Shown piece by piece: positions 1-64,000 of a stretch of 64,000 bases of DNA. Origin of the DNA: Antedon mediterranea (lineage: Eukaryota > Animalia > Echinodermata); assembly GCF_964355755.1 (NCBI RefSeq), contig NC_092674.1:16926001-16990000 (forward strand), written 5' to 3'. Below the pieces are notes generated by a model, which saw only the letters and a program-made list of their open reading frames with translations, did no database searches and was not told the origin of the DNA. The first letter of the stretch is position 1, and each line of letters opens with the position of its first letter. Both the position numbers and the translations under genes were made by a program.

Positions 1-198
1 CATCATACCATGGCGTTCCATACTACGACACATCAATGGTACTTCCAGCAGTTTCATGCAGTCTTTATCTACTGTTGCTGTCCACTCATTAAATGTTTTT
101 CGAATAAACTCATCCAAGGCAATGCTTAGTTGTGTATACTGTATCTTGGTTTCAGCACCAGTACCAATGTGTGGTAAGAAATAAGCTTTATCAAGAAC
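1..198 (-). CDS. DNAH2: DNAH2-like coding exon 12, running off the window edge (VLDKAYFLPHIGTG...)
   Basis: FLPHIGTG and DEFIRKTFNEW continue the dynein tail; acceptor at 199-200. Confidence 0.93.
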
Positions 199-1187
199 CT
201 AACATAAAACAAATACATATGTCGTAATTGTTGTATTTAAGGAGTACTATGCAATCGTAGTCATTTATTTGTATTTCCTGTACCATATTGTGCATTTTGT
301 TAATACAGTACTATTATGTGGTATGTATGAATAGTCTTCTTTCTTTTATTTCTAAATTTCTAATTTTGTGTTTCAGATCGATATATTGTATAAAGCAAAA
401 TAAATATTCAAACAATTCATTATGGGTGGTATTTTTTAAAGAGGTGCAACTGTGGAGCTGCTTGTTTACCACCATCCCAAACCTGAATGGTTGGCAGTTT
501 TTTGGTATGGTCAATGATTCATGGTAGCTGTTGACACCAACTTTGCCAGCAACGTAGATGCTTTCTTTCAATTTTCCTCATCCCAACCTTTCTTTAACCC
601 ACATAGCTCCTGCAAGATTATCTTGGCTGAAATGATAAATGAGTGAGGATTGCTTTTCTTGTTGGCATCACATTGAAAATGATGAATTTAATTCTTGCAC
701 ATTCCATTGACTTCCAAGAGCTCTTCTGCAGGCAAATTCTCTTTAAAGTCCAAGTCGGCTAACAAGACATCTTTACTATAGTTGACTTCAAAGGTGTGCA
801 AACTTATGAAACAAAAAACAGCAACTGAGCTGAGTAAACGATAACCCTACAAAGGAACAAAAGGCCCACACACTGTGCATGCTGCCATGTAAATAATATG
901 TAAATTAGATAAAGTTGGCACTTCCTGAATATAATTAAGTCATCTCTTTCTATGTAGGCCTAACGATACATTGATGACTTCTGCATGAGCTAGTACGTCT
1001 ATAATTTCTTTATACAAACCACGCTCTGCTTCGCTAAGCAGCGGGTATAGATCTACGTAAGCTTGGCGCACAGTAATTTCTTGATCTATGACCTCCTGTA
1101 TAGTGTCCTCACTAGGATTTGATTCCTCTTTAACTAAAGCGAAAACCCAGTGTAATTTCTTTCTTTCTTTATCCAATGCTTTCTTCT

Positions 1188-1780
1188 TTATTACCTCCGC
1201 CAAGGAGGTTATGTTTTCACCCCTGTATGTTTGTGTGTGTGTTTGTGTGTGTGTCTGTGAACAGCTTGGAGGCCACAGTTTTTATCTGATTCTCACCAAA
1301 TTTGGCAACAATGATCTATGCCCCAAAAGCTCGGACGAGTTTGAATTTGAGGGGAAAAGGTCATAGGTCAAGGTCACAACTAACAAAAAACTATTTTACT
1401 GCCTAGAGACCACAGTTTTTATCCGATTCTCACCAAACTTAGCCACAATGATCAATGACACATCATATAATTGTGGTTAAATTTTGAAGGGTCAGGGTCA
1501 AAGATCAAGGTCCACAAAAAACAAACAAAAAAAGAAAAAAAAAATAATAAAAAAAAAAACCTCAGTGGGACTTAAACCAGCGATCTCAACTGTGAGAGGC
1601 TGGATACATAACCATTACACCACACTGTCATCCACAACTTTGTAGTGTGCAGTTAACATACAGTATTTACACTTAGAACTAATAAAAAAAATGAAAAAAA
1701 AAAAAAATATTCAGGGGGCATTTTATGTAGGGGAATTTTACAGTAGGCGGAGGTTTGTACTCTCGGAGTACCCTCTAGTT
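1188..1780 (+). mobile_element. Non-autonomous Helentron/Helitron2-type (HINE-like) element
   Basis: Subterminal inverted repeats ACCTCCGCC (1193) and GGCGGAGGT (1746), a (GT)n microsatellite, a 3' hairpin GTACTC-tcg-GAGTAC and CTAG, inserted in a T run. Confidence 0.75.
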
Positions 1781-2883
1781 TTGTATATAATACTCCAAGC
1801 CTTTCTCTGTAAATTTTCTCTCTCTCTCTCTTTGCCATTGTTTCGTTGTTTACTATAGTTGACTTCAACTAGGTCACTGCTCATACCTCGTACGTATATT
1901 AATGGATGCAGTACAAGTAAATCCACAATATAGTTGTATTCACTTTTCACTTTAATACTCATACTATCATGCTATACTGCAGTTTACACTGTGCTGGTAA
2001 ACAACGATACAAGGCTAAAAAAAAACACAGCAACTGAGCCGAGTAAACGATAACCAGCTACCTTCTAAAACAAAGGAACAAAAGAAAATCAAACACTGTA
2101 ACATTTACTGTAGCTATATCGAACCCACCATGTCGACATAATAACATCAAGGATTAAGGTAACTACACTTTTCAAAACTTTGACTTACAGTCATCCATAG
2201 AAAAGTTCCTAAGTACAGTGGTCAGAACTTCTTTGTGATGAAATTCTTGTTGTCCTGGGGGCTGTTGCAAAGTTAGTACATGAAGGGGAGGATTTCGCAC
2301 CAAACTGTCAGCCTATAAGTCACTGGTTCCTTTGTCAAGTTCTCATTCGGTCACCACCAGAAGCGGGCACCTGAACTTGATAGAACAAAGCAGTGATATC
2401 TCCTATACATGATATTGGATTGGTGCAAAATCTCATAAGAATGCCCACTAGATTGTTAAGAATATTTGGGCCTGTAATAAGCTAAATAAACTACAGTAGT
2501 ATGTCAGAATCCTACAAAGTAGCCGACAAAGGCATGGTTAGTTAAGAAGTTCTACTAAGTTTAAACACAGCAGCAACTTTGTCATGCCTACAATGGTTAT
2601 AGGCTGTATTGACTGCTAAGGTTACACTGTACTGCTTGCACAACAACAAGAAGCAATGCCAATAACTGAATGATTAACTACTGAAATACACCGGAGGATA
2701 AGTATACCCTATAGTAGCATAAAGCAATAATAGCAATAAGCACTCAAAATTATGCACATGTGTATTTAACTAATTTAAAAGCATTAATTATCATAAGAGT
2801 GCCTTAGCTAATGTACATAGATGATGCTCAGCTACAGCTAAAATGTTTTCTAGGAAATGTAATCAAAATATCATTTAATTCAC

Positions 2884-3066
2884 CTCCATTGACCGATCAA
2901 TACGTCGACGCAAACACCTTGCCCAGTATGCCTGACCACCATATTTCGGCATGTTTGAGTTAAGCTGGGGATTCTTGCGAGTAAGTTCCTTCTTAACACT
3001 ATTGAGTTCATCATTAAACATAGAATATACTTCAACGGTTTTTTTATCAATTGTACGTCGAATAGC
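2884..3066 (-). CDS. DNAH2: DNAH2-like coding exon 11 (AIRRTIDKK...LRRRIDRSME)
   Basis: 183-nt open exon, taacag acceptor, gtga donor, motif G.A.W...LRRRIDR. Confidence 0.95.
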
Positions 3067-3321
3067 CTGTTAAAAAAAATGTTAAAAAGTAACTTCAAAA
3101 AAACAAAAGGACTGCAAAATAAAAAGTTAGAAACTGACAGTTTGGGGGGTCATTTCCTGATATCACGTTTGTGACGACCAGCACATGTGACCGCTTGTGA
3201 ATTACATACATATTCAAGCCAAACTTATACTGTATGTAATTTCAGTAAAAAAAATTTTCATAAATTGTTTTATTGTGATATAATCAATAAAAAGTAGTAA
3301 TTGCTCTAGTAGTTCTATCAA

Positions 3322-3690
3322 CTTTTGTATGCACTTTGAGGTCCAGAGAATTTGACTTCAGAAATTGGTTTAGGATGGTCAAACAATCATTTTTGGTTTG
3401 GTTACACATTTTGAAAATGTGATGAAAGGTCATGGTGAAAGGTTATAAGACCAAACACCAATATGTCCTTAAATCTCAACAACCACTGGTCGCAGCAAGA
3501 TAATTTTGGTCTCAAATCGATGAGAAGGTATACATTCAATCATATTCAGTCTAATGGGACATTTTAGTAAAAAATGATTGGAAATGCCATTTCTGACCTC
3601 TGACCCACAACCCAGGCCATGTATGCATCTACTGGTCGTAGACACTTGAATTTGGTCTCAAATTGTTCGCAATATACATTTTTGCATTGT
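3322..3690 (+). repeat. Dispersed repeat, copy 1
   Basis: Highly similar to about 20463-20990 (gtatgcactttgaggtccagagaatttgact...), with internal subrepeats ctactggtcgtagacacttgaa. Confidence 0.7.
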
Positions 3691-4865
3691 GACAGAACAA
3701 CATAACTGCACAGAGACGTACAGACGTAATGTTATGCAATATTAGGAAGTCAAACGTAATAGAGTTATATGCTGGACATATTGTATAATAGTCATGAAAC
3801 TATGTTTTTAAGTTTCTATGTGGGTATGGCATTTCTGATCATTTTCTACTAAATTCCCTATTAGACTGAATATGAATGCCTCCCCAAGTTGCAAAAGGTC
3901 CATATTTTATTATAGTCTTTTGGTTTATGTAAAATATTTATATTCAAAGAAATCATAATCATTCATTTACCAACCAGTAGCACAATAAAAATAGTGAAAA
4001 TATCAAGAACCGTCAATATACTAGAATGCCATTAAAGAATAACTTATTAGGTTATGTGCATTATCATATTGTCAGAATCTTTATTTATTTAATCTCACTC
4101 CCTATTTTCATACATGAGGAACCTGACTATAATTAGTAAACAGGGTTTATTAGGTGTTAAAAATCAGTACCAAAAGTATGTACTGTACCAACTTACACAA
4201 TTTTCCCCTATATATAACATCTTTATTGCAACATTTGACAGTATGCATAATCAACCTAAGCATACAATTTGTTTTGGATTTGGACGATGACTTTCAGATC
4301 TAGTCAAATGCAGCAGCATACATTTGTCAGTAGCATTTTATTGGTAATACACCAAATAGCTTGAATTGAAGGTCTTTGTAAAATATTTTTTATTATCATT
4401 TTGGGTGTTTCTGATGACCCTATATTAATCTTAGAATCAACACAGGAAGGGAGGTCAGACACAGAAAAGTTAAAAGGAATAGGTACAATTATGGAACCCA
4501 ATGAGACCCAAGATTTAAAAGACACCTTAAATTTAACTCGCTGTGACCTACATGATATGACCTAAACAAATCTAGCAGTGATTCACACTCACAGATACCA
4601 GCATTATGCTTTACACCAAACAAGAAATATTGCATCTATGTGAGAAAGGGAATGCTCATCAAGAATTTTGACCATTCAGTTATAGCATCTGTGAGCAAAG
4701 CAAAGTGGTACAGGACCTTCCATTTAAAAATCTGTGCTGGTTATCTGGAAGGAGTTTACTATCTTTAAAGAATATAATTAAATAATGAGCAACAATAATA
4801 CCAACAGTGGAGTGGAGGTCTATAATTATATCTACATTGCTAGTGATAAAATTTAGTGTAACTAC

Positions 4866-4995
4866 CTCTCTGGCAGACAGATGCTGAAAAGCATCTAGAA
4901 GCTCAACACCCTGTGCAACCATAGAAATTGTTTCAAATGCAGTGGTGATCACATTTTGAACCATGACTTCTAGATCTTTGATTCCAGCCCGAAAT
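4866..4995 (-). CDS. DNAH2: DNAH2-like coding exon 10 (FRAGIKDLEVM...HLSARE)
   Basis: Lies within ORF 4680..5063; FRAGIKDLEVM is DNAH2-like; phases consistent. Confidence 0.95.
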
Positions 4996-6323
4996 CTGAC
5001 AAATAAATCAAAGTTATTGTGAAATATAAATATGAATACAGTAGAACCCCTCCTTTGGGACATTCCTATTAAGGGAACACTTTCTCATGAAATGAAGGGG
5101 AAATATATGTTTTAACACTACGGCCAACCCCTTCTCAGGGGACACCCCTACAAAGGGGACAGGGATATTCATCAACCCCTATTAAGAGGACAATATTTTT
5201 TCATAAAAACAAAAAATAAGACAAAATAATTATATTCATTTATATCGTTTTAAATTAAAAAAATGGATAGTGACTCTTTAATTACACTTGTTTTTTTTAA
5301 CTTGGTAAAAATTCATGAATTGTGCATAAATTTTTTTCACAAACTATGATGATGTAATTTTTTTTTAAATTTTGATTGGTCAGTTTTAACGATCGTATCA
5401 TTGAAGTTGAACTTGGTTTCACTTCAAAATTTGCAGATTTTAACGATTTTTAGCAGTGATTTTTACCACTTTTCCTGTAAAAAAACTGTTGAATACGGTA
5501 AATTTATGCAATTCGCCGCAACTCAAGGTTGATTGGAAAACAGGCTTTAATTTTGATTAGAAAAGAGAATATACTACTAATTATTAAAACAATATTGCCT
5601 TCAGCTAGGCCCTTCATGTTACTAGCAAGGGGCAATTTGCTCAGTGTTTTTCTTAAATGGATTGATTTCGACCACAAGTTAACTGTGCAAGTGCAAAATC
5701 TCTGAGCTGCGGTTATTTGCATAACAAAGGCAAAGACACAAAACCATGGTCACTTCCAATCTCTTCGTTTAGGCTCGGTAATTGGCTGTGTAATAGATGA
5801 CCTAAAAACCAAAAGCCAATCAACAAACACTACAATATCTAAAATATGTGGAAATTCATGAAAAAAATCTAAAACTCCACATGACATACATGATCCAAAA
5901 AAGTTATTTAATAGTCTATTATAGGTTAAAGTAATTTTAAGCTTATCTGTTAACAGTATAATAATTCAAATTTAAAAAATTACATATCTTAATAATTCTC
6001 AAATAATTTTATTCTGTTGTCTGATTTTAATAAAATAAAAATCACTTTCTTGTCAATTCAAAAAGAAATTATTTTTCCATGATTAAACCACGACACATTT
6101 GTCAATAGAGTAATCAGAATGCACATACAATTTATAAATTATCAGTTGATTTGCAACTTCCCATAGAGGGTTGTGGCAAGAGACAATGTGTTCAAAAAGG
6201 CAGACAGCAGTTATTTAGCACAGACTAGCAGATCAAATTATTCTTTTATCTTACTGCCAAATTTTCTCTTATTTGTCAATGATATGACTAAACACTTTGC
6301 TTTATCAAGCAAATGAATCTCAC

Positions 6324-6529
6324 CTATTATAATCATCATGCCATGTAGTAGCTTTTACATCAAGAATTGTGTGTTTGACATTTCGAAGAATCTGCAAATT
6401 TTTTTCAAAAGTACCTTCAATCTCCAAAAGACTACGAGTAATCTCTGGCCCACGCTGACCAGAAAAATATGGCATTAGGGTTTTATTACCATCTTCACGT
6501 CGTGCAAAATGTCTCTGACACTCGCATAC
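6324..6529 (-). CDS. DNAH2: DNAH2-like coding exon 9 (VCECQRHFAR...ILDVKATTWHDDYN)
   Basis: Motif ILDVK...WH.DYN; cttag acceptor, gtgag donor; 206 nt. Confidence 0.95.
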
Positions 6530-6728
6530 CTAAGAAAACAGACACATTTTTAGTCAACAAGCCTAAAAGTAAAACCTTAAACTGTTTTCTTTCCGAAAAT
6601 AAGTGCTTTGATTGCATCTTCTATCTTCTTGGCAGTGAAAAGCAAGCACGGTTTTATGGTACAGTATTTTGTTTTAGAAAACATGAAATTTAACAAAAAT
6701 ATGAAATCATCTACAGTATGTAACTTGC
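6530..6728 (-). other. GC-AG intron
   Basis: The donor AG|GCAAGT is required to keep the conserved reading DLLE-VCEC. Confidence 0.88.
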
Positions 6729-6836
6729 CTCTAAAAGATCACGGCATCTCTGAATAAATGCCTCTACCTGAGCAAAGATGCTGGTTTGGTCTAGAACCCA
6801 ACCTTCCTCACTAAGACGATGATGCATGGCACGAAT
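6729..6836 (-). CDS. DNAH2: DNAH2-like coding exon 8 (IRAMHH...WVLDQTSIFAQVEAFIQRCRDLLE)
   Basis: Conserved dynein motif IFAQV.AF.QRC.DL.E; ends at a GCAAGT donor. Confidence 0.95.
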
Positions 6837-7415
6837 CTAAAAACCATAAAATGAATTGCTTACCTACAGTGCAGTATATCAGTTTATTTCTTACATCCTC
6901 TATTCTTTTTTATTTTTCTTCACATAGGGAAACATACAACAGTTTAAACATCATTACATTTCAGTTTCCTTGATCTTTTAAAATTTTATTTAATATGAAA
7001 ATGAGATGTTATCAAGTTTTCATACATTTCAAGAAATATGTTAAAAATGCCTTGCATTCTGAAGAGCTAAATCAATTTTAAAATGAAGCATATTTTAAAA
7101 CGTTTACAATTGTTTTTACATCTTATCAGACTAGCACAGAGGGTGCAGACTGTAACTTTCATTATGCTTGTATAACTTATAGGATAATAATTTTAAAATT
7201 GTGGACATTGTCATGCAAACAAACATACAAAGCAAGTAATAATATTCAAGAATTTTGCAAAGTACAAACTACAGCGAATGAGAAACTACCTTAAAAACAT
7301 CAAATTATTTTGGCATGAATGGATGAATCTTGACCTTCCACCCTTCTGTAGGTTTGTGACTGAATTCTTCTGTATTTACATCCTTTACAGGCATATAAGT
7401 ACAGTAACTATATAA

Positions 7416-7478
7416 AAGATGTAGGTCAAGTGTTATTATAGCTTCAAAAACATTATAATAACACTTGACCTACATCTT
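7416..7478. repeat. Perfect 25-bp inverted repeat with a 13-nt loop
   Basis: aagatgtaggtcaagtgttattata / tataataacacttgacctacatctt. Confidence 0.9.
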
Positions 7479-7610
7479 ATTCTCAAAGTATGTTGGTCTG
7501 AATAAATTACCCCTGACCTTTGAAATTTCCCCTACCTGTGATTTATTTTCTTTATTTTCAATAATTTAGGTACATGAATGGATGACAATACAAATGTGTG
7601 TAAACCTTAC

Positions 7611-7748
7611 CCATCTGTAAGTCTCTTTCCAGCTGTTACAACAATTAATACATTCATTCAGGCTCTTGGTTGATGTAAGTACATTGCCATCAAATAGCTT
7701 ATCTAGGTTAATTTCCTTGCAGCATCTATGGATAATCTCATTGCTAAG
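7611..7748 (-). CDS. DNAH2: DNAH2-like coding exon 7 (LSNEIIHRCC...WKETYRW)
   Basis: Lies within ORF 7566..7796; ttacag acceptor, gtaagg donor; 138 nt. Confidence 0.95.
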
Positions 7749-7983
7749 CTGTAAATTAAAAATATATAAATTAATTTCAAAAAGTATAAGAGTCATTTTA
7801 TAAATATATTAAAGTAAAAATGTTTTCATTCAAAGTGAATAATTAATAATATTTTTTAAATTCATCTGAAATTAAGAAAAATCATCATATAAAAAATCCC
7901 ATTTTAACAAAAACCATACACAAAATTAGTTTGATTTTACAGACATTTTAATTGAAATAGCTAAAAAACAACAAACAACTAAC

Positions 7984-8175
7984 TTTTCGAAAAAGTCCTG
8001 TCAATCTCTCCCTGCTTTTATAGTGATCAGAGTTAAGCCAAATCATGCGCACTTTATTGATGAGCTTAGGAAGCAGAGGGGGTATATCAGCAGGTCTAGA
8101 TTTGGAAAGTTCTTCACAATCAGCCGATAGAGTAGACAGGAACTTTAGGTTGCTTTGAGCCTTAGCTGATCCATC
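7984..8175 (-). CDS. DNAH2: DNAH2-like coding exon 6 (DGSAKAQSNLKFL...RERLTGLFRK)
   Basis: DHC_N1 motifs AQSNLKFL and RMIWLNS.HY; canonical splice sites; 192 nt. Confidence 0.95.
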
Positions 8176-9979
8176 CTAAGGCATAAAATAAACCAGTAAT
8201 ATTTTTTATTGTTTTTATTTGAGGAATACACTTTTTTAAAATTACTATGAAGTGAATAGATTTCTCTAAAAACAAAATAGAACTAGATTTAATTTGTAAC
8301 TATAGTATGACGAAATATAGGTTATATGCATTGATTTAATAAAGATAATTTAATTTTAAAAGATTGATTGATTGATTTTGTCAGAATCTTTAATTATTTA
8401 TTTTATATGAAAGATAGGATCTTGGCAATGCAAATACAATAGCCGGTATCACTGCACATCGAGCCATATACACTTGAATAAAACAATTCGATAAAAGATC
8501 CCTCCGCATATATGTCATAAACCACCCTTGTTACATAATAATAAAGACATTATTTTTTCGCTAGATTTCATTATAAATCATGCATATAATTTATACACTA
8601 AGAAATAAAATTGAACAAACAATACAGATAGAAACAAAAATCTAGTTTTTTTTCCTAAAGTGAGACTCGATCTCAATACCTTGAATATTATAGACGCGAT
8701 CACAGCCACTGAGCCATATACACACCTGAATAAAAGAATATTCCTCTGTGTATTTGTTATGCAGTAACCACTTTGGCGCAGATAGATTATTATATACCGC
8801 AATGAATCATAATTTTTTACTACGACGATATCTTTAAACATTTTTTTAATGATGCAAATTATATATTTTCAACTTTAATATATGAACATTTTAAGAAGAA
8901 GGTTAATCAGTCGGCCTCAGTATGCATGACATGTTGCTTATATCAAATATAGGTCTGCAGATAGAAGAATTTGTGACTTCTACCTTTACAAAAAAGATTA
9001 GTTAGGCAACATTATAAAGAAGAATACAAGGAGAACCTGAATAAGAAATTTGTTTGGAAAACTACAAGGTATTTTTTTGTGATATTTGGTGTATCATGAT
9101 ACATCTTTCTAGGCTGAAACCAAGCCATCGAAAGCTTTCAACAAGCATTATCAAGGGAAAAAAAAACTGTTTATAGACCTTTGTATATAACTGATAACTA
9201 GGGCTAATAATACTAAACAGGAAGTTTCGGGTGTCACGAAACCTAAGAACCCCTAAGACCTAAGATCACAAAACCTAAGACCCAAGACCTAAGAAAATTC
9301 ATTTTCACACATGCCTTGTATTTTAACTCTAAATTTGTTAACCAACTTTAACCTGAATACCACACCTTAGAATTAGATGAAGAAGAGTCAATAAATAACA
9401 GAATAAATACAGACGTTTTTCTCATGCGAATTTCGCATATTCTATGTTCAATATTTTGTTTCTATGGAACGCCAAAAGAGCAACATTAATAGAGGGCTAA
9501 AAACTAGGTGGAATCCATCTATTTAACTAAGTTTTTGGTGAAAATCATGTTCAATTCAATATATTTTGTCACTGTCAATACAAATAAAATGTTACTGTTG
9601 ATACTTTACACAGTCTCTTTAACTTTAAGAATAAAATCGACAAAGTCATCATATCCCCTTAGGTCGCCCTTATGACTAGTGATGCTGATTTTAAGATTGA
9701 TTAATATTCTTTGAAAATAGAAAAATATCAGCATTAACATATTACACCATTTTTACGATTACACGATCGTTAATGGTTTCTTGGTTCTTTCGACGTTGCT
9801 GGGACGTGAAGTTTTGCAAAGCCAAGGCCAGTCACGCGCAGCCGGGCCTGTGTGTGAAAATTGAAAAAGTTACAAGTTTTGATGCTTCAACCCACCCGGC
9901 CTAGGACATGCTTTCGCTGATATCTTAATCTAGTCTTGACACTAAAGACAAACATTAAATTAAATTGTTTTTATATTAA

Positions 9980-10527
9980 AGATGTATTGTCCCTTTGTCA
10001 AATTCCAAAAAAATAAAAATTAGAAGATTTTAAAAAAAAGTGGGTCATTTTGAAGTATCATAATAGTTATTAACTTTCTCCAAAAATTAGTCGAAAAAAA
10101 AAATTATTTAACTGAAATATAGACGTTTTTTAGTTTAAAAAAAAACTGTGACTTCCAGTCAAAGTTTTCGATCAAAACATATCTCATAATGCAACGCGCT
10201 TGTTTGGCTACTCTGTATGCATAATCATAAAACTTCCTCGCGATCTGTGTGAAAACACCTTCTCAACCGTGACGAGTTGTAAGCAATCCTAATTAGGATC
10301 ATGCAAAATGCATACTCTTGGTTTGAAATCTTTGTTTACTTTCTCTCGTGACGATTTTCCAGACGAAATGTAATCAAACTAATTTACCTGTTAATTACGT
10401 AAAATTGTTGTTTTTGGCACGAATTTTCGACTAAAAGTGAATAACTTTAATATTACTTTGATATGGCCAATTTAAATTTAGAATATTTTGACTTTCATTT
10501 TTTTGTGTTTCAAGGGACAATACATCT
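9980..10527. mobile_element. MITE, Kolobok-like
   Basis: TIR AGATGTATTGTCCCTT / AAGGGACAATACATCT, with TTAA on both sides. Confidence 0.8.
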
Positions 10528-10757
10528 TTAAAATTTAGTTTTTACACTTATTTTGAAATATCAGACTTTAAAAGAGTACAAAAAACATCGTCGCGTTGTA
10601 AAAAATCAAGAATTGTCAGCGCGTACGTATCATAACGTTGAAGCCCCTGTGTACGGTAGAACCTTGCTTATTTCCATATGCATGCGCTGCATACAGCAGA
10701 GGCTAGTAGTCTGTATGAGGAGGAGAGCAGGAGAACACTAACCATGTGCTATTTTAC

Positions 10758-11463
10758 GAGGTATATTCAGAGCGTCATTTCGACGATCGAGCATTCTCTA
10801 CTTCTACGGAGCGCCATTTATGCCTTTATTTACTTCCGAAATAGAAATAGTACTACGGTAACTGGTCCATTGGACTAAATTTAGCATTGGTGGAGCACAG
10901 TGACATAAAATAGAAATAAGTCACTAATTTTAATATCTTTTCGTATGTTAATACACTGTGCTCAAGTGGACACAATTTGGCGCCAGTGAGGAGCACAGTG
11001 ATATAAAATAGAAATAAGTCACTGAATTTTAATATCTTTTTGTATGTTAATACACTGTGCTCAAGTGGACCCAATTTGGAGCCAGTGGAGCACAGTGATA
11101 TAAAATAGAAACAAGTCACTGAATTTTAATATCTTTTCGTATGTTATTACATTGTGCTCAAGTGGACCCAATTTGGAGCCAGTGGAGCACAGTGATATAA
11201 AATAGAAACAAGTCACTGAATTTTAATATCTTTTCGCATGTTATTACATTGTGCTCAAGTGGACCCAATTTGGAGCCAGTGGAGCACAGTGATATAAAAT
11301 AGAAACAAGTCACTGAATTGTAATATTATCTTTTCGTATGCTAATACACTGTGCTCAAGTGGACCCAATTTGGAGCCAGGGAGCACAGTGATATAAAATA
11401 GAAATAGTCACTGAATTTTAATATCTTTTCGTATGTTAATACACTGTGCTAATGTGGACCCAA
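10758..11463 (+). mobile_element. Solo arm of the foldback element, with about 6 copies of the 97-bp subrepeat
   Basis: Begins with the same terminus GAGGTATATTCAGAGCGTC as 24640 and has the same tandem unit; no opposite arm nearby. Confidence 0.85.
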
Positions 11464-11872
11464 ATAATAAATTAATGCTCACAATTCAAATATGTTAGAA
11501 AACGATGTTAATGATTGGAATAAGTTAAAAGGTTGTAAAACAGAAATCTGGAAAAAAGAGTGCGCAACAACGCTTAACGTTAAGCAGCATTTTCTATTTC
11601 AATTGAAAAATTTATAAAATAGCTGGTATGATTTGACCATCTAGGTAATATAGACTGGCTAGAGGGTGAACTCCAATGTTATCAAAGTTAGAAAAATGAT
11701 TATTCATGGGGAGGGAACCAAGAAGATGAAGGCTACAATCAACCATTCGTAGTCAAGAACTAATACGCCTGTATTAAGTGTATCAGCGTGAGATCACTTT
11801 TTAGTCTGCCTTCTAGCCAATTTATATAAACTGTTTGGGCTTGACACACAAAACAAAACAATGAAAAAACAC

Positions 11873-12111
11873 CTGAATAAGTTTAGAAAGTTTCCTAAAT
11901 GGTGTTACATATGAAGATTTGGAAAACTCAAGTATTGTCTGGATATGAATGACTCCATGTTTCTGCAACTGTTCACTAATACCGGATAGATCAATACAAC
12001 GATTATGCCAGAACTCTATTTCTTCCAATGGACCAGCATTCTCAGAGGTTTCAATGGCATCTTGTGAAGCTAGAACCTCTTTGATTTGCCTTGTCCAATG
12101 TACCATTGCAG
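11873..12111 (-). CDS. DNAH2: DNAH2-like coding exon 5 (MVHWTRQIKEVL...GPLEEIEFW...LIQ)
   Basis: DHC_N1 signature HWTRQIKEVL / GPLEEIEFW; ORF 11822..12106; ctgcag acceptor and gt donor. Confidence 0.95.
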
Positions 12112-14662
12112 CTGCAGAAAAAAAAATGTATTACTGTACTGTATATCATTTATGAATATGAAATTGTTCTTTGTACTGTAATCATAAGCTTAATGGCTTA
12201 TGGCAATTCATGAATTTCATTTCTTTAGAACAAAGAAAGTTAGCAGAAACTGAGAACTGTACAGAATTATACAAAAAGTTGCAAAAGGAATAAGATAAGC
12301 ATCAGTTTGGCCTATACTAATAAGCATCTACCTTTAAACACTACTAAAATACTATCAAATGCACAAATGTAATAAAGTTTCAAAAAAAGATTTTTGCAAA
12401 AGGAATAAGACCTACTAACAAGTATCTACTTTTCAACACTACTAAAATGCTATCAAATGCAGTTATAATGTCCTTTTTTGACTATTGTAGTTGCATTTGG
12501 TCAAGTACTACTAACAATTATTTGGCCTACAAGCACCTACTTTTCGCCACACTGCTCACAAATTCCGCACGCTGTGCAAATGGGACAAGTCACGCAGTAT
12601 TAGCATTACCGCTTATGGAGTAAGAACAGTTTTCTATTTGGGCTCATGCCTATTACTTGCTCCTGGCAAGATGAAATGTAAAACGTATTTTAAGAACTTT
12701 TGCCGAATAAATATTATTATTATTATAATATTTTATTATTATTATTACCATTACCGCTCGTCTGTGTAAATTTTCCATAATGAATGCCTTAGAATGGAAG
12801 AGGTTAAATGAACATTTGAGAGAAAGCCTTCTTAAAAAAATTTGCTCCTCCTATGTAACAGATTTATTTTTAACCATAATAACCATACCCAATGTACCAG
12901 AAGGAAATCAAATAATTCATTAATAGAACAGAAATGGAATTGTGTATAAGGCAAGAGAACAATTTTATTCCATGCCACTGAAGCATGGAATGAACTCCCA
13001 AATGAAATCAAAACTAACCTAAATGAACTCTGTATTATATAACAACATTTAAGAACTTATTAAGCAACATTTAATTTGAATTAAATTTATCTTCTCCATT
13101 GTCCACTTACTTTTTACCAATATGTTAAGGGGTGTCATTTTTAGTTTATTTTTAAAATATGGTGCCATACCAAAATAATGTTCTGTCAGACAACTAATTT
13201 TCAGCAACATTAACTCTAAATGTGTGGGTGTGCAGACTATAATGGAACATAGGAATTGACTTTCTCCCCATACAGGTGCCCATAAATTCAAATGTTCTGT
13301 TATGCCAAATTAAGGGAAAGTTAGGGTAAAGGGATCATCTCAAAAGAGTAGATTAAGAGCACATGTTTTGATCGCGCATTGAGCGAGTGTTGTTCACTCG
13401 TTCAGATTTTACAGCAGTCACGTAAGCATGAAAATACAAGACAGTTCTGGCCAATTACCATTATGTACAAGAACAATTAATTCCACAGTGTAATAGCAAA
13501 GGTCATTCATTGATTACATTTTTATTTATTTCAAAGCCTGCCATCAGTAATTTGTTGAAGTTCTTTGGATGTTTTTAATGTAATCGAATAGATCGTTTAA
13601 TGTTAGGTTGGCACAAGTACTTAGGCCTAGTCAGACTCACTAGCTAGCTTAGTGAGTAGTAGTAGCAGGCTAGCTGTATTATAAAATGAAAGCAAATGTT
13701 TACAAAATAATTAAATTCTTTGTTATAAATTTCTACAAAACACATTTGCATTGAATCCTTGCTTTACAAATTCTTCATTTATTATAGACCATTTATCATA
13801 GTAGTTAAATTGATACCCTGACCCATTGTTTGGGTCGCGAAAAATATTTGATGGGTTGCGAAATCGTCTCCGATGCTGAAACTTTTTATCAATTATACAC
13901 TGATCTGTATGTGAAATTTACTCCGTTTTGTAGAATGTACAAGTTTTTTCTGTGTTGATGTAAGTAGTACACACAATTGGGAACTGAAGATGGGGGCGCG
14001 CGCCGATGGGGCACATTGACGCTTTTGGCACATAGTTCATTGTAGTAACAAGTGGGGAATCTCCTTTTAGCACCTGGATTTAATCACCTACCTGTTGGTT
14101 CCGGTTCTACGATAGAATCTTTGATGCTGCCACAGGCTTTTAATTTGATTTATAACATATGGGTTCAAGGATGTAGCCATAAATATTTCATTACTGAGTG
14201 GATAACATTACTGAGTGGATAAAGAATATCTCTTTGCACCGATCCTCTACCCTATCCCTCAACCCTAATGTTACATACAAAACACAAATTGGGAGTTTCT
14301 CTTTCGGAAGTAAATTCCAGGGTGCTAATTGTAGTTGACTACATAAATCACTGTCTATTTAGTTATCTGCACCTTGGCGGAAAACTCCTTGTGATTGTAT
14401 GAAATCATCATCAACTTTTTTTTCAGTATTATTCTTCTTTCTTTCCACCCTATATTTGTGTCGTGTTTCTCTAAAACGTGTAAACATAACATTTCGTAAC
14501 TTTGTCAACATATCGACATTTACGTGAAGTTGTGCACCTCCTATTTTTGAAAACGTAAAAGTTGCCCAACGTGACTTGTGCGCGATTTTATTTGGTCAAA
14601 GATCAATAAATTCCTCTGACTGGGTATGTTCCAATGAACATAGTATCTCTACTTTTACCTAC

Positions 14663-14827
14663 TTTCAAGTCTTTGAACAAGTTCTTTATCTTTGGCAGCT
14701 TTAATAGGTTCCATTTTAAGACCTTCATTCGGTATGTATAGTACAGTGTGGTTCTGCATTTTGTAGTGTGTATCTGTCACAGTTGCCATGAAACGATGAA
14801 GTTGTGCTGAGAAATCATTTCTTATAC
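14663..14827 (-). CDS. DNAH2: DNAH2-like coding exon 4 (IRNDFSAQLHRFMA...KDKELVQRLE)
   Basis: Translation matches my recollection of the DNAH2 N-terminal tail (HTVLYIP.E; KDKELVQRLE). AG/GT boundaries. Confidence 0.92.
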
Positions 14828-15152
14828 CTAGTCATAAAGTGTTAAGGTTTTTTTATAAAAGTATAAATGCACTCCATAAAAACTTGATGGGGATTTTTTT
14901 GGCATTATTCAGTACCAGCTACACACACTCCCTGCATGAAGATATGATGTCACATAGGACAGGAATCTTCTTTCCTGATGGAATTTAGCAGCTTGTTTAG
15001 ATATGATTAGTGGATCTAAATGTCAAGAAACAAAAACCTTTAGTTTCAGTTATTTACAATTTCATTTTACTTCAGGAATTGGAAAACATTGCATTATACA
15101 TTGTTTATATTTTATTAACTAAGTATATAACAAAAGAAATGTTAAAGGATAC
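14828..15152 (-). other. U12-type (minor spliceosome) GT-AG intron
   Basis: Donor GTATCCTTT. Branch site CCTTAAC at 14841-14847, 13 nt from the 3' end. No polypyrimidine tract. Confidence 0.88.
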
Positions 15153-15504
15153 TGTCAGGCCAAGACTTGTTTTCCATGAAAAGCGGTACATAAATACTCT
15201 GCATCAAACTTAGTAAACTTTTGATGTGACCTGGTTTCATTGTCCCATACTGCACTAACTTTGTAATGTTTGTAGAATTAATTTCAACACCAGAATCTAA
15301 CTTGATAAAGTATGCCATATCCTTGGTCATATTAGGTGGCACATTATTATTTAAGCACAATCCCATTTGAGTATCAACATATACAACTAATAGACGAGCA
15401 GTAGATGACACATTGAAAAATGTGTCTACTGTTTCATAGTGCTGTTCTGTCCAAAGGTCTGATTTCAATTCTTGTAATGTTGCTCTTGCTTTAACATATG
15501 CTCT
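15153..15504 (-). CDS. DNAH2: DNAH2-like coding exon 3 (RAYVKAR...FMENKSWPD)
   Basis: Overlaps ORF 15142..15468. Dynein tail-like sequence YVPLFMENKSWPDS. AG acceptor and GTATCCTTT donor. Confidence 0.9.
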
Positions 15505-15948
15505 CTATAAAAAAAAAATAAATAAAATTATCACATATTTTAAAGAAACCAATGAGTATGATTATTGAAATATTAAAAAAAAACCACTAAAATAATTTTC
15601 TAAACTTCCAAACATTTTTGGACAAACTTTTCCATTACAACGAAAATTAATATGCATTGCGTCGATGTAATGAAAATTGCGTCGATGAAAATTTGTAATT
15701 TTAAAAACATAATTTGATTTAAAGTACAGGTTTTTTTGATACAACTAATAAAAAAAAAATTCTGTTAGTACTATTTGCAGCATTTTTTTTTAGTACCAAC
15801 ATGTGTATAATTATTTATTTCATTCTGTAAAACGTACATCTCAGTAAAGTGGTATGGCCCTGCACTAATAATATTAAATAGGACAACAAAAAAAATTCTA
15901 TTAAAAGAAAATTATACTAAATAAAAAATAAATAAAATATTATTAATA

Positions 15949-16715
15949 CCGTAGTTCCTCGGGTATAATCCCACCTCGGGTATAATCCCACCTCGGGTAT
16001 AATCCCACCCCCGACTTTACGATTACCTTCGCACGCAAGCATATCCCCGGGCAAAGTCCCAGTGTATAATTTAACATTAGGCCATAGGTGGGCCTAGGCC
16101 TACTGTAGCTAGCTAGGCCGACGTCAATTTCTCACCCAAAAAATAGAGTAATTTCTCTGAATTTGGCTGACTTAAAACTCATCAAACATTGTTAAGTTGA
16201 ATACAAGCATGCTCCAATCGTCACGTTCTGTACATCCTTTCGCCGTGTCGTGTACATTCTTTCTTGACGCTTGATTACCGTAAAAAAAAACACCGCCCTC
16301 TATACCGATCGGCTTGTGCAGTAGAGTTTGTGTCACATGCAACAACATGCGATTTACACAGAGAGCTCGAGCGTGTGGGTGAACGTGGAGAACTCGTATG
16401 ATCGAGTTCATGTCGATTTAGGAAGCTAGGCCTAGATCACATTTTAGGGTATTTTTTAAGTAGAAATCTCGGGGAAAATCTATACGGTAGGCATAGCACA
16501 GGTAAGACCAATTAGGCCGCCTAGGCCTAGATGGCCTGGCCGTCTAATTGCTAGGCCTACATCGGAATATAGCTTTTAGATAGCAAAATCGTAGACAGAA
16601 GAAATATCGTCATTTTCAGTTCATGCAGCGGGAAATCCCCGGGTATAGTCCCACCTCCCAAATTCGGGCAAATTTCACGTACAAGGGGGGTGGGATTATA
16701 CCCGGGGAACTACGG
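15949..16715. mobile_element. Tc1/mariner (pogo-like) MITE
   Basis: TIR CCGTAGTTCC.CGGGTATAATCCCACC and its reverse complement; TA TSD; the 17-bp unit is triplicated at the left end. Confidence 0.85.
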
Positions 16716-16769
16716 TAATTGTAAAAACAATTTAAATAAAATATTTTTAAAAAAAGAGATGACAATAAA

Positions 16770-16981
16770 AGATCCTCAGTAGGAGTTGAACCAGGGACCT
16801 CAACTGTATAAGGCTGGATATAATAATCATTACCCCAAACTCACATTCACAAAGTTGTTTGTAGTGAAGATACAGCATTAGACACAAAAATAAAAAAAAA
16901 ATATATAATTTTGGGAGAAATCTTATGTAGCGGAATTTTACAGTAGGCGGAGGTATGTACTCTCGGGGTGCCCTTCTAGTT
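16770..16981 (+). mobile_element. 3' part of the same HINE-like family
   Basis: Similar to 1560-1780, including the tRNA-like segment and the ...aattttacagtaggcggaggt...ctagt end. Confidence 0.7.
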
Positions 16982-18632
16982 CTAAATGCAAAACGTCACT
17001 TCTAGTTATAAGCATTAAGTGGAAAATAATTTCCCTTCTTTGTACCTTTGATCAGAGAATTATCAACAGTTCTTTAATAATGTATTTCATAAATCACGGT
17101 TCAGCACAGTGAGTAAAACACCGTGGCCATTGACATTAATGCTCATTACAGTTAAGTTCAAATCCGCAAAATGTAAATAAAAAGAATCACCATTTAACCC
17201 TTTCACTGCGTATACCCGGTACTACCGGGTATAAACAAACGTCGTTGAAATACGTACAAAAGGTAATACCGGGTATGGGCAAAACAATGATTTAATTGTA
17301 TTTGTCTATAATATATAGCACCCTCTACATTTTTTCGATGAACTTGAATATTTTTTCAAGTCATTAAAAATTTTTTCCAGGAAAAAAAAACAGCCCCCTA
17401 TAGTTGTATTATTGTCTTGAAAATCATGCGCCCTCTATAATTATATTATATATAGTATAGTATATAATAGTATTTCTATCTTGGAAATTTGTTTTTTTGT
17501 AGCGTCATGGCGGCCATTTTGAAAGTAACAAAATTTACCCGCCCCAATAGGGCAACATCGTGTTTATCACAACACGCAAACAAAAAAATTCTGAAACAAT
17601 AGTTAGTTTTTGTACTACAGTATAGTGAATTTTTGGAAAATGTCATTATTTTCACGATTTTGCCCCAAAACTTTGATTTGTGCATAATTTTTATTACTAA
17701 ACAATTAATTATGTTTATGTCATGTTTCCGATTTGTGTCCACTTTTTTATTTTATCTTATCTATATGTACGGTATCAAATAATTCACCATGAAAAACACC
17801 CAAAATAATAGAGTTTGGACTTTCGTTCGTGTTCATGTCTAATTTCGACTACCACCACCATGTGAACTTTTTTGTGTTGATTTCAAGTCCGTAAGCAGCT
17901 GTAGTTTTATTATTCCAATACATCTTAATTCTATAAATTACCAATTCATATTTTATCATTGAAATGTTTTAAAATGCCGACTGAGTTCAACGTGCATTCC
18001 CCTCTCATGTACATGCACGCTGTTGTCACTTTCTGATGCGCACCCTAGAATAATATTCACACAGCACAATTTTTAGTGTTTCTTTTATTTTCATAAAGTC
18101 TGAACACTTACAAGCAAAGTCTAAAGTTCCATATCCAGTATTGCTTTATTTTTGAGCTTACAGATTTGAGCTTCAAAGTGAAGGGATAGTGTATATAACA
18201 AAATCAATGCCTTATACAATTTCTTTTTATTTTAATAATTTGTACTTTTATCAGAGTGCACTTTTATTATACTTACTCCTACCATGCGAAGTATATAACC
18301 ACATATTATGGCAGAAAAAGGCCGTGCAGAGTACAGGTTACTGCCTAGTCACCTATAATTTGTCTTCAGTGATTAATTAAATTCTAGTTTTTGATTATTT
18401 CAAAAGTAATACTCCTATGTGCGCTTTTATTGGGATACCTAGTATCAATATATGTATCCTGTTTTGCTCCTTATGGATTAGACAACTTTAATTAATTAAC
18501 CTACATTATTGTTTTGATCTGTAGTCTAATTTGTTGATTGTAATTTTTTTTTCTTTATTATATCACAATAAAAGTGATTCCTATGAATAAATGAAAATAA
18601 ATAAAACACATTTAAAATTTGTATTTACTTAC

Positions 18633-18751
18633 ATAATCTATTGGTTTAGGTTCCAGTTCTGGTGGAAAATCCAACTTTGTTCTGTTACTTTTTTGACATC
18701 CATGGTCATTTGAAACAAAGTTATCATCTTCAGTATATCTATTCAGATCAC
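18633..18751 (-). CDS. DNAH2: DNAH2-like coding exon 2 (DLNRYTEDD...EPKPIDY)
   Basis: ctctag acceptor, gtaagt donor, open frame, and phases that match both neighbours. Confidence 0.7.
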
Positions 18752-20024
18752 CTAGAGTATAAATGATTGTATTTTCAAGCAATTGTGATAAAACATATGT
18801 GAATTTAATTTATTAAATGCGTACTGTTTTTCCCCACACATCTGATTTTTAAAATAGGAACAATTGGGTTGCAATGTGTAAACCAACAATGCTGGATGGT
18901 AGGATATAATATAGATTGTAGGTCATAGACTAATAATAATTTTTATTTATTTTTTTGTTAAATTTCAATTCTACGCAAGTAATCGCCACTAAAATCTTAC
19001 AGAACTTAATTACTTGATTTGAACTAGATATGAAATTTGTCATTAACGAATTAGGTGGAACACGCAAATGCAACATGCACACGTTTAGAGCGCAGAGAGT
19101 TGACTATGCCATCCTTAGCCTCCTATCACCTGAAGTATGTATGTAGAATTGATTTTGTGTCATAGTATATAATAGGGACTTTACGAAACACGACGGGAAG
19201 CCATAGGACGGTGCTCATGAATAATTTATGCATGAGCTTTAACAAAATGTGCAGAGCGTGAAATTCTGTCGTCTTAACTTCTTGAACGATAAAGTTGCCA
19301 TTTTCCCATTTACGGAGAAAGACTAGAAATAATGTGTATAACCTTAACCATACAGTTCAAGTTACACTTAAACGTGGAATTTTAAAAACTGTAAATAATA
19401 TTTTAACTTCTAATTTAACTGTTTAATGAAATAACATTTTATTGGGTTAAAGTGGCTGTGTTAAAAGTGGGGTTTGAATGCGAGGCCAAGCTAGGAAAGC
19501 TAGGCCTATGCTGTATCACCAGAGCCAAGCGATTAAAGGGCCCCGCGCCATGAGACAGGGGAGGGATCGGAGAGATATACTGCCGGTTGTGTTGTCTTCG
19601 CAAAGGGGTGCATAAAATAAAGGGCGTGCGAACAATTTTGGCCTTTACAGTATATGAATTCATATCTACAATTCGACAGCTTTCATATACGGTTCAGTGT
19701 TCTCCCCAGGCCTTTGAAGCGTCGTGGTACCGTGATGCTTGGGTTCTCTACCATAGCGGTTTATGGTCGGCCGTGCCGCTTAAAACCTTATCCATGACCC
19801 TTAAAAACATCAACCACAACCAATCAAAAAATAGATTAATAACAGGTACTTTCTAGATCTGAGGAATCTGACACATGCCATGTCTCTCTTTCGATCTCTA
19901 GTTTTAATTGGATCGGTGAAATTTACTCTTTCGTCGGAAAGTATGCACATCATCAAAGGCGCAATTCATTTGCTAGTTGCTTTGATCATATAATATTGTG
20001 CATTCCAATCAAGAAGGTTAAATT

Positions 20025-20435
20025 TGTTGTTTGCTAGCGCGCTATGACATTTCCTGCCAACTAGATGTGTCCTACTGATGGGGGACTACCTCCTGACGTT
20101 CGCATTGATTGATTAGTTCTTATCACGTATGTTTACCGGCGGAAAAGGTAGGCTACGATCATTTTGATGTTTGCTAGCATGCTATAAAATGTGGTTTCCG
20201 ACTACCTAGAGTTCCCCCTTACGTTCGTAATGAACGCTAAAAAAGTTTCTTATCGCGTATGTTTACAGGCAGAATAGTAGGCTTCGATCGTTTTGCTGTT
20301 TTTTTCATTGGGGATTTCCCCTTGACATTCGTAATGAACGCAAAAAATGTTTCTTATCGCGTATGTTTAACAGCGGAAAAAGGCTACGATCGTTTTGCTG
20401 TTTGCTAGCTCGCTACGGAGTCTCGTTTCCGGCCA
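20025..20435 (+). repeat. Degenerate tandem repeat, about 3 units of roughly 110-130 bp
   Basis: Recurring ttcttatc.cgtatgttta...ggct.cgatc.ttttg.tgtt. Confidence 0.6.
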
Positions 20436-20462
20436 AACTAGGTGTCATTCAACATGTATTTT

Positions 20463-20990
20463 ACTTTCGTATGCACTTTGAGGTCCAGAGAATTTGACTA
20501 CATGAATTGGTTTAGGGTGGTCAAACAATCATTTTTTGGCTTGGTTACACATTTTGAAAATGTGGCAAAAGGTCAAAAAGTCAGGGTGAAAGGTTATAAG
20601 ACCGAACACCAATAGGTCCTTATATCTCGACAAAAATTTTGGTCTCAAATTGATCAGAAGGTACACATTTATATTCAGTCTAATGGGACATCTTAGTCAG
20701 AAATGACCGGAAATACCATTTCTGACCCATGGCATGTATGTATCTCTGTAAGTAACTACTGGTCGTAGACACTTGAATTTGGTCTTAAATTGTTCGAAAT
20801 ATATATTTTTTTATTTCTTACACATTTTGAAAAATGTTACAATAGTCAAAGGGTCAATGATTACATAAACAAATATAAATAGGTACTTGTATCTCGGCAA
20901 CCACTGGTCGCAGAAAGTGGTCTCAAAATGTTCAGAAGGCATGCATTCATATTCAGTCTAATGTGGCATTATTTAGTCAAAAATGATCAT
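20463..20990 (+). repeat. Dispersed repeat, copy 2
   Basis: Matches 3322-3690 and carries additional subrepeats. Confidence 0.7.
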
Positions 20991-21094
20991 ATCATCATAT
21001 AAAATAATTATTATATTATAAAATAATTATAAATAATACTTGACAAAATTCTCAACCGACCGACTTCTAAGCTAGTCTCATTGTTTTTTTTTAC

Positions 21095-21206
21095 CATTTT
21101 CCTGTATTGGTGTAGCACTGTTAGATTTTGATTGCTCAAATGTTCCTAAATCTGGATCTGCCCCTTTTGGTACAGGTGAATCCATCTTTGAATCTTCTGT
21201 AGACAT
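21095..21206 (-). CDS. DNAH2: Dynein heavy chain (DNAH2-like), first coding exon (MSTEDSKMDSP...QENG)
   Basis: ATG at 21206, just after an acceptor (ttccag, AG at 21209-21210). GT donor at 21093-21094. The phase-1 end joins the next exon in frame. This N-terminus is not recognisably conserved; the call rests on splice signals and phase. Confidence 0.65.
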
Positions 21207-21619
21207 TTCTGGAAAATAAAAAAAATGTTCAGATAAACAATGGTATTGGTGGCAGTCATAGTGTTAATCAACTATCAAGTGGATCAATATACCAATATAA
21301 AACGGAACACAATACATATACAAATGTTTACTGGGATGAGGAGCATTGTTAAAAATATAGCCCAAGGTCATCTGGTGACTATATTATCTCCCGATCCAGA
21401 TCACTGAGCCCAGTAAATATTTGTTTTATACACCATACCACACAATTCGGTTGTAGGCTAGGCCGAAGCGAACGCATAACATGGACTTGGTTGGAGTAGG
21501 CCTAGCTAGTGGCATGCACAGTTCATCATTCATTCACCGAGGAGAAGCAACATCATCAAATTAGTCGCTTCCAGATAAACAACAATTTTCCCAAAATACT
21601 TTATTTGTTTCTTCATATT

Positions 21620-21835
21620 TTAACTGGCAACTAAACTTACTACATTCAGTCTAAGTTAGCTACATCTACACAAGTTTTAAATACCATCGTAGGCTAGCAA
21701 CACAATCGTCGTTGAAAGATGCCGGAATATAACATTAACATAAAGTATATCATTTCATCCTTTTAAATAATCTTTTGAGATGACCTGGAATTGTGTAACC
21801 AGAGTCCGGAAATGCAAGCTGGTGTAAACAACATA
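21620..21835 (-). promoter_or_regulatory. Candidate non-coding first exon and ciliary promoter of the dynein gene
   Basis: gtaagttt donor at 21633-21640; RFX X-box-like half-sites (ctggcaac about 21624, ctagcaac about 21694); forkhead-like TGTAAACAA about 21823. Confidence 0.3.
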
Positions 21836-24639
21836 AAAAATTCGCTAACCCACCCAGGTAATGTGGAATGTATTTAGCTTCAAGTCAACCCGGGACGAAC
21901 CTGTGTATTCGCGGTTTAAACAGTCCCGCATATGTTTTCCTCGGTTGGTTGGTTGCTTTCCTCGCTCACTATACTGTTCAGTCAATTTTGCAACTACAGA
22001 AAATTATGGCCATAGAACTAGCTGGTAGGTGACATCTAGATCAGTTTAATTGATAAAAAATGTCAGCATCAGAAACGTTTTTTTTTTACCCGCAACTCAT
22101 AATTTGCGGAACGGTGGTTTACAACATAATGGTCTGATCTACCGATTTCTGCTGTCGGATTCTTATAAAAGTCATTAAGTGATGGCGAAATGTAAATAAG
22201 GTCCAAAATACATTCTTTGATTTAATTCTTAAGTATATTGGTATCTTCCATTTTATATGTTGTAATACATGTATTGACAGAAATACATCGTCATAATATG
22301 GCCACTCAAGGATTTTTTTCTCACTTGTACTAGTTAATAAAATTTATTAGAGTGCATCTCGCTTATCCGTTCCCTATTTTCTCCAAGATTTTAATATTTT
22401 TTTTACTCAATCAATTCTCTTTTACATGAGACATAATTGTATGACGTCATCATATGGCCAGTTGAATTAAAAAAGTCGGATTTTCATCTTTTTCGTAAAA
22501 AGTTAATAAATTCTTCAAATGGGTCTCATAATTTCTTCTATTCTACACTGTATATATTATACAGCAGTGTAAATACTCCATATATTTACTTCATGCTGTT
22601 CACATGTGCATGTTTTTGAAATATAGTTTATTATATCATTTGCCAATCTGTAAACATTTTCGCCCATGGCATGGTGTCCAATTTTCTTCCAAATCTTATA
22701 TATTTTTGCTGAAATCATATCTTCTGAAATTTTCATCTTCTTGTTTGATTTTCATCATCATCATACCAAAAAATCAACATATGTGGGTTCCATAATTTCA
22801 CCTGCTACAATGTACGGTATTATTATAGATACAGTACTGTATATACACACAGCAGGCAAAGAACATTAATTCTAAACCGCCCGGTGATATACTGAAATTT
22901 AATTAATTAATTTGAAACGATAAAGATGAGGAAATACAGTACTGTATATAGATATACAGTACTGTATATACAGTATTGTATACTGTAAACCCCAACATTT
23001 TCGCGCAGCCTTTATTTTCGCGACTTTTTGCATTTTTGCGCACACCACAGATACGTAAAGTGGGAAGACCATTTTTGCAATTAATTTTTCATCAAAAATA
23101 CGCGCGATTGTCCAATTTGACGTGCTCGTATGCCATGATTTTAAGTCGAAATTGTTTAAAAGTTAGTAAAATTACTAGAAAAGGCTGGAAAAACATAATT
23201 CAAGCAAAAACAATATGTCTTTAACGCTACGTGCACACCACGTGCATGAAAATTTGCGCATGCATGGACATTTTTACATGCTTAAAATGAAATGAAACAC
23301 ATAGAAATTGATTTTTCGCATATTTCATTTTTAAACGCGTAACTTTCTGTGTAACAATATAACATGCCATTTTTTTTCAACAAAAATTTAGCGCATGATA
23401 TAAATTATACTTTTGCTAAGTTTCAATTTAAAATTGTTGTTTCGTTTTTGTAAGTCACATTGTGCAATTGTAAATGTCATCAATGAAAATGTTAGCTGCA
23501 CAACTTGATGATATGTTGAGAAAGTTCCAAAATATTATTGCAAGTTTTAGAGATACGCGAGACACAAAAACTAAACTAGAGAGTAAGAATTTGTTACTGT
23601 ATTTTCTTGCCTAATAAAATCTGAAAACTAGCCTATTTATTTTGCTTTATATCAATTATCATTTACTAGATAGTATGCTCGCTTCGCTCGCGTACCATCT
23701 AGGTCGTGCCCACAGATGCTTCTCGAATACATATAATAGTGATTTCAGCGTTAAAAAACTGGCGACTTCAAATGTACATGCAGGACTCGACAATAATACA
23801 TGTCGTTTACAGGAACGAATAAATAGACACAGTGATTTATTATGTACTAAACTAAAATTAGCACACTGGGAATTACTTCCGAAAGAGAAACTTGTCACAA
23901 AATAAGACCAATTGTTTTGTAACAAACTGAATTTGTATTTTGTATGTAACATTATGGTTGATAGATGGGGAAGAGGATGGGTGTGCAAAGACGAAAATTT
24001 TTTTAATGTATTCTTTATCCATTTAGGCCTAGGCCTAGGCCTAGTAACGAAATATTAATTGTTTTCATGTTTTACAAATAATATACACTAAACACAGTAA
24101 AACATTGCGATTTAATACTTTGTTGAAACTGTCACCGTCATAGTCGATTGAAAATACTTAGTACAGTACATGTAACGATACATCACTAATACGACGTTTA
24201 TATTTTTTTGTAATTATATTATTAATGCCTAAAAATCCCGCCTAGCCTAGCCCTATACTAGCCTATCTATAGGCCTAGCTAGGTAGGCCTCTAATAGCTA
24301 GTAATAGGCCTAGCCTACAAAAGAATTCTTATTAGGGCCTACCCTAGGCCTACCTTTTTTTCTCACAAACACTTTTATAAAAAAATAAAATAACTGTGTG
24401 TGGTTTAAATAAACGAACTGCAGTGCAGCGTTTAGAGAGAGAAGATGGGGCTAGCCTTTTTAGGCCTAGCTAGGTCCCGGCTTATACAATCTTTCGATGA
24501 TAAACACACTTTACTGCGCCTCTCTCTCCTAGCAACCGCCGACGATGTAGGGTAGATGTATTTTCGGATCACGGCCGGGCAGTTGTTTTGGTGGTGGTAC
24601 GCTGTTGGTAAATAGAGACGTACGTACAGGTATAATATT

Positions 24640-27600
24640 GAGGTATATTCAGAGCGTCATTTCGACGATCAAGCATTCTCTACTTCTACGGAGCGCCATT
24701 TATGCCTTTATTTACTTCTGAAATAGAAATAGTACTACGGTAGCTGCTCCAGTGGACCAAATTTAGCACCGGTGGAGCACAGTGATATAAAATAGAAAAA
24801 GTCACTAATTGTAATACCTTTTCGTATGTTAATACACTGTGCTCAAGTGGACCCAATTTGGAGCCTTGGGAGCATAGTGATATAAAATGGAAATAAGTCA
24901 ATGAATTTTAATATTTCGTATGTTAATACACTGTGCTCAAGTGGATCCAATTTGGAGCCAGTGGAGCACAGTGATATAAAATAGAAATAAGTCACTGAAT
25001 TTTAATATCTTTTCGTACGTTAATACACTGTGCTCAAGTGGACCCAATTTGGAGCCAGTGGAGCACAGTGATATAAAATAGAAAAAAGTCACTGAATTTT
25101 AATATTTTTTCGTATGTTAATACACTGTGCTCAAGTGGACCCAATTTGGAGCCAGTGGAGCACAGTGATATAAAATAGAAAAAAGTCACTGAATTTTAAT
25201 ATTTTTCGTATGTTAATACACTGTGCTCAAGTGGACCCAATTTGGAGCCAGTGGAGCACTGTGATATAAAATAGAAGTCACTGAATGTTAATATCTTTTC
25301 GTATGTTAATACACTGTGCTCAAGTGGACCTAATTTGGCGCGCGCGCCAGTGAGCACAGTGATATAAAATAGAAAAAAGTCACTAAATTATAATATCTTT
25401 TCGTATTTTAATACACTGTGCTCAAGTGGACCCAATTTGGCACCAATGGGAGCACAGGGAAAAAGTCACATACAAAAACATCGAGAAAAAATACTTCTGG
25501 AATTTAAAAATATTTCAAACTTGGTATATTTGTTCAATATCGGTTACTCCATCCGTAAACCAAAAGAAAAAATAGTTTCAAGCCACATCAGTGATTTTAA
25601 TAACTTGCGTAAGATAATACTTATGAAAAAACATACAATTACGACACATATATTAAACTCTAATAATGATTTTTACAACAAAAAACGGTTAGGAATTCGA
25701 TTTTTCCCTGTAAATTGAGCAACTAAAATAAAAAATATACCAAGAAATATATATTGAATTCGAGGTGTATTTTTTTTTTACAAAAGAAATGTTCGTATGT
25801 TAATACACTGTGCTCCAGTTGATCCAATTTGGCACCAATTGGAGCACAGGGAAATAGTCACATACAAAAACATCGAGAAAGAATACTTCTGGATTTCAAA
25901 AATATTTCAAACTTGGTATATAATGTTCAATATCGGTTACTCCATCTGTAAAGCAAAAGAAAAAATAGTTTCAAGCCATATCAGTGATTTTAGTAATTTT
26001 CGTTCGTTTAAAATGTATATTTATGATAGAACATAGAATTCCAACACATTTTTTAAACTTTAAATTTTGATCGTCATCAAATAATTGTCCTACACATTTT
26101 AAATTTGGTAGTATAGCCTACGTTCAATAGGTTACTACACGTTCAATAATGTTACTACATAATTCATATTTTTAACATATGTCTTTTTTTTAATCGCTAA
26201 AGTTTAAAAAAATGTGTTGGAATTTTATGTTCTTTCATAAGTATTTATCTTAGACAAACGCAAGTTATTAAAATCACTGATGTGGCTTGAAACTAATTTT
26301 TCTTTTGCATTACGGATGGAGTAACCGATATTGAACTTATATACCAAGTTTGAAATATTTTTGAATTCGATAAATAAAGTTTTTGTATGTGACTATTTCC
26401 CTGTGCTCCACTGGCGCCAAATTGGATCCACTGGAGCACAGTGTATTAACATACGAACATTTCTTTTGTAAAAAAAAAATACTCCTTGATTTCAATATAT
26501 ATTTCTAGGTATATTTTAAATTTAAGTTGCTCAATATTGAGAGACCACGTAAAATTGCACAACGTATTATTAAAGCTGATCTAACGCCTTGTTCATTTAT
26601 CTATGAAAAGAGTATTCTAAAAAAAGTAAACAATATTATGAAAGACCCCACTCATCCGTTACATTACTGTTATAACTTAAATAGATCAGGCATTAGGCTA
26701 CGACCTCCAAGAGCAAATCTTTGTAGAACTAGAAAATCCTTCGTTGTAAATAGCATTCATATTTTTAATTCTAATGTAAGACGTTAATGCAATTTTTAAT
26801 AGTTTTACATTTTTAACAGTATTTTTAACTTTTTATCTTGTATTTTTAATCTGTTATAATACTGCACGTTTTTAAATTTTTGCAATACTGTTGTTTTAAT
26901 CTACCAAGCAAAGTGAATTTCCATTTTTATGGACAAATAAAAATTTCTTGAATCTTGAATCTTGAATCAATTTACAGGGAAAAATCGAATTCCTAACCGT
27001 TTATTTTGTTATTAGAGTTTAACATAATATGTGTCGGATATGTTTTTTCATAAGTATTATCTTAATCGAACGCAAGTTATTAAAATCACTGATGTGGCTT
27101 GAAACTATTTTTTCTTTTGGTTTACGGATGGAGTAACCGATATTGAACATATATACCAAGTTTGAAATATTTTTTAATTCCAGAACTATTTTTTCTCGAT
27201 GTTTTTGTATGTGACTATTTTCCTGTGCTCCCATTGGTGCCAAATTGGGTCCACTTGAGCACAGTGTATTAACATACGAAAAGATATTAACATTTAGTGA
27301 CTTTTTTCTATTTTATATTACTGTGCTCACTGGCGCGCGCGCCAAATTGGGTCCACGTAAGCACAGTGTATTAACATACGAAAAGATATTAAAATTCAGT
27401 GACTTATTTCTATTTTATATCACAGTGCTCCCCTGGCTCCAAATCGGGTCCACTTGAGCATAGTGTATATTAAATTCGAAAAGATATTAAAATTCAGTGA
27501 CTTTTTCCATTTTATATCACTGTGCTCCACTGGCGCCAAATTGGGTCCACTTGAGCACAGTGTATTCACATACAAAAATATATTAACATTCAATGACTTA

Positions 27601-28049
27601 TTTCTATTTTATATCACTGTGCTCTCCTGGCGCCAAATTGGGTCCACTTGAGCACAGTGTATTAACATACGAAAAGATATTAAAATTCAGTGACTTTTTT
27701 TCTATTTTATATCACTGTGCTCCACTGGCTCCAAATTGGGTCCACTTGAGCACAGTGTATTAACATACGAAAAGATATTAAAATTCAGTGACTTTTTTCT
27801 ATTTTATATCACTGTGCTCCCCTGGCTCCAAATTGGGTCCACTTGAGCACAGTGTATTAATACGAAAAGATATTAAAATTTAGTGACTTATTTCTATTTT
27901 ATATCACTGTGCTCCACTAGTGCTAAATTTGGTCCACTGGAGCAGCTACCGTAGTACTATTTCTATTTCGTAAGTAAATAAAGGCATAAATGGCGCTCCG
28001 TAGAAGTAGAGAATGCTCGATCGTCGAAATGACGCTCTGAATATACCTC
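24640..28049. mobile_element. Foldback-type non-autonomous DNA element with about 1.4-kb modular inverted arms
   Basis: Termini GAGGTATATTC...GAATATACCTC; TAATATT on both sides; arms contain 97-bp tandem units; short unique centre at about 26060-26200. Confidence 0.88.
26536..26966 (+). mobile_element. 5'-truncated LINE 3' end (L2/Rex1-like) inserted in the right foldback arm
   Basis: C-terminal peptide (DPTHPLH...RSGIR...RKSFV), AATAAA, (CTTGAAT)n tail, TCAAT duplication; absent from the left arm. Confidence 0.75.
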
Positions 28050-28215
28050 TAATATTACCGTAGTTACAAAGTGGTTAGGATTAATTCCGGCAGAATCAAC
28101 GCAATTGATTGGTCAATTGAAAATCGCTCATGCATGCATATTTTTTATGAACCTCATTATTATTAAGATTAATCATAAACATATTAAAGTTAGACGGGGT
28201 AAAAAGAAATCTAAA

Positions 28216-28515
28216 TTTTTTATTTTGTTTATTTTATGTCTTTAGGAGGCAATGTGGCCAAGGATTACCAATAGTGAATTAATCACTGTCCTGTCAGATA
28301 GGTGGTAACTCTTTTCGAATAATGAACTGGGTTCTTTAAAGTGCACACAGGTTATAACTGTGTACTATGGACCTACGGTTTGTAGTCCTTATCCGAGAAG
28401 ACTTGTTCCACCACCAGAACTAGGAGCGAGTCGGCCTCGAACCCTTGCCGATGTTGTTGGCTCTTTAGGTACGGTAAACGGTGCCCCTGTCTTAACCGCT
28501 CGGCCATTTGACTCG
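28216..28515 (-). mobile_element. tRNA-derived SINE, central domain probably of Meta type
   Basis: A box TGGCCGAGCGG, B box GGTTCGAGGCC, core GGACTACAAACCGTAGGTCC...GCACTTTAAAGAACCC...TCGAAAAGAG, A-rich tail. Confidence 0.75.
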
Positions 28516-29460
28516 TAATACTAATTCTAACATTAAAATAGCATACAATAATATCAGAGGCTACAAAAGCAAAAAGTATATGATATCCAAAAATTTGTAA
28601 ATAGGCCTATCAATAAAATTAATGTATTTGGAATAGTTGAATCATTTCTAAAAGATAAGGAAGATATACAAATCAAAGGTTAAAATTGGATTGGGAAAAA
28701 TAGATCATCATATGCTAAAAAAGAGTCAATGCGGGATCGGCTTCCTAAAATTAGGGACGACATTAAGATCATAGATGACAATGGATGTACTAGATACGAG
28801 ATGTGATACCCTCGAACGACTAGGCCTATGGGTAAAAGTGCAATTTAATAGTTCTACCAAATCTGTTTATCCTTAACGGTAGTGAAAAATGCACAGGAGT
28901 ATTTATTATTATTATTATTTATTGCCAAAAACCAGTTACAAACAAACAAAAACACAGAAACTAAGGGAGTAGGCAGGAACCTAAAAGTGGACCTAATCAC
29001 TTTAACAAGAGTTCAGGTTCCGTACTCCCAAGTATTTACGTGGGTAGTAAAAGAATCAACATAAAAGTGTTTTGGATTAGGGCCTATGGTCTTGTTTCAA
29101 CAAATATTCAAAACGATATAAATGAATTCATGATAGATGATCAATGTAACTTTCACATAGGTAGCGATCATAACATGTTTATAATTGATATGAATGTGGA
29201 ATCATTAATAATAATAACACAATCCCTGAAACATTTAAACAACGATGGGATATAAAGTATAACTACGATTGGACAACGTTCCAACAGGACCTTGAATCTA
29301 AATTCACTAACTGGGACCCAGCCCATTATTTAGATGCTAATGAAGCTGGGAATCATGGAAACGCCTTGTAGTGTCTGCTGCCGAAGAGACAATAGGTTAT
29401 TAAAAACAGTCCAGAAAAAATAAACAATGGTTTGATTGTGATATTGAACAGTCAATGAAA

Positions 29461-30219
29461 CAAGGCCAACAGCCATTAAGTCGCGTGCTACACAATGCAT
29501 AGTGATACCGGACCGACAGACAGACAGACCGACCGACAGACAGACCGACAGACAGACCGACCGACAGACCGACCGACCGACATAGTGAACTATACTGACC
29601 GAAATTACTGAACATGTTTAAAAATGTTGAAATGTTTAAAAACATTTATATTTTTTTAATTTACACGTGCGTAGCCTGTCACTTTTGACGTGCTCGTATA
29701 ACGTAATTTCGAGTTGAAAAGTAAGTCAAGAAAACAGAAATCGGGCAAAAAGAGTGCGCAATAACATTTAACGCGCAGTGCGCGCGCAAAAATATGCGCA
29801 CTCATGGAAATTTTGTAAACGCTTAAAATTGCCTGAAACGTACTCTTATTTCATCGAAAATAAATTTTGAAAATTTTAAGCGCGCGTACGCATGTGTTAC
29901 ATGCGCTACGCACGTAATTGTATTGCCATATGTTGATTTATGCCCTGAAATTTATGAGTACCAAATTTTATTTAATTGTGATTCATGGTTGTGAAGATAT
30001 GATTACAAACGTGATTTCGTTAAATCGTGCGTAGACCGCGTAATTTTTTATTGCGCACCGTGAAAACATAACCACATTGATTCCAGGCCATAAGGAAGAT
30101 AAGGTCAGAAAGCGATAAAACGCATAGTGATACCGGACCGACAGAGCGACAGACAGACCGACAGACCGACCAACCGACCGACATAGTGAACTATAGAGTC
30201 GCTTCCACGCGACTAAAAA
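29461..30219 (-). mobile_element. DINE-1/HINE-like non-autonomous Helentron, copy 1
   Basis: Subterminal IR AGTCGCGTG / CACGCGACT, two (GTCY/GGTC)n microsatellite blocks, inserted at an A/T run; near-identical copy at 57723. Confidence 0.85.
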
Positions 30220-32552
30220 CGAAAAAAAGCTTGTCGAGCACACCGACTTTATTGTAGGCCTAAGAACAAAACTAATTCTGACTTTAATGAAACTATAAGG
30301 GATAATCTCTGGAAAGATTATCAAATTAAACAAAACGAATGTAAAACATTAATTAGACAAAAAATGATGCAAATCCGGATGGATAGATGTTAAAAAATAA
30401 TGGAAAAAGGCGGACCTCAGTCTAGAGACTTCTTTTTAAAAGGGAATAAACGAGCGAACAGTGTTACATCTATAATAATTCCGGGAACGCACAATGTAAC
30501 ATCAGACGCACCCATAATTAAGTCCTCGTTAACGAATTACTTTAATACCTTAGGTAAGAAAAACTTAGATGTAGAGAATGATCTATTTGATGACAGTTTA
30601 GCTGACAGCTACAACACGAATGTTCAAACCGCTACTCTGGATAAACTCGAATTCTCATGTGAAGATGTAAAATACGCAGTCTCCCTATGTAAAAACAACA
30701 AAAGCCCGGGCAATGATAATATTTCTAACGAATTGATAAAAAACGGCGGTAATTACACAATGGTTGCAACACTGTATAAACTGTTTAAAAGGCTCTCTCA
30801 TCTCGAATGTATCCCAGATGAATGGAACAACGGCGCAATAGTATATTTAAAAAGGCGACCGGCGAAATTTAGATAACTATAGAGGAATTACCTTAAACTC
30901 ATGCATTGCTAAGATCTATAGTCGAATAATTTCTCGAAGAATATCAGAATTCCTTGAAGACTACGATTTATTAACCGAAGCACAATGGGGCTTCCGTAGA
31001 GATAGACGATGAGTAGTTAAATGGCGTTTATGGGCTGTTTTTACAAAATTGTAAATATTAGTCAGCTTTACAAAGTACTGAAGAGTAAATGACTACGGAA
31101 GTATGAAACAATAGGTATTGTGTTTCGGGGTATTATAACAATAGAGGTATTACCGTATATTATAATTTAAATTAGTTACATGCTATCGTGTTGTGTTGGT
31201 AACATTTAAAGTGGGTTAATTCAGTATGTTGGCTACTATATGCAGTATGATATAAATTGTACAACTTGTAGTCCAGTTTTACAAAGTACTGAAAAGTAAA
31301 TGACTACGGAAGAATAAAACAATCGTTGTTGTGATAGTATAAAATAGGTGTGATGTTTCGGATATATAACAATATAGGTATTATTTAATTTGATTACATT
31401 ACGTCATGTATTGTCGGAAATTTTAAAATTAACTTTCATTTTCATTTAAATGGTTTACGTTTTACATAAAGAATTCTTTGATAAAGATGCACCTGGTTAA
31501 TTAAAACTAGTTAATTGAGATATCGAACCCACATATAATTAATAAGGGTAATTTGTTTCCGGATATTATAACAATGACAAAAAACAAAAAGATAAGAATA
31601 AATGAAGTTAAATAATAAGTATGTCTTGATTGAACTATACCGACATCTAACGTGCATACCGGTATTGAACAAGAATTTGAAAACAGCAGTCTTAGCGGTA
31701 ACGAGGAATTTTTGTTAGAAATTCTTAATGACAACGATGAAATGGTAAGTTGAAGCAATTTGTATAAAAAAAAACACAAAAATTTACGTATATTATTTTC
31801 CAAATGTTATTAAGAATGACTTCTTTGTTCTGTCTGTTACATGGGTTTTGTTATTTAATTTTCAGATTCGATGTATAGAAGAGTTAATTGATGATCAGAT
31901 AAAAAATATTTGGTGATGATTTAGTCGTTTGTGATGAGAAAAAATGGTATACAATGGTTGAAGTCAATAGGTGTTATGTTTCGGATATAATATTACAATG
32001 GTTAACATTGGGTAAGGAAGTATAAGATTGTTGTAAGATTTGAATTAGTCATGTACTTGGCGGTATTTTTAAAAAGGGGTACAATAAAAGATGCTCCTGG
32101 TTTAATTAAAACAACGTAACAACATAAGTTATTTGATCAGGATATTATAACAATGACTAAAACAAAAAGTTAAGAGAATTTAGTACAGTTTTCATCAGTA
32201 TGAACTTCTGCAAACCAACAGCTGATTACGCCGATTCTAAAATAGCTGATAAGGCTAAGGCTAGTATGCAGCGAGTTATGAGAAAACGGTTTGATCTTTG
32301 ATGATTTTGGATCGGACATTTTTTAAATTGAATGACATTGGGGAAGCTACTTAATGAAACAAAAGATACACGGCGCTTCGACACAATGTTCCGACAGGAA
32401 ATACAACAATGACAATTGGCTGAAACAAATTTGGTAAATGCCGAATGTAATCCTTTGACTGTATATAACTCTCGAATATTTTGTAATCTTTACCTCATTC
32501 TACAACGCTACAGAGCTCGACAAGACAGACCAAAAACCAACAACTAGTTACT

Positions 32553-33281
32553 ATGGGTTCCGTGATTGAAATAATTGATCTTACTATGGACTCTGATGTC
32601 GAAGAAGATGTTATATATATAAGCAGTGATTCAGAATTTGAAGACGAAGACATACTAGCTATGACTGGTGCCTATTTTACAGCAAAGGAGGAGGAAGAGA
32701 TGAGGGAAGAGATGGGGGATATGACGTGTTTAATGGCGATTCAACCCCCACCTCCAATGAACGTTGATTTCAATAATGTATCTAATACTGAAGAAGACGA
32801 ACATTATAGATCGAGAATAATTTCTGAAGAGGAGAGGATTGTATACGACGACACGTCATCGGTAGTTGACTACCACCTATTTCTGGCAAGAAAAGCCGAT
32901 GTAGAAGATGAGGTAGAAGATGGGGTGTTTGCGGAAGAGTACCTGAACCCTGTGCTGGAGGCGGAGATTAAGAAAGAAACTACCGAACTTGAGTACAAAG
33001 AGATAATGAGAACAATTGAGAAGGTTTTCATAGAAGAATTTATATTCATTCTGAAGGACATGGTTGAACGTTATAACTTTCACGGCTCAAGATATGAACA
33101 ACTCCTAACATTTTTTCGACCAATTCTGGCATTGAAACTTGTGGACAATAGCGCTACCCATTTTGAATGGGCGCTAAACTACTTTCATTTACGTTGTATA
33201 AATGTTGATGCGTTTGCTAAAGCCATAAAGTTGATTACAAATGATTCAGAACTTTTTAATAAGATTCTTTACCAATTGTAA
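32553..33281 (+). CDS. 242-aa acidic protein with N-terminal SIM-like motifs (left arm copy)
   Basis: Intact ATG-initiated ORF, richer in GC than its flanks; TATATAA at about 32462; motifs VIEIIDLT and VIYISSDSE. Confidence 0.75.
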   Translation: MGSVIEIIDLTMDSDVEEDVIYISSDSEFEDEDILAMTGAYFTAKEEEEMREEMGDMTCLMAIQPPPPMNVDFNNVSNTEEDEHYRSRIISEEERIVYDDTSSVVDYHLFLARKADVEDEVEDGVFAEEYLNPVLEAEIKKETTELEYKEIMRTIEKVFIEEFIFILKDMVERYNFHGSRYEQLLTFFRPILALKLVDNSATHFEWALNYFHLRCINVDAFAKAIKLITNDSELFNKILYQL

Positions 33282-33535
33282 TTTGTACAAATTTAAAATA
33301 ATATCTTAACACTTTTTTTAATTAATGTTACATATTTTTATATTTCTTATTTCTTTTCGGTAAATTTATTATTATTATGGTTGTAAATTATATTGAAATA
33401 GAATATGTGTTAAAATAAAGGTTGTGTTTTTTCTTTTAAAAGCAACAACAACGAAAATGAATTTGATCTTTGCGTGTTATTTAAGTATTTTATTTATTTT
33501 TTTAATTTTCATTTGGGTGAATGAGGGTAATGAGT

Positions 33536-33778
33536 ATGGATGAGTACTTAAGAAAAGTATATTATTACGATCCTAAGCATCCTGATAGTTTTGCTGGTGT
33601 AGACCGACTTTATCAAAATGTAAAATACGATTTAAATATTACCAAGAGACAAGTTCAAGACTGACTGAGCAAGCAAGATACATATACATTACACAAATCC
33701 ATTCAACGTAAATTCAAACGAAACTGGGTACTTGTAAGTGTTATTGATGAACAATGGGGAATGGATTTGGAAAAATAA
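33536..33778 (+). pseudogene. Polinton/Maverick integrase N-terminal remnant
   Basis: MDEYLRKVYYYDPKHPDSFAGVDRLY...VQD*LSKQDTYTLHK...FKRNWVLVSVIDEQWGMDL; one in-frame TGA; truncated just after the first catalytic Asp motif. Confidence 0.85.
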
Positions 33779-35205
33779 CGTGTATAAAATTTGATTCAGA
33801 CAAACTGTTTGACTTTAAATTTCCAAAAATCAAAGGAAGTCAATTTTGAAATAGTTGGTAGCATGGTACAAGGAATCGGACTGGAAAAAATAACAACAAC
33901 TAATCCTAACAAAATAACCCGTAAACCAAAATCTCACTCTCTACCATTCAAAAACAACATTTTTGATGTAGCAATTTTTTCAAGCGGTATTGTCATGAAC
34001 GTATTGAAAAGAAAATAGTTTTATTGTCAATGATTTGTCAAGTGTTTTATTTTAATTTCAATTACTTTTGTATTGTATTTAGTTTTACCCGTTCATGTTG
34101 GCATGATCAATATTTGCTCAAACTCCATTTTATCGTTATGTTTGTAGTATTTTAGAGCTTCCCGATCATCGTAATAATGATATAACTAGAATTCGTAACC
34201 GTGTGTTAGATTCCACGCGTATTATATTATACATATTGTCTTACTTTAATTCCTTCTCTCGTTATTCACCCGATGTAGTTTGATCAAACAATTGTACCTG
34301 AGCCTGAAAGGTTAGTTGTTATGGTACAAGGAATCGGCCCGGAAAATAATTTGTTTTCTTTTCTGTTAAATTATTATTATGTTTGTGAATTGTGTATTGC
34401 AATAGATTTGTTTAATGAAATTAAATTAATTAGGCCTATGTTTTGACTTAATTTACTGTCAGTGTAAATTTGTAAAAGTAGTTTTCCTACTTTAATTCAC
34501 GGTAAATTTATTTATCGACTTAATTTAATTTGTTTTCTTTTCTGTTGTTGTTAAATGTAATTGCAAACACACATAATAAATGATTGTGATTATAAATATT
34601 CTGTTTACTTCTTTTAATTTTAAACAGTACAATAGATCTGTAATGTAAAGTTATATTTTATATAATATAATAAGTAATATTACAAAAATAAACATACAAA
34701 ATGTATAAAGCATAGATTAATTAAATTTAAATACAATTTCTTTATTTCAAAATGAATTTCATTTTCTACGTGTTTTCAATTTTAAATCTTTTAAGAAAGA
34801 CACAATACGTACTGCTAAAAAAATAAAACGCACACAAAAGAAAACAAATTTGAGACGCACGATATGTAACGACGGTTTCAATAAAAAGGCATATTATAAA
34901 TGTATTTTTACCAAATTTATAAAGTAAAGGGTTATTATTGAGAAATATACATTTTAGATAAATGATAACACATCTAAAATTAATTAGAGAGATCAATACA
35001 ATATGGTGTTCATAATAATTTGTTTTGATGACTAGAGGAAACATCTGAAGATATTCAACAAAAAACAAGCGTTAACAACATACCAGTCACTAAGAATGCT
35101 ACTACTCTGAAAAAAACATCTCCCTTCAAACACAGAAACAAATTCTGTTAATTAGTAAACGAAACACGCGCATTATAAATAAAATGAATAATTTAAGAAT
35201 ATTTG

Positions 35206-35603
35206 TTAAAATACCCACGAACAAAACAAAAAAAGAAACATACTAACCGATTTATCGTCATTACGAAGTTCAAATAACGAAAACTTTTCCTTGAAAAATC
35301 CACAAGAGACACGTTTTACATTTTCTAACTGCATTTCAGTGTCACATTGTTTCGCAACACATGTACATAAAACGAGTCCTGTCACAAATCTGCCGACATT
35401 TATTTTTTTATCGCTCATCATTTGTTCTAATACATAATACAGCGATTCTGAAGAAATATCTTTACACAATTCTAACACATTAAAATTGTTTTCCAACTCT
35501 TTACAAGCACGAATAGTACTCTGGAGGATGGGTGAATCCAAAACAATTAACCCCGTCAATTTATATTCAATGTATGTTAAACTACTTCCTCTAAATCAAC
35601 CAT
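35206..35603 (-). CDS. Bcl-2-like protein (about 132 aa), with a 1-nt frameshift near the N-terminus as sequenced
   Basis: BH4-like LEEVV(L)TYIEYKL after adding one base at 35579-35581; BH1-like LEQMMSDKKINVGRFVT; hydrophobic C-terminal tail. Confidence 0.65.
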
Positions 35604-35691
35604 AACGCTCGACAAAACAAATGATAATGGATGTAATTACCAAGAAAGTTACAACTTAAAACATTTATTTTTGTTTTTAAAAAGAAGTTGT

Positions 35692-35854
35692 ATTTGTGTA
35701 ATGTATATGTATCTTGCTTGCTCAGTCAGTCTTGAACTTGTCTCTTGGTAATATTTAAATCGTATTTTACATTTTGATAAAGTCGGTCTACACCAGCAAA
35801 ACTATCAGGATGCTTAGGATCGTAATAATATACTTTTCTTAAGTACTCATCCAT
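35692..35854 (-). pseudogene. Shorter copy of the integrase remnant in the right arm
   Basis: Reverse complement of 33536-33698, with the same TGA. Confidence 0.8.
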
Positions 35855-36108
35855 ACTCATTACCCTCATTCACCCAAATGAAAATTAAAAAAATAAATAA
35901 AATACTTAAATAACACGCAAAGATCAAATTCATTTTCGTTGTTGTTGCTTTTAAAAGAAAAAACACAACCTTTATTTTAACACATATTCTATTTCAATAT
36001 AATTTACAACCATAATAATAATAAATTTACCGAAAAGAAATAAGAAATATAAAAATATGTAACATTAATTAAAAAAAGTGTTAAGATATTATTTTAAATT
36101 TGTACAAA

Positions 36109-36837
36109 TTACAATTGGTAAAGAATCTTATTAAAAAGTTCTGAATCATTTGTAATCAACTTTATGGCTTTAGCAAACGCATCAACATTTATACAACGTA
36201 AATGAAAGTAGTTTAGCGCCCATTCAAAATGGGTAGCGCTATTGTCCACAAGTTTCAATGCCAGAATTGGTCGAAAAAATGTTAGGAGTTGTTCATATCT
36301 TGAGCCGTGAAAGTTATAACGTTCAACCATGTCCTTCAGAATGAATATAAATTCTTCTATGAAAACCTTCTCAATTGTTCTCATTATCTCTTTGTACTCA
36401 AGTTCGGTAGTTTCTTTCTTAATCTCCGCCTCCAGCACAGGGTTCAGGTACTCTTCCGCAAACACCCCATCTTCTACCTCATCTTCTACATCGGCTTTTC
36501 TTGCCAGAAATAGGTGGTAGTCAACTACCGATGACGTGTCGTCGTATACAATCCTCTCCTCTTCAGAAATTATTCTTGATCTATAATGTTCGTCTTCTTC
36601 AGTATTAGATACATTATTGAAATCAACGTTCATTGGAGGTGGGGGTTGAATCGCCATTAAACACGTCATATCCCCCATCTCTTCCCTCATCTCTTCCTCC
36701 TCCTTTGCTGTAAAATAGGCACCAGTCATAGCTAGTATGTCTTCGTCTTCAAATTCTGAATCACTGCTTATATATATAACATCTTCTTCGACATCAGAGT
36801 CCATAGTAAGATCAATTATTTCAATCACGGAACCCAT
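36109..36837 (-). CDS. 242-aa acidic protein (right arm copy, identical protein)
   Basis: Identical translation; one synonymous TCG/TCA difference seen. Confidence 0.75.
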   Translation of the reverse strand: MGSVIEIIDLTMDSDVEEDVIYISSDSEFEDEDILAMTGAYFTAKEEEEMREEMGDMTCLMAIQPPPPMNVDFNNVSNTEEDEHYRSRIISEEERIVYDDTSSVVDYHLFLARKADVEDEVEDGVFAEEYLNPVLEAEIKKETTELEYKEIMRTIEKVFIEEFIFILKDMVERYNFHGSRYEQLLTFFRPILALKLVDNSATHFEWALNYFHLRCINVDAFAKAIKLITNDSELFNKILYQL

Positions 36838-39800
36838 AGTAACTAGTTGTTGGTTTTTGGTCTGTCTTGTCGAGCTCTGTAGCGTTGTAGAATGAGGTAA
36901 AGATTACAAAATATTCGAGAGTTATATACAGTCAAAGGATTACATTCGGCATTTACCAAATTTGTTTCAGCCAATTGTCATTGTTGTATTTCCTGTCGGA
37001 ACATTGTGTCGAAGCGCCGTGTATCTTTTGTTTCATTAAGTAGCTTCCCCAATGTCATTCAATTTAAAAAATGTCCGATCCAAAATCATCAAAGATCAAA
37101 CCGTTTTCTCATAACTCGCTGCATACTAGCCTTAGCCTTATCAGCTATTTTAGAATCGGCGTAATCAGCTGTTGGTTTGCAGAAGTTCATACTGATGAAA
37201 ACTGTACTAAATTCTCTTAACTTTTTGTTTTAGTCATTGTTATAATATCCTGATCAAATAACTTATGTTGTTACGTTGTTTTAATTAAACCAGGAGCATC
37301 TTTTATTGTACCCCTTTTTAAAAATACCGCCAAGTACATGACTAATTAAATCTTACAACAATCTTATACTTCCTTACCCAATGTTAACCATTGTAATATT
37401 ATATCCGAAACATAACACCTATTGACTTCAACCATTGTATACCATTTTTTCTCATCACAAACGACTAAATCATCACCAAATATTTTTTATCTGATCATCA
37501 ATTAACTCTTCTATACATCGAATCTGAAAATTAAATAACAAAACCCATGTAACAGACAGAACAAAGAAGTCATTCTTAATAACATTTGGAAAATAATATA
37601 CGTAAATTTTTGTGTTTTTTTTTATACAAATTGCTTCAACTTACCATTTCATCGTTGTCATTAAGAATTTCTAACAAAAATTCCTCGTTACCGCTAAGAC
37701 TGCTGTTTTCAAATTCTTGTTCAATACCGGTATGCACGTTAGATGTCGGTATAGTTCAATCAAGACATACTTATTATTTAACTTCATTCATTCTTATCTT
37801 TTTGTTTTTTGTCATTGTTATAATATCCGGAAACAAATTACCCTTATTAATTATATGTGGGTTCGATATCTCAATTAACTAGTTTTAATTAACCAGGTGC
37901 ATCTTTATCAAAGAATTCTTTATGTAAAACGTAAACCATTTAAATGAAAATGAAACTTAATTTTAAAATTTCCGACAATACATGACGTCATGTAATCAAA
38001 TTAAATAATACCTATATTGTTATATATCCGAAACATCACACCTATTTTATAATATCACAACAACGACTGTTTTATTCTTCCGTAGTCATTTACTTTTCAG
38101 TACTTTGTAAAACTGGACTACAAGTTGTACAATTTATATCATACAGCATAGAGTAGCCAACATACTGAATTAACCCACTTTAAATGTTACCAACACAACA
38201 CGATAGCATGTAACTAATTTAAATTATAATATACGGTAATACCTCTATTGTTATAATACCCCGAAACACAATACCTATTGTTTCATACTTCCGTAGTCAT
38301 TTACTCTTCAGTACTTTGTACAGCTGACTAATATTTACAATTTTGTAAAAACAGCCCATAAACGCCATTTAACTACTACGATGTGAAGAGCATAATATCT
38401 TCACCCCCGGGCTTCACCCTTAAAAGCTTGATAGCTACTCGACAAGCCGAGGGTAAAAAGACATTTTTGGCTTTTCTCGATTTCCGAAAAGCATTCGATA
38501 CAGTCTGGAGAGAAGGACTAATAAAAGCATTACATCGAATCGGTATAAAGGTAACCTAATTAAATAATATCGTAAAATTTATATGAGAATGTTAAATGTA
38601 AGGTCCAATTTGCTAATTTAGAGACGGAGTTATTGATATCGATGAAGGTGTTAGACAGTGATGCTCGTTATCTCCAACACTCTTCTCAATATACATCAAT
38701 GAATTACTAATGAACTAATAATGCTTAACAACTCAGATCTAGGTGTTAACATCTTTAACACTAAAATTAATTGTTTACTATAACCGACGACGTCGTGCTA
38801 ATAGGAGAAAACGAGAAAGAACATAAAATTCTGCTACAAACTACTACAGAATTCGCTAAACAAAGGAAAATGTCATTTAATTATGATAAATCAATGTCCT
38901 TATCACAGGACAAAGGACCAACTTATATAGAAAATGGAGGTTAGGAAACAATTCTATAACAGAAACTGATAAATACAAATAATTGGGAGTATTACATTTC
39001 TCGCACGTTGTCGGACAATCTTCACGACGAAGTTATCAAGAAGGGTAATCGCATCATTGCGTATAGTAAATCCATTATAAATGAACAAGACGATTATAAC
39101 AGAATTTATTACGGGGACCTATTATGGAAATCTATCGGAATCCCTACCATTAATTACGCATGCTCAGTTTGATACTGTAACGGAAAAACAACAATGGCAA
39201 AAGTTGAAAACCTGCAGTTTTTAATGGCGAGAACCATTCTTCAGGTTCCGCGTAACGTTGCACAAGAGCTCTATACGGTGACTTGGGCTGGCAATCACTA
39301 GAATCGCTTCAAAACTACTCCAATGTGATTTTTAACGCCATAAACATTCTTGAAGATAAATTTAAATGGGGATGGTTAAATCAAGTTAAAGAAGCCGTAC
39401 ATAAATGTAACATGGGTGATATGTTCACCAACGAATCACCCGGTAATTGGTTAACCCAATTTAAATGCAAGAACAAAGATATCGATAATAACGAATGGCA
39501 AAAGAGAGCACAATCAAAATCATCTCAGCTCTGGCACAGTGTTGTACAAGAATAAACCGATGCTAGAACCATACCTTCTTTACAAAAATGACTTCAAAGA
39601 AGTTGTTTGAAATTTAAGGCGAGATCTAACTCTCTAAACCTTGAAGGTAGGGAACAGTCATGGTCACCCATGAATACGGGTGTGTGTGCACTCTGCAATA
39701 ATGACACTGAAACTATCGCACACTTTATGCTAGAATGTAATACATTTAGTAAATTAAGAAAAGAAACCTTCTACCCAATGAAATTACAATTAATGAATAA

Positions 39801-40365
39801 CGGGTTTGAACATTAATGGAAATCTTTCTACGAAGGAACCTCTGAAATGAAATTACATTTGTTTTTGACTTGGCTTGTAAAAAGTACCTACAAAGTGCCT
39901 GGGATACCCGGTTAGATATATATAAGAAATTACCAACATTACCCCAATAGCCTATTTGGCTTTTACATTGTGTTACGGGCTCGCTCGTTAGGCTGAAACC
40001 AACAATAAGAACATAACAAAACACGTTGTAGTTGTCGTCCATCTTTATTCATCCCTCTCTTTTACTCTAGAGGGCTCACTTCCGTGTGACAAACTCATCA
40101 CACACCCCCACTTAAAGAAAGTTTGATATGATTAAACTTATAACTGTTTACTATAACATCTTAAATCTTTTCTTATACAGTAGTTATTTTAACAGGTCGT
40201 TGATATGAATTTACTTCAACTGCTTCTTTAAAATTTCACAAGTTCTAATTACTTTAAATCCGTGTATGCCATTAATGCATCACTCTATCACAACTAACAT
40301 ATTATAATTAACTAAACACTTTAAAAATCAACAAAACTTTTAAAATCATTTCATGCATGTTTTAT

Positions 40366-40929
40366 CTAAACTCTTGACAAAGCGTCAGCTACAACATTGT
40401 CTTTTCCTCTGATATCATGAATTTCCAGATTCATTTCTTGAACTGCTAAACTCCATCTCAACAAGCGTTGATTCTTGTCTTTCATTCTTGCCAAGAACGT
40501 TAATGGGTTGCTGTCAGTCCAAACTATAATTGGAAACGGAGTAGACCCAAGATACACTTCAAAGTGCTTTAACGCTGACATCAAAGCTAATGTCTCCTTC
40601 TCAACAGAATAACGCTTCTCATGCTGGTTGAATTTTTTCGAGTAGAAACACACAGGCTTGTCAACACAATTCTCGTCTGTTTGCGCCAACACAGCACCAG
40701 AACCAACATCACTGGCATCAATCATTAACGAGAACTGTTTATCAAATTGTGGAGCCATCAACACCGGTTCGTTTGATAACATCGCTTTAACTTTAATGAA
40801 CGCATTATTGCATTCCTCCAACCACACAAAGCTCGCATTCTTTTTCAGCAGATTCGTTAATGGAGCTACAAGCGTGGAGAAACTTCTGCAAAAACGTCGA
40901 TAAAACCCAGCCATTCCCAGGAAACGCAT
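40366..40929 (-). CDS. RT thumb / RNase H segment of Gypsy 1 (frameshifted)
   Basis: FLGMAGFYRRF, DASDVGSG, WTDSNPL, NVVADALSR. Confidence 0.9.
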   Translation of the reverse strand: MRFLGMAGFYRRFCRSFSTLVAPLTNLLKKNASFVWLEECNNAFIKVKAMLSNEPVLMAPQFDKQFSLMIDASDVGSGAVLAQTDENCVDKPVCFYSKKFNQHEKRYSVEKETLALMSALKHFEVYLGSTPFPIIVWTDSNPLTFLARMKDKNQRLLRWSLAVQEMNLEIHDIRGKDNVVADALSRV

Positions 40930-41087
40930 TTACTCCTGCTTACTCTTTGGAACTGGGAAATCACAGACTGCCTTAATCTTAGCACTTAATGGTTTCACTT
41001 TTCCGCAACCAACTTTATGACCTAAGAACACAATTTCTGCACAGGAAAACTCACTTTTCACCAAATTTACTGTCAACTTTGCAGCTG

Positions 41088-44000
41088 CTAACCTGTCAAA
41101 AATGCCTTAATTCTCTGCACATGGACATCCCATGTATCACTATAAACAACCAAATCGTCTATATAAGCTTCACAGCCCTCCAACCCTGAAATTATACCAT
41201 TAACCAATCTCTGGAACGTGGCTGGTGCATTCTTTAAACCGAAAGGCATGACTTTATACTGATAAAGACCCATAGGAGTTACAAAAGCTGACACTTTCGC
41301 ACGCTCTGTTAAAGGAATTTGCCAGTAACCCTTTAGAAGATCAAATTTACTGACAAACTTAGCACTACCCACACGATCAATACAGTCGTCTATCCTCGGT
41401 ATAGGATATGAATCTGTAGTAGATTTAGCATTAACCTTCCGATAATCAGTACAAAAACGATACGATTTATCTGGCTTTGGAACTAATATACATGGAGAAC
41501 TCCAAGCACTGCAACTAGGCTCAATTATATCATTCTTAATCATGTAATCAATCTCATTTTGTAATATCTTCATCTTGAACGGATTTGCTCTATATGGATT
41601 TTGTTTTATTGGTGAACAATCAGCTGTCTTAACGTCATGCTCCACTAAGTTCGTTCGACCTGGAACATCGGAAAACAACTGCAGATTTTCAAATATCAAA
41701 CTAACAATTTCAACCTTACGATCACGAGATAAATGACCAACTTTGTCTTCAATGTTTGCAAGGACATCTGAATTACTGAACTTAACACATGTATCAGGAT
41801 CCCCAAACTCTTTAGAATTCTCTTCAACAACACACGTAACTGGTGTTGACGTACAGGTATCAGTATTATTTCTCGCTGTGTATGGTTTCAACATGTTTAT
41901 ATGACACAGTCGCTTCTTCTTACGCCTATCTGGAGTATCTAACACATAGTCAACTTCTCCTACTCTTTCTAATACTTTGTAAGGACCAGCAAATCTTGCA
42001 GATAATGGTTGACTGGGAAGAGGCAACATAACTAACACTTCATCACCTGAACTAAAGCTTCTCTTTTCTGATTTCCTATCAAACAATCTCTTCATTTTAC
42101 CCTGAGCCTTCACAAGATTCTTTCTAGCCATCTCACGAGCACGATTTAATCGATCACCAAATTCAGACACATAATCTAGTATCGATACAGACTCTTCTGC
42201 ATTCCTTAACAGCCTTTCTTTGACTATTTTAAGAGGGCCTCGGACCGAATGACCATACACCAACTCAAATGGGCTAAACCCTAAGGACTCTTGCACTGTT
42301 TCACGAACAGCGAATAACAATAAGGGAACTCCCTCATCCCATTCCTTTTCACATTGAAAACAATAGGTTTTAATCACATTCTTAAGTGTTTGATGAAATC
42401 TCTCAAGTGCCCCTTGAGACTGTGGATGGTAAGCACTTGAACTTATAAGGGCAACACCTAACTGCTCTAAGACTTGTTTAAATATCTTTGACATGAAGTT
42501 TGATCCTTGATCGGACTGAACAGCTTTAGGCAATCCTACCCATGTAAAGAATTTTACCAATGCTTTAACAACATTCTTAGCTGTAATACGCCTAAGAGGA
42601 ATCGCTTCTGGAAACCTACTTGATGCACACATTATTGTTAATAGATACTCATTTCCATTTTTAGTACGTGGTAATGGACCCACACAATCAACAATAACCC
42701 TTGAAAATGGTTCACCGAATGCAGGAATAGGCCTAAGTGGGGCTACTGGAACCTTTTGATTAGGCTTCCCAACTACCTGACACGCATGACAGGATTTACA
42801 ATAGTTAGACACATCTTTTCTAAGACCTGACCAAAAGAAATGCCTGAGAATTTTGTCTACCGTTTTATTGACACCTAAATGCCCTGAAAGAGGATCATCA
42901 TGCGCAATACCAATAATATCCTGACGGTATCTACTAGGAATAACTATCTGGTGAATCTCATTCCAAACATCACTACTTGGAATATCTGGTGGCCTCCACT
43001 TACGCATAAGTATGCCATCCTTTATATAATAACAAACAGGAACAATAGACATTTCCTCTACAGAAAGAGCTTTCTGACCAGATGACACCAAATCAGGATC
43101 TTTACTCTGCTCTTCCACTAACCTGGACCGATTGAGAACTGTCGGACCGAAATCACACACTTTTGGGTGCTGTTGTTCAGCCTGGGCAGTGTGTGACTCG
43201 GGACCTGAGCAGACAGCCTCTTGGGAAACGCGATCCGTAATGTCTCCGTAAAAACTATCACATAAGTCAATACTCTCATCCTCATCTATGGTTATATTTG
43301 CCATAGATCGCGTCACCGCACATGATGGAAACACATGTGATAATTCTTTCTCTAAACACACCGTGCTTTCGTCTTCAACAGGACTCTTGCACACAACCGG
43401 TTCTACTGTCACTCTGTCTCCGGCCAAATCATTCCCCAAAAGGAGTGTGACACCCCATACTGGAAGACTCGGAACGACACCGACAACAAAATCTCCGCTA
43501 ACAATATCTGTTTCAATCCGAATTACATGAAGTGGGACTTCCTTATAACCCCCTTCAACACCTTGAATGAGCACACTTGCTCCAGCAGAAGACTCGTTTG
43601 AAAATGACAATGCCGATTCTATTATCAGGGATTGTGACGCCCCTGTGTCTCTTAAGACACGAACTTTACTCAGATTCACATCGTTGATCAATGCTACAGA
43701 ACCAGTAGAGAGGAAAGGCTTAAATAGCTTTCGCACTTTTTCCGGACCTGAAGATTGGATCAACTTCTCACATTCATTAACGTCATGACTCGCTGTGTTT
43801 GGAAGTGATTGGGGTTTCTTATTATCCCCTTTAGATTTGCTTTGAAACAGCCAGCAATCTGCCTTTATATGACCCTTTTTCTTGCAGTAAAAACAAGTTC
43901 TGACAAATTTACTACTACTATTAACTGTAGTTTTCTGACTTTGGACCTTAGAATCATCAACAGATTTGGAAACCGATTTGGTATCCACCACCTTGTGCGT

Positions 44001-44381
44001 GAGCACATAATTATCGGCAACAGAAGCCGCTTTCATTAAATTATCAACTTTTTGCTCCTCTAGATATGTTCGAACTTCAGTAGGGGAACAAGATTTAAAC
44101 TCCTCAACTAACATAAGCTCACGAAGCTTTCCAAATTCTCCCTTTACTCCTTCCGAACTACACCATCTATCAAAAAGAATCTGCTTCTTACGTGCAAATT
44201 CTGTAAACGTTTGATCATAAGGTTTACCTAAGTTCCTAAATTTCTGACGATACGCCTCTGGAACTAACTCATAAGCTGACAAAACAGCAGTTTTAACCGC
44301 ATCATAGTTTTCACATTGATCATCAGCCAATGCAGAAAATACCTCTTGGGCTTTACCCACAAGAGCAGTTTGTAACAACAC
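41088..44381 (-). CDS. Gmr1-like polyprotein segment: SCAN-like gag, CCHC, protease, integrase, RT
   Basis: YELVPEAYRQKFR; CFYCKKKGHIKADC; LRDTGA; GHLGVNKT..CHAC, DCVGP, SDQGSNF, ERFH; GPY; then YIDD. Confidence 0.93.
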   Translation of the reverse strand: MLLQTALVGKAQEVFSALADDQCENYDAVKTAVLSAYELVPEAYRQKFRNLGKPYDQTFTEFARKKQILFDRWCSSEGVKGEFGKLRELMLVEEFKSCSPTEVRTYLEEQKVDNLMKAASVADNYVLTHKVVDTKSVSKSVDDSKVQSQKTTVNSSSKFVRTCFYCKKKGHIKADCWLFQSKSKGDNKKPQSLPNTASHDVNECEKLIQSSGPEKVRKLFKPFLSTGSVALINDVNLSKVRVLRDTGASQSLIIESALSFSNESSAGASVLIQGVEGGYKEVPLHVIRIETDIVSGDFVVGVVPSLPVWGVTLLLGNDLAGDRVTVEPVVCKSPVEDESTVCLEKELSHVFPSCAVTRSMANITIDEDESIDLCDSFYGDITDRVSQEAVCSGPESHTAQAEQQHPKVCDFGPTVLNRSRLVEEQSKDPDLVSSGQKALSVEEMSIVPVCYYIKDGILMRKWRPPDIPSSDVWNEIHQIVIPSRYRQDIIGIAHDDPLSGHLGVNKTVDKILRHFFWSGLRKDVSNYCKSCHACQVVGKPNQKVPVAPLRPIPAFGEPFSRVIVDCVGPLPRTKNGNEYLLTIMCASSRFPEAIPLRRITAKNVVKALVKFFTWVGLPKAVQSDQGSNFMSKIFKQVLEQLGVALISSSAYHPQSQGALERFHQTLKNVIKTYCFQCEKEWDEGVPLLLFAVRETVQESLGFSPFELVYGHSVRGPLKIVKERLLRNAEESVSILDYVSEFGDRLNRAREMARKNLVKAQGKMKRLFDRKSEKRSFSSGDEVLVMLPLPSQPLSARFAGPYKVLERVGEVDYVLDTPDRRKKKRLCHINMLKPYTARNNTDTCTSTPVTCVVEENSKEFGDPDTCVKFSNSDVLANIEDKVGHLSRDRKVEIVSLIFENLQLFSDVPGRTNLVEHDVKTADCSPIKQNPYRANPFKMKILQNEIDYMIKNDIIEPSCSAWSSPCILVPKPDKSYRFCTDYRKVNAKSTTDSYPIPRIDDCIDRVGSAKFVSKFDLLKGYWQIPLTERAKVSAFVTPMGLYQYKVMPFGLKNAPATFQRLVNGIISGLEGCEAYIDDLVVYSDTWDVHVQRIKAFLTG

Positions 44382-44431
44382 AGTTCAGTGTCTAGCAGGC
44401 CACTTTAATCTATTAGCAATTTTCTCAAAAG

Positions 44432-44875
44432 CTAAAAAATATGTCTGTACCTCGTCCTCATTAAACTTGGGAACCCAATATTCTGAGTAATCTCTGAATC
44501 ATTAGGTGTAGAAACCCGTGTGGTGTGACCCATTTGGTTAGCTAATTCTAATTTCCTTAACTCAAATTCATGTTTTTCTTTTTCCATTTCTCTTTGAGTT
44601 TGCATCTCTATTTTTCTTCTTTCAAAAATCAATTTTTCACGTTCCAACTCAATTCTAGCCAACTCGACCTCATTCCCCGCAGTTTTTACGGATTCATGAG
44701 TAATTAAACCAACATGATTTCCAATCACATTTATCAAGTCATATTTATTCATGGAATCATTTATAGATGCTCCAACCCTAGTACCTAGGAGTCGCAAACG
44801 CTCCTCTGATAGCTGAGCTACCACCTCAATGGACATGCTATCCAAAAATTCCTCGTCAAAATCACTTTCTGACAT
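44432..44875 (-). CDS. Gag N-terminal coiled-coil segment of Gypsy 1 (frameshifted)
   Basis: ORF 44432..44923, likely start MSESDF, E/R/K-rich stretch, directly upstream of the polyprotein. Confidence 0.7.
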   Translation of the reverse strand: MSESDFDEEFLDSMSIEVVAQLSEERLRLLGTRVGASINDSMNKYDLINVIGNHVGLITHESVKTAGNEVELARIELEREKLIFERRKIEMQTQREMEKEKHEFELRKLELANQMGHTTRVSTPNDSEITQNIGFPSLMRTRYRHIF

Positions 44876-46878
44876 AGTTTCTATTCGAAACAAACAAACA
44901 AAAACACAGGTTAAAATAACCAATATGACGATAATTAAGGCACCAGTAATAAATTACCTGCCAAGCCCACACAGTATTAAACCTACCGTGCGCCGTGGTC
45001 TCAATAACTAGACCCCTAAAATCAAAGCCAAACCGACTTCTACTATCACAGGCAAGCCTACACAAGCCTAAAACAACAACACAGTGTACTGGCTCGACGA
45101 CCGCCAAACCTCGTTCGTTATAAAACGCCTCTAAACCTAAAACCAGCTTAGAATAAGTAACTAAAATTACCAGTTCGATCTACAACTACAATTCCGCACT
45201 TTGTTCCCGGATGACCCCCCAATTTGTTACGGGCTCGCTCGTTAGGCTGAAACCAACAATAAGAACATAACAAAACACGTTGTAGTTGTCGTCCATCTTT
45301 ATTCATCCCTCTCTTTTACTCTAGAGGGCTCACTTCCGTTTGACAAACCCATCACAATTGTAATATAATGTTGCGTTGTTGAGGTACTAATGAAGACTCT
45401 GACTCGCTTGACTGTCGTAACACATTGTTTATTCAGTATAATACTTCAGTACAATATACAACTATAAGTATAGATAAGGACGGAGGATCAATGATGCTGT
45501 CGGTGAGGTGTGAAGTGTGTAGGTCTGCTTCTGAAGAAGTGGCTGTGAGGTGTGTGCTCCGTGAAGTGGCTGTAAGGTGTGTCTGGGCCCTTCTGAAACT
45601 TGGGAGTATATTGGCTCAGTTCATTTGCATAATGTCATTACATCATTTATGGAGCTAATGATTGGTCCTAAGTTGATCCAGGGGTGTTTAAGTGGGAATG
45701 ATTGATCTTATCTGGGGAGGTTACAATGATGAATTGGCCCTGTCGAATCTCTGCTTAAAACTGTCAGTATCTAATTGTTTTACGATGGGAACGGTCGCAA
45801 AGTTAAGCTAAGTGTTTTCTTTAGGGACTCTATTATAAACTAAATGGTCATTAAAACATCTGGACAAACTCTCCTCTGGACTTTCTGGGTCAAGTTCGTG
45901 AACCTATTTGAATTCCGATACAAAGGTCAATTTCTTAAATATAAAAGTATATCGTTATATTACATCCCTCTGTTTCTCTTTTTTTTTTTCTAATCTATTT
46001 AACATATAAAATGGTTATAATAGTGGCATGCAAAATTAAAGTTATATTAAAAGAAAAAAAAACATTATTATACATATAAGCAAAAATTGAGTTAGCCAAA
46101 ACCATTGACTCTGAAGTGTAACCTTATCACTTTCACTCTCTCTCTTCTCTCTCTTAAAAAAATGAAATTAAAAATGAATTTGGTATAAAATTCGCGTAAA
46201 TCAAACATAAATCGGTTAAAAATAAAATACAAAACTTAAAAATAGTATGTTACATTGAACATACGTCAATCAAATCGTGCGACAACTCATCGCGTTCTAA
46301 TGGTCTTCAAACATAAATCATCAAATCAAAACATAAAACTCAAGAAAACTGTGGCTGATTAGCCTAAAATCAAAATATCAAACTTAATCACTTAAAACTT
46401 TAAAAGAAACAAATGTGTGTGTCCCGTTGACACAAACTTATCCACAATATGTCGTTATCGTCACAACTTTATCGATTTAAGCATTTATATTCACAGGTAA
46501 TTACGATTTCAATCGGTCGACAAATTCGACTTTTGTACTCAATGTCAAAACAAAATTACAATTAAAAGTACTAAGAAAATCTCCTGTTATTGTATATCAA
46601 TTAATTAATGCTTGAGATTAACGACTCAAAGGTTAAACAAAATATTTGTTACAAAATGGTTGTCGTTCTTTTCAATATCTCAATATATCGATCATCAAAA
46701 TTCAAATTTAATCTTTATCAAAAAACTCGTTACAAAATCAATACTTAAACATAAATTCAATTCTCTTTTAACTGAAATCACATCATTACTAAACAAATCT
46801 CATCAAAAATACGTAGACTATGCTATCATTAATTTAGCAAATGTCGTAATTTAAAAATAATCTTGCAAAAAAATTAAA

Positions 46879-49800
46879 TCAGTAATTCGTTGAATTATAC
46901 AAACGTTTTATGAATCGTTTTGGCGATCCACTTATCGGTATCTGTTTATCATTAATGATCTCTTTAATTAATTTATCTGTATCGTTATATCTGTCAATAT
47001 TCCACCAAAATTTGCGATCATTAGATTCGTGTTTTGTTTTATCGGTGTTGCGTTTGGCTGAAGTCGGTTTAGAATACGAAACTAAAACTTGGAAATGTCC
47101 TGCTTTAAATCTACCTCGGTTTAATGTCATATTTGAATCATTAGGTGCTGTCATAATTAAATTAGTTTGTTCCTTAATTTGTTCCTCTTTCATTTGGAAT
47201 GGGGCTGCTAATCCCATGTTGTTCTCTACACAGTCAAAGTAAGGTTGTAAGTTAAGGGGTTCTACTTTAGTTGGATGTGTAAGGGTATCTGATTGCAATT
47301 GGGCTGGTGTCCTATCATGTTCGTCTACAAATTCAACATTGATTTCGTCATTTACTACATTAATGGTGTCTTGGATTTTATCGTTATTATCATCAGTTGG
47401 TTCATTCAACAATTGTTTAAGTTTTTGTAGATGTGTAACATTTTTGCGTTCTTTGGGTGTTCTCATAAAACAGGGTTTCAGTCTGTTATAATTGAATACG
47501 TCGCGAAGTATTTCTCCTTTAATCGTCGCTAGGATGTAGTGTGTTCTGTCTAGTACTTCATGAATTACTAATGGTCCGACCCATTCTGCGGCGATTTTCT
47601 TTGAATTTGCCGTTAGTGATGATGATGTTGGCTTGTATAAATATACGAGTTGTCCTACTGAGTAAATTGGACTTTTTTCTAAGCGTTGGGAAATTTTTGA
47701 GTTTTGGACGTTTTGTTGTGTTCGCTGTAATTGTAGCATTGTCTGTGAAATGTTTTGAAATTTCTTCTTGAGGTGTTCAAAGTATTCTTCATAGGAATGA
47801 GACAATCCTGAAATAGGGTTAAATGCTAATGAGGTCAAACTTGGAGGTTGGCGGCCAAAAACTAATTCGTAAGGGGAGTGGTTTCCTAAATGTGGGGATG
47901 AAAACGAGTTATAAGCATAACATGTTGTTGATACAAATCTAACCCAATCTGTTCCGAATTGGTTAAGGTTGACCTTTAACAGGTCCGATACGGTGCGGAT
48001 ATGACGTTCAACTTGTAAACTACCGTGATTGTGGACGCTGATGATTTTCCTATCAATATTAAGGGTGTTACATAATAGTGTTAATAATTTTCCTGTAAGG
48101 GAGGTTGCTGCATCTGAAATAAGATGAGATGGGGGTCCAAAAATACTGATGACCTTTTGAATTAGTGCTTCGCAAATTGTTTCGGCATCAATGGATTTCA
48201 AAGGTACACAAATCAAAAATCTAGTTATCTCATCACATACTACCATAATATGTTTAAAACCTGAAGGTGAAGTTGGCATACTCATAAAATCTAGACTGAG
48301 TGTATGAAAGGGACGGTAAGTTGCTGGTACTCGATCGTGTAAAGGACGTAATTTATCGGTTTTGGGACGAAATTGTTGACATCTAAGACACGCTTGGGTA
48401 TAATTGTTGACTTTCTCGAACATAAGGGGCATGTAAAATAATTTCCTAATAGTAAGGTAAGTACGCATCGTACCTTGGTGGCTACTTAACAAATTGTCGT
48501 GATACTGAGAAATAATAGTCTCGGCTAAGTTTTCAGGAACAGCTAATTGCAATACAAATTCTCCACCTTTATCTTGGAAAAATAAACGGAATAGTAAACC
48601 GTTGCACAATATGTACTGCTCTGACTTATTCTGAACTGCACGAGCTGCTTTCTTATCAGCTGGAAGGATATCATGAGCTAAATAATCGTAAACTGGCTTA
48701 AAAAATGGTGAAGTTTCTTGTTCAACACGTAATTGTTTAACATCTACTGGGAGGTTATAATCTCTAATTATCTTTCTTTGAATAACATCCATTAATCTAT
48801 CTAAGTCTTGTTGTTTTGGGATGTGTGCTGACTTAAATGCAGTTATGTTGGGTACTAGTGGTTTGGACGATGTATACAATTCAACTGGTACGTTTCGATG
48901 TGTAGTATCTTTGCTTTGCTTGTTTTTGTCTACTAGTCGTTCCTCTGGAGGTTGTCGAATGTTTACAATACGTATTGGGGGTGGTGTTACGATAGATGGC
49001 GTTATGATAGGCGGTGATCGATGTGCGTTTGTTTGTTGTCTCGTGATTATCTGTGGTGTAGTGGAAGGTTGAGGTGTAGGTCGCGTGTTTGTTGTCACTG
49101 GGTTTTGATTAATGACGGGCGTTTGTACTGGTTTGGGTTTATGTAGGTCAGGTATATTTATTCCCATTTTGTTGGCGTATGACCTTGTTACTGGTCTGCA
49201 AGTAGATGTGTTTGTAATCGGGTTAAGAGATTCAGTCTCTGTAATATTAAATGCAATGGGTACAACTTGATCAATTTCGGAATCGTCGTCACGAGGGGCT
49301 CGGGAGAGAAAATCTGCTAAAACTAATTCAGTTCCTTTCTTATAACCAATTTGGAAAATGTATCCGGACAATCGTAATATTAGTTTCTGTAAACGGGGTG
49401 TACCTGGCTGATCTTTTGAATTCCAAATTTGTACAATTGCTGAGTGGTCTACGAATGCATCAAATTCGCAACCCTTTAGTAAGTGTCGAAATGCTGAAAC
49501 GTTAATGTAAAGTCCAAATAACTCTAGTTCTGTGACGCTATATCGTTGACAGGCTTGTGGTAAGATTTTGGAATAATAACCTATTATGTGTTCTTTACCG
49601 TTTACTGTTTGTGTTAAATATGAACCTGTTGCGGTTCTTGAAGTGTCGCTATATAGCGTAAATCTACCTTCTTTTCTAGGCATTTGAAGAGTTGGTGGTT
49701 TAACCATTAATTGTTTAATTTCGTCAAATGCTTTCTGGTGTTCAGTAGACCAAACAAATTTTCGGCGTTTACTTGCGAGTGTATGTAACGGACGTAAAAT

Positions 49801-51492
49801 TGATTGTATTTGAGGGAAAAAATGGGATACATAATTTACTGCACCAATAAATCGTTTAGTTTCTTTATGGGTTCGTGGGACTGGCAAATTTCGGATAGTT
49901 GCACACCTGTCGCCTAATGGTGTGATACATGCGTGTCCTGAAGAATTAATCATGATGGTGTGTCCCATATATTGCACTTTATTCTTGAATAACTTACATT
50001 TCTTTGGACAAATTCTAAAACCATTTAATTGTAGGGCTTGTAAAACGGAAACAAGGTGCTGCTTATGAGCAAATTTGTCTTGGCTAAATAAAATAATATC
50101 ATCATGATGGGCGATACAGAATTCTCTAGTATTTGGGATTTCATTTAAAATTTCGTCAATCTTTGCTTGAAATATACCTGGCGAAACGTTTAATCCTTGT
50201 GCTAATCTCTTATAATAATAATGTTTTCCACCATGATATGAAGCTATACCTGTGTATTGTTGGGCATGTTCGGCTAATGGTACACAGTGGAACGCTGATT
50301 TCAAATCAATTACGCTAAGAATCTGTGCATTAGCGTTACCTATTGTTTTCAAAGTTTCGGCTAATAATGGGAATGGGTGATTAATACGTTTTATCCTGGA
50401 ATTTAGATAGCGAAAGTCTGTGACAACTCTTTTATCTTTTGAATTTTTCTTTGAAACAAGAAGGACAGGGGAAGTATACGATTGGTGTCCTACTGCTAAG
50501 ATTCCTAGTTTGACTAATTTGTTCAATTCGGCCTCAATAACATTTTTGTCTTTGTCTGTCGCGAAGTATGGTCGAATAAAAAATGGTTCATCGTTAGAGA
50601 GGTGTATGTCAGCTTTGAAGTTTGGGCAGCTAGATAGTTCACCATAAAGTGAAAATGCGTTTCTGTTTTGTTGTAAGGTTTTATACAAATCTTCTTTTTC
50701 TCTATGTGTTAAAACGCTGTCTGTTAAATCAACTTGTTTTCTAATTATTTCTTCCTCGGTTAAAGTTAGCAATGGGTCTGTACGTTCTAAATGTGGGTAC
50801 TTGTTTGCGTTGTCATTGGTCAACTTTATTCTATCTATTGGTAGGTCATTAGTAACTGTTACAAGGTTGGTTAAATGAAGGCTCGCGATAGGTTGATGTG
50901 TATTTAGAGATACGTTTCTGTTTGTGTTGTTAGTGATATCAATGTTGGTTTCTCCTCTATGTAATTTTACTAACATATCTGATGGACAAAGTTTTGAAAT
51001 ATGGGTGGTTGCATGTAGAACAACATCAGAATTGCGTACAAAGGCGGGAACCCTTCCTTTTAATTTAACTGTTTTAGTATCACCGGGTTTAAGAAAAATC
51101 TTGTGTACTGGACGAAGGCTAAAAATCTTTGGTCTAATGCGAAATGTGTTTTCCTTAAAATTTAAAGTACCGTCGAGTTCAGACAATGTTTCGGTTCCAA
51201 GTATCAGGTCAATACCTGTCAAAGTTTTAACGATTAATGCTGAAATTTTAAATTTGTGTCCTTGGATAAATAATTCGAATTGCACTAAGTGGTTGGCATA
51301 TAAGAAGTCACCGTTACCTAATCGAAATTTAGTTGTGTTCACTTTAACTGGCTTTAGACGCGATAAATAAAGTGAGGAATTAACGTACGATTGTGAGATT
51401 ATAGTTCTAGTTGAACCACTGTCAAATAAAGTTAAAACATTTCTACCATCTGGTAAATTTCCTTTAACGTAATTTCTGTCGTTAAGTAACAA
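46879..51492 (-). CDS. Gypsy 2 Pol (PR-RT-RNase H-linker-IN), uninterrupted; frame open up to about 51594
   Basis: LFDSGS; IDLKSAF; HHDD; SDTSRT; VLADFLSR; H..H..CLRC; LDFM/SDAA/ERHI. Confidence 0.95.
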   Translation of the reverse strand: MLLNDRNYVKGNLPDGRNVLTLFDSGSTRTIISQSYVNSSLYLSRLKPVKVNTTKFRLGNGDFLYANHLVQFELFIQGHKFKISALIVKTLTGIDLILGTETLSELDGTLNFKENTFRIRPKIFSLRPVHKIFLKPGDTKTVKLKGRVPAFVRNSDVVLHATTHISKLCPSDMLVKLHRGETNIDITNNTNRNVSLNTHQPIASLHLTNLVTVTNDLPIDRIKLTNDNANKYPHLERTDPLLTLTEEEIIRKQVDLTDSVLTHREKEDLYKTLQQNRNAFSLYGELSSCPNFKADIHLSNDEPFFIRPYFATDKDKNVIEAELNKLVKLGILAVGHQSYTSPVLLVSKKNSKDKRVVTDFRYLNSRIKRINHPFPLLAETLKTIGNANAQILSVIDLKSAFHCVPLAEHAQQYTGIASYHGGKHYYYKRLAQGLNVSPGIFQAKIDEILNEIPNTREFCIAHHDDIILFSQDKFAHKQHLVSVLQALQLNGFRICPKKCKLFKNKVQYMGHTIMINSSGHACITPLGDRCATIRNLPVPRTHKETKRFIGAVNYVSHFFPQIQSILRPLHTLASKRRKFVWSTEHQKAFDEIKQLMVKPPTLQMPRKEGRFTLYSDTSRTATGSYLTQTVNGKEHIIGYYSKILPQACQRYSVTELELFGLYINVSAFRHLLKGCEFDAFVDHSAIVQIWNSKDQPGTPRLQKLILRLSGYIFQIGYKKGTELVLADFLSRAPRDDDSEIDQVVPIAFNITETESLNPITNTSTCRPVTRSYANKMGINIPDLHKPKPVQTPVINQNPVTTNTRPTPQPSTTPQIITRQQTNAHRSPPIITPSIVTPPPIRIVNIRQPPEERLVDKNKQSKDTTHRNVPVELYTSSKPLVPNITAFKSAHIPKQQDLDRLMDVIQRKIIRDYNLPVDVKQLRVEQETSPFFKPVYDYLAHDILPADKKAARAVQNKSEQYILCNGLLFRLFFQDKGGEFVLQLAVPENLAETIISQYHDNLLSSHQGTMRTYLTIRKLFYMPLMFEKVNNYTQACLRCQQFRPKTDKLRPLHDRVPATYRPFHTLSLDFMSMPTSPSGFKHIMVVCDEITRFLICVPLKSIDAETICEALIQKVISIFGPPSHLISDAATSLTGKLLTLLCNTLNIDRKIISVHNHGSLQVERHIRTVSDLLKVNLNQFGTDWVRFVSTTCYAYNSFSSPHLGNHSPYELVFGRQPPSLTSLAFNPISGLSHSYEEYFEHLKKKFQNISQTMLQLQRTQQNVQNSKISQRLEKSPIYSVGQLVYLYKPTSSSLTANSKKIAAEWVGPLVIHEVLDRTHYILATIKGEILRDVFNYNRLKPCFMRTPKERKNVTHLQKLKQLLNEPTDDNNDKIQDTINVVNDEINVEFVDEHDRTPAQLQSDTLTHPTKVEPLNLQPYFDCVENNMGLAAPFQMKEEQIKEQTNLIMTAPNDSNMTLNRGRFKAGHFQVLVSYSKPTSAKRNTDKTKHESNDRKFWWNIDRYNDTDKLIKEIINDKQIPISGSPKRFIKRLYNSTNY

Positions 51493-51584
51493 ATCAATAT
51501 TATCTGAATTCCCTAAGTATTTTGCCTTAAAATTGTCGTATTTAGTATGGGGGGCCAGATTATAGGCGGCATCTAGTCCCCTTT

Positions 51585-52545
51585 TTAAAAATCCTGCTGG
51601 TGGCTAGGGTAGTAATTGTTTGACTGTTGGTATGGGTATGGCGGGGGATAGTTTCCGTAAGAGCGGTTTTGTTGTCGGCAGTGCCTTGCTATGTGGCCTG
51701 GTTTCCCGCAGTAATAACAGGTTGGGGGAGGTTGTCTATATCTTGGGGTCGGTGGGGTCTGGAATCGGGGTTTGTATGGGCTTGGGCTTCGGTTTCGTCT
51801 TGGGATATAATTTCGGGTGGGGGGAACGTGAGCGTCGAGTATCATCATTAAGGGATCGTTTTGTTGTGGCCATGTCTAACTTGAGAAAATTTATCTCATG
51901 TTGGAGCGATTCGAGACTATTATCTGTTTCCTTATTGATATTGAATGAAACTTCCCGTGTGGCATCATCTACGGAAAGATCAAGGTAGTTTTGTGTGCTA
52001 TTTACGATATTGTCAATAGTGGCATCGATTGGGGTGGACATGGCTACAGCTGCTCTACATTTTGGTGGAAGGGTCGAAATAAATTTATTCTTTATCTGCT
52101 GGTCAGCGTATCCAATTCTGTCTGCGGCTTGTTTGATTTTGGTTAAGTGCTTTTCGGCGGTGTCGCCAGTGGTGTATGTAATTGAATCGTATTCTCTTAT
52201 GTGCGCATATATTGATTTGTTTTTACTAAACCTGTTGATGAATTGGGTTTTTAAGGATTCTAGTGAATCGAACTGCTTTCCCTCAATCCAGAGTCTAGCT
52301 TGGCCCTGAAGGCTACGTTTGAAAATACTTATTACATTAATTAATTGGGCATTGTTTACAGGGTTTTCTAAAGTGTGGGCCTCAAGGTAGTCGGTAAACG
52401 ATAAGTAATGTGCACTACATTGGTCGTGATCGGTTATGGAACCGTCATATCTTTTGGGAAGGAAATCGGTTTGTCTTAGGTGGGGCACGGGGTGAGGATT
52501 GACGGGCTCATTTAAAATTACTTCGTTATCAACAATGTCGACCAT
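51585..52545 (-). CDS. Gypsy 2 Gag, with a 1-nt frameshift in the G run at 51819-51824
   Basis: ORF 51736..52545 (SLQGQARLWIE capsid-like) plus ORF 51585..51848 (CYYCGKPGHIARHC). Confidence 0.85.
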
Positions 52546-52937
52546 ACTTTATAATATTAATTATTAATCAAATATCAAAAACAATTTAGTGTATATATAT
52601 GTAAACTCTCACTTTTTCAATCAAGGTTACAAATCAAAAATCAAAATGGTTTTGACTTACCCCAAATGCTTCGGATCCAATTAAAAATGAATTAAAGGAA
52701 TGCAAAAAGTGTTCAAAATTGTTTAAATGTTCAAACAACGAATTAAAGAAAATGTTAAAGTGCTCATCAATGTTCAACTTTTCAAACAACGAATTCAAAA
52801 AAATGCGAAAGGTGTTCATCAATGTTAAAAAAAAGTAAATGTTAAAAAAAACGATCGAAGAAAAAAAAACGGCGTGAAGTTGAAAGTGTCCAAACGAAAC
52901 AGTTCTTGTCCGCTTGCTTCTGTTTTGATTCTGCTTG

Positions 52938-53141
52938 GGTCTTCCTCGATTATCTTCTTTGTCTTTATCCAATGGTTATAATTTGATAACATTTCTGCTT
53001 GTCTCGATCTCATTCAAATATAATTTCAGCTTGTCTTTTGTGTCTTCCTCGATTATCTTCTTTGTCTTCATCCAATGGTAATAATTTGATAAAATTTCTG
53101 CTTGTCTCGATCTCATTCAAATATAATTTCAGCTTGTCTTT
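52938..53141 (+). repeat. About 102-bp tandem duplication in the Gypsy 2 leader
   Basis: gtcttcctcgattatcttctttgtctt...tcaaatataatttcagcttgtctttt occurs twice. Confidence 0.85.
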
Positions 53142-54112
53142 TGAGTCAAAGTAAATTTCTGGTTTTCTCCTTTCAAACAAATATGGTTATTTTTGTCTTC
53201 GTCTTCGTCTTCGTGTCTTGTTAAGTGTTTATTTCTTGTTTTCTCACTCCGTTCCTTATGAAATTTGGGTCTTCCACCATGTAATATAATGTTGCGTTGT
53301 TGAGGTACTAATGAAGACTCTGACTCGCTTGACTGTCGTAACACATTGTTTATTCAGTATAATACTTCAGTACAATATACAACTATAAGTATAGATAAGG
53401 ACGGAGGATCATTGATGCTGTCGGTGAGGTGTGAAGTGTGTAGGTCTGCTTCTGAAGAAGTGGCTGTGAGGTGTGTGCTCCGTGAAGTGGCTGTAAGGTG
53501 TGTCTGGGCCCTTCTGAAACTTGGGAGTATATTGGCTCAGTTCATTTGCATAATGTCATTACATCATTTATGGAGCTAATGATTGGTCCTAAGTTGATCC
53601 AGGGGTGTTTAAGTGGGAATGATTGATCTTATCTGGGGAGGTTACAATGATGAATTGGCCCTGTCGAATCTCTGCTTAAAACTGTCAGTATCTAATTGTT
53701 TTACGATGGGAACGGTCGCAAAGTTAAGCTAAGTGTTTTCTTTAGGGACTCTATTATAAACTAAATGGTCATTAAAACATCTGGACAAACTCTCCTCTGG
53801 ACTTTCTGGGTCAAGTTCGTGAACCTATTTGAATTCCGATACAAAGGTCAATTTCTTCAATATAAAAGTATATCGTTATATTACACAATTGATAGACTAG
53901 TTAGTTGTACCAATAACTAATTAAGCAAATAAAATAATTTATTTGCTTATCTAACTTCAAATACATATAAACATATTTGTGTTTATCTCGATTTATGTAA
54001 ATCCAAAGGCAAATTACTGAAAAAATGACAATGCTGTGGGTATCAGTGGCTGGATCTCAATGGAGATACAAAAAAAAAAGCGAAAAGCTAAAAAGTAAAA
54101 CAGCCAGAAAAG

Positions 54113-54155
54113 TTAGCAGAGCTTTCGGGCAACACTAGCCCTTCATCAGTGCAAG
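54113..54155 (-). ncRNA. Minimal hammerhead ribozyme in the Penelope 3' terminal region
   Basis: gca-CTGATGA-a-GGGC-tagtgtt-GCCC-GAAA-gc-TC-tgc. Confidence 0.75.
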
Positions 54156-54999
54156 TGAAGGAATTTGGATAACGTCATAGTATAAGAGCTGGCAAGTGCT
54201 GCCTGGGTGGACAGGAATAAAAGAAATACAACAACAGAAGGCAGGGTGGAGGAGTAATAAGAGTAGAAAACAAAGAAGGTAGCTTGGTAGAGATATAAAC
54301 AATTTTGGAATGAAACTAAAAAACAGCTAAAATGGTGGTTATTAATATTGAAACTTAAATTTTGGTAGTCAATGGAATAATTTTTACCGATCTGGGAGTA
54401 TGTTCCTAAAGTCCAAAAAGTTTTGTGGTTTTACGTTGTAATTCCCAGTGGTTTTCTTTGTCTTTGCGAGTTTTGTCGCTCCATTTGACATCGTGGTCTA
54501 TTGCAATAACTCTGAAATTTGCAATCGAGTGACCAGCTGAATTAAAATGTTCGGCTACAGGTTGATCAAGCTTTAATGGTTTGATAGCTGATCTGTGTTG
54601 TGTCATTCTCATACGGAGAGTGTTTTTTGTATCTCCGACGTACTGTTTTCCACAAATATTACAGTATATGAGATAAATGACGTTTTTGGTTAGACAATTA
54701 ATTGATTGTCTTATCCGAAAAATGCGGCCAGTTTGGTTACTCTTAAATTTTTCAGTAGAATCAACCAATAAACAAGTTTTGCAAGATTTGCCGCAAAGGT
54801 GACTGCCCAAATTTTGGCTGTCATGAGAGTTAATTTCACTCTTAAATTTGGATCTGACTAATATATCACGAAGGTTGTGAGGTCTACGAAATGCAATAAT
54901 GAGTGGTTCCGGAAAAACAGTCCTGAGACGTTCTGTGGACTGTAGAATGGGCATATGTTTCTCAATAATAGCCCGTAATGAAGGCAACCTAGGGTGATA

Positions 55000-55327
55000 A
55001 TAATAATAATAATAATAATAATTTATATGGAGATTACACTTTTACAACTGTGGCACTCGACCAAATGGAAGGTGCATCCAAAAGAAATATACAAAAAAGA
55101 AACATGATATAGAAAATAACAATTACAATAAAAAGTCGACGTAGGTCAACAAGTCAAAACAATTCAACTACAGTAACTACAATACCATTGATAATTAACA
55201 CAACAGCAGCAGGAAACCCACTGACACCTAAAAATACAAAATTACAAGAAATAAACATATAGAATGGGTAGGAACTGTACAATATAAATGAATTGTGCAA
55301 CAACAATGTAGACCAACAAATAAACAA
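55000..55327 (-). mobile_element. Short retroposon 3' fragment with a (TTA)n tail, inserted in the Penelope ORF
   Basis: TGATA is duplicated at 54995-54999 and 55328-55332; removing the insert restores VTTYHP. Confidence 0.75.
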
Positions 55328-57347
55328 TGATAGGTTGTGACCAATGGCACTCTGGTCGAATTTTTTGGCTGACGTGGTTTGTACGTCAGTGTTTGACATC
55401 GAGGAATATCTTTTGCTTTCTTTATAGCAGTTTCGATGTATTCCTTCTTGTAATTTCTATTCCGGAGATGTCCGGTTAGTTCTTCGGTACGATTCTGAAA
55501 ATCTAAATCTGAAGAACAGATACGTCTGATACGTAATGCTTGACTGTACGGTATGTTTTTAGTACAGTGTCGGGGATGACAACTGCTAGGGAGCAGATAC
55601 ATATTTTTATCCGTGGGTTTATGGAATAGGTCAGTTTTTAGTGTACCATTTTCTATGGTCACTATAGTGTCCAAAAAATCAACGCTACTAGTGGATTTGG
55701 TAGCTGTAAATTTGATGGTTGGGTGGGCTGAATAAATATTGAGAAGAAAAGATTCCAAATTATCTTCACCATGGGTCCAGATCATGAAGTGTCGTTAATG
55801 TATCTAAACCAAACAAGTGGTTTATTAGTTGGAGGGACAGAACATTGGCCTCAAATTGTCCCATAAATAAATTTGCAAAAGATGGCGCCATTTTGTGCCC
55901 ATCGCTGTGCCATGAATTTGAAGGTAATGGTCATTTCCAAAAATGAAATTGTTGTTGGTTAAAATCAACATGACCAGTTCTCGTAAATGAGCTTTAGTAG
56001 GCGTTTTGCCTGGAATTTGTTTGTAATTTAAAATACAAGCGTCGGCTCCTTCTTCGTGAGGGATATTAGTATACAATGATGAAACATCTAATGTAGCCAG
56101 AACAGAATTATTAGGTACATTTTGAATTTGGTTAATTTTGCGCGCGGATAAAGTCCGTGGAGTCCTGAATGTGTGAAGGGAGTTCAGTCACATATGGTCT
56201 AAATAAATCATCCAAATATTCAGAAATTTTCTCTGTAGAAGTGCCATTGCCCGAAATAATGTGCCTGGTCTACCAGGATTGCCTGCTTTGTGGATTTTAG
56301 GTAGGAAATAAAATTTGCCTGGAACGGGATTGACCTGTGCCAAATGAGGTGGTCCAATCTTGGGATCGAGTGTTTTTTTACCATCACAGAAACAGATTTG
56401 GCCACCTTATCCGCAATTTCCGGGGTGGGATCCGTTGTAAGTTTACGATAATGAAGAGGATTGTTTAGCTGTCTTAAAGACTCCTCTTCATAAAATTTGA
56501 TGTCCATAGCAACAGTGGCAGAACCTTTATCAGCGGGTTTAATGATGATATCGTTACGCTGACGCAATTTGGCAATTGCCCGCCTTTCTTGTTTTGAGAG
56601 ATTGTCACGTTTATCTGGACTCGGGACGTAGTTTTGTACATCCTCCTCAATAGCCTGAATAAATGTTTCTAAAGCTGGACCGTAACGATTTTCAGGTGGA
56701 TTCCAGGAACTTTTTGGTTTAAATTTGTTAGCGTTGCCTTCGTTTTGCGTGGTGCTGCTGTCTGAATCAGCAAAATGTTCACGTAATCGTAATCTTCTGG
56801 AGAAAGACTCCATATCCAAATATAGTTGTTGTGCGCCGACCTACCTTGGTTTTGGGCAGAATTTAAGTCCTCGGGAAAGAAGTAATTTTTCTCTCCTTTG
56901 GAAAGTAGACAATTAATTTCAACAACTGAATCAGAGGTGTTGCTCCGATTCTTGTTATACGTCTGAACGAACCTTCTGCAGGGTTTCCTAAAAGCCCTGA
57001 AATCATCCGAAGGTAGAGTCACTTGTGTTGAAATGACCAAGTCTGCAGGTAGACCAAATTTGTGATGTCCCCTTCGGGCCATTACCGTTGATTGCTTACG
57101 GCAATCATTGGCGATAATCTTGAGTTTGTTTTGAAACTCGGATGCAGGAAGTTCTCTTTTCAACTTCTTAGTTCTAGAGTGAATTTCAACGTCAAACTCA
57201 GTGAGGATTTTGCGGCAATTGCCAATTTGGATCTCATTGAGTTCACAAGCATTTTTGTAAAGGACAGCGTTCCAACGAGAACGCATGCCATCATCTGCAA
57301 ATCGAATACCAGATGTGACATAACATTGAAGTCCTTTAGGGGCCGAA

Positions 57348-60300
57348 TGTTTAGAACGATATAAAAGAAAAGTATGTACGTAAATGTTACTTGTTTTAAT
57401 AACACAGGTAGTAGTCGTGACTTGATTAGTGTTTCATTTATTACATCTCGACCATCTTGGTTCTCCTACATCAAGTGATGCCATGAGCCATTGCTCCCTC
57501 AACTGTACACTAACTATAGAGGGCTCACTCTATACTTACAATATCATAGCCTTAACTATATGCTATCATTACATCTCCCTTTTTTTAAATTAAAAAGTTA
57601 ATTACTGTTCATCTAAATCTAATAACTAACAAAACTCTAACAATATCTTTTTTTTTGTTCACAAAACAAAACTATTACATCTTTCTTCTCTTACATATAT
57701 ATCCTAACAATCTTTATTTACCCAAGGCCAACAGCCATTAAGTCGCGTGCTACAATGCATAGTGATACCGGACCGACAGACAGACCGACAGACAGACCGA
57801 CAGACCGACAGACAGACCGACCGACCGACATAGTGAACTATACTGACCAAAATTACTGAACATGTTTAAAAATGTTGAAATGTTTAAAAACATTTATATT
57901 TTTTTAATTTACACGTGCGTAGCCTGTCACTTTCGACGTGCTCGTATAACGTAATTTCGAGTTGAAAAGTAAGTCAAGAAAACAGAAACCGGGCAAAAAG
58001 AGTGCGCAATAACATTTAACGCGCAGTGCGCGCGCAAAAATATGCGCACTCATGGCAATTTTGTAAACGCTTAAAATTGCCTGAAATGTACTCTTATTTC
58101 ATCGAAAATAAATTTTGAAAATTTTAAGCGCGCGTACACATGCGTGACATGCGCTACGCACGTAATTGTATTGCCATATGATGATTTATGCCCTGAAATT
58201 TATGAGTACCAAATTTTATTTAATTGTGATTCATGGTTGTGAAGATATGATTACAAACGTGATTTCGTTAAATCGTGCGTAGACCGCGTAATTTTTTATT
58301 GCGCACCGTGAAAACATAACCACATTGATTCCTGGCCATAAGGAATATACTGTGAAAAATTGACCTAGCTAGATTAAACTGATATCAAGATAAGGTCAGA
58401 AAGCGATAAAACGCATAGTGATACCGGACCGACAGACAGACCGACAGACAGACAGACAGACAGACCGACCAACCGACCGACATAGTGAACTATAGAGTCG
58501 CTTCCACGCGACTAAAAACCTCAACAGGCAAAAGCTCTTTCCTAACATACATACAGTACATTACATATAATGCTGTTTATGTTGTGCTCAGAGGTAGACT
58601 ATTCTGGCACACAATTTAGGGGTTATTCTGCCCTTAGTTCACAAATCTAGTTTTGTCAATTGTTTTCTGTTGCTTTTAGGGTAGCGACGTTTTTCTTGTG
58701 TGGTGTTTGGTTCTATTATATGTGATGTCTGTGAATCCTGCGAACTTGTTACTTTAATGATATCTCTGCGATTGCGTCTATAATATTTTCCATCGCTTTC
58801 AACTGTGTATGATCGTGGACTTTCTTGTTTCTCAACGATTGTTGCTGGTTTCCACTGACAATCTTTACGCACATAAATTCTATCTCCAACTTTAAGTGTC
58901 TTTAGCGGTTTTGTTCCTTTGTCGTAATAGTTCTTTTGTTTTGCTTTGTTTTGTTTTAATTGTCTCATGTTGTTTGTTACTTTTGGTTTCAGCAGTTTCG
59001 TAGACGTTGGTAAATGTGTTTTTGTTCTACGGCCCATTAGCATTTGTACTGGTGATGGTAATCCATCTCTAGGTGTATTGCGGTAACTTAATAGCGCTAA
59101 ATATGGATCTTGTTTATCTTCTTTCGCTTTTTTGAGTATCATTTTTGCGGTTTGAACTGCTTTTTCGGCTCTTCCATTTGCTTGCGGATAAAATGGGGAT
59201 GCTGTTGTATGTTTGAAATCATACGCTTTGCCAAAATTTTGGAATTCCATTGACGCAAATTGTGGTCCATTATCAGAAATTACTTCTTCTGGTATCCCAT
59301 GTCTAGCAAATTGTTGCTTGCAAAATTTTATAACTGAGCTAGATTTCGTGCTTTTTAACATGTTTATTTCGAAATATCCTGAATACTAGTCTACGATTAT
59401 TAGGTATTCCTCAGCTTCTAGTGTGAATAGGTCCATGCCCACTTTCTGCCATGGTCTTGATGGTATTTGATGGGCTACCATTGGTTCTTTCTGGTTTTTC
59501 ATTCGATGTTTTAGGCATATTTCACATTTTCCTACTGTGTCTGTCACTTGGGCATTTATTCCTGGCCAGAAGATTAAATCTCGTGCAAGTTTCTTTGTTT
59601 TTTCAATACCTTGGTGACTAGCATGCAATTTACTCAACATCAGTTTACGTTGTGTCGCTGTTATGATTAATCTGTTATTTTTGAATAGCATATCTCCTTC
59701 TACTAAGATTTCATCTCTATAATCCCAATATGGTTTAACGTCTGGTTCTAAGATAGCTTTGTTCTCTGGCCATCCATTTATTACTACGTCCTTTAATTTA
59801 CTTAAAGCTGTATCCTTTACTGTTTCTTTCTTTATTTCTACTAGTCTTTCTTTTGTCATTTGTAGGTTGTTAATCATGTAAAGCGGAATGCTAAACTGTT
59901 CTGTTTCTATATCTGGTAGATGATTTCTACTCAATGCATCTGCTATATACAACTCGTTGCCTCTCTTATAAACTAGTTCCAGCTTGTATTTCTGTAACTT
60001 TAATAACATTTTCTGTAATCTTGGTTGCGTTAGTGCTAGTGCTTTTTTCATTATCGATTCTAAGGGTTTATGGTCGCTTTCTACGATAAATTCTTTGCCA
60101 TACAAATATTGATGGAAACGCTCACATCCAAAAACTACAGCTGCTAATTCTTTCTCTATCTGTGCATATCTTGTTTGAGGCTCTGTAAACGCTTTTGATG
60201 CAAACGCTATCGGATGTTCATCTTGCAATAATACTGCGCCTACACCTGTGCTTGATGCGTCAACACTTACTGTCACCGGTCTCTCTACATCATAATATTG

Positions 60301-60803
60301 TAAAACTGGCGCCTCTGTTACTAAGCGCTGCAACTGTCCAAAACTAATATCATGTTCTGCTTGCCATTGCCACATAGTATTTTTCTCTAAGAGTTGTCTT
60401 AATGGTTTGGTTACATTACTTAAATTTGGTATAAATTTACCTAGATAATTTATCATTCCAAGAAACTGTTGTAACTCTTTCTTATTATTAGGTTTGTGCA
60501 TTTCTTGTACTGCTTTAACTTTTCTCTCATCTGTTTTTAAACCTTCAGATGTTAATGTGTGACCAATGTATTTTACTTCATCTAATCCAAATTTTCATTT
60601 TTCTGGGTTTAATTTTAAATTTCTTTCTTTTGCTCGATTGAGAAATTTCTCAAGTCGTTCGTCATGTTGTTTCTTATCTATACCCCATACTAAAATATCA
60701 TCCATTATGACTTCTGTACCTTCCAAATCTTCAAACATTTGGGTCATTACTCTTTGAAAAATCTCAGGGGCTGACCTAATACCAAATGGTAATCTAGTGT
60801 ATA
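57348..60803 (-). mobile_element. Gypsy 3: 3' half (RT end, RNase H, integrase, PPT, 3' LTR)
   Basis: ORFs 60595 (LPFGI..APEIFQ, IMDD), 59386 (DASSTG, ESDHKPL, HASHQG..CEIC) and 58639 (SDNGPQF). PPT at 57574. LTR about 57348-57573; left boundary approximate. Confidence 0.88.
57723..58518 (-). mobile_element. DINE-1/HINE-like non-autonomous Helentron, copy 2
   Basis: Same ends and interior as 29461-30219, with an extra segment of about 45 bp near 58345; sits in the 3' UTR of Gypsy 3. Confidence 0.85.
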
Positions 60804-62705
60804 TGTTTCGCTTAGAAACTAAGTTGTTTATCTGAACAGAGAGGGCGCTATATTGCGTGGGTAATTCAGAATGTTCTGCTGAGTTCATCTACACGTCTAA
60901 TGTTTCTCTGATGTAATTACTGGGTTTTTCTATTTAAAACCATAACTGATGTTTGATAATTGTCATTATGATGATATGTAAGTATTTAAGAATCACATGA
61001 TTGTTCGTAATTAAGTAATTTTATTGCGTATACCGAATTATGAGCACATTTTAGGTTGATCACTCTAGCATGTGTTTATCATTAGCGACGCTCACATGGT
61101 CGGCCACTCGTATCGGCAGACTTGCTGTATGTATAGATTTGTCGCTGTAGTGGGGCAGTTTTTGCCTACATTGATCATAACTTAGATAAATAACTGAATT
61201 ATCGTATTAGATATAAGTCAAGTTTACCGTTACGTTGATGACTTTAATGTTTGTTTGTAAGAACTAATTTATTGCGCTTGAGATATTTCCTTTGTTTGGA
61301 GGTAGAACACCGTGGTTTGGTGTCGCATTGATATTTGGCAGGACTATTATGTAATAATGCTTGTTATCTGCTTAGTGTATTTACGAAGCTGTTTTTTAGG
61401 TTACATTGTTTAAACTTACTGTATTTTAATTTTCATGAGATTGTCATTACTGTTTTCATTACTGTTTTACTGATACTGTTATTTCTGATTTGATTCTTTA
61501 GAATTGAATAAAAGTTCATCTAGTATCTTACACTGGAGTTTATCTCAATACTGTCTCTCCGCGCCTGCGCCGATCCATAGCCTCGCCACAATTCAATTAA
61601 CTTTTTTGGAACAGCAACCAACTAGGATTATGGAGGCACAGGATTTGGCATCACTGAGACGAAGCAGAGGTCTTCGCAAGGGCAAGTTGACGATGGCCTT
61701 AAACGAGTTGAAGGCCGAGTTAAAAGAAGAAGACGTTGTACCAGATCAGATACGCCAGCTACTGGAGAAGTTCAAGACTCGTCTAGATGATGTGGAAGCT
61801 GCACATGATAATCTGGTCGACGCTATTAAGGAACAAGAGGAAATCGAGCAAGAAGAAGAGTGGCTAGGACTTGTTGTGAGAGAGTTTAACCAGGTTACAA
61901 GGGTATCAAGAAAGGTGTTAGCTACAGTCGGTAAGACCCCGATCATTAACGTAAACCCTGCAAATATTGAAGTTATAGACGGGTCAACAGATAAGTCGAA
62001 TGAAAATTCAACTGATAATGCATCTAATGAATCAGTAGTTAACATAGACACCCAAAGTGGTAATGATGTAAAGGTAGATGCTATGAAAGTTAATTTAGGA
62101 TCAATTACGACTCATGAGAATAGCCTAATAAGTATGGTGCAAGCCATGGCTCTACCCAAAGCCCACGTAAGAAAGTTTGAGGGTGATGCGCTGTACTACT
62201 ACACATTTATCGCATCCTTTAATAACAGTGTTAGTTGCATAACTGACCCAAGTATAAAATTAAATGTTCTAAGGTCTTTATGTTGTGGCCGAGCACTTGA
62301 CGCCACTGAATTCTGTGTTCTTAAACCGCCTGCTGAGGGCCTTGAATCTGCTTTGGCCACACTGAAGAAACGGTTCGGCAACAGCGCAACCATAGTACAG
62401 GCTTGGATACAAAAAATAGTAGCTAGGCCTAAGGTTGAGCCTACAAAAATCGAAGGTTATGCTGACGACCTAACCAATTGTTTCCAAGCGCTGGAGGCCC
62501 TACGATACCTACAAGAGCTAAACAACCAGGGAAGCCTAAAAACAATAATAGAGAAACTGCCTAAATTTCTGCAGCAGAGATGGACTCGCGAGGTCTTCAA
62601 GATGCGAGAGAGGGATAGGATACCATGTTTAAAGGATGTTGTTACATTTGTAAGGTCATCTGCAAGCGAAATGAGCGACCCAGTGTTCGGAACTGCCCTA
62701 GAGAG
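60804..62705 (+). mobile_element. BEL/Pao retrotransposon 5' LTR and truncated gag
   Basis: Starts with TGT where the Gypsy 3 RT breaks; AATAAA at about 61507; ..GCCACA at about 61590; DUF1759-like LPK..V.KFEGD..YY.F..SF, LKKRFGN, IIEKLP..LQ.RW. Confidence 0.8.
61630..62705 (+). CDS. BEL/Pao Gag, N-terminal part
   Basis: ATG at 61630 within ORF 61504..62814; the native sequence ends after MSDPVFG, where the LINE tail intrudes. Confidence 0.8.
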
Positions 62706-64000
62706 TTTTTTTTTTCTCTTTTGTGTCGCAAACACCACTTTTATTCACATTCATATTATCTCATATTACATAAAATCGTATTATTTAACTTGTAAATGTC
62801 GTTACAGTTCATAAGTAACATTTTTACATATATGAATTCTGTATTACTCCTTTTTTCATTAATTTTCTTATATTTTGTTATATACTTGACAGGATCATCA
62901 TTATCATCTATCCCGTTTTAAAATAGTTCACACATTTTCATTTGTTTGTTTTCATTTTACAACCCGGATTATACAAATATATTTATATACATGATAAAAA
63001 AAACAATAATAGCTCAGTACCACCAGTAACCCGTATCACTGTAATTCCTTTTCGGTTAATCGTATCAAATTAGAATTTATATTATCATAATCTTATTTCT
63101 TAAAGCTACCCATTTTTCTATACTTGTTTCTTTATTGTTATATGTTTCACATTCAATGTTATATAACATATTGCTTTTAAATGAATTCCATAAAGATTTA
63201 CTCACTGGCTTATTTAGTGCAGATAACATTTTTATTCTATAAATAGTAAATGCTGCAAAAGTGTAAATATAATCTATTAGCTTATCTCCCGTTCCTAGTA
63301 TTAATTGTTTAAATGATATATTATTGTGATTTAAACTTACAAAGATACTAAGCATTTTCCTCCAATATTTCTGAATAAATCTACAACTAAAAAACAAATG
63401 ATTTTCATTTTCAATTTCTCCACATTTGTCACACGTTTGTGTTTCCTTAACTTTCCACTGATACAGCCGTTTGTTGGTAGGCAGTATTCTATGTAACATC
63501 TTATAATTGAATTGTGCTAGTTTCGTATCTTTCATTTTACATACTTTCCGTAACCAAGAAGTTTTCCAATCAATGTTGTTATCATTGAAGTACTCTTCCC
63601 ATTTTAGTTGTGACATTGGAATAATGAAATATTCTTTCACAAACCATGAGTATATTAGTTTGGTAGTATTAATCTCATACTTAGTCCCAACTACTTCATC
63701 ATTATCATCACAATTGAAAATATCTACCTCCTTAATAATACGTTTCCATTGAATTGGTATTGCCTTAATAATGCACAAATACTCATTTAACCAGTTTGTT
63801 TTACATTGTAGTTTCACCAGTATTTCGTTCGATGTTAAAAAAGTGTTCTTATTAACAATGTCTTTAATACTGATAATGCCACTGTCAATCCAATGCTTGT
63901 AGAAAAGCGTTTTTTTTTTAGTTTAACGTAGTGGTTTCCCCACAGTTGCTCATTCATTATATCGTTATAAGTTTCAGGTTTTTTTTTAGAGATTCTGTTA
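62706..64000 (-). mobile_element. L1/Tx1-type LINE 3' end
   Basis: ORF 63077..63817 with zf-RVT motif F.YK.LHRILPTN..L..W....TC..C...E...HLFF.C; AATAAA and an A-tail at about 62706-62745. Confidence 0.85.

What the first reader, a model, noticed from the sequence alone, without database searches (positions are those of the whole stretch)
31012..38377. Minimal Polinton/Maverick that lost its replication and virion genes but kept a host-control cargo inside giant inverted repeats
Seen: AGTAGT termini, a clean 6-bp TSD (ACGATG) inside a LINE RT, about 2.69-kb arms making up roughly 73% of a 7.37-kb element, a dead integrase stub, an intact SIM-rich ORF in both arms and a Bcl-2-like gene in the 2-kb centre. 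I see no pPolB, ATPase, protease or capsid sequence. Known: autonomous Polintons are about 15-20 kb or more, with TIRs usually of a few hundred bp to about 1 kb. Inference: this is a satellite or defective-interfering-like element mobilised in trans by a helper Polinton, retaining only SUMO- and apoptosis-modulating genes, an early-gene pairing reminiscent of adenovirus E1A/E1B-19K.
Basis: partly seen in the sequence, partly recalled or inferred. Interest (0 to 1): 0.85.

Follow-up and report, generated by a model that had tools for sequence, protein, structure and literature searches.

The report
Stripped Polinton copy with extended arms
This is a 7.4-kb copy of a virus-like jumping element (Polinton/Maverick) with a dead integrase and two mirror-image 2.7-kb arms; its relatives are longer, so the giant arms were likely built by DNA repair after it inserted, and the copy is probably a damaged member of a helper-dependent family, not a streamlined mini-virus.

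Summary
The anatomy is confirmed: AGTAGT/ACTACT ends, a 6-bp duplication inside a LINE, arms of 2,687 and 2,686 bp (73% of 7,366 bp, 10 differences), and a dead Polinton-type integrase stub. Trans-mobilisation holds up at family level: the most abundant contigs of public runs share the integrase stop (2 runs) and its truncation (2 runs). The 'minimal mobile unit' reading does not hold up. In five runs under four organism labels, the centre continues past 35692 into other DNA, and no listed contig crosses into the right arm. The arms have two ages: 8 of 10 differences lie in the outer 589 bp (permutation p = 0.0007). This best fits an ordinary ~0.6-kb terminal repeat that was extended in place by repair copying, as described for Drosophila Galileo. 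A deletion from a larger palindrome and an assembly chimera remain open. The Bcl-2-like gene (Pfam E 7e-5, below cut-off) is frame-broken in this copy. The 242-aa SIM-motif protein is an orphan without E1A hallmarks. No genome, long reads or confirmed RNA were available.

The parts
31006..31011 (.). left target-site duplication ACGATG
   Evidence: single in an empty LINE copy
31012..38377 (.). Polinton/Maverick-derived element, 7,366 bp, (AGT)2...(ACT)2 ends
31012..33698 (+). left arm, 2,687 bp; continues natively into the centre
   Evidence: X9 contig bridges 33596-34420
31012..31645 (+). older outer segment, candidate native terminal repeat (about 0.6 kb; inferred); holds 8 of the 10 arm differences and 211-bp-spaced subterminal repeats
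   Evidence: contigs of X1, X6 and X9 leave the arm behind 31645
32200..32486 (+). decayed ORF-like stretch with the same stops in both arms; no family found
32553..33281 (+). 242-aa orphan ORF: acidic N-terminal half with two SIM-like motifs (residues 7 and 20), helical C-terminal part
   Evidence: no homologue
33533..33778 (+). dead Polinton-type integrase stub: stop at 33662-33664, truncated after 81 codons; crosses the arm boundary on the left side only
33699..35691 (.). unique centre, 1,993 bp, 28% GC
35206..35595 (-). Bcl-2-like reading frame, frame-broken near its 5' end (about 35580) in this copy
   Evidence: indel against contigs of 5 runs
35691..35692 (.). centre-to-right-arm joint, one shared base; not seen in listed contigs
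35692..38377 (-). right arm, 2,686 bp; inner 2.05 kb differs from the left arm at 2 sites
36109..36837 (-). second copy of the 242-aa ORF (one synonymous difference)
37744..38377 (-). right older outer segment, candidate native terminal repeat (inferred)
38378..38383 (.). right target-site duplication ACGATG
30394..31011 (+). 5' part of the interrupted, decayed LINE reverse transcriptase
38384..39816 (+). 3' part of the interrupted LINE (RT motif, zf-RVT)

Best explanation
This is one inserted copy of a Polinton/Maverick derivative with a dead integrase, likely inserted by a helper's integrase as a longer element with probably ordinary ~0.6-kb terminal repeats, whose right interior was likely later replaced in place by an inverted repair copy of about 2 kb of its own left interior. 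Steps: (1) shown: Polinton ends, 6-bp duplication, dead integrase that is the majority form among relatives; (2) inferred: insertion by an integrase supplied in trans; (3) shown: relatives continue past 35692 into other DNA, and the arms have an old outer and a young inner part; (4) inferred: a break in the right interior was repaired by the right terminal repeat invading the left one, copying inward through the 242-aa gene into the integrase stub, and rejoining at 35692 with one shared base; (5) inferred: the copy has been decaying since insertion, while the family keeps the 242-aa gene and probably the Bcl-2-like gene as accessory cargo, predicted from motifs alone to bind SUMO and dampen cell death.
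For: Ends, duplication and empty LINE site. Integrase identity. At the stop position only 67.5 of 870 summed depth in X1 and 0 of 61 in X5 differ from the window. The truncation is shared: X6 record 22 has 0 differences over 33726-33968, and X9 record 29 bridges 33596-34420. The deepest contigs stop matching at 35692 and go on in the same non-arm DNA in X1, X5 and X11 and in X6 and X9. Arm differences: 8 in the outer 589 bp and 2 in the inner 2,098 bp; permutation p = 0.0007; about 28 expected inside at the outer rate. Window-specific letters in the inner arm (32210, 32433, 33002, 33594; all four runs differ) are shared by both arms, while outer ones (31244, 31600) sit on one arm only. Contigs of X1, X6 and X9 leave the arm behind 31645, 45 bp inside the last clustered difference. 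A 0.6-kb repeat matches published sizes (mean 402 bp, range 46-1,447; PMC8097293). The same repair model is proposed for Galileo (PMC3573991). In X6 and X9 the 242-aa gene is not deeper than the centre (2,004 vs 2,290-2,607; 34 vs 10-48), a weak hint.
Against: No genome is held, so no parent, no native right end and no second insertion site was seen. Contigs drop rare variants, and the tables were cut (24 of 57 pieces and 12 of 18 loose ends shown; 32 of 687 and 24 of 222). The departure at 31645 may be a variant subterminal cassette, since one such contig returns to 31541. The outermost 450 bp are not deeper than the interior in any run, and are much shallower in X6 and X9, although a terminal repeat should be double. 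Equal depth of arm and centre also fits a larger palindromic parent. In X1 the 242-aa gene is 1.2 to 2 times deeper than the Bcl-2 region (563 and 990 vs 486). An assembly chimera predicts the same two-age pattern. No helper with shared ends was identified.
Confidence: 0.5

Rival explanations
1. The family is a larger palindrome whose arms include the Bcl-2 gene. This copy lost its middle by an asymmetric deletion, and arm-to-arm gene conversion has since evened out the inner arms.
For: Arm and centre have similar depth in X6 and X9, and the termini are not double depth. One-base joint. Arm conversion and central asymmetric deletions are known for palindromes (PMC8327919 passages). Unchecked scan notes describe Bcl-2-carrying palindromic Polinton families in other genomes (e1-7804823, e1-7803435).
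Against: It needs two events where the best explanation needs one. The edge of the old segment falls at a typical terminal-repeat length and next to the place where contigs of three runs leave the arm.
Confidence: 0.2
2. One reading: the 7.4-kb giant-armed layout arose in a replicating element (copy-back or terminal duplication) and is itself a mobile satellite at several sites.
For: Intact ends and perfect duplication on both sides. Terminal duplication is known in linear DNA viruses (MVA-CR19, PMC11680203). Unchecked notes report multi-copy giant-armed Polinton families elsewhere. Contigs hide rare forms.
Against: The joint is in no listed contig of X1, X5 or X11, and X6 and X9 show the other continuation. 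Arms born together should differ evenly; they do not. The Bcl-2-like gene is broken here.
Confidence: 0.15
3. The insertion is real, but the inner 2 kb of the right arm is an assembly chimera (fold-back read or repeat mis-routing) that replaced the true right interior.
For: It predicts the same old-outer, young-inner pattern and the missing joint in short-read contigs. No contig that bridges the LINE-element boundary was listed either.
Against: The inner arms differ at two sites, so one is not a literal copy. The window holds 1,574- and 1,098-codon open frames and an LTR pair with 2 differences in 606 bp, which suggests a careful assembly. Long reads could span 7.4 kb. The sequencing method is unknown.
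Confidence: 0.12

Closest known systems
Polintons/Mavericks (adintoviruses) of animals; PMC8097293 and PMC8502044, passages read
   Same: (AGT)2//(ACT)2 ends, 6-bp duplication, rve-plus-chromo integrase family, Bcl-2-type accessory gene (reported for adintoviruses).
   Different: 7.4 kb vs 12.7-24.6 kb; arms 2.69 kb vs 46-1,447 bp; integrase dead; no pPolB, ATPase, protease or capsid frame in this copy.
Galileo '2RT' copies of Drosophila mojavensis with extended terminal repeats; PMC3573991, passages read
   Same: Sequence just inside one terminal repeat appears inverted before the other, in non-autonomous copies; repair templated on the other repeat is the proposed cause. The paper states that repeat expansion was also reported for Polintons, citing Jurka et al. 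2007 among others (not read).
   Different: Galileo is a P-superfamily cut-and-paste element with repeats up to 1.26 kb; here about 2 kb with a whole gene and part of the integrase was recruited.
Poxvirus terminal duplication, MVA-CR19; PMC11680203, passages read
   Same: One end is mirrored onto the other with loss of the replaced end; duplicated sites are kept identical.
   Different: That happens in a replicating virus; here the two-age arms point to an event after integration.
Non-autonomous Polintons (Kapitonov and Jurka 2006; recalled, paper not held)
   Same: Ends kept, core genes lost, moved in trans.
   Different: Not compared in detail; an orphan SIM-motif gene as cargo was not found in my searches.
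Adenovirus E1A / adintovirus 'Oncoid' proteins; PMC8502044, passages read
   Same: Acidic, motif-rich accessory protein near a genome end, beside a Bcl-2-like gene.
   Different: No LxCxE, no PxDLS, no paired CXXC; no sequence or fold link found.

Membership tests
Polinton/Maverick (by descent) | 6-bp target-site duplication | tested here: met
   ACGATG on both sides; single in an empty LINE copy
Polinton/Maverick (by descent) | (AGT)2//(ACT)2 end motif in terminal inverted repeats | tested here: met
   motif as in PMC8097293
Polinton/Maverick (by descent) | retrovirus-like c-integrase homologue | tested here: met
   46 of 54 candidates, about 360-aa rve-plus-chromo proteins, best 78% identical; remnant only
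Autonomous Polinton/Maverick | intact integrase | tested here: not met
   stop at codon 44 and end after 81 codons
Autonomous Polinton/Maverick | protein-primed polymerase, ATPase, protease and capsid genes | tested here: not met
   no stop-free stretch over 129 codons apart from the 242-aa gene; no such Pfam hit in six element ORFs; small decayed remnants were not searched by tblastn
Mobile non-autonomous family with this 7.4-kb layout | same centre-to-arm joint in other copies | tested here: inconclusive
   absent from listed contigs of X1, X5, X11; X12 laid nothing; contigs drop rare forms
Mobile non-autonomous family with this 7.4-kb layout | several insertion sites with different 6-bp duplications | not testable with these tools
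   no genome held
Non-autonomous Polinton family (any layout) | dead integrase shared by abundant copies | tested here: met
   stop shared in X1 and X5; truncation shared in X6 and X9
Non-autonomous Polinton family (any layout) | autonomous helper with shared ends | tested here: inconclusive
   less abundant, 88-90%-alike integrase contigs that run further exist (X6 record 21; X1 record 4); their ends and other genes were not seen
Bcl-2 family | Pfam PF00452 at the curated cut-off; BH1-like motif | tested here: inconclusive
   E 7e-5, 23.7 bits vs cut-off 31.4; sole PDB hit is the fowlpox Bcl-2-like FPV039, E 0.092; 0 of 4 candidates; not folded
E1A / Oncoid proteins | LxCxE Rb-binding motif with paired CXXC | tested here: not met
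   no LxCxE; two unpaired cysteines in the sequence
SUMO-interacting proteins | hydrophobic core followed by acidic/serine run; SUMO binding | tested here: inconclusive
   two motifs, shuffle p 0.003-0.005 with a recalled pattern chosen after seeing the sequence; binding untested
Galileo-type repeat extension | interior sequence next to one repeat duplicated inverted before the other, from a short-repeat parent | tested here: inconclusive
   layout met; short-repeat parent only inferred

The most novel reading that the evidence does not exclude
An integrase-dead Polinton satellite family has spread to high copy number in several related animals while keeping an orphan tandem-SIM protein and a Bcl-2-like gene under selection, and it generates giant-armed forms that a helper can still move. 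It would be a cargo-bearing satellite of an endogenous animal DNA virus that supplies anti-silencing and anti-death functions in exchange for transport.
Probability: 0.25. Interest if true: 0.72.

Novelty: new variant of a known kind. Interest (0 to 1): 0.42.

Why it matters
The two-age arms record how a giant inverted repeat can form on a Polinton, which bears on the origin of the palindromic Polinton derivatives that this scan keeps reporting and that my five literature searches did not find described. The family itself, with a dead integrase shared across four organism labels and an orphan SIM-motif gene that shows no indels in the listed contigs, is the better target: it would test whether helper-dependent Polintons keep host-control genes. 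This single copy is damaged and probably not the functional unit.

Tried and rejected
No genome was held, so the copy-number and helper searches could not be run. Homologue searches for the 242-aa protein were blank: 0 of 391 candidates, 0 in 1.84 billion representatives, 0 of 4 stretches in viral contigs. The one metagenome locus, L001 (1 of 105 stretches), is a bacterial oxidase gene with a chance peptide match and was dropped. AlphaFold2 without alignment gave pLDDT 35 for the whole protein and 52 for the C-terminal 106 residues; fold searches gave nothing at E <= 0.001 and a best Z of 5.2, which is no evidence either way. My recalled idea of a death-effector domain got no support (0 Pfam families). 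The ETV6 hits come from triple-repeat fusion constructs at about 5 bits per repeat and were rejected. The ESM Atlas gave no answer. DNA patterns from the terminus and from 35641-35669 had 0 matches in viral contigs; a relative integrase gave 0 loci there. No RNA holder was listed; X5 is only guessed to be RNA, so expression is untested. X12 laid 0 contigs; runs with small shares were not used. Depth figures are summed contig depths, not copy numbers, and are used as hints only. No earlier scan note exists for this genome or sequence. Kapitonov and Jurka 2006 was not held. Supplementary Figs S1-S2 of PMC8502044, which may show Bcl-2-bearing elements, were not opened.
Full report
1. Observation. 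The element runs from 31012 to 38377 with AGTAGT and ACTACT ends and ACGATG on both sides. The arms are 31012-33698 and 35692-38377 and differ at 9 substitutions and one single-base indel. They are 72.9% of 7,366 bp. The flanks translate as the two halves of one decayed LINE reverse transcriptase. Two contigs of run X1 pass from 31011 into right-flank-like LINE sequence, and a 1,990-base X5 contig also leaves the stretch at 31011. So the hexamer is a real duplication. These contigs differ slightly from the window and may be other LINE copies. The host is an animal; the named integrase relatives are mostly from oysters but only 44-51% identical, so the host is not identified.

2. Genes. The stub at 33533-33778, read with X at its stop, hits 46 of 54 candidates, mostly 360-aa rve-plus-chromo integrases, best E 7e-31. 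It has a stop in both arms and is truncated after 81 codons. It crosses the arm boundary only on the left, so the left side is the native order. The 242-aa ORF (32553-33281) is open in both arms. It has two SIM-like motifs in its first 30 residues (shuffle p 0.003-0.005; pattern recalled and chosen after seeing the sequence), but no LxCxE or PxDLS and no homologue in four searches. The centre frame 35206-35595 matches Pfam Bcl-2 at E 7e-5, below the cut-off, and its only PDB hit is a poxvirus Bcl-2-like protein at E 0.092. It is likely Bcl-2-like. In this copy it is frame-broken near 35580: the first in-frame ATG is residue 59. Contigs of all five runs that cover the spot differ from the window by an indel there, in X6 in about half of the summed depth, so the break looks private to this copy or is a sequencing error. 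Whether other copies are open end to end was not tested. No other stop-free stretch exceeds 129 codons.

3. The family. No genome is held. Of 20 listed sequencing runs, 18 hold part of the left arm and centre, from 8 studies and organism labels A-E. I laid 6 different runs in two calls. All four runs cover arm and centre. The dead integrase is the majority form: at the stop position only 67.5 of 870 summed depth differs in X1 and none of 61 in X5. The truncation is shared by X6 (0 differences over 33726-33968) and X9 (one contig over 33596-34420). An element with a long-dead integrase and a clean 6-bp duplication was most likely inserted in trans (inference). Less abundant contigs, 88-90% alike, run further along the integrase (X6 record 21, X1 record 4) and are helper candidates only. 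Summed interior depth exceeds the LINE flank about 2- to 7-fold in X1 and X5 and 10-fold or more in X6 and X9; the tool warns that this is no copy number. Joints in X1 that skip the stub or parts of the centre show a modular family. The listed contigs have no indel inside the 242-aa gene while its neighbours do, and 3 of 5 differences checked are synonymous (4 from the 40 of 291 rows shown, 1 between the arms). In the Bcl-2 frame I classed 10 of the 16 listed differences up to 35640 (two beside the break and four outside the frame left out): 4 synonymous, 6 not. Of the five where X1 and X11 agree fully against the window, 4 are non-synonymous. These counts are small; they hint at selection in the family and decay in this copy.

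4. The giant arms. In X1, X5 and X11 the deepest contigs match up to 35692 and go on for 89-115 bases in the same DNA, unlike the right arm; arm-side contigs go on as the left integrase continuation. X6 and X9 show the same onward DNA. No listed contig crosses the joint (24 of 57 pieces shown; X12 laid nothing). Contigs drop rare forms, so this shows that the layout is not the common one, not that it is absent. The joint shares one base. The arms have two ages: 8 differences in the outer 589 bp and 2 in the inner 2,098 bp (permutation p = 0.0007 over all cut points; about 28 expected inside at the outer rate). Letters at which all four runs differ from the window are shared by both inner arms (32210, 32433, 33002, 33594), but lie on one arm only at 31244 and 31600. 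So the inner arms were copied or converted after the copy had begun to mutate. Contigs of X1, X6 and X9 leave the arm behind 31645, a candidate native repeat edge of 634 bp; one of them returns to 31541, so a variant cassette is also possible.

5. Mechanism. Best supported (0.5): a longer, helper-moved element with ~0.6-kb repeats inserted into the LINE; a later break in its right interior was repaired on the left repeat, copying about 2 kb inward, and rejoined at 35692. The same model is proposed for Galileo copies whose repeats recruited interior sequence (PMC3573991, passages). Rivals: asymmetric deletion from a larger palindrome plus arm conversion (0.2; PMC8327919, passages; suggested by unchecked notes e1-7804823 and e1-7803435); the layout as a mobile unit (0.15); assembly chimera (0.12). 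Against my reading: termini are not double depth, equal arm and centre depth fits the palindrome rival, and the chimera predicts the same age pattern.

6. Known and new. Ends, duplication and integrase place it among Polintons by descent (PMC8097293, passages). It fails the test for an autonomous member. Bcl-2 homologues are already reported in adintoviruses (PMC8502044, passages). Arms of 2.69 kb exceed the published 46-1,447 bp and 100-1,500 bp (10.1101/2023.08.22.554363, passages). Repeat expansion in Polintons is mentioned in PMC3573991, citing a review I did not read. Passages of PMC3014272, PMC6431247, PMC11680203 and 10.1101/2024.01.15.575659 were also read. Five searches (listings only) showed no paper on palindromic non-autonomous Polintons with such cargo; most subscription papers and Repbase are not searched. 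Non-autonomous Polintons as such are recalled from Kapitonov and Jurka 2006 (not held). Scan notes from other genomes report similar giant-armed elements; they are unchecked and are not independent support.

7. Verdict. A real Polinton-derived insertion and a real integrase-dead family; this copy is probably a rearranged, decaying member. New variant of a known kind; interest 0.42.

Noticed in passing
window 24633-28057: A second inverted structure: arms of about 1.09 kb at 92% identity built from ~97-bp tandem units, with further inverted pieces in its middle; the same units lie at 10751-11463. Looks like a foldback-type element.
   Followed up: partly
window 45359-53885: Young LTR retrotransposon: LTRs differ at 2 of 606 bp, with a 1,574-codon pol-like frame and a 270-codon gag-like frame.
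   Followed up: no
window 31046-31427 and 31481-32170: Subterminal repeats in the arm: a 211-bp-spaced pair and a module spaced about 580-600 bp; joints in the runs show that its copy number varies among relatives.
   Followed up: partly
window 31124, 31557, 32136 and mirror positions: A 19-bp motif recurs three times per arm and nowhere else in the window (6 matches, 0.55 expected; the pattern was drawn from these copies, so the count is biased). Possible promoter or protein-binding site.
   Followed up: partly
window 31590-31915: Possible small two-exon ORF with a GT-AG intron at about 31745-31866, seen by eye; most X6 and X9 depth skips 31646-31990.
   Followed up: no
window 31012-31460: In runs X6 and X9 the outermost 450 bp are about tenfold or more shallower than the interior, which suggests that the abundant relatives there have diverged ends. 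Unexplained.
   Followed up: no
window 33350-33413 / 34355-34415 and 33852-33888 / 34313-34346: Short direct repeats at cassette borders in the centre, near joints where relatives skip or repeat segments.
   Followed up: no
window 39967-45356: Gypsy-like element on the minus strand with a 1,098-codon frame (SCAN, zinc knuckle, integrase before RT) between ~135-bp direct repeats at 98% identity.
   Followed up: no
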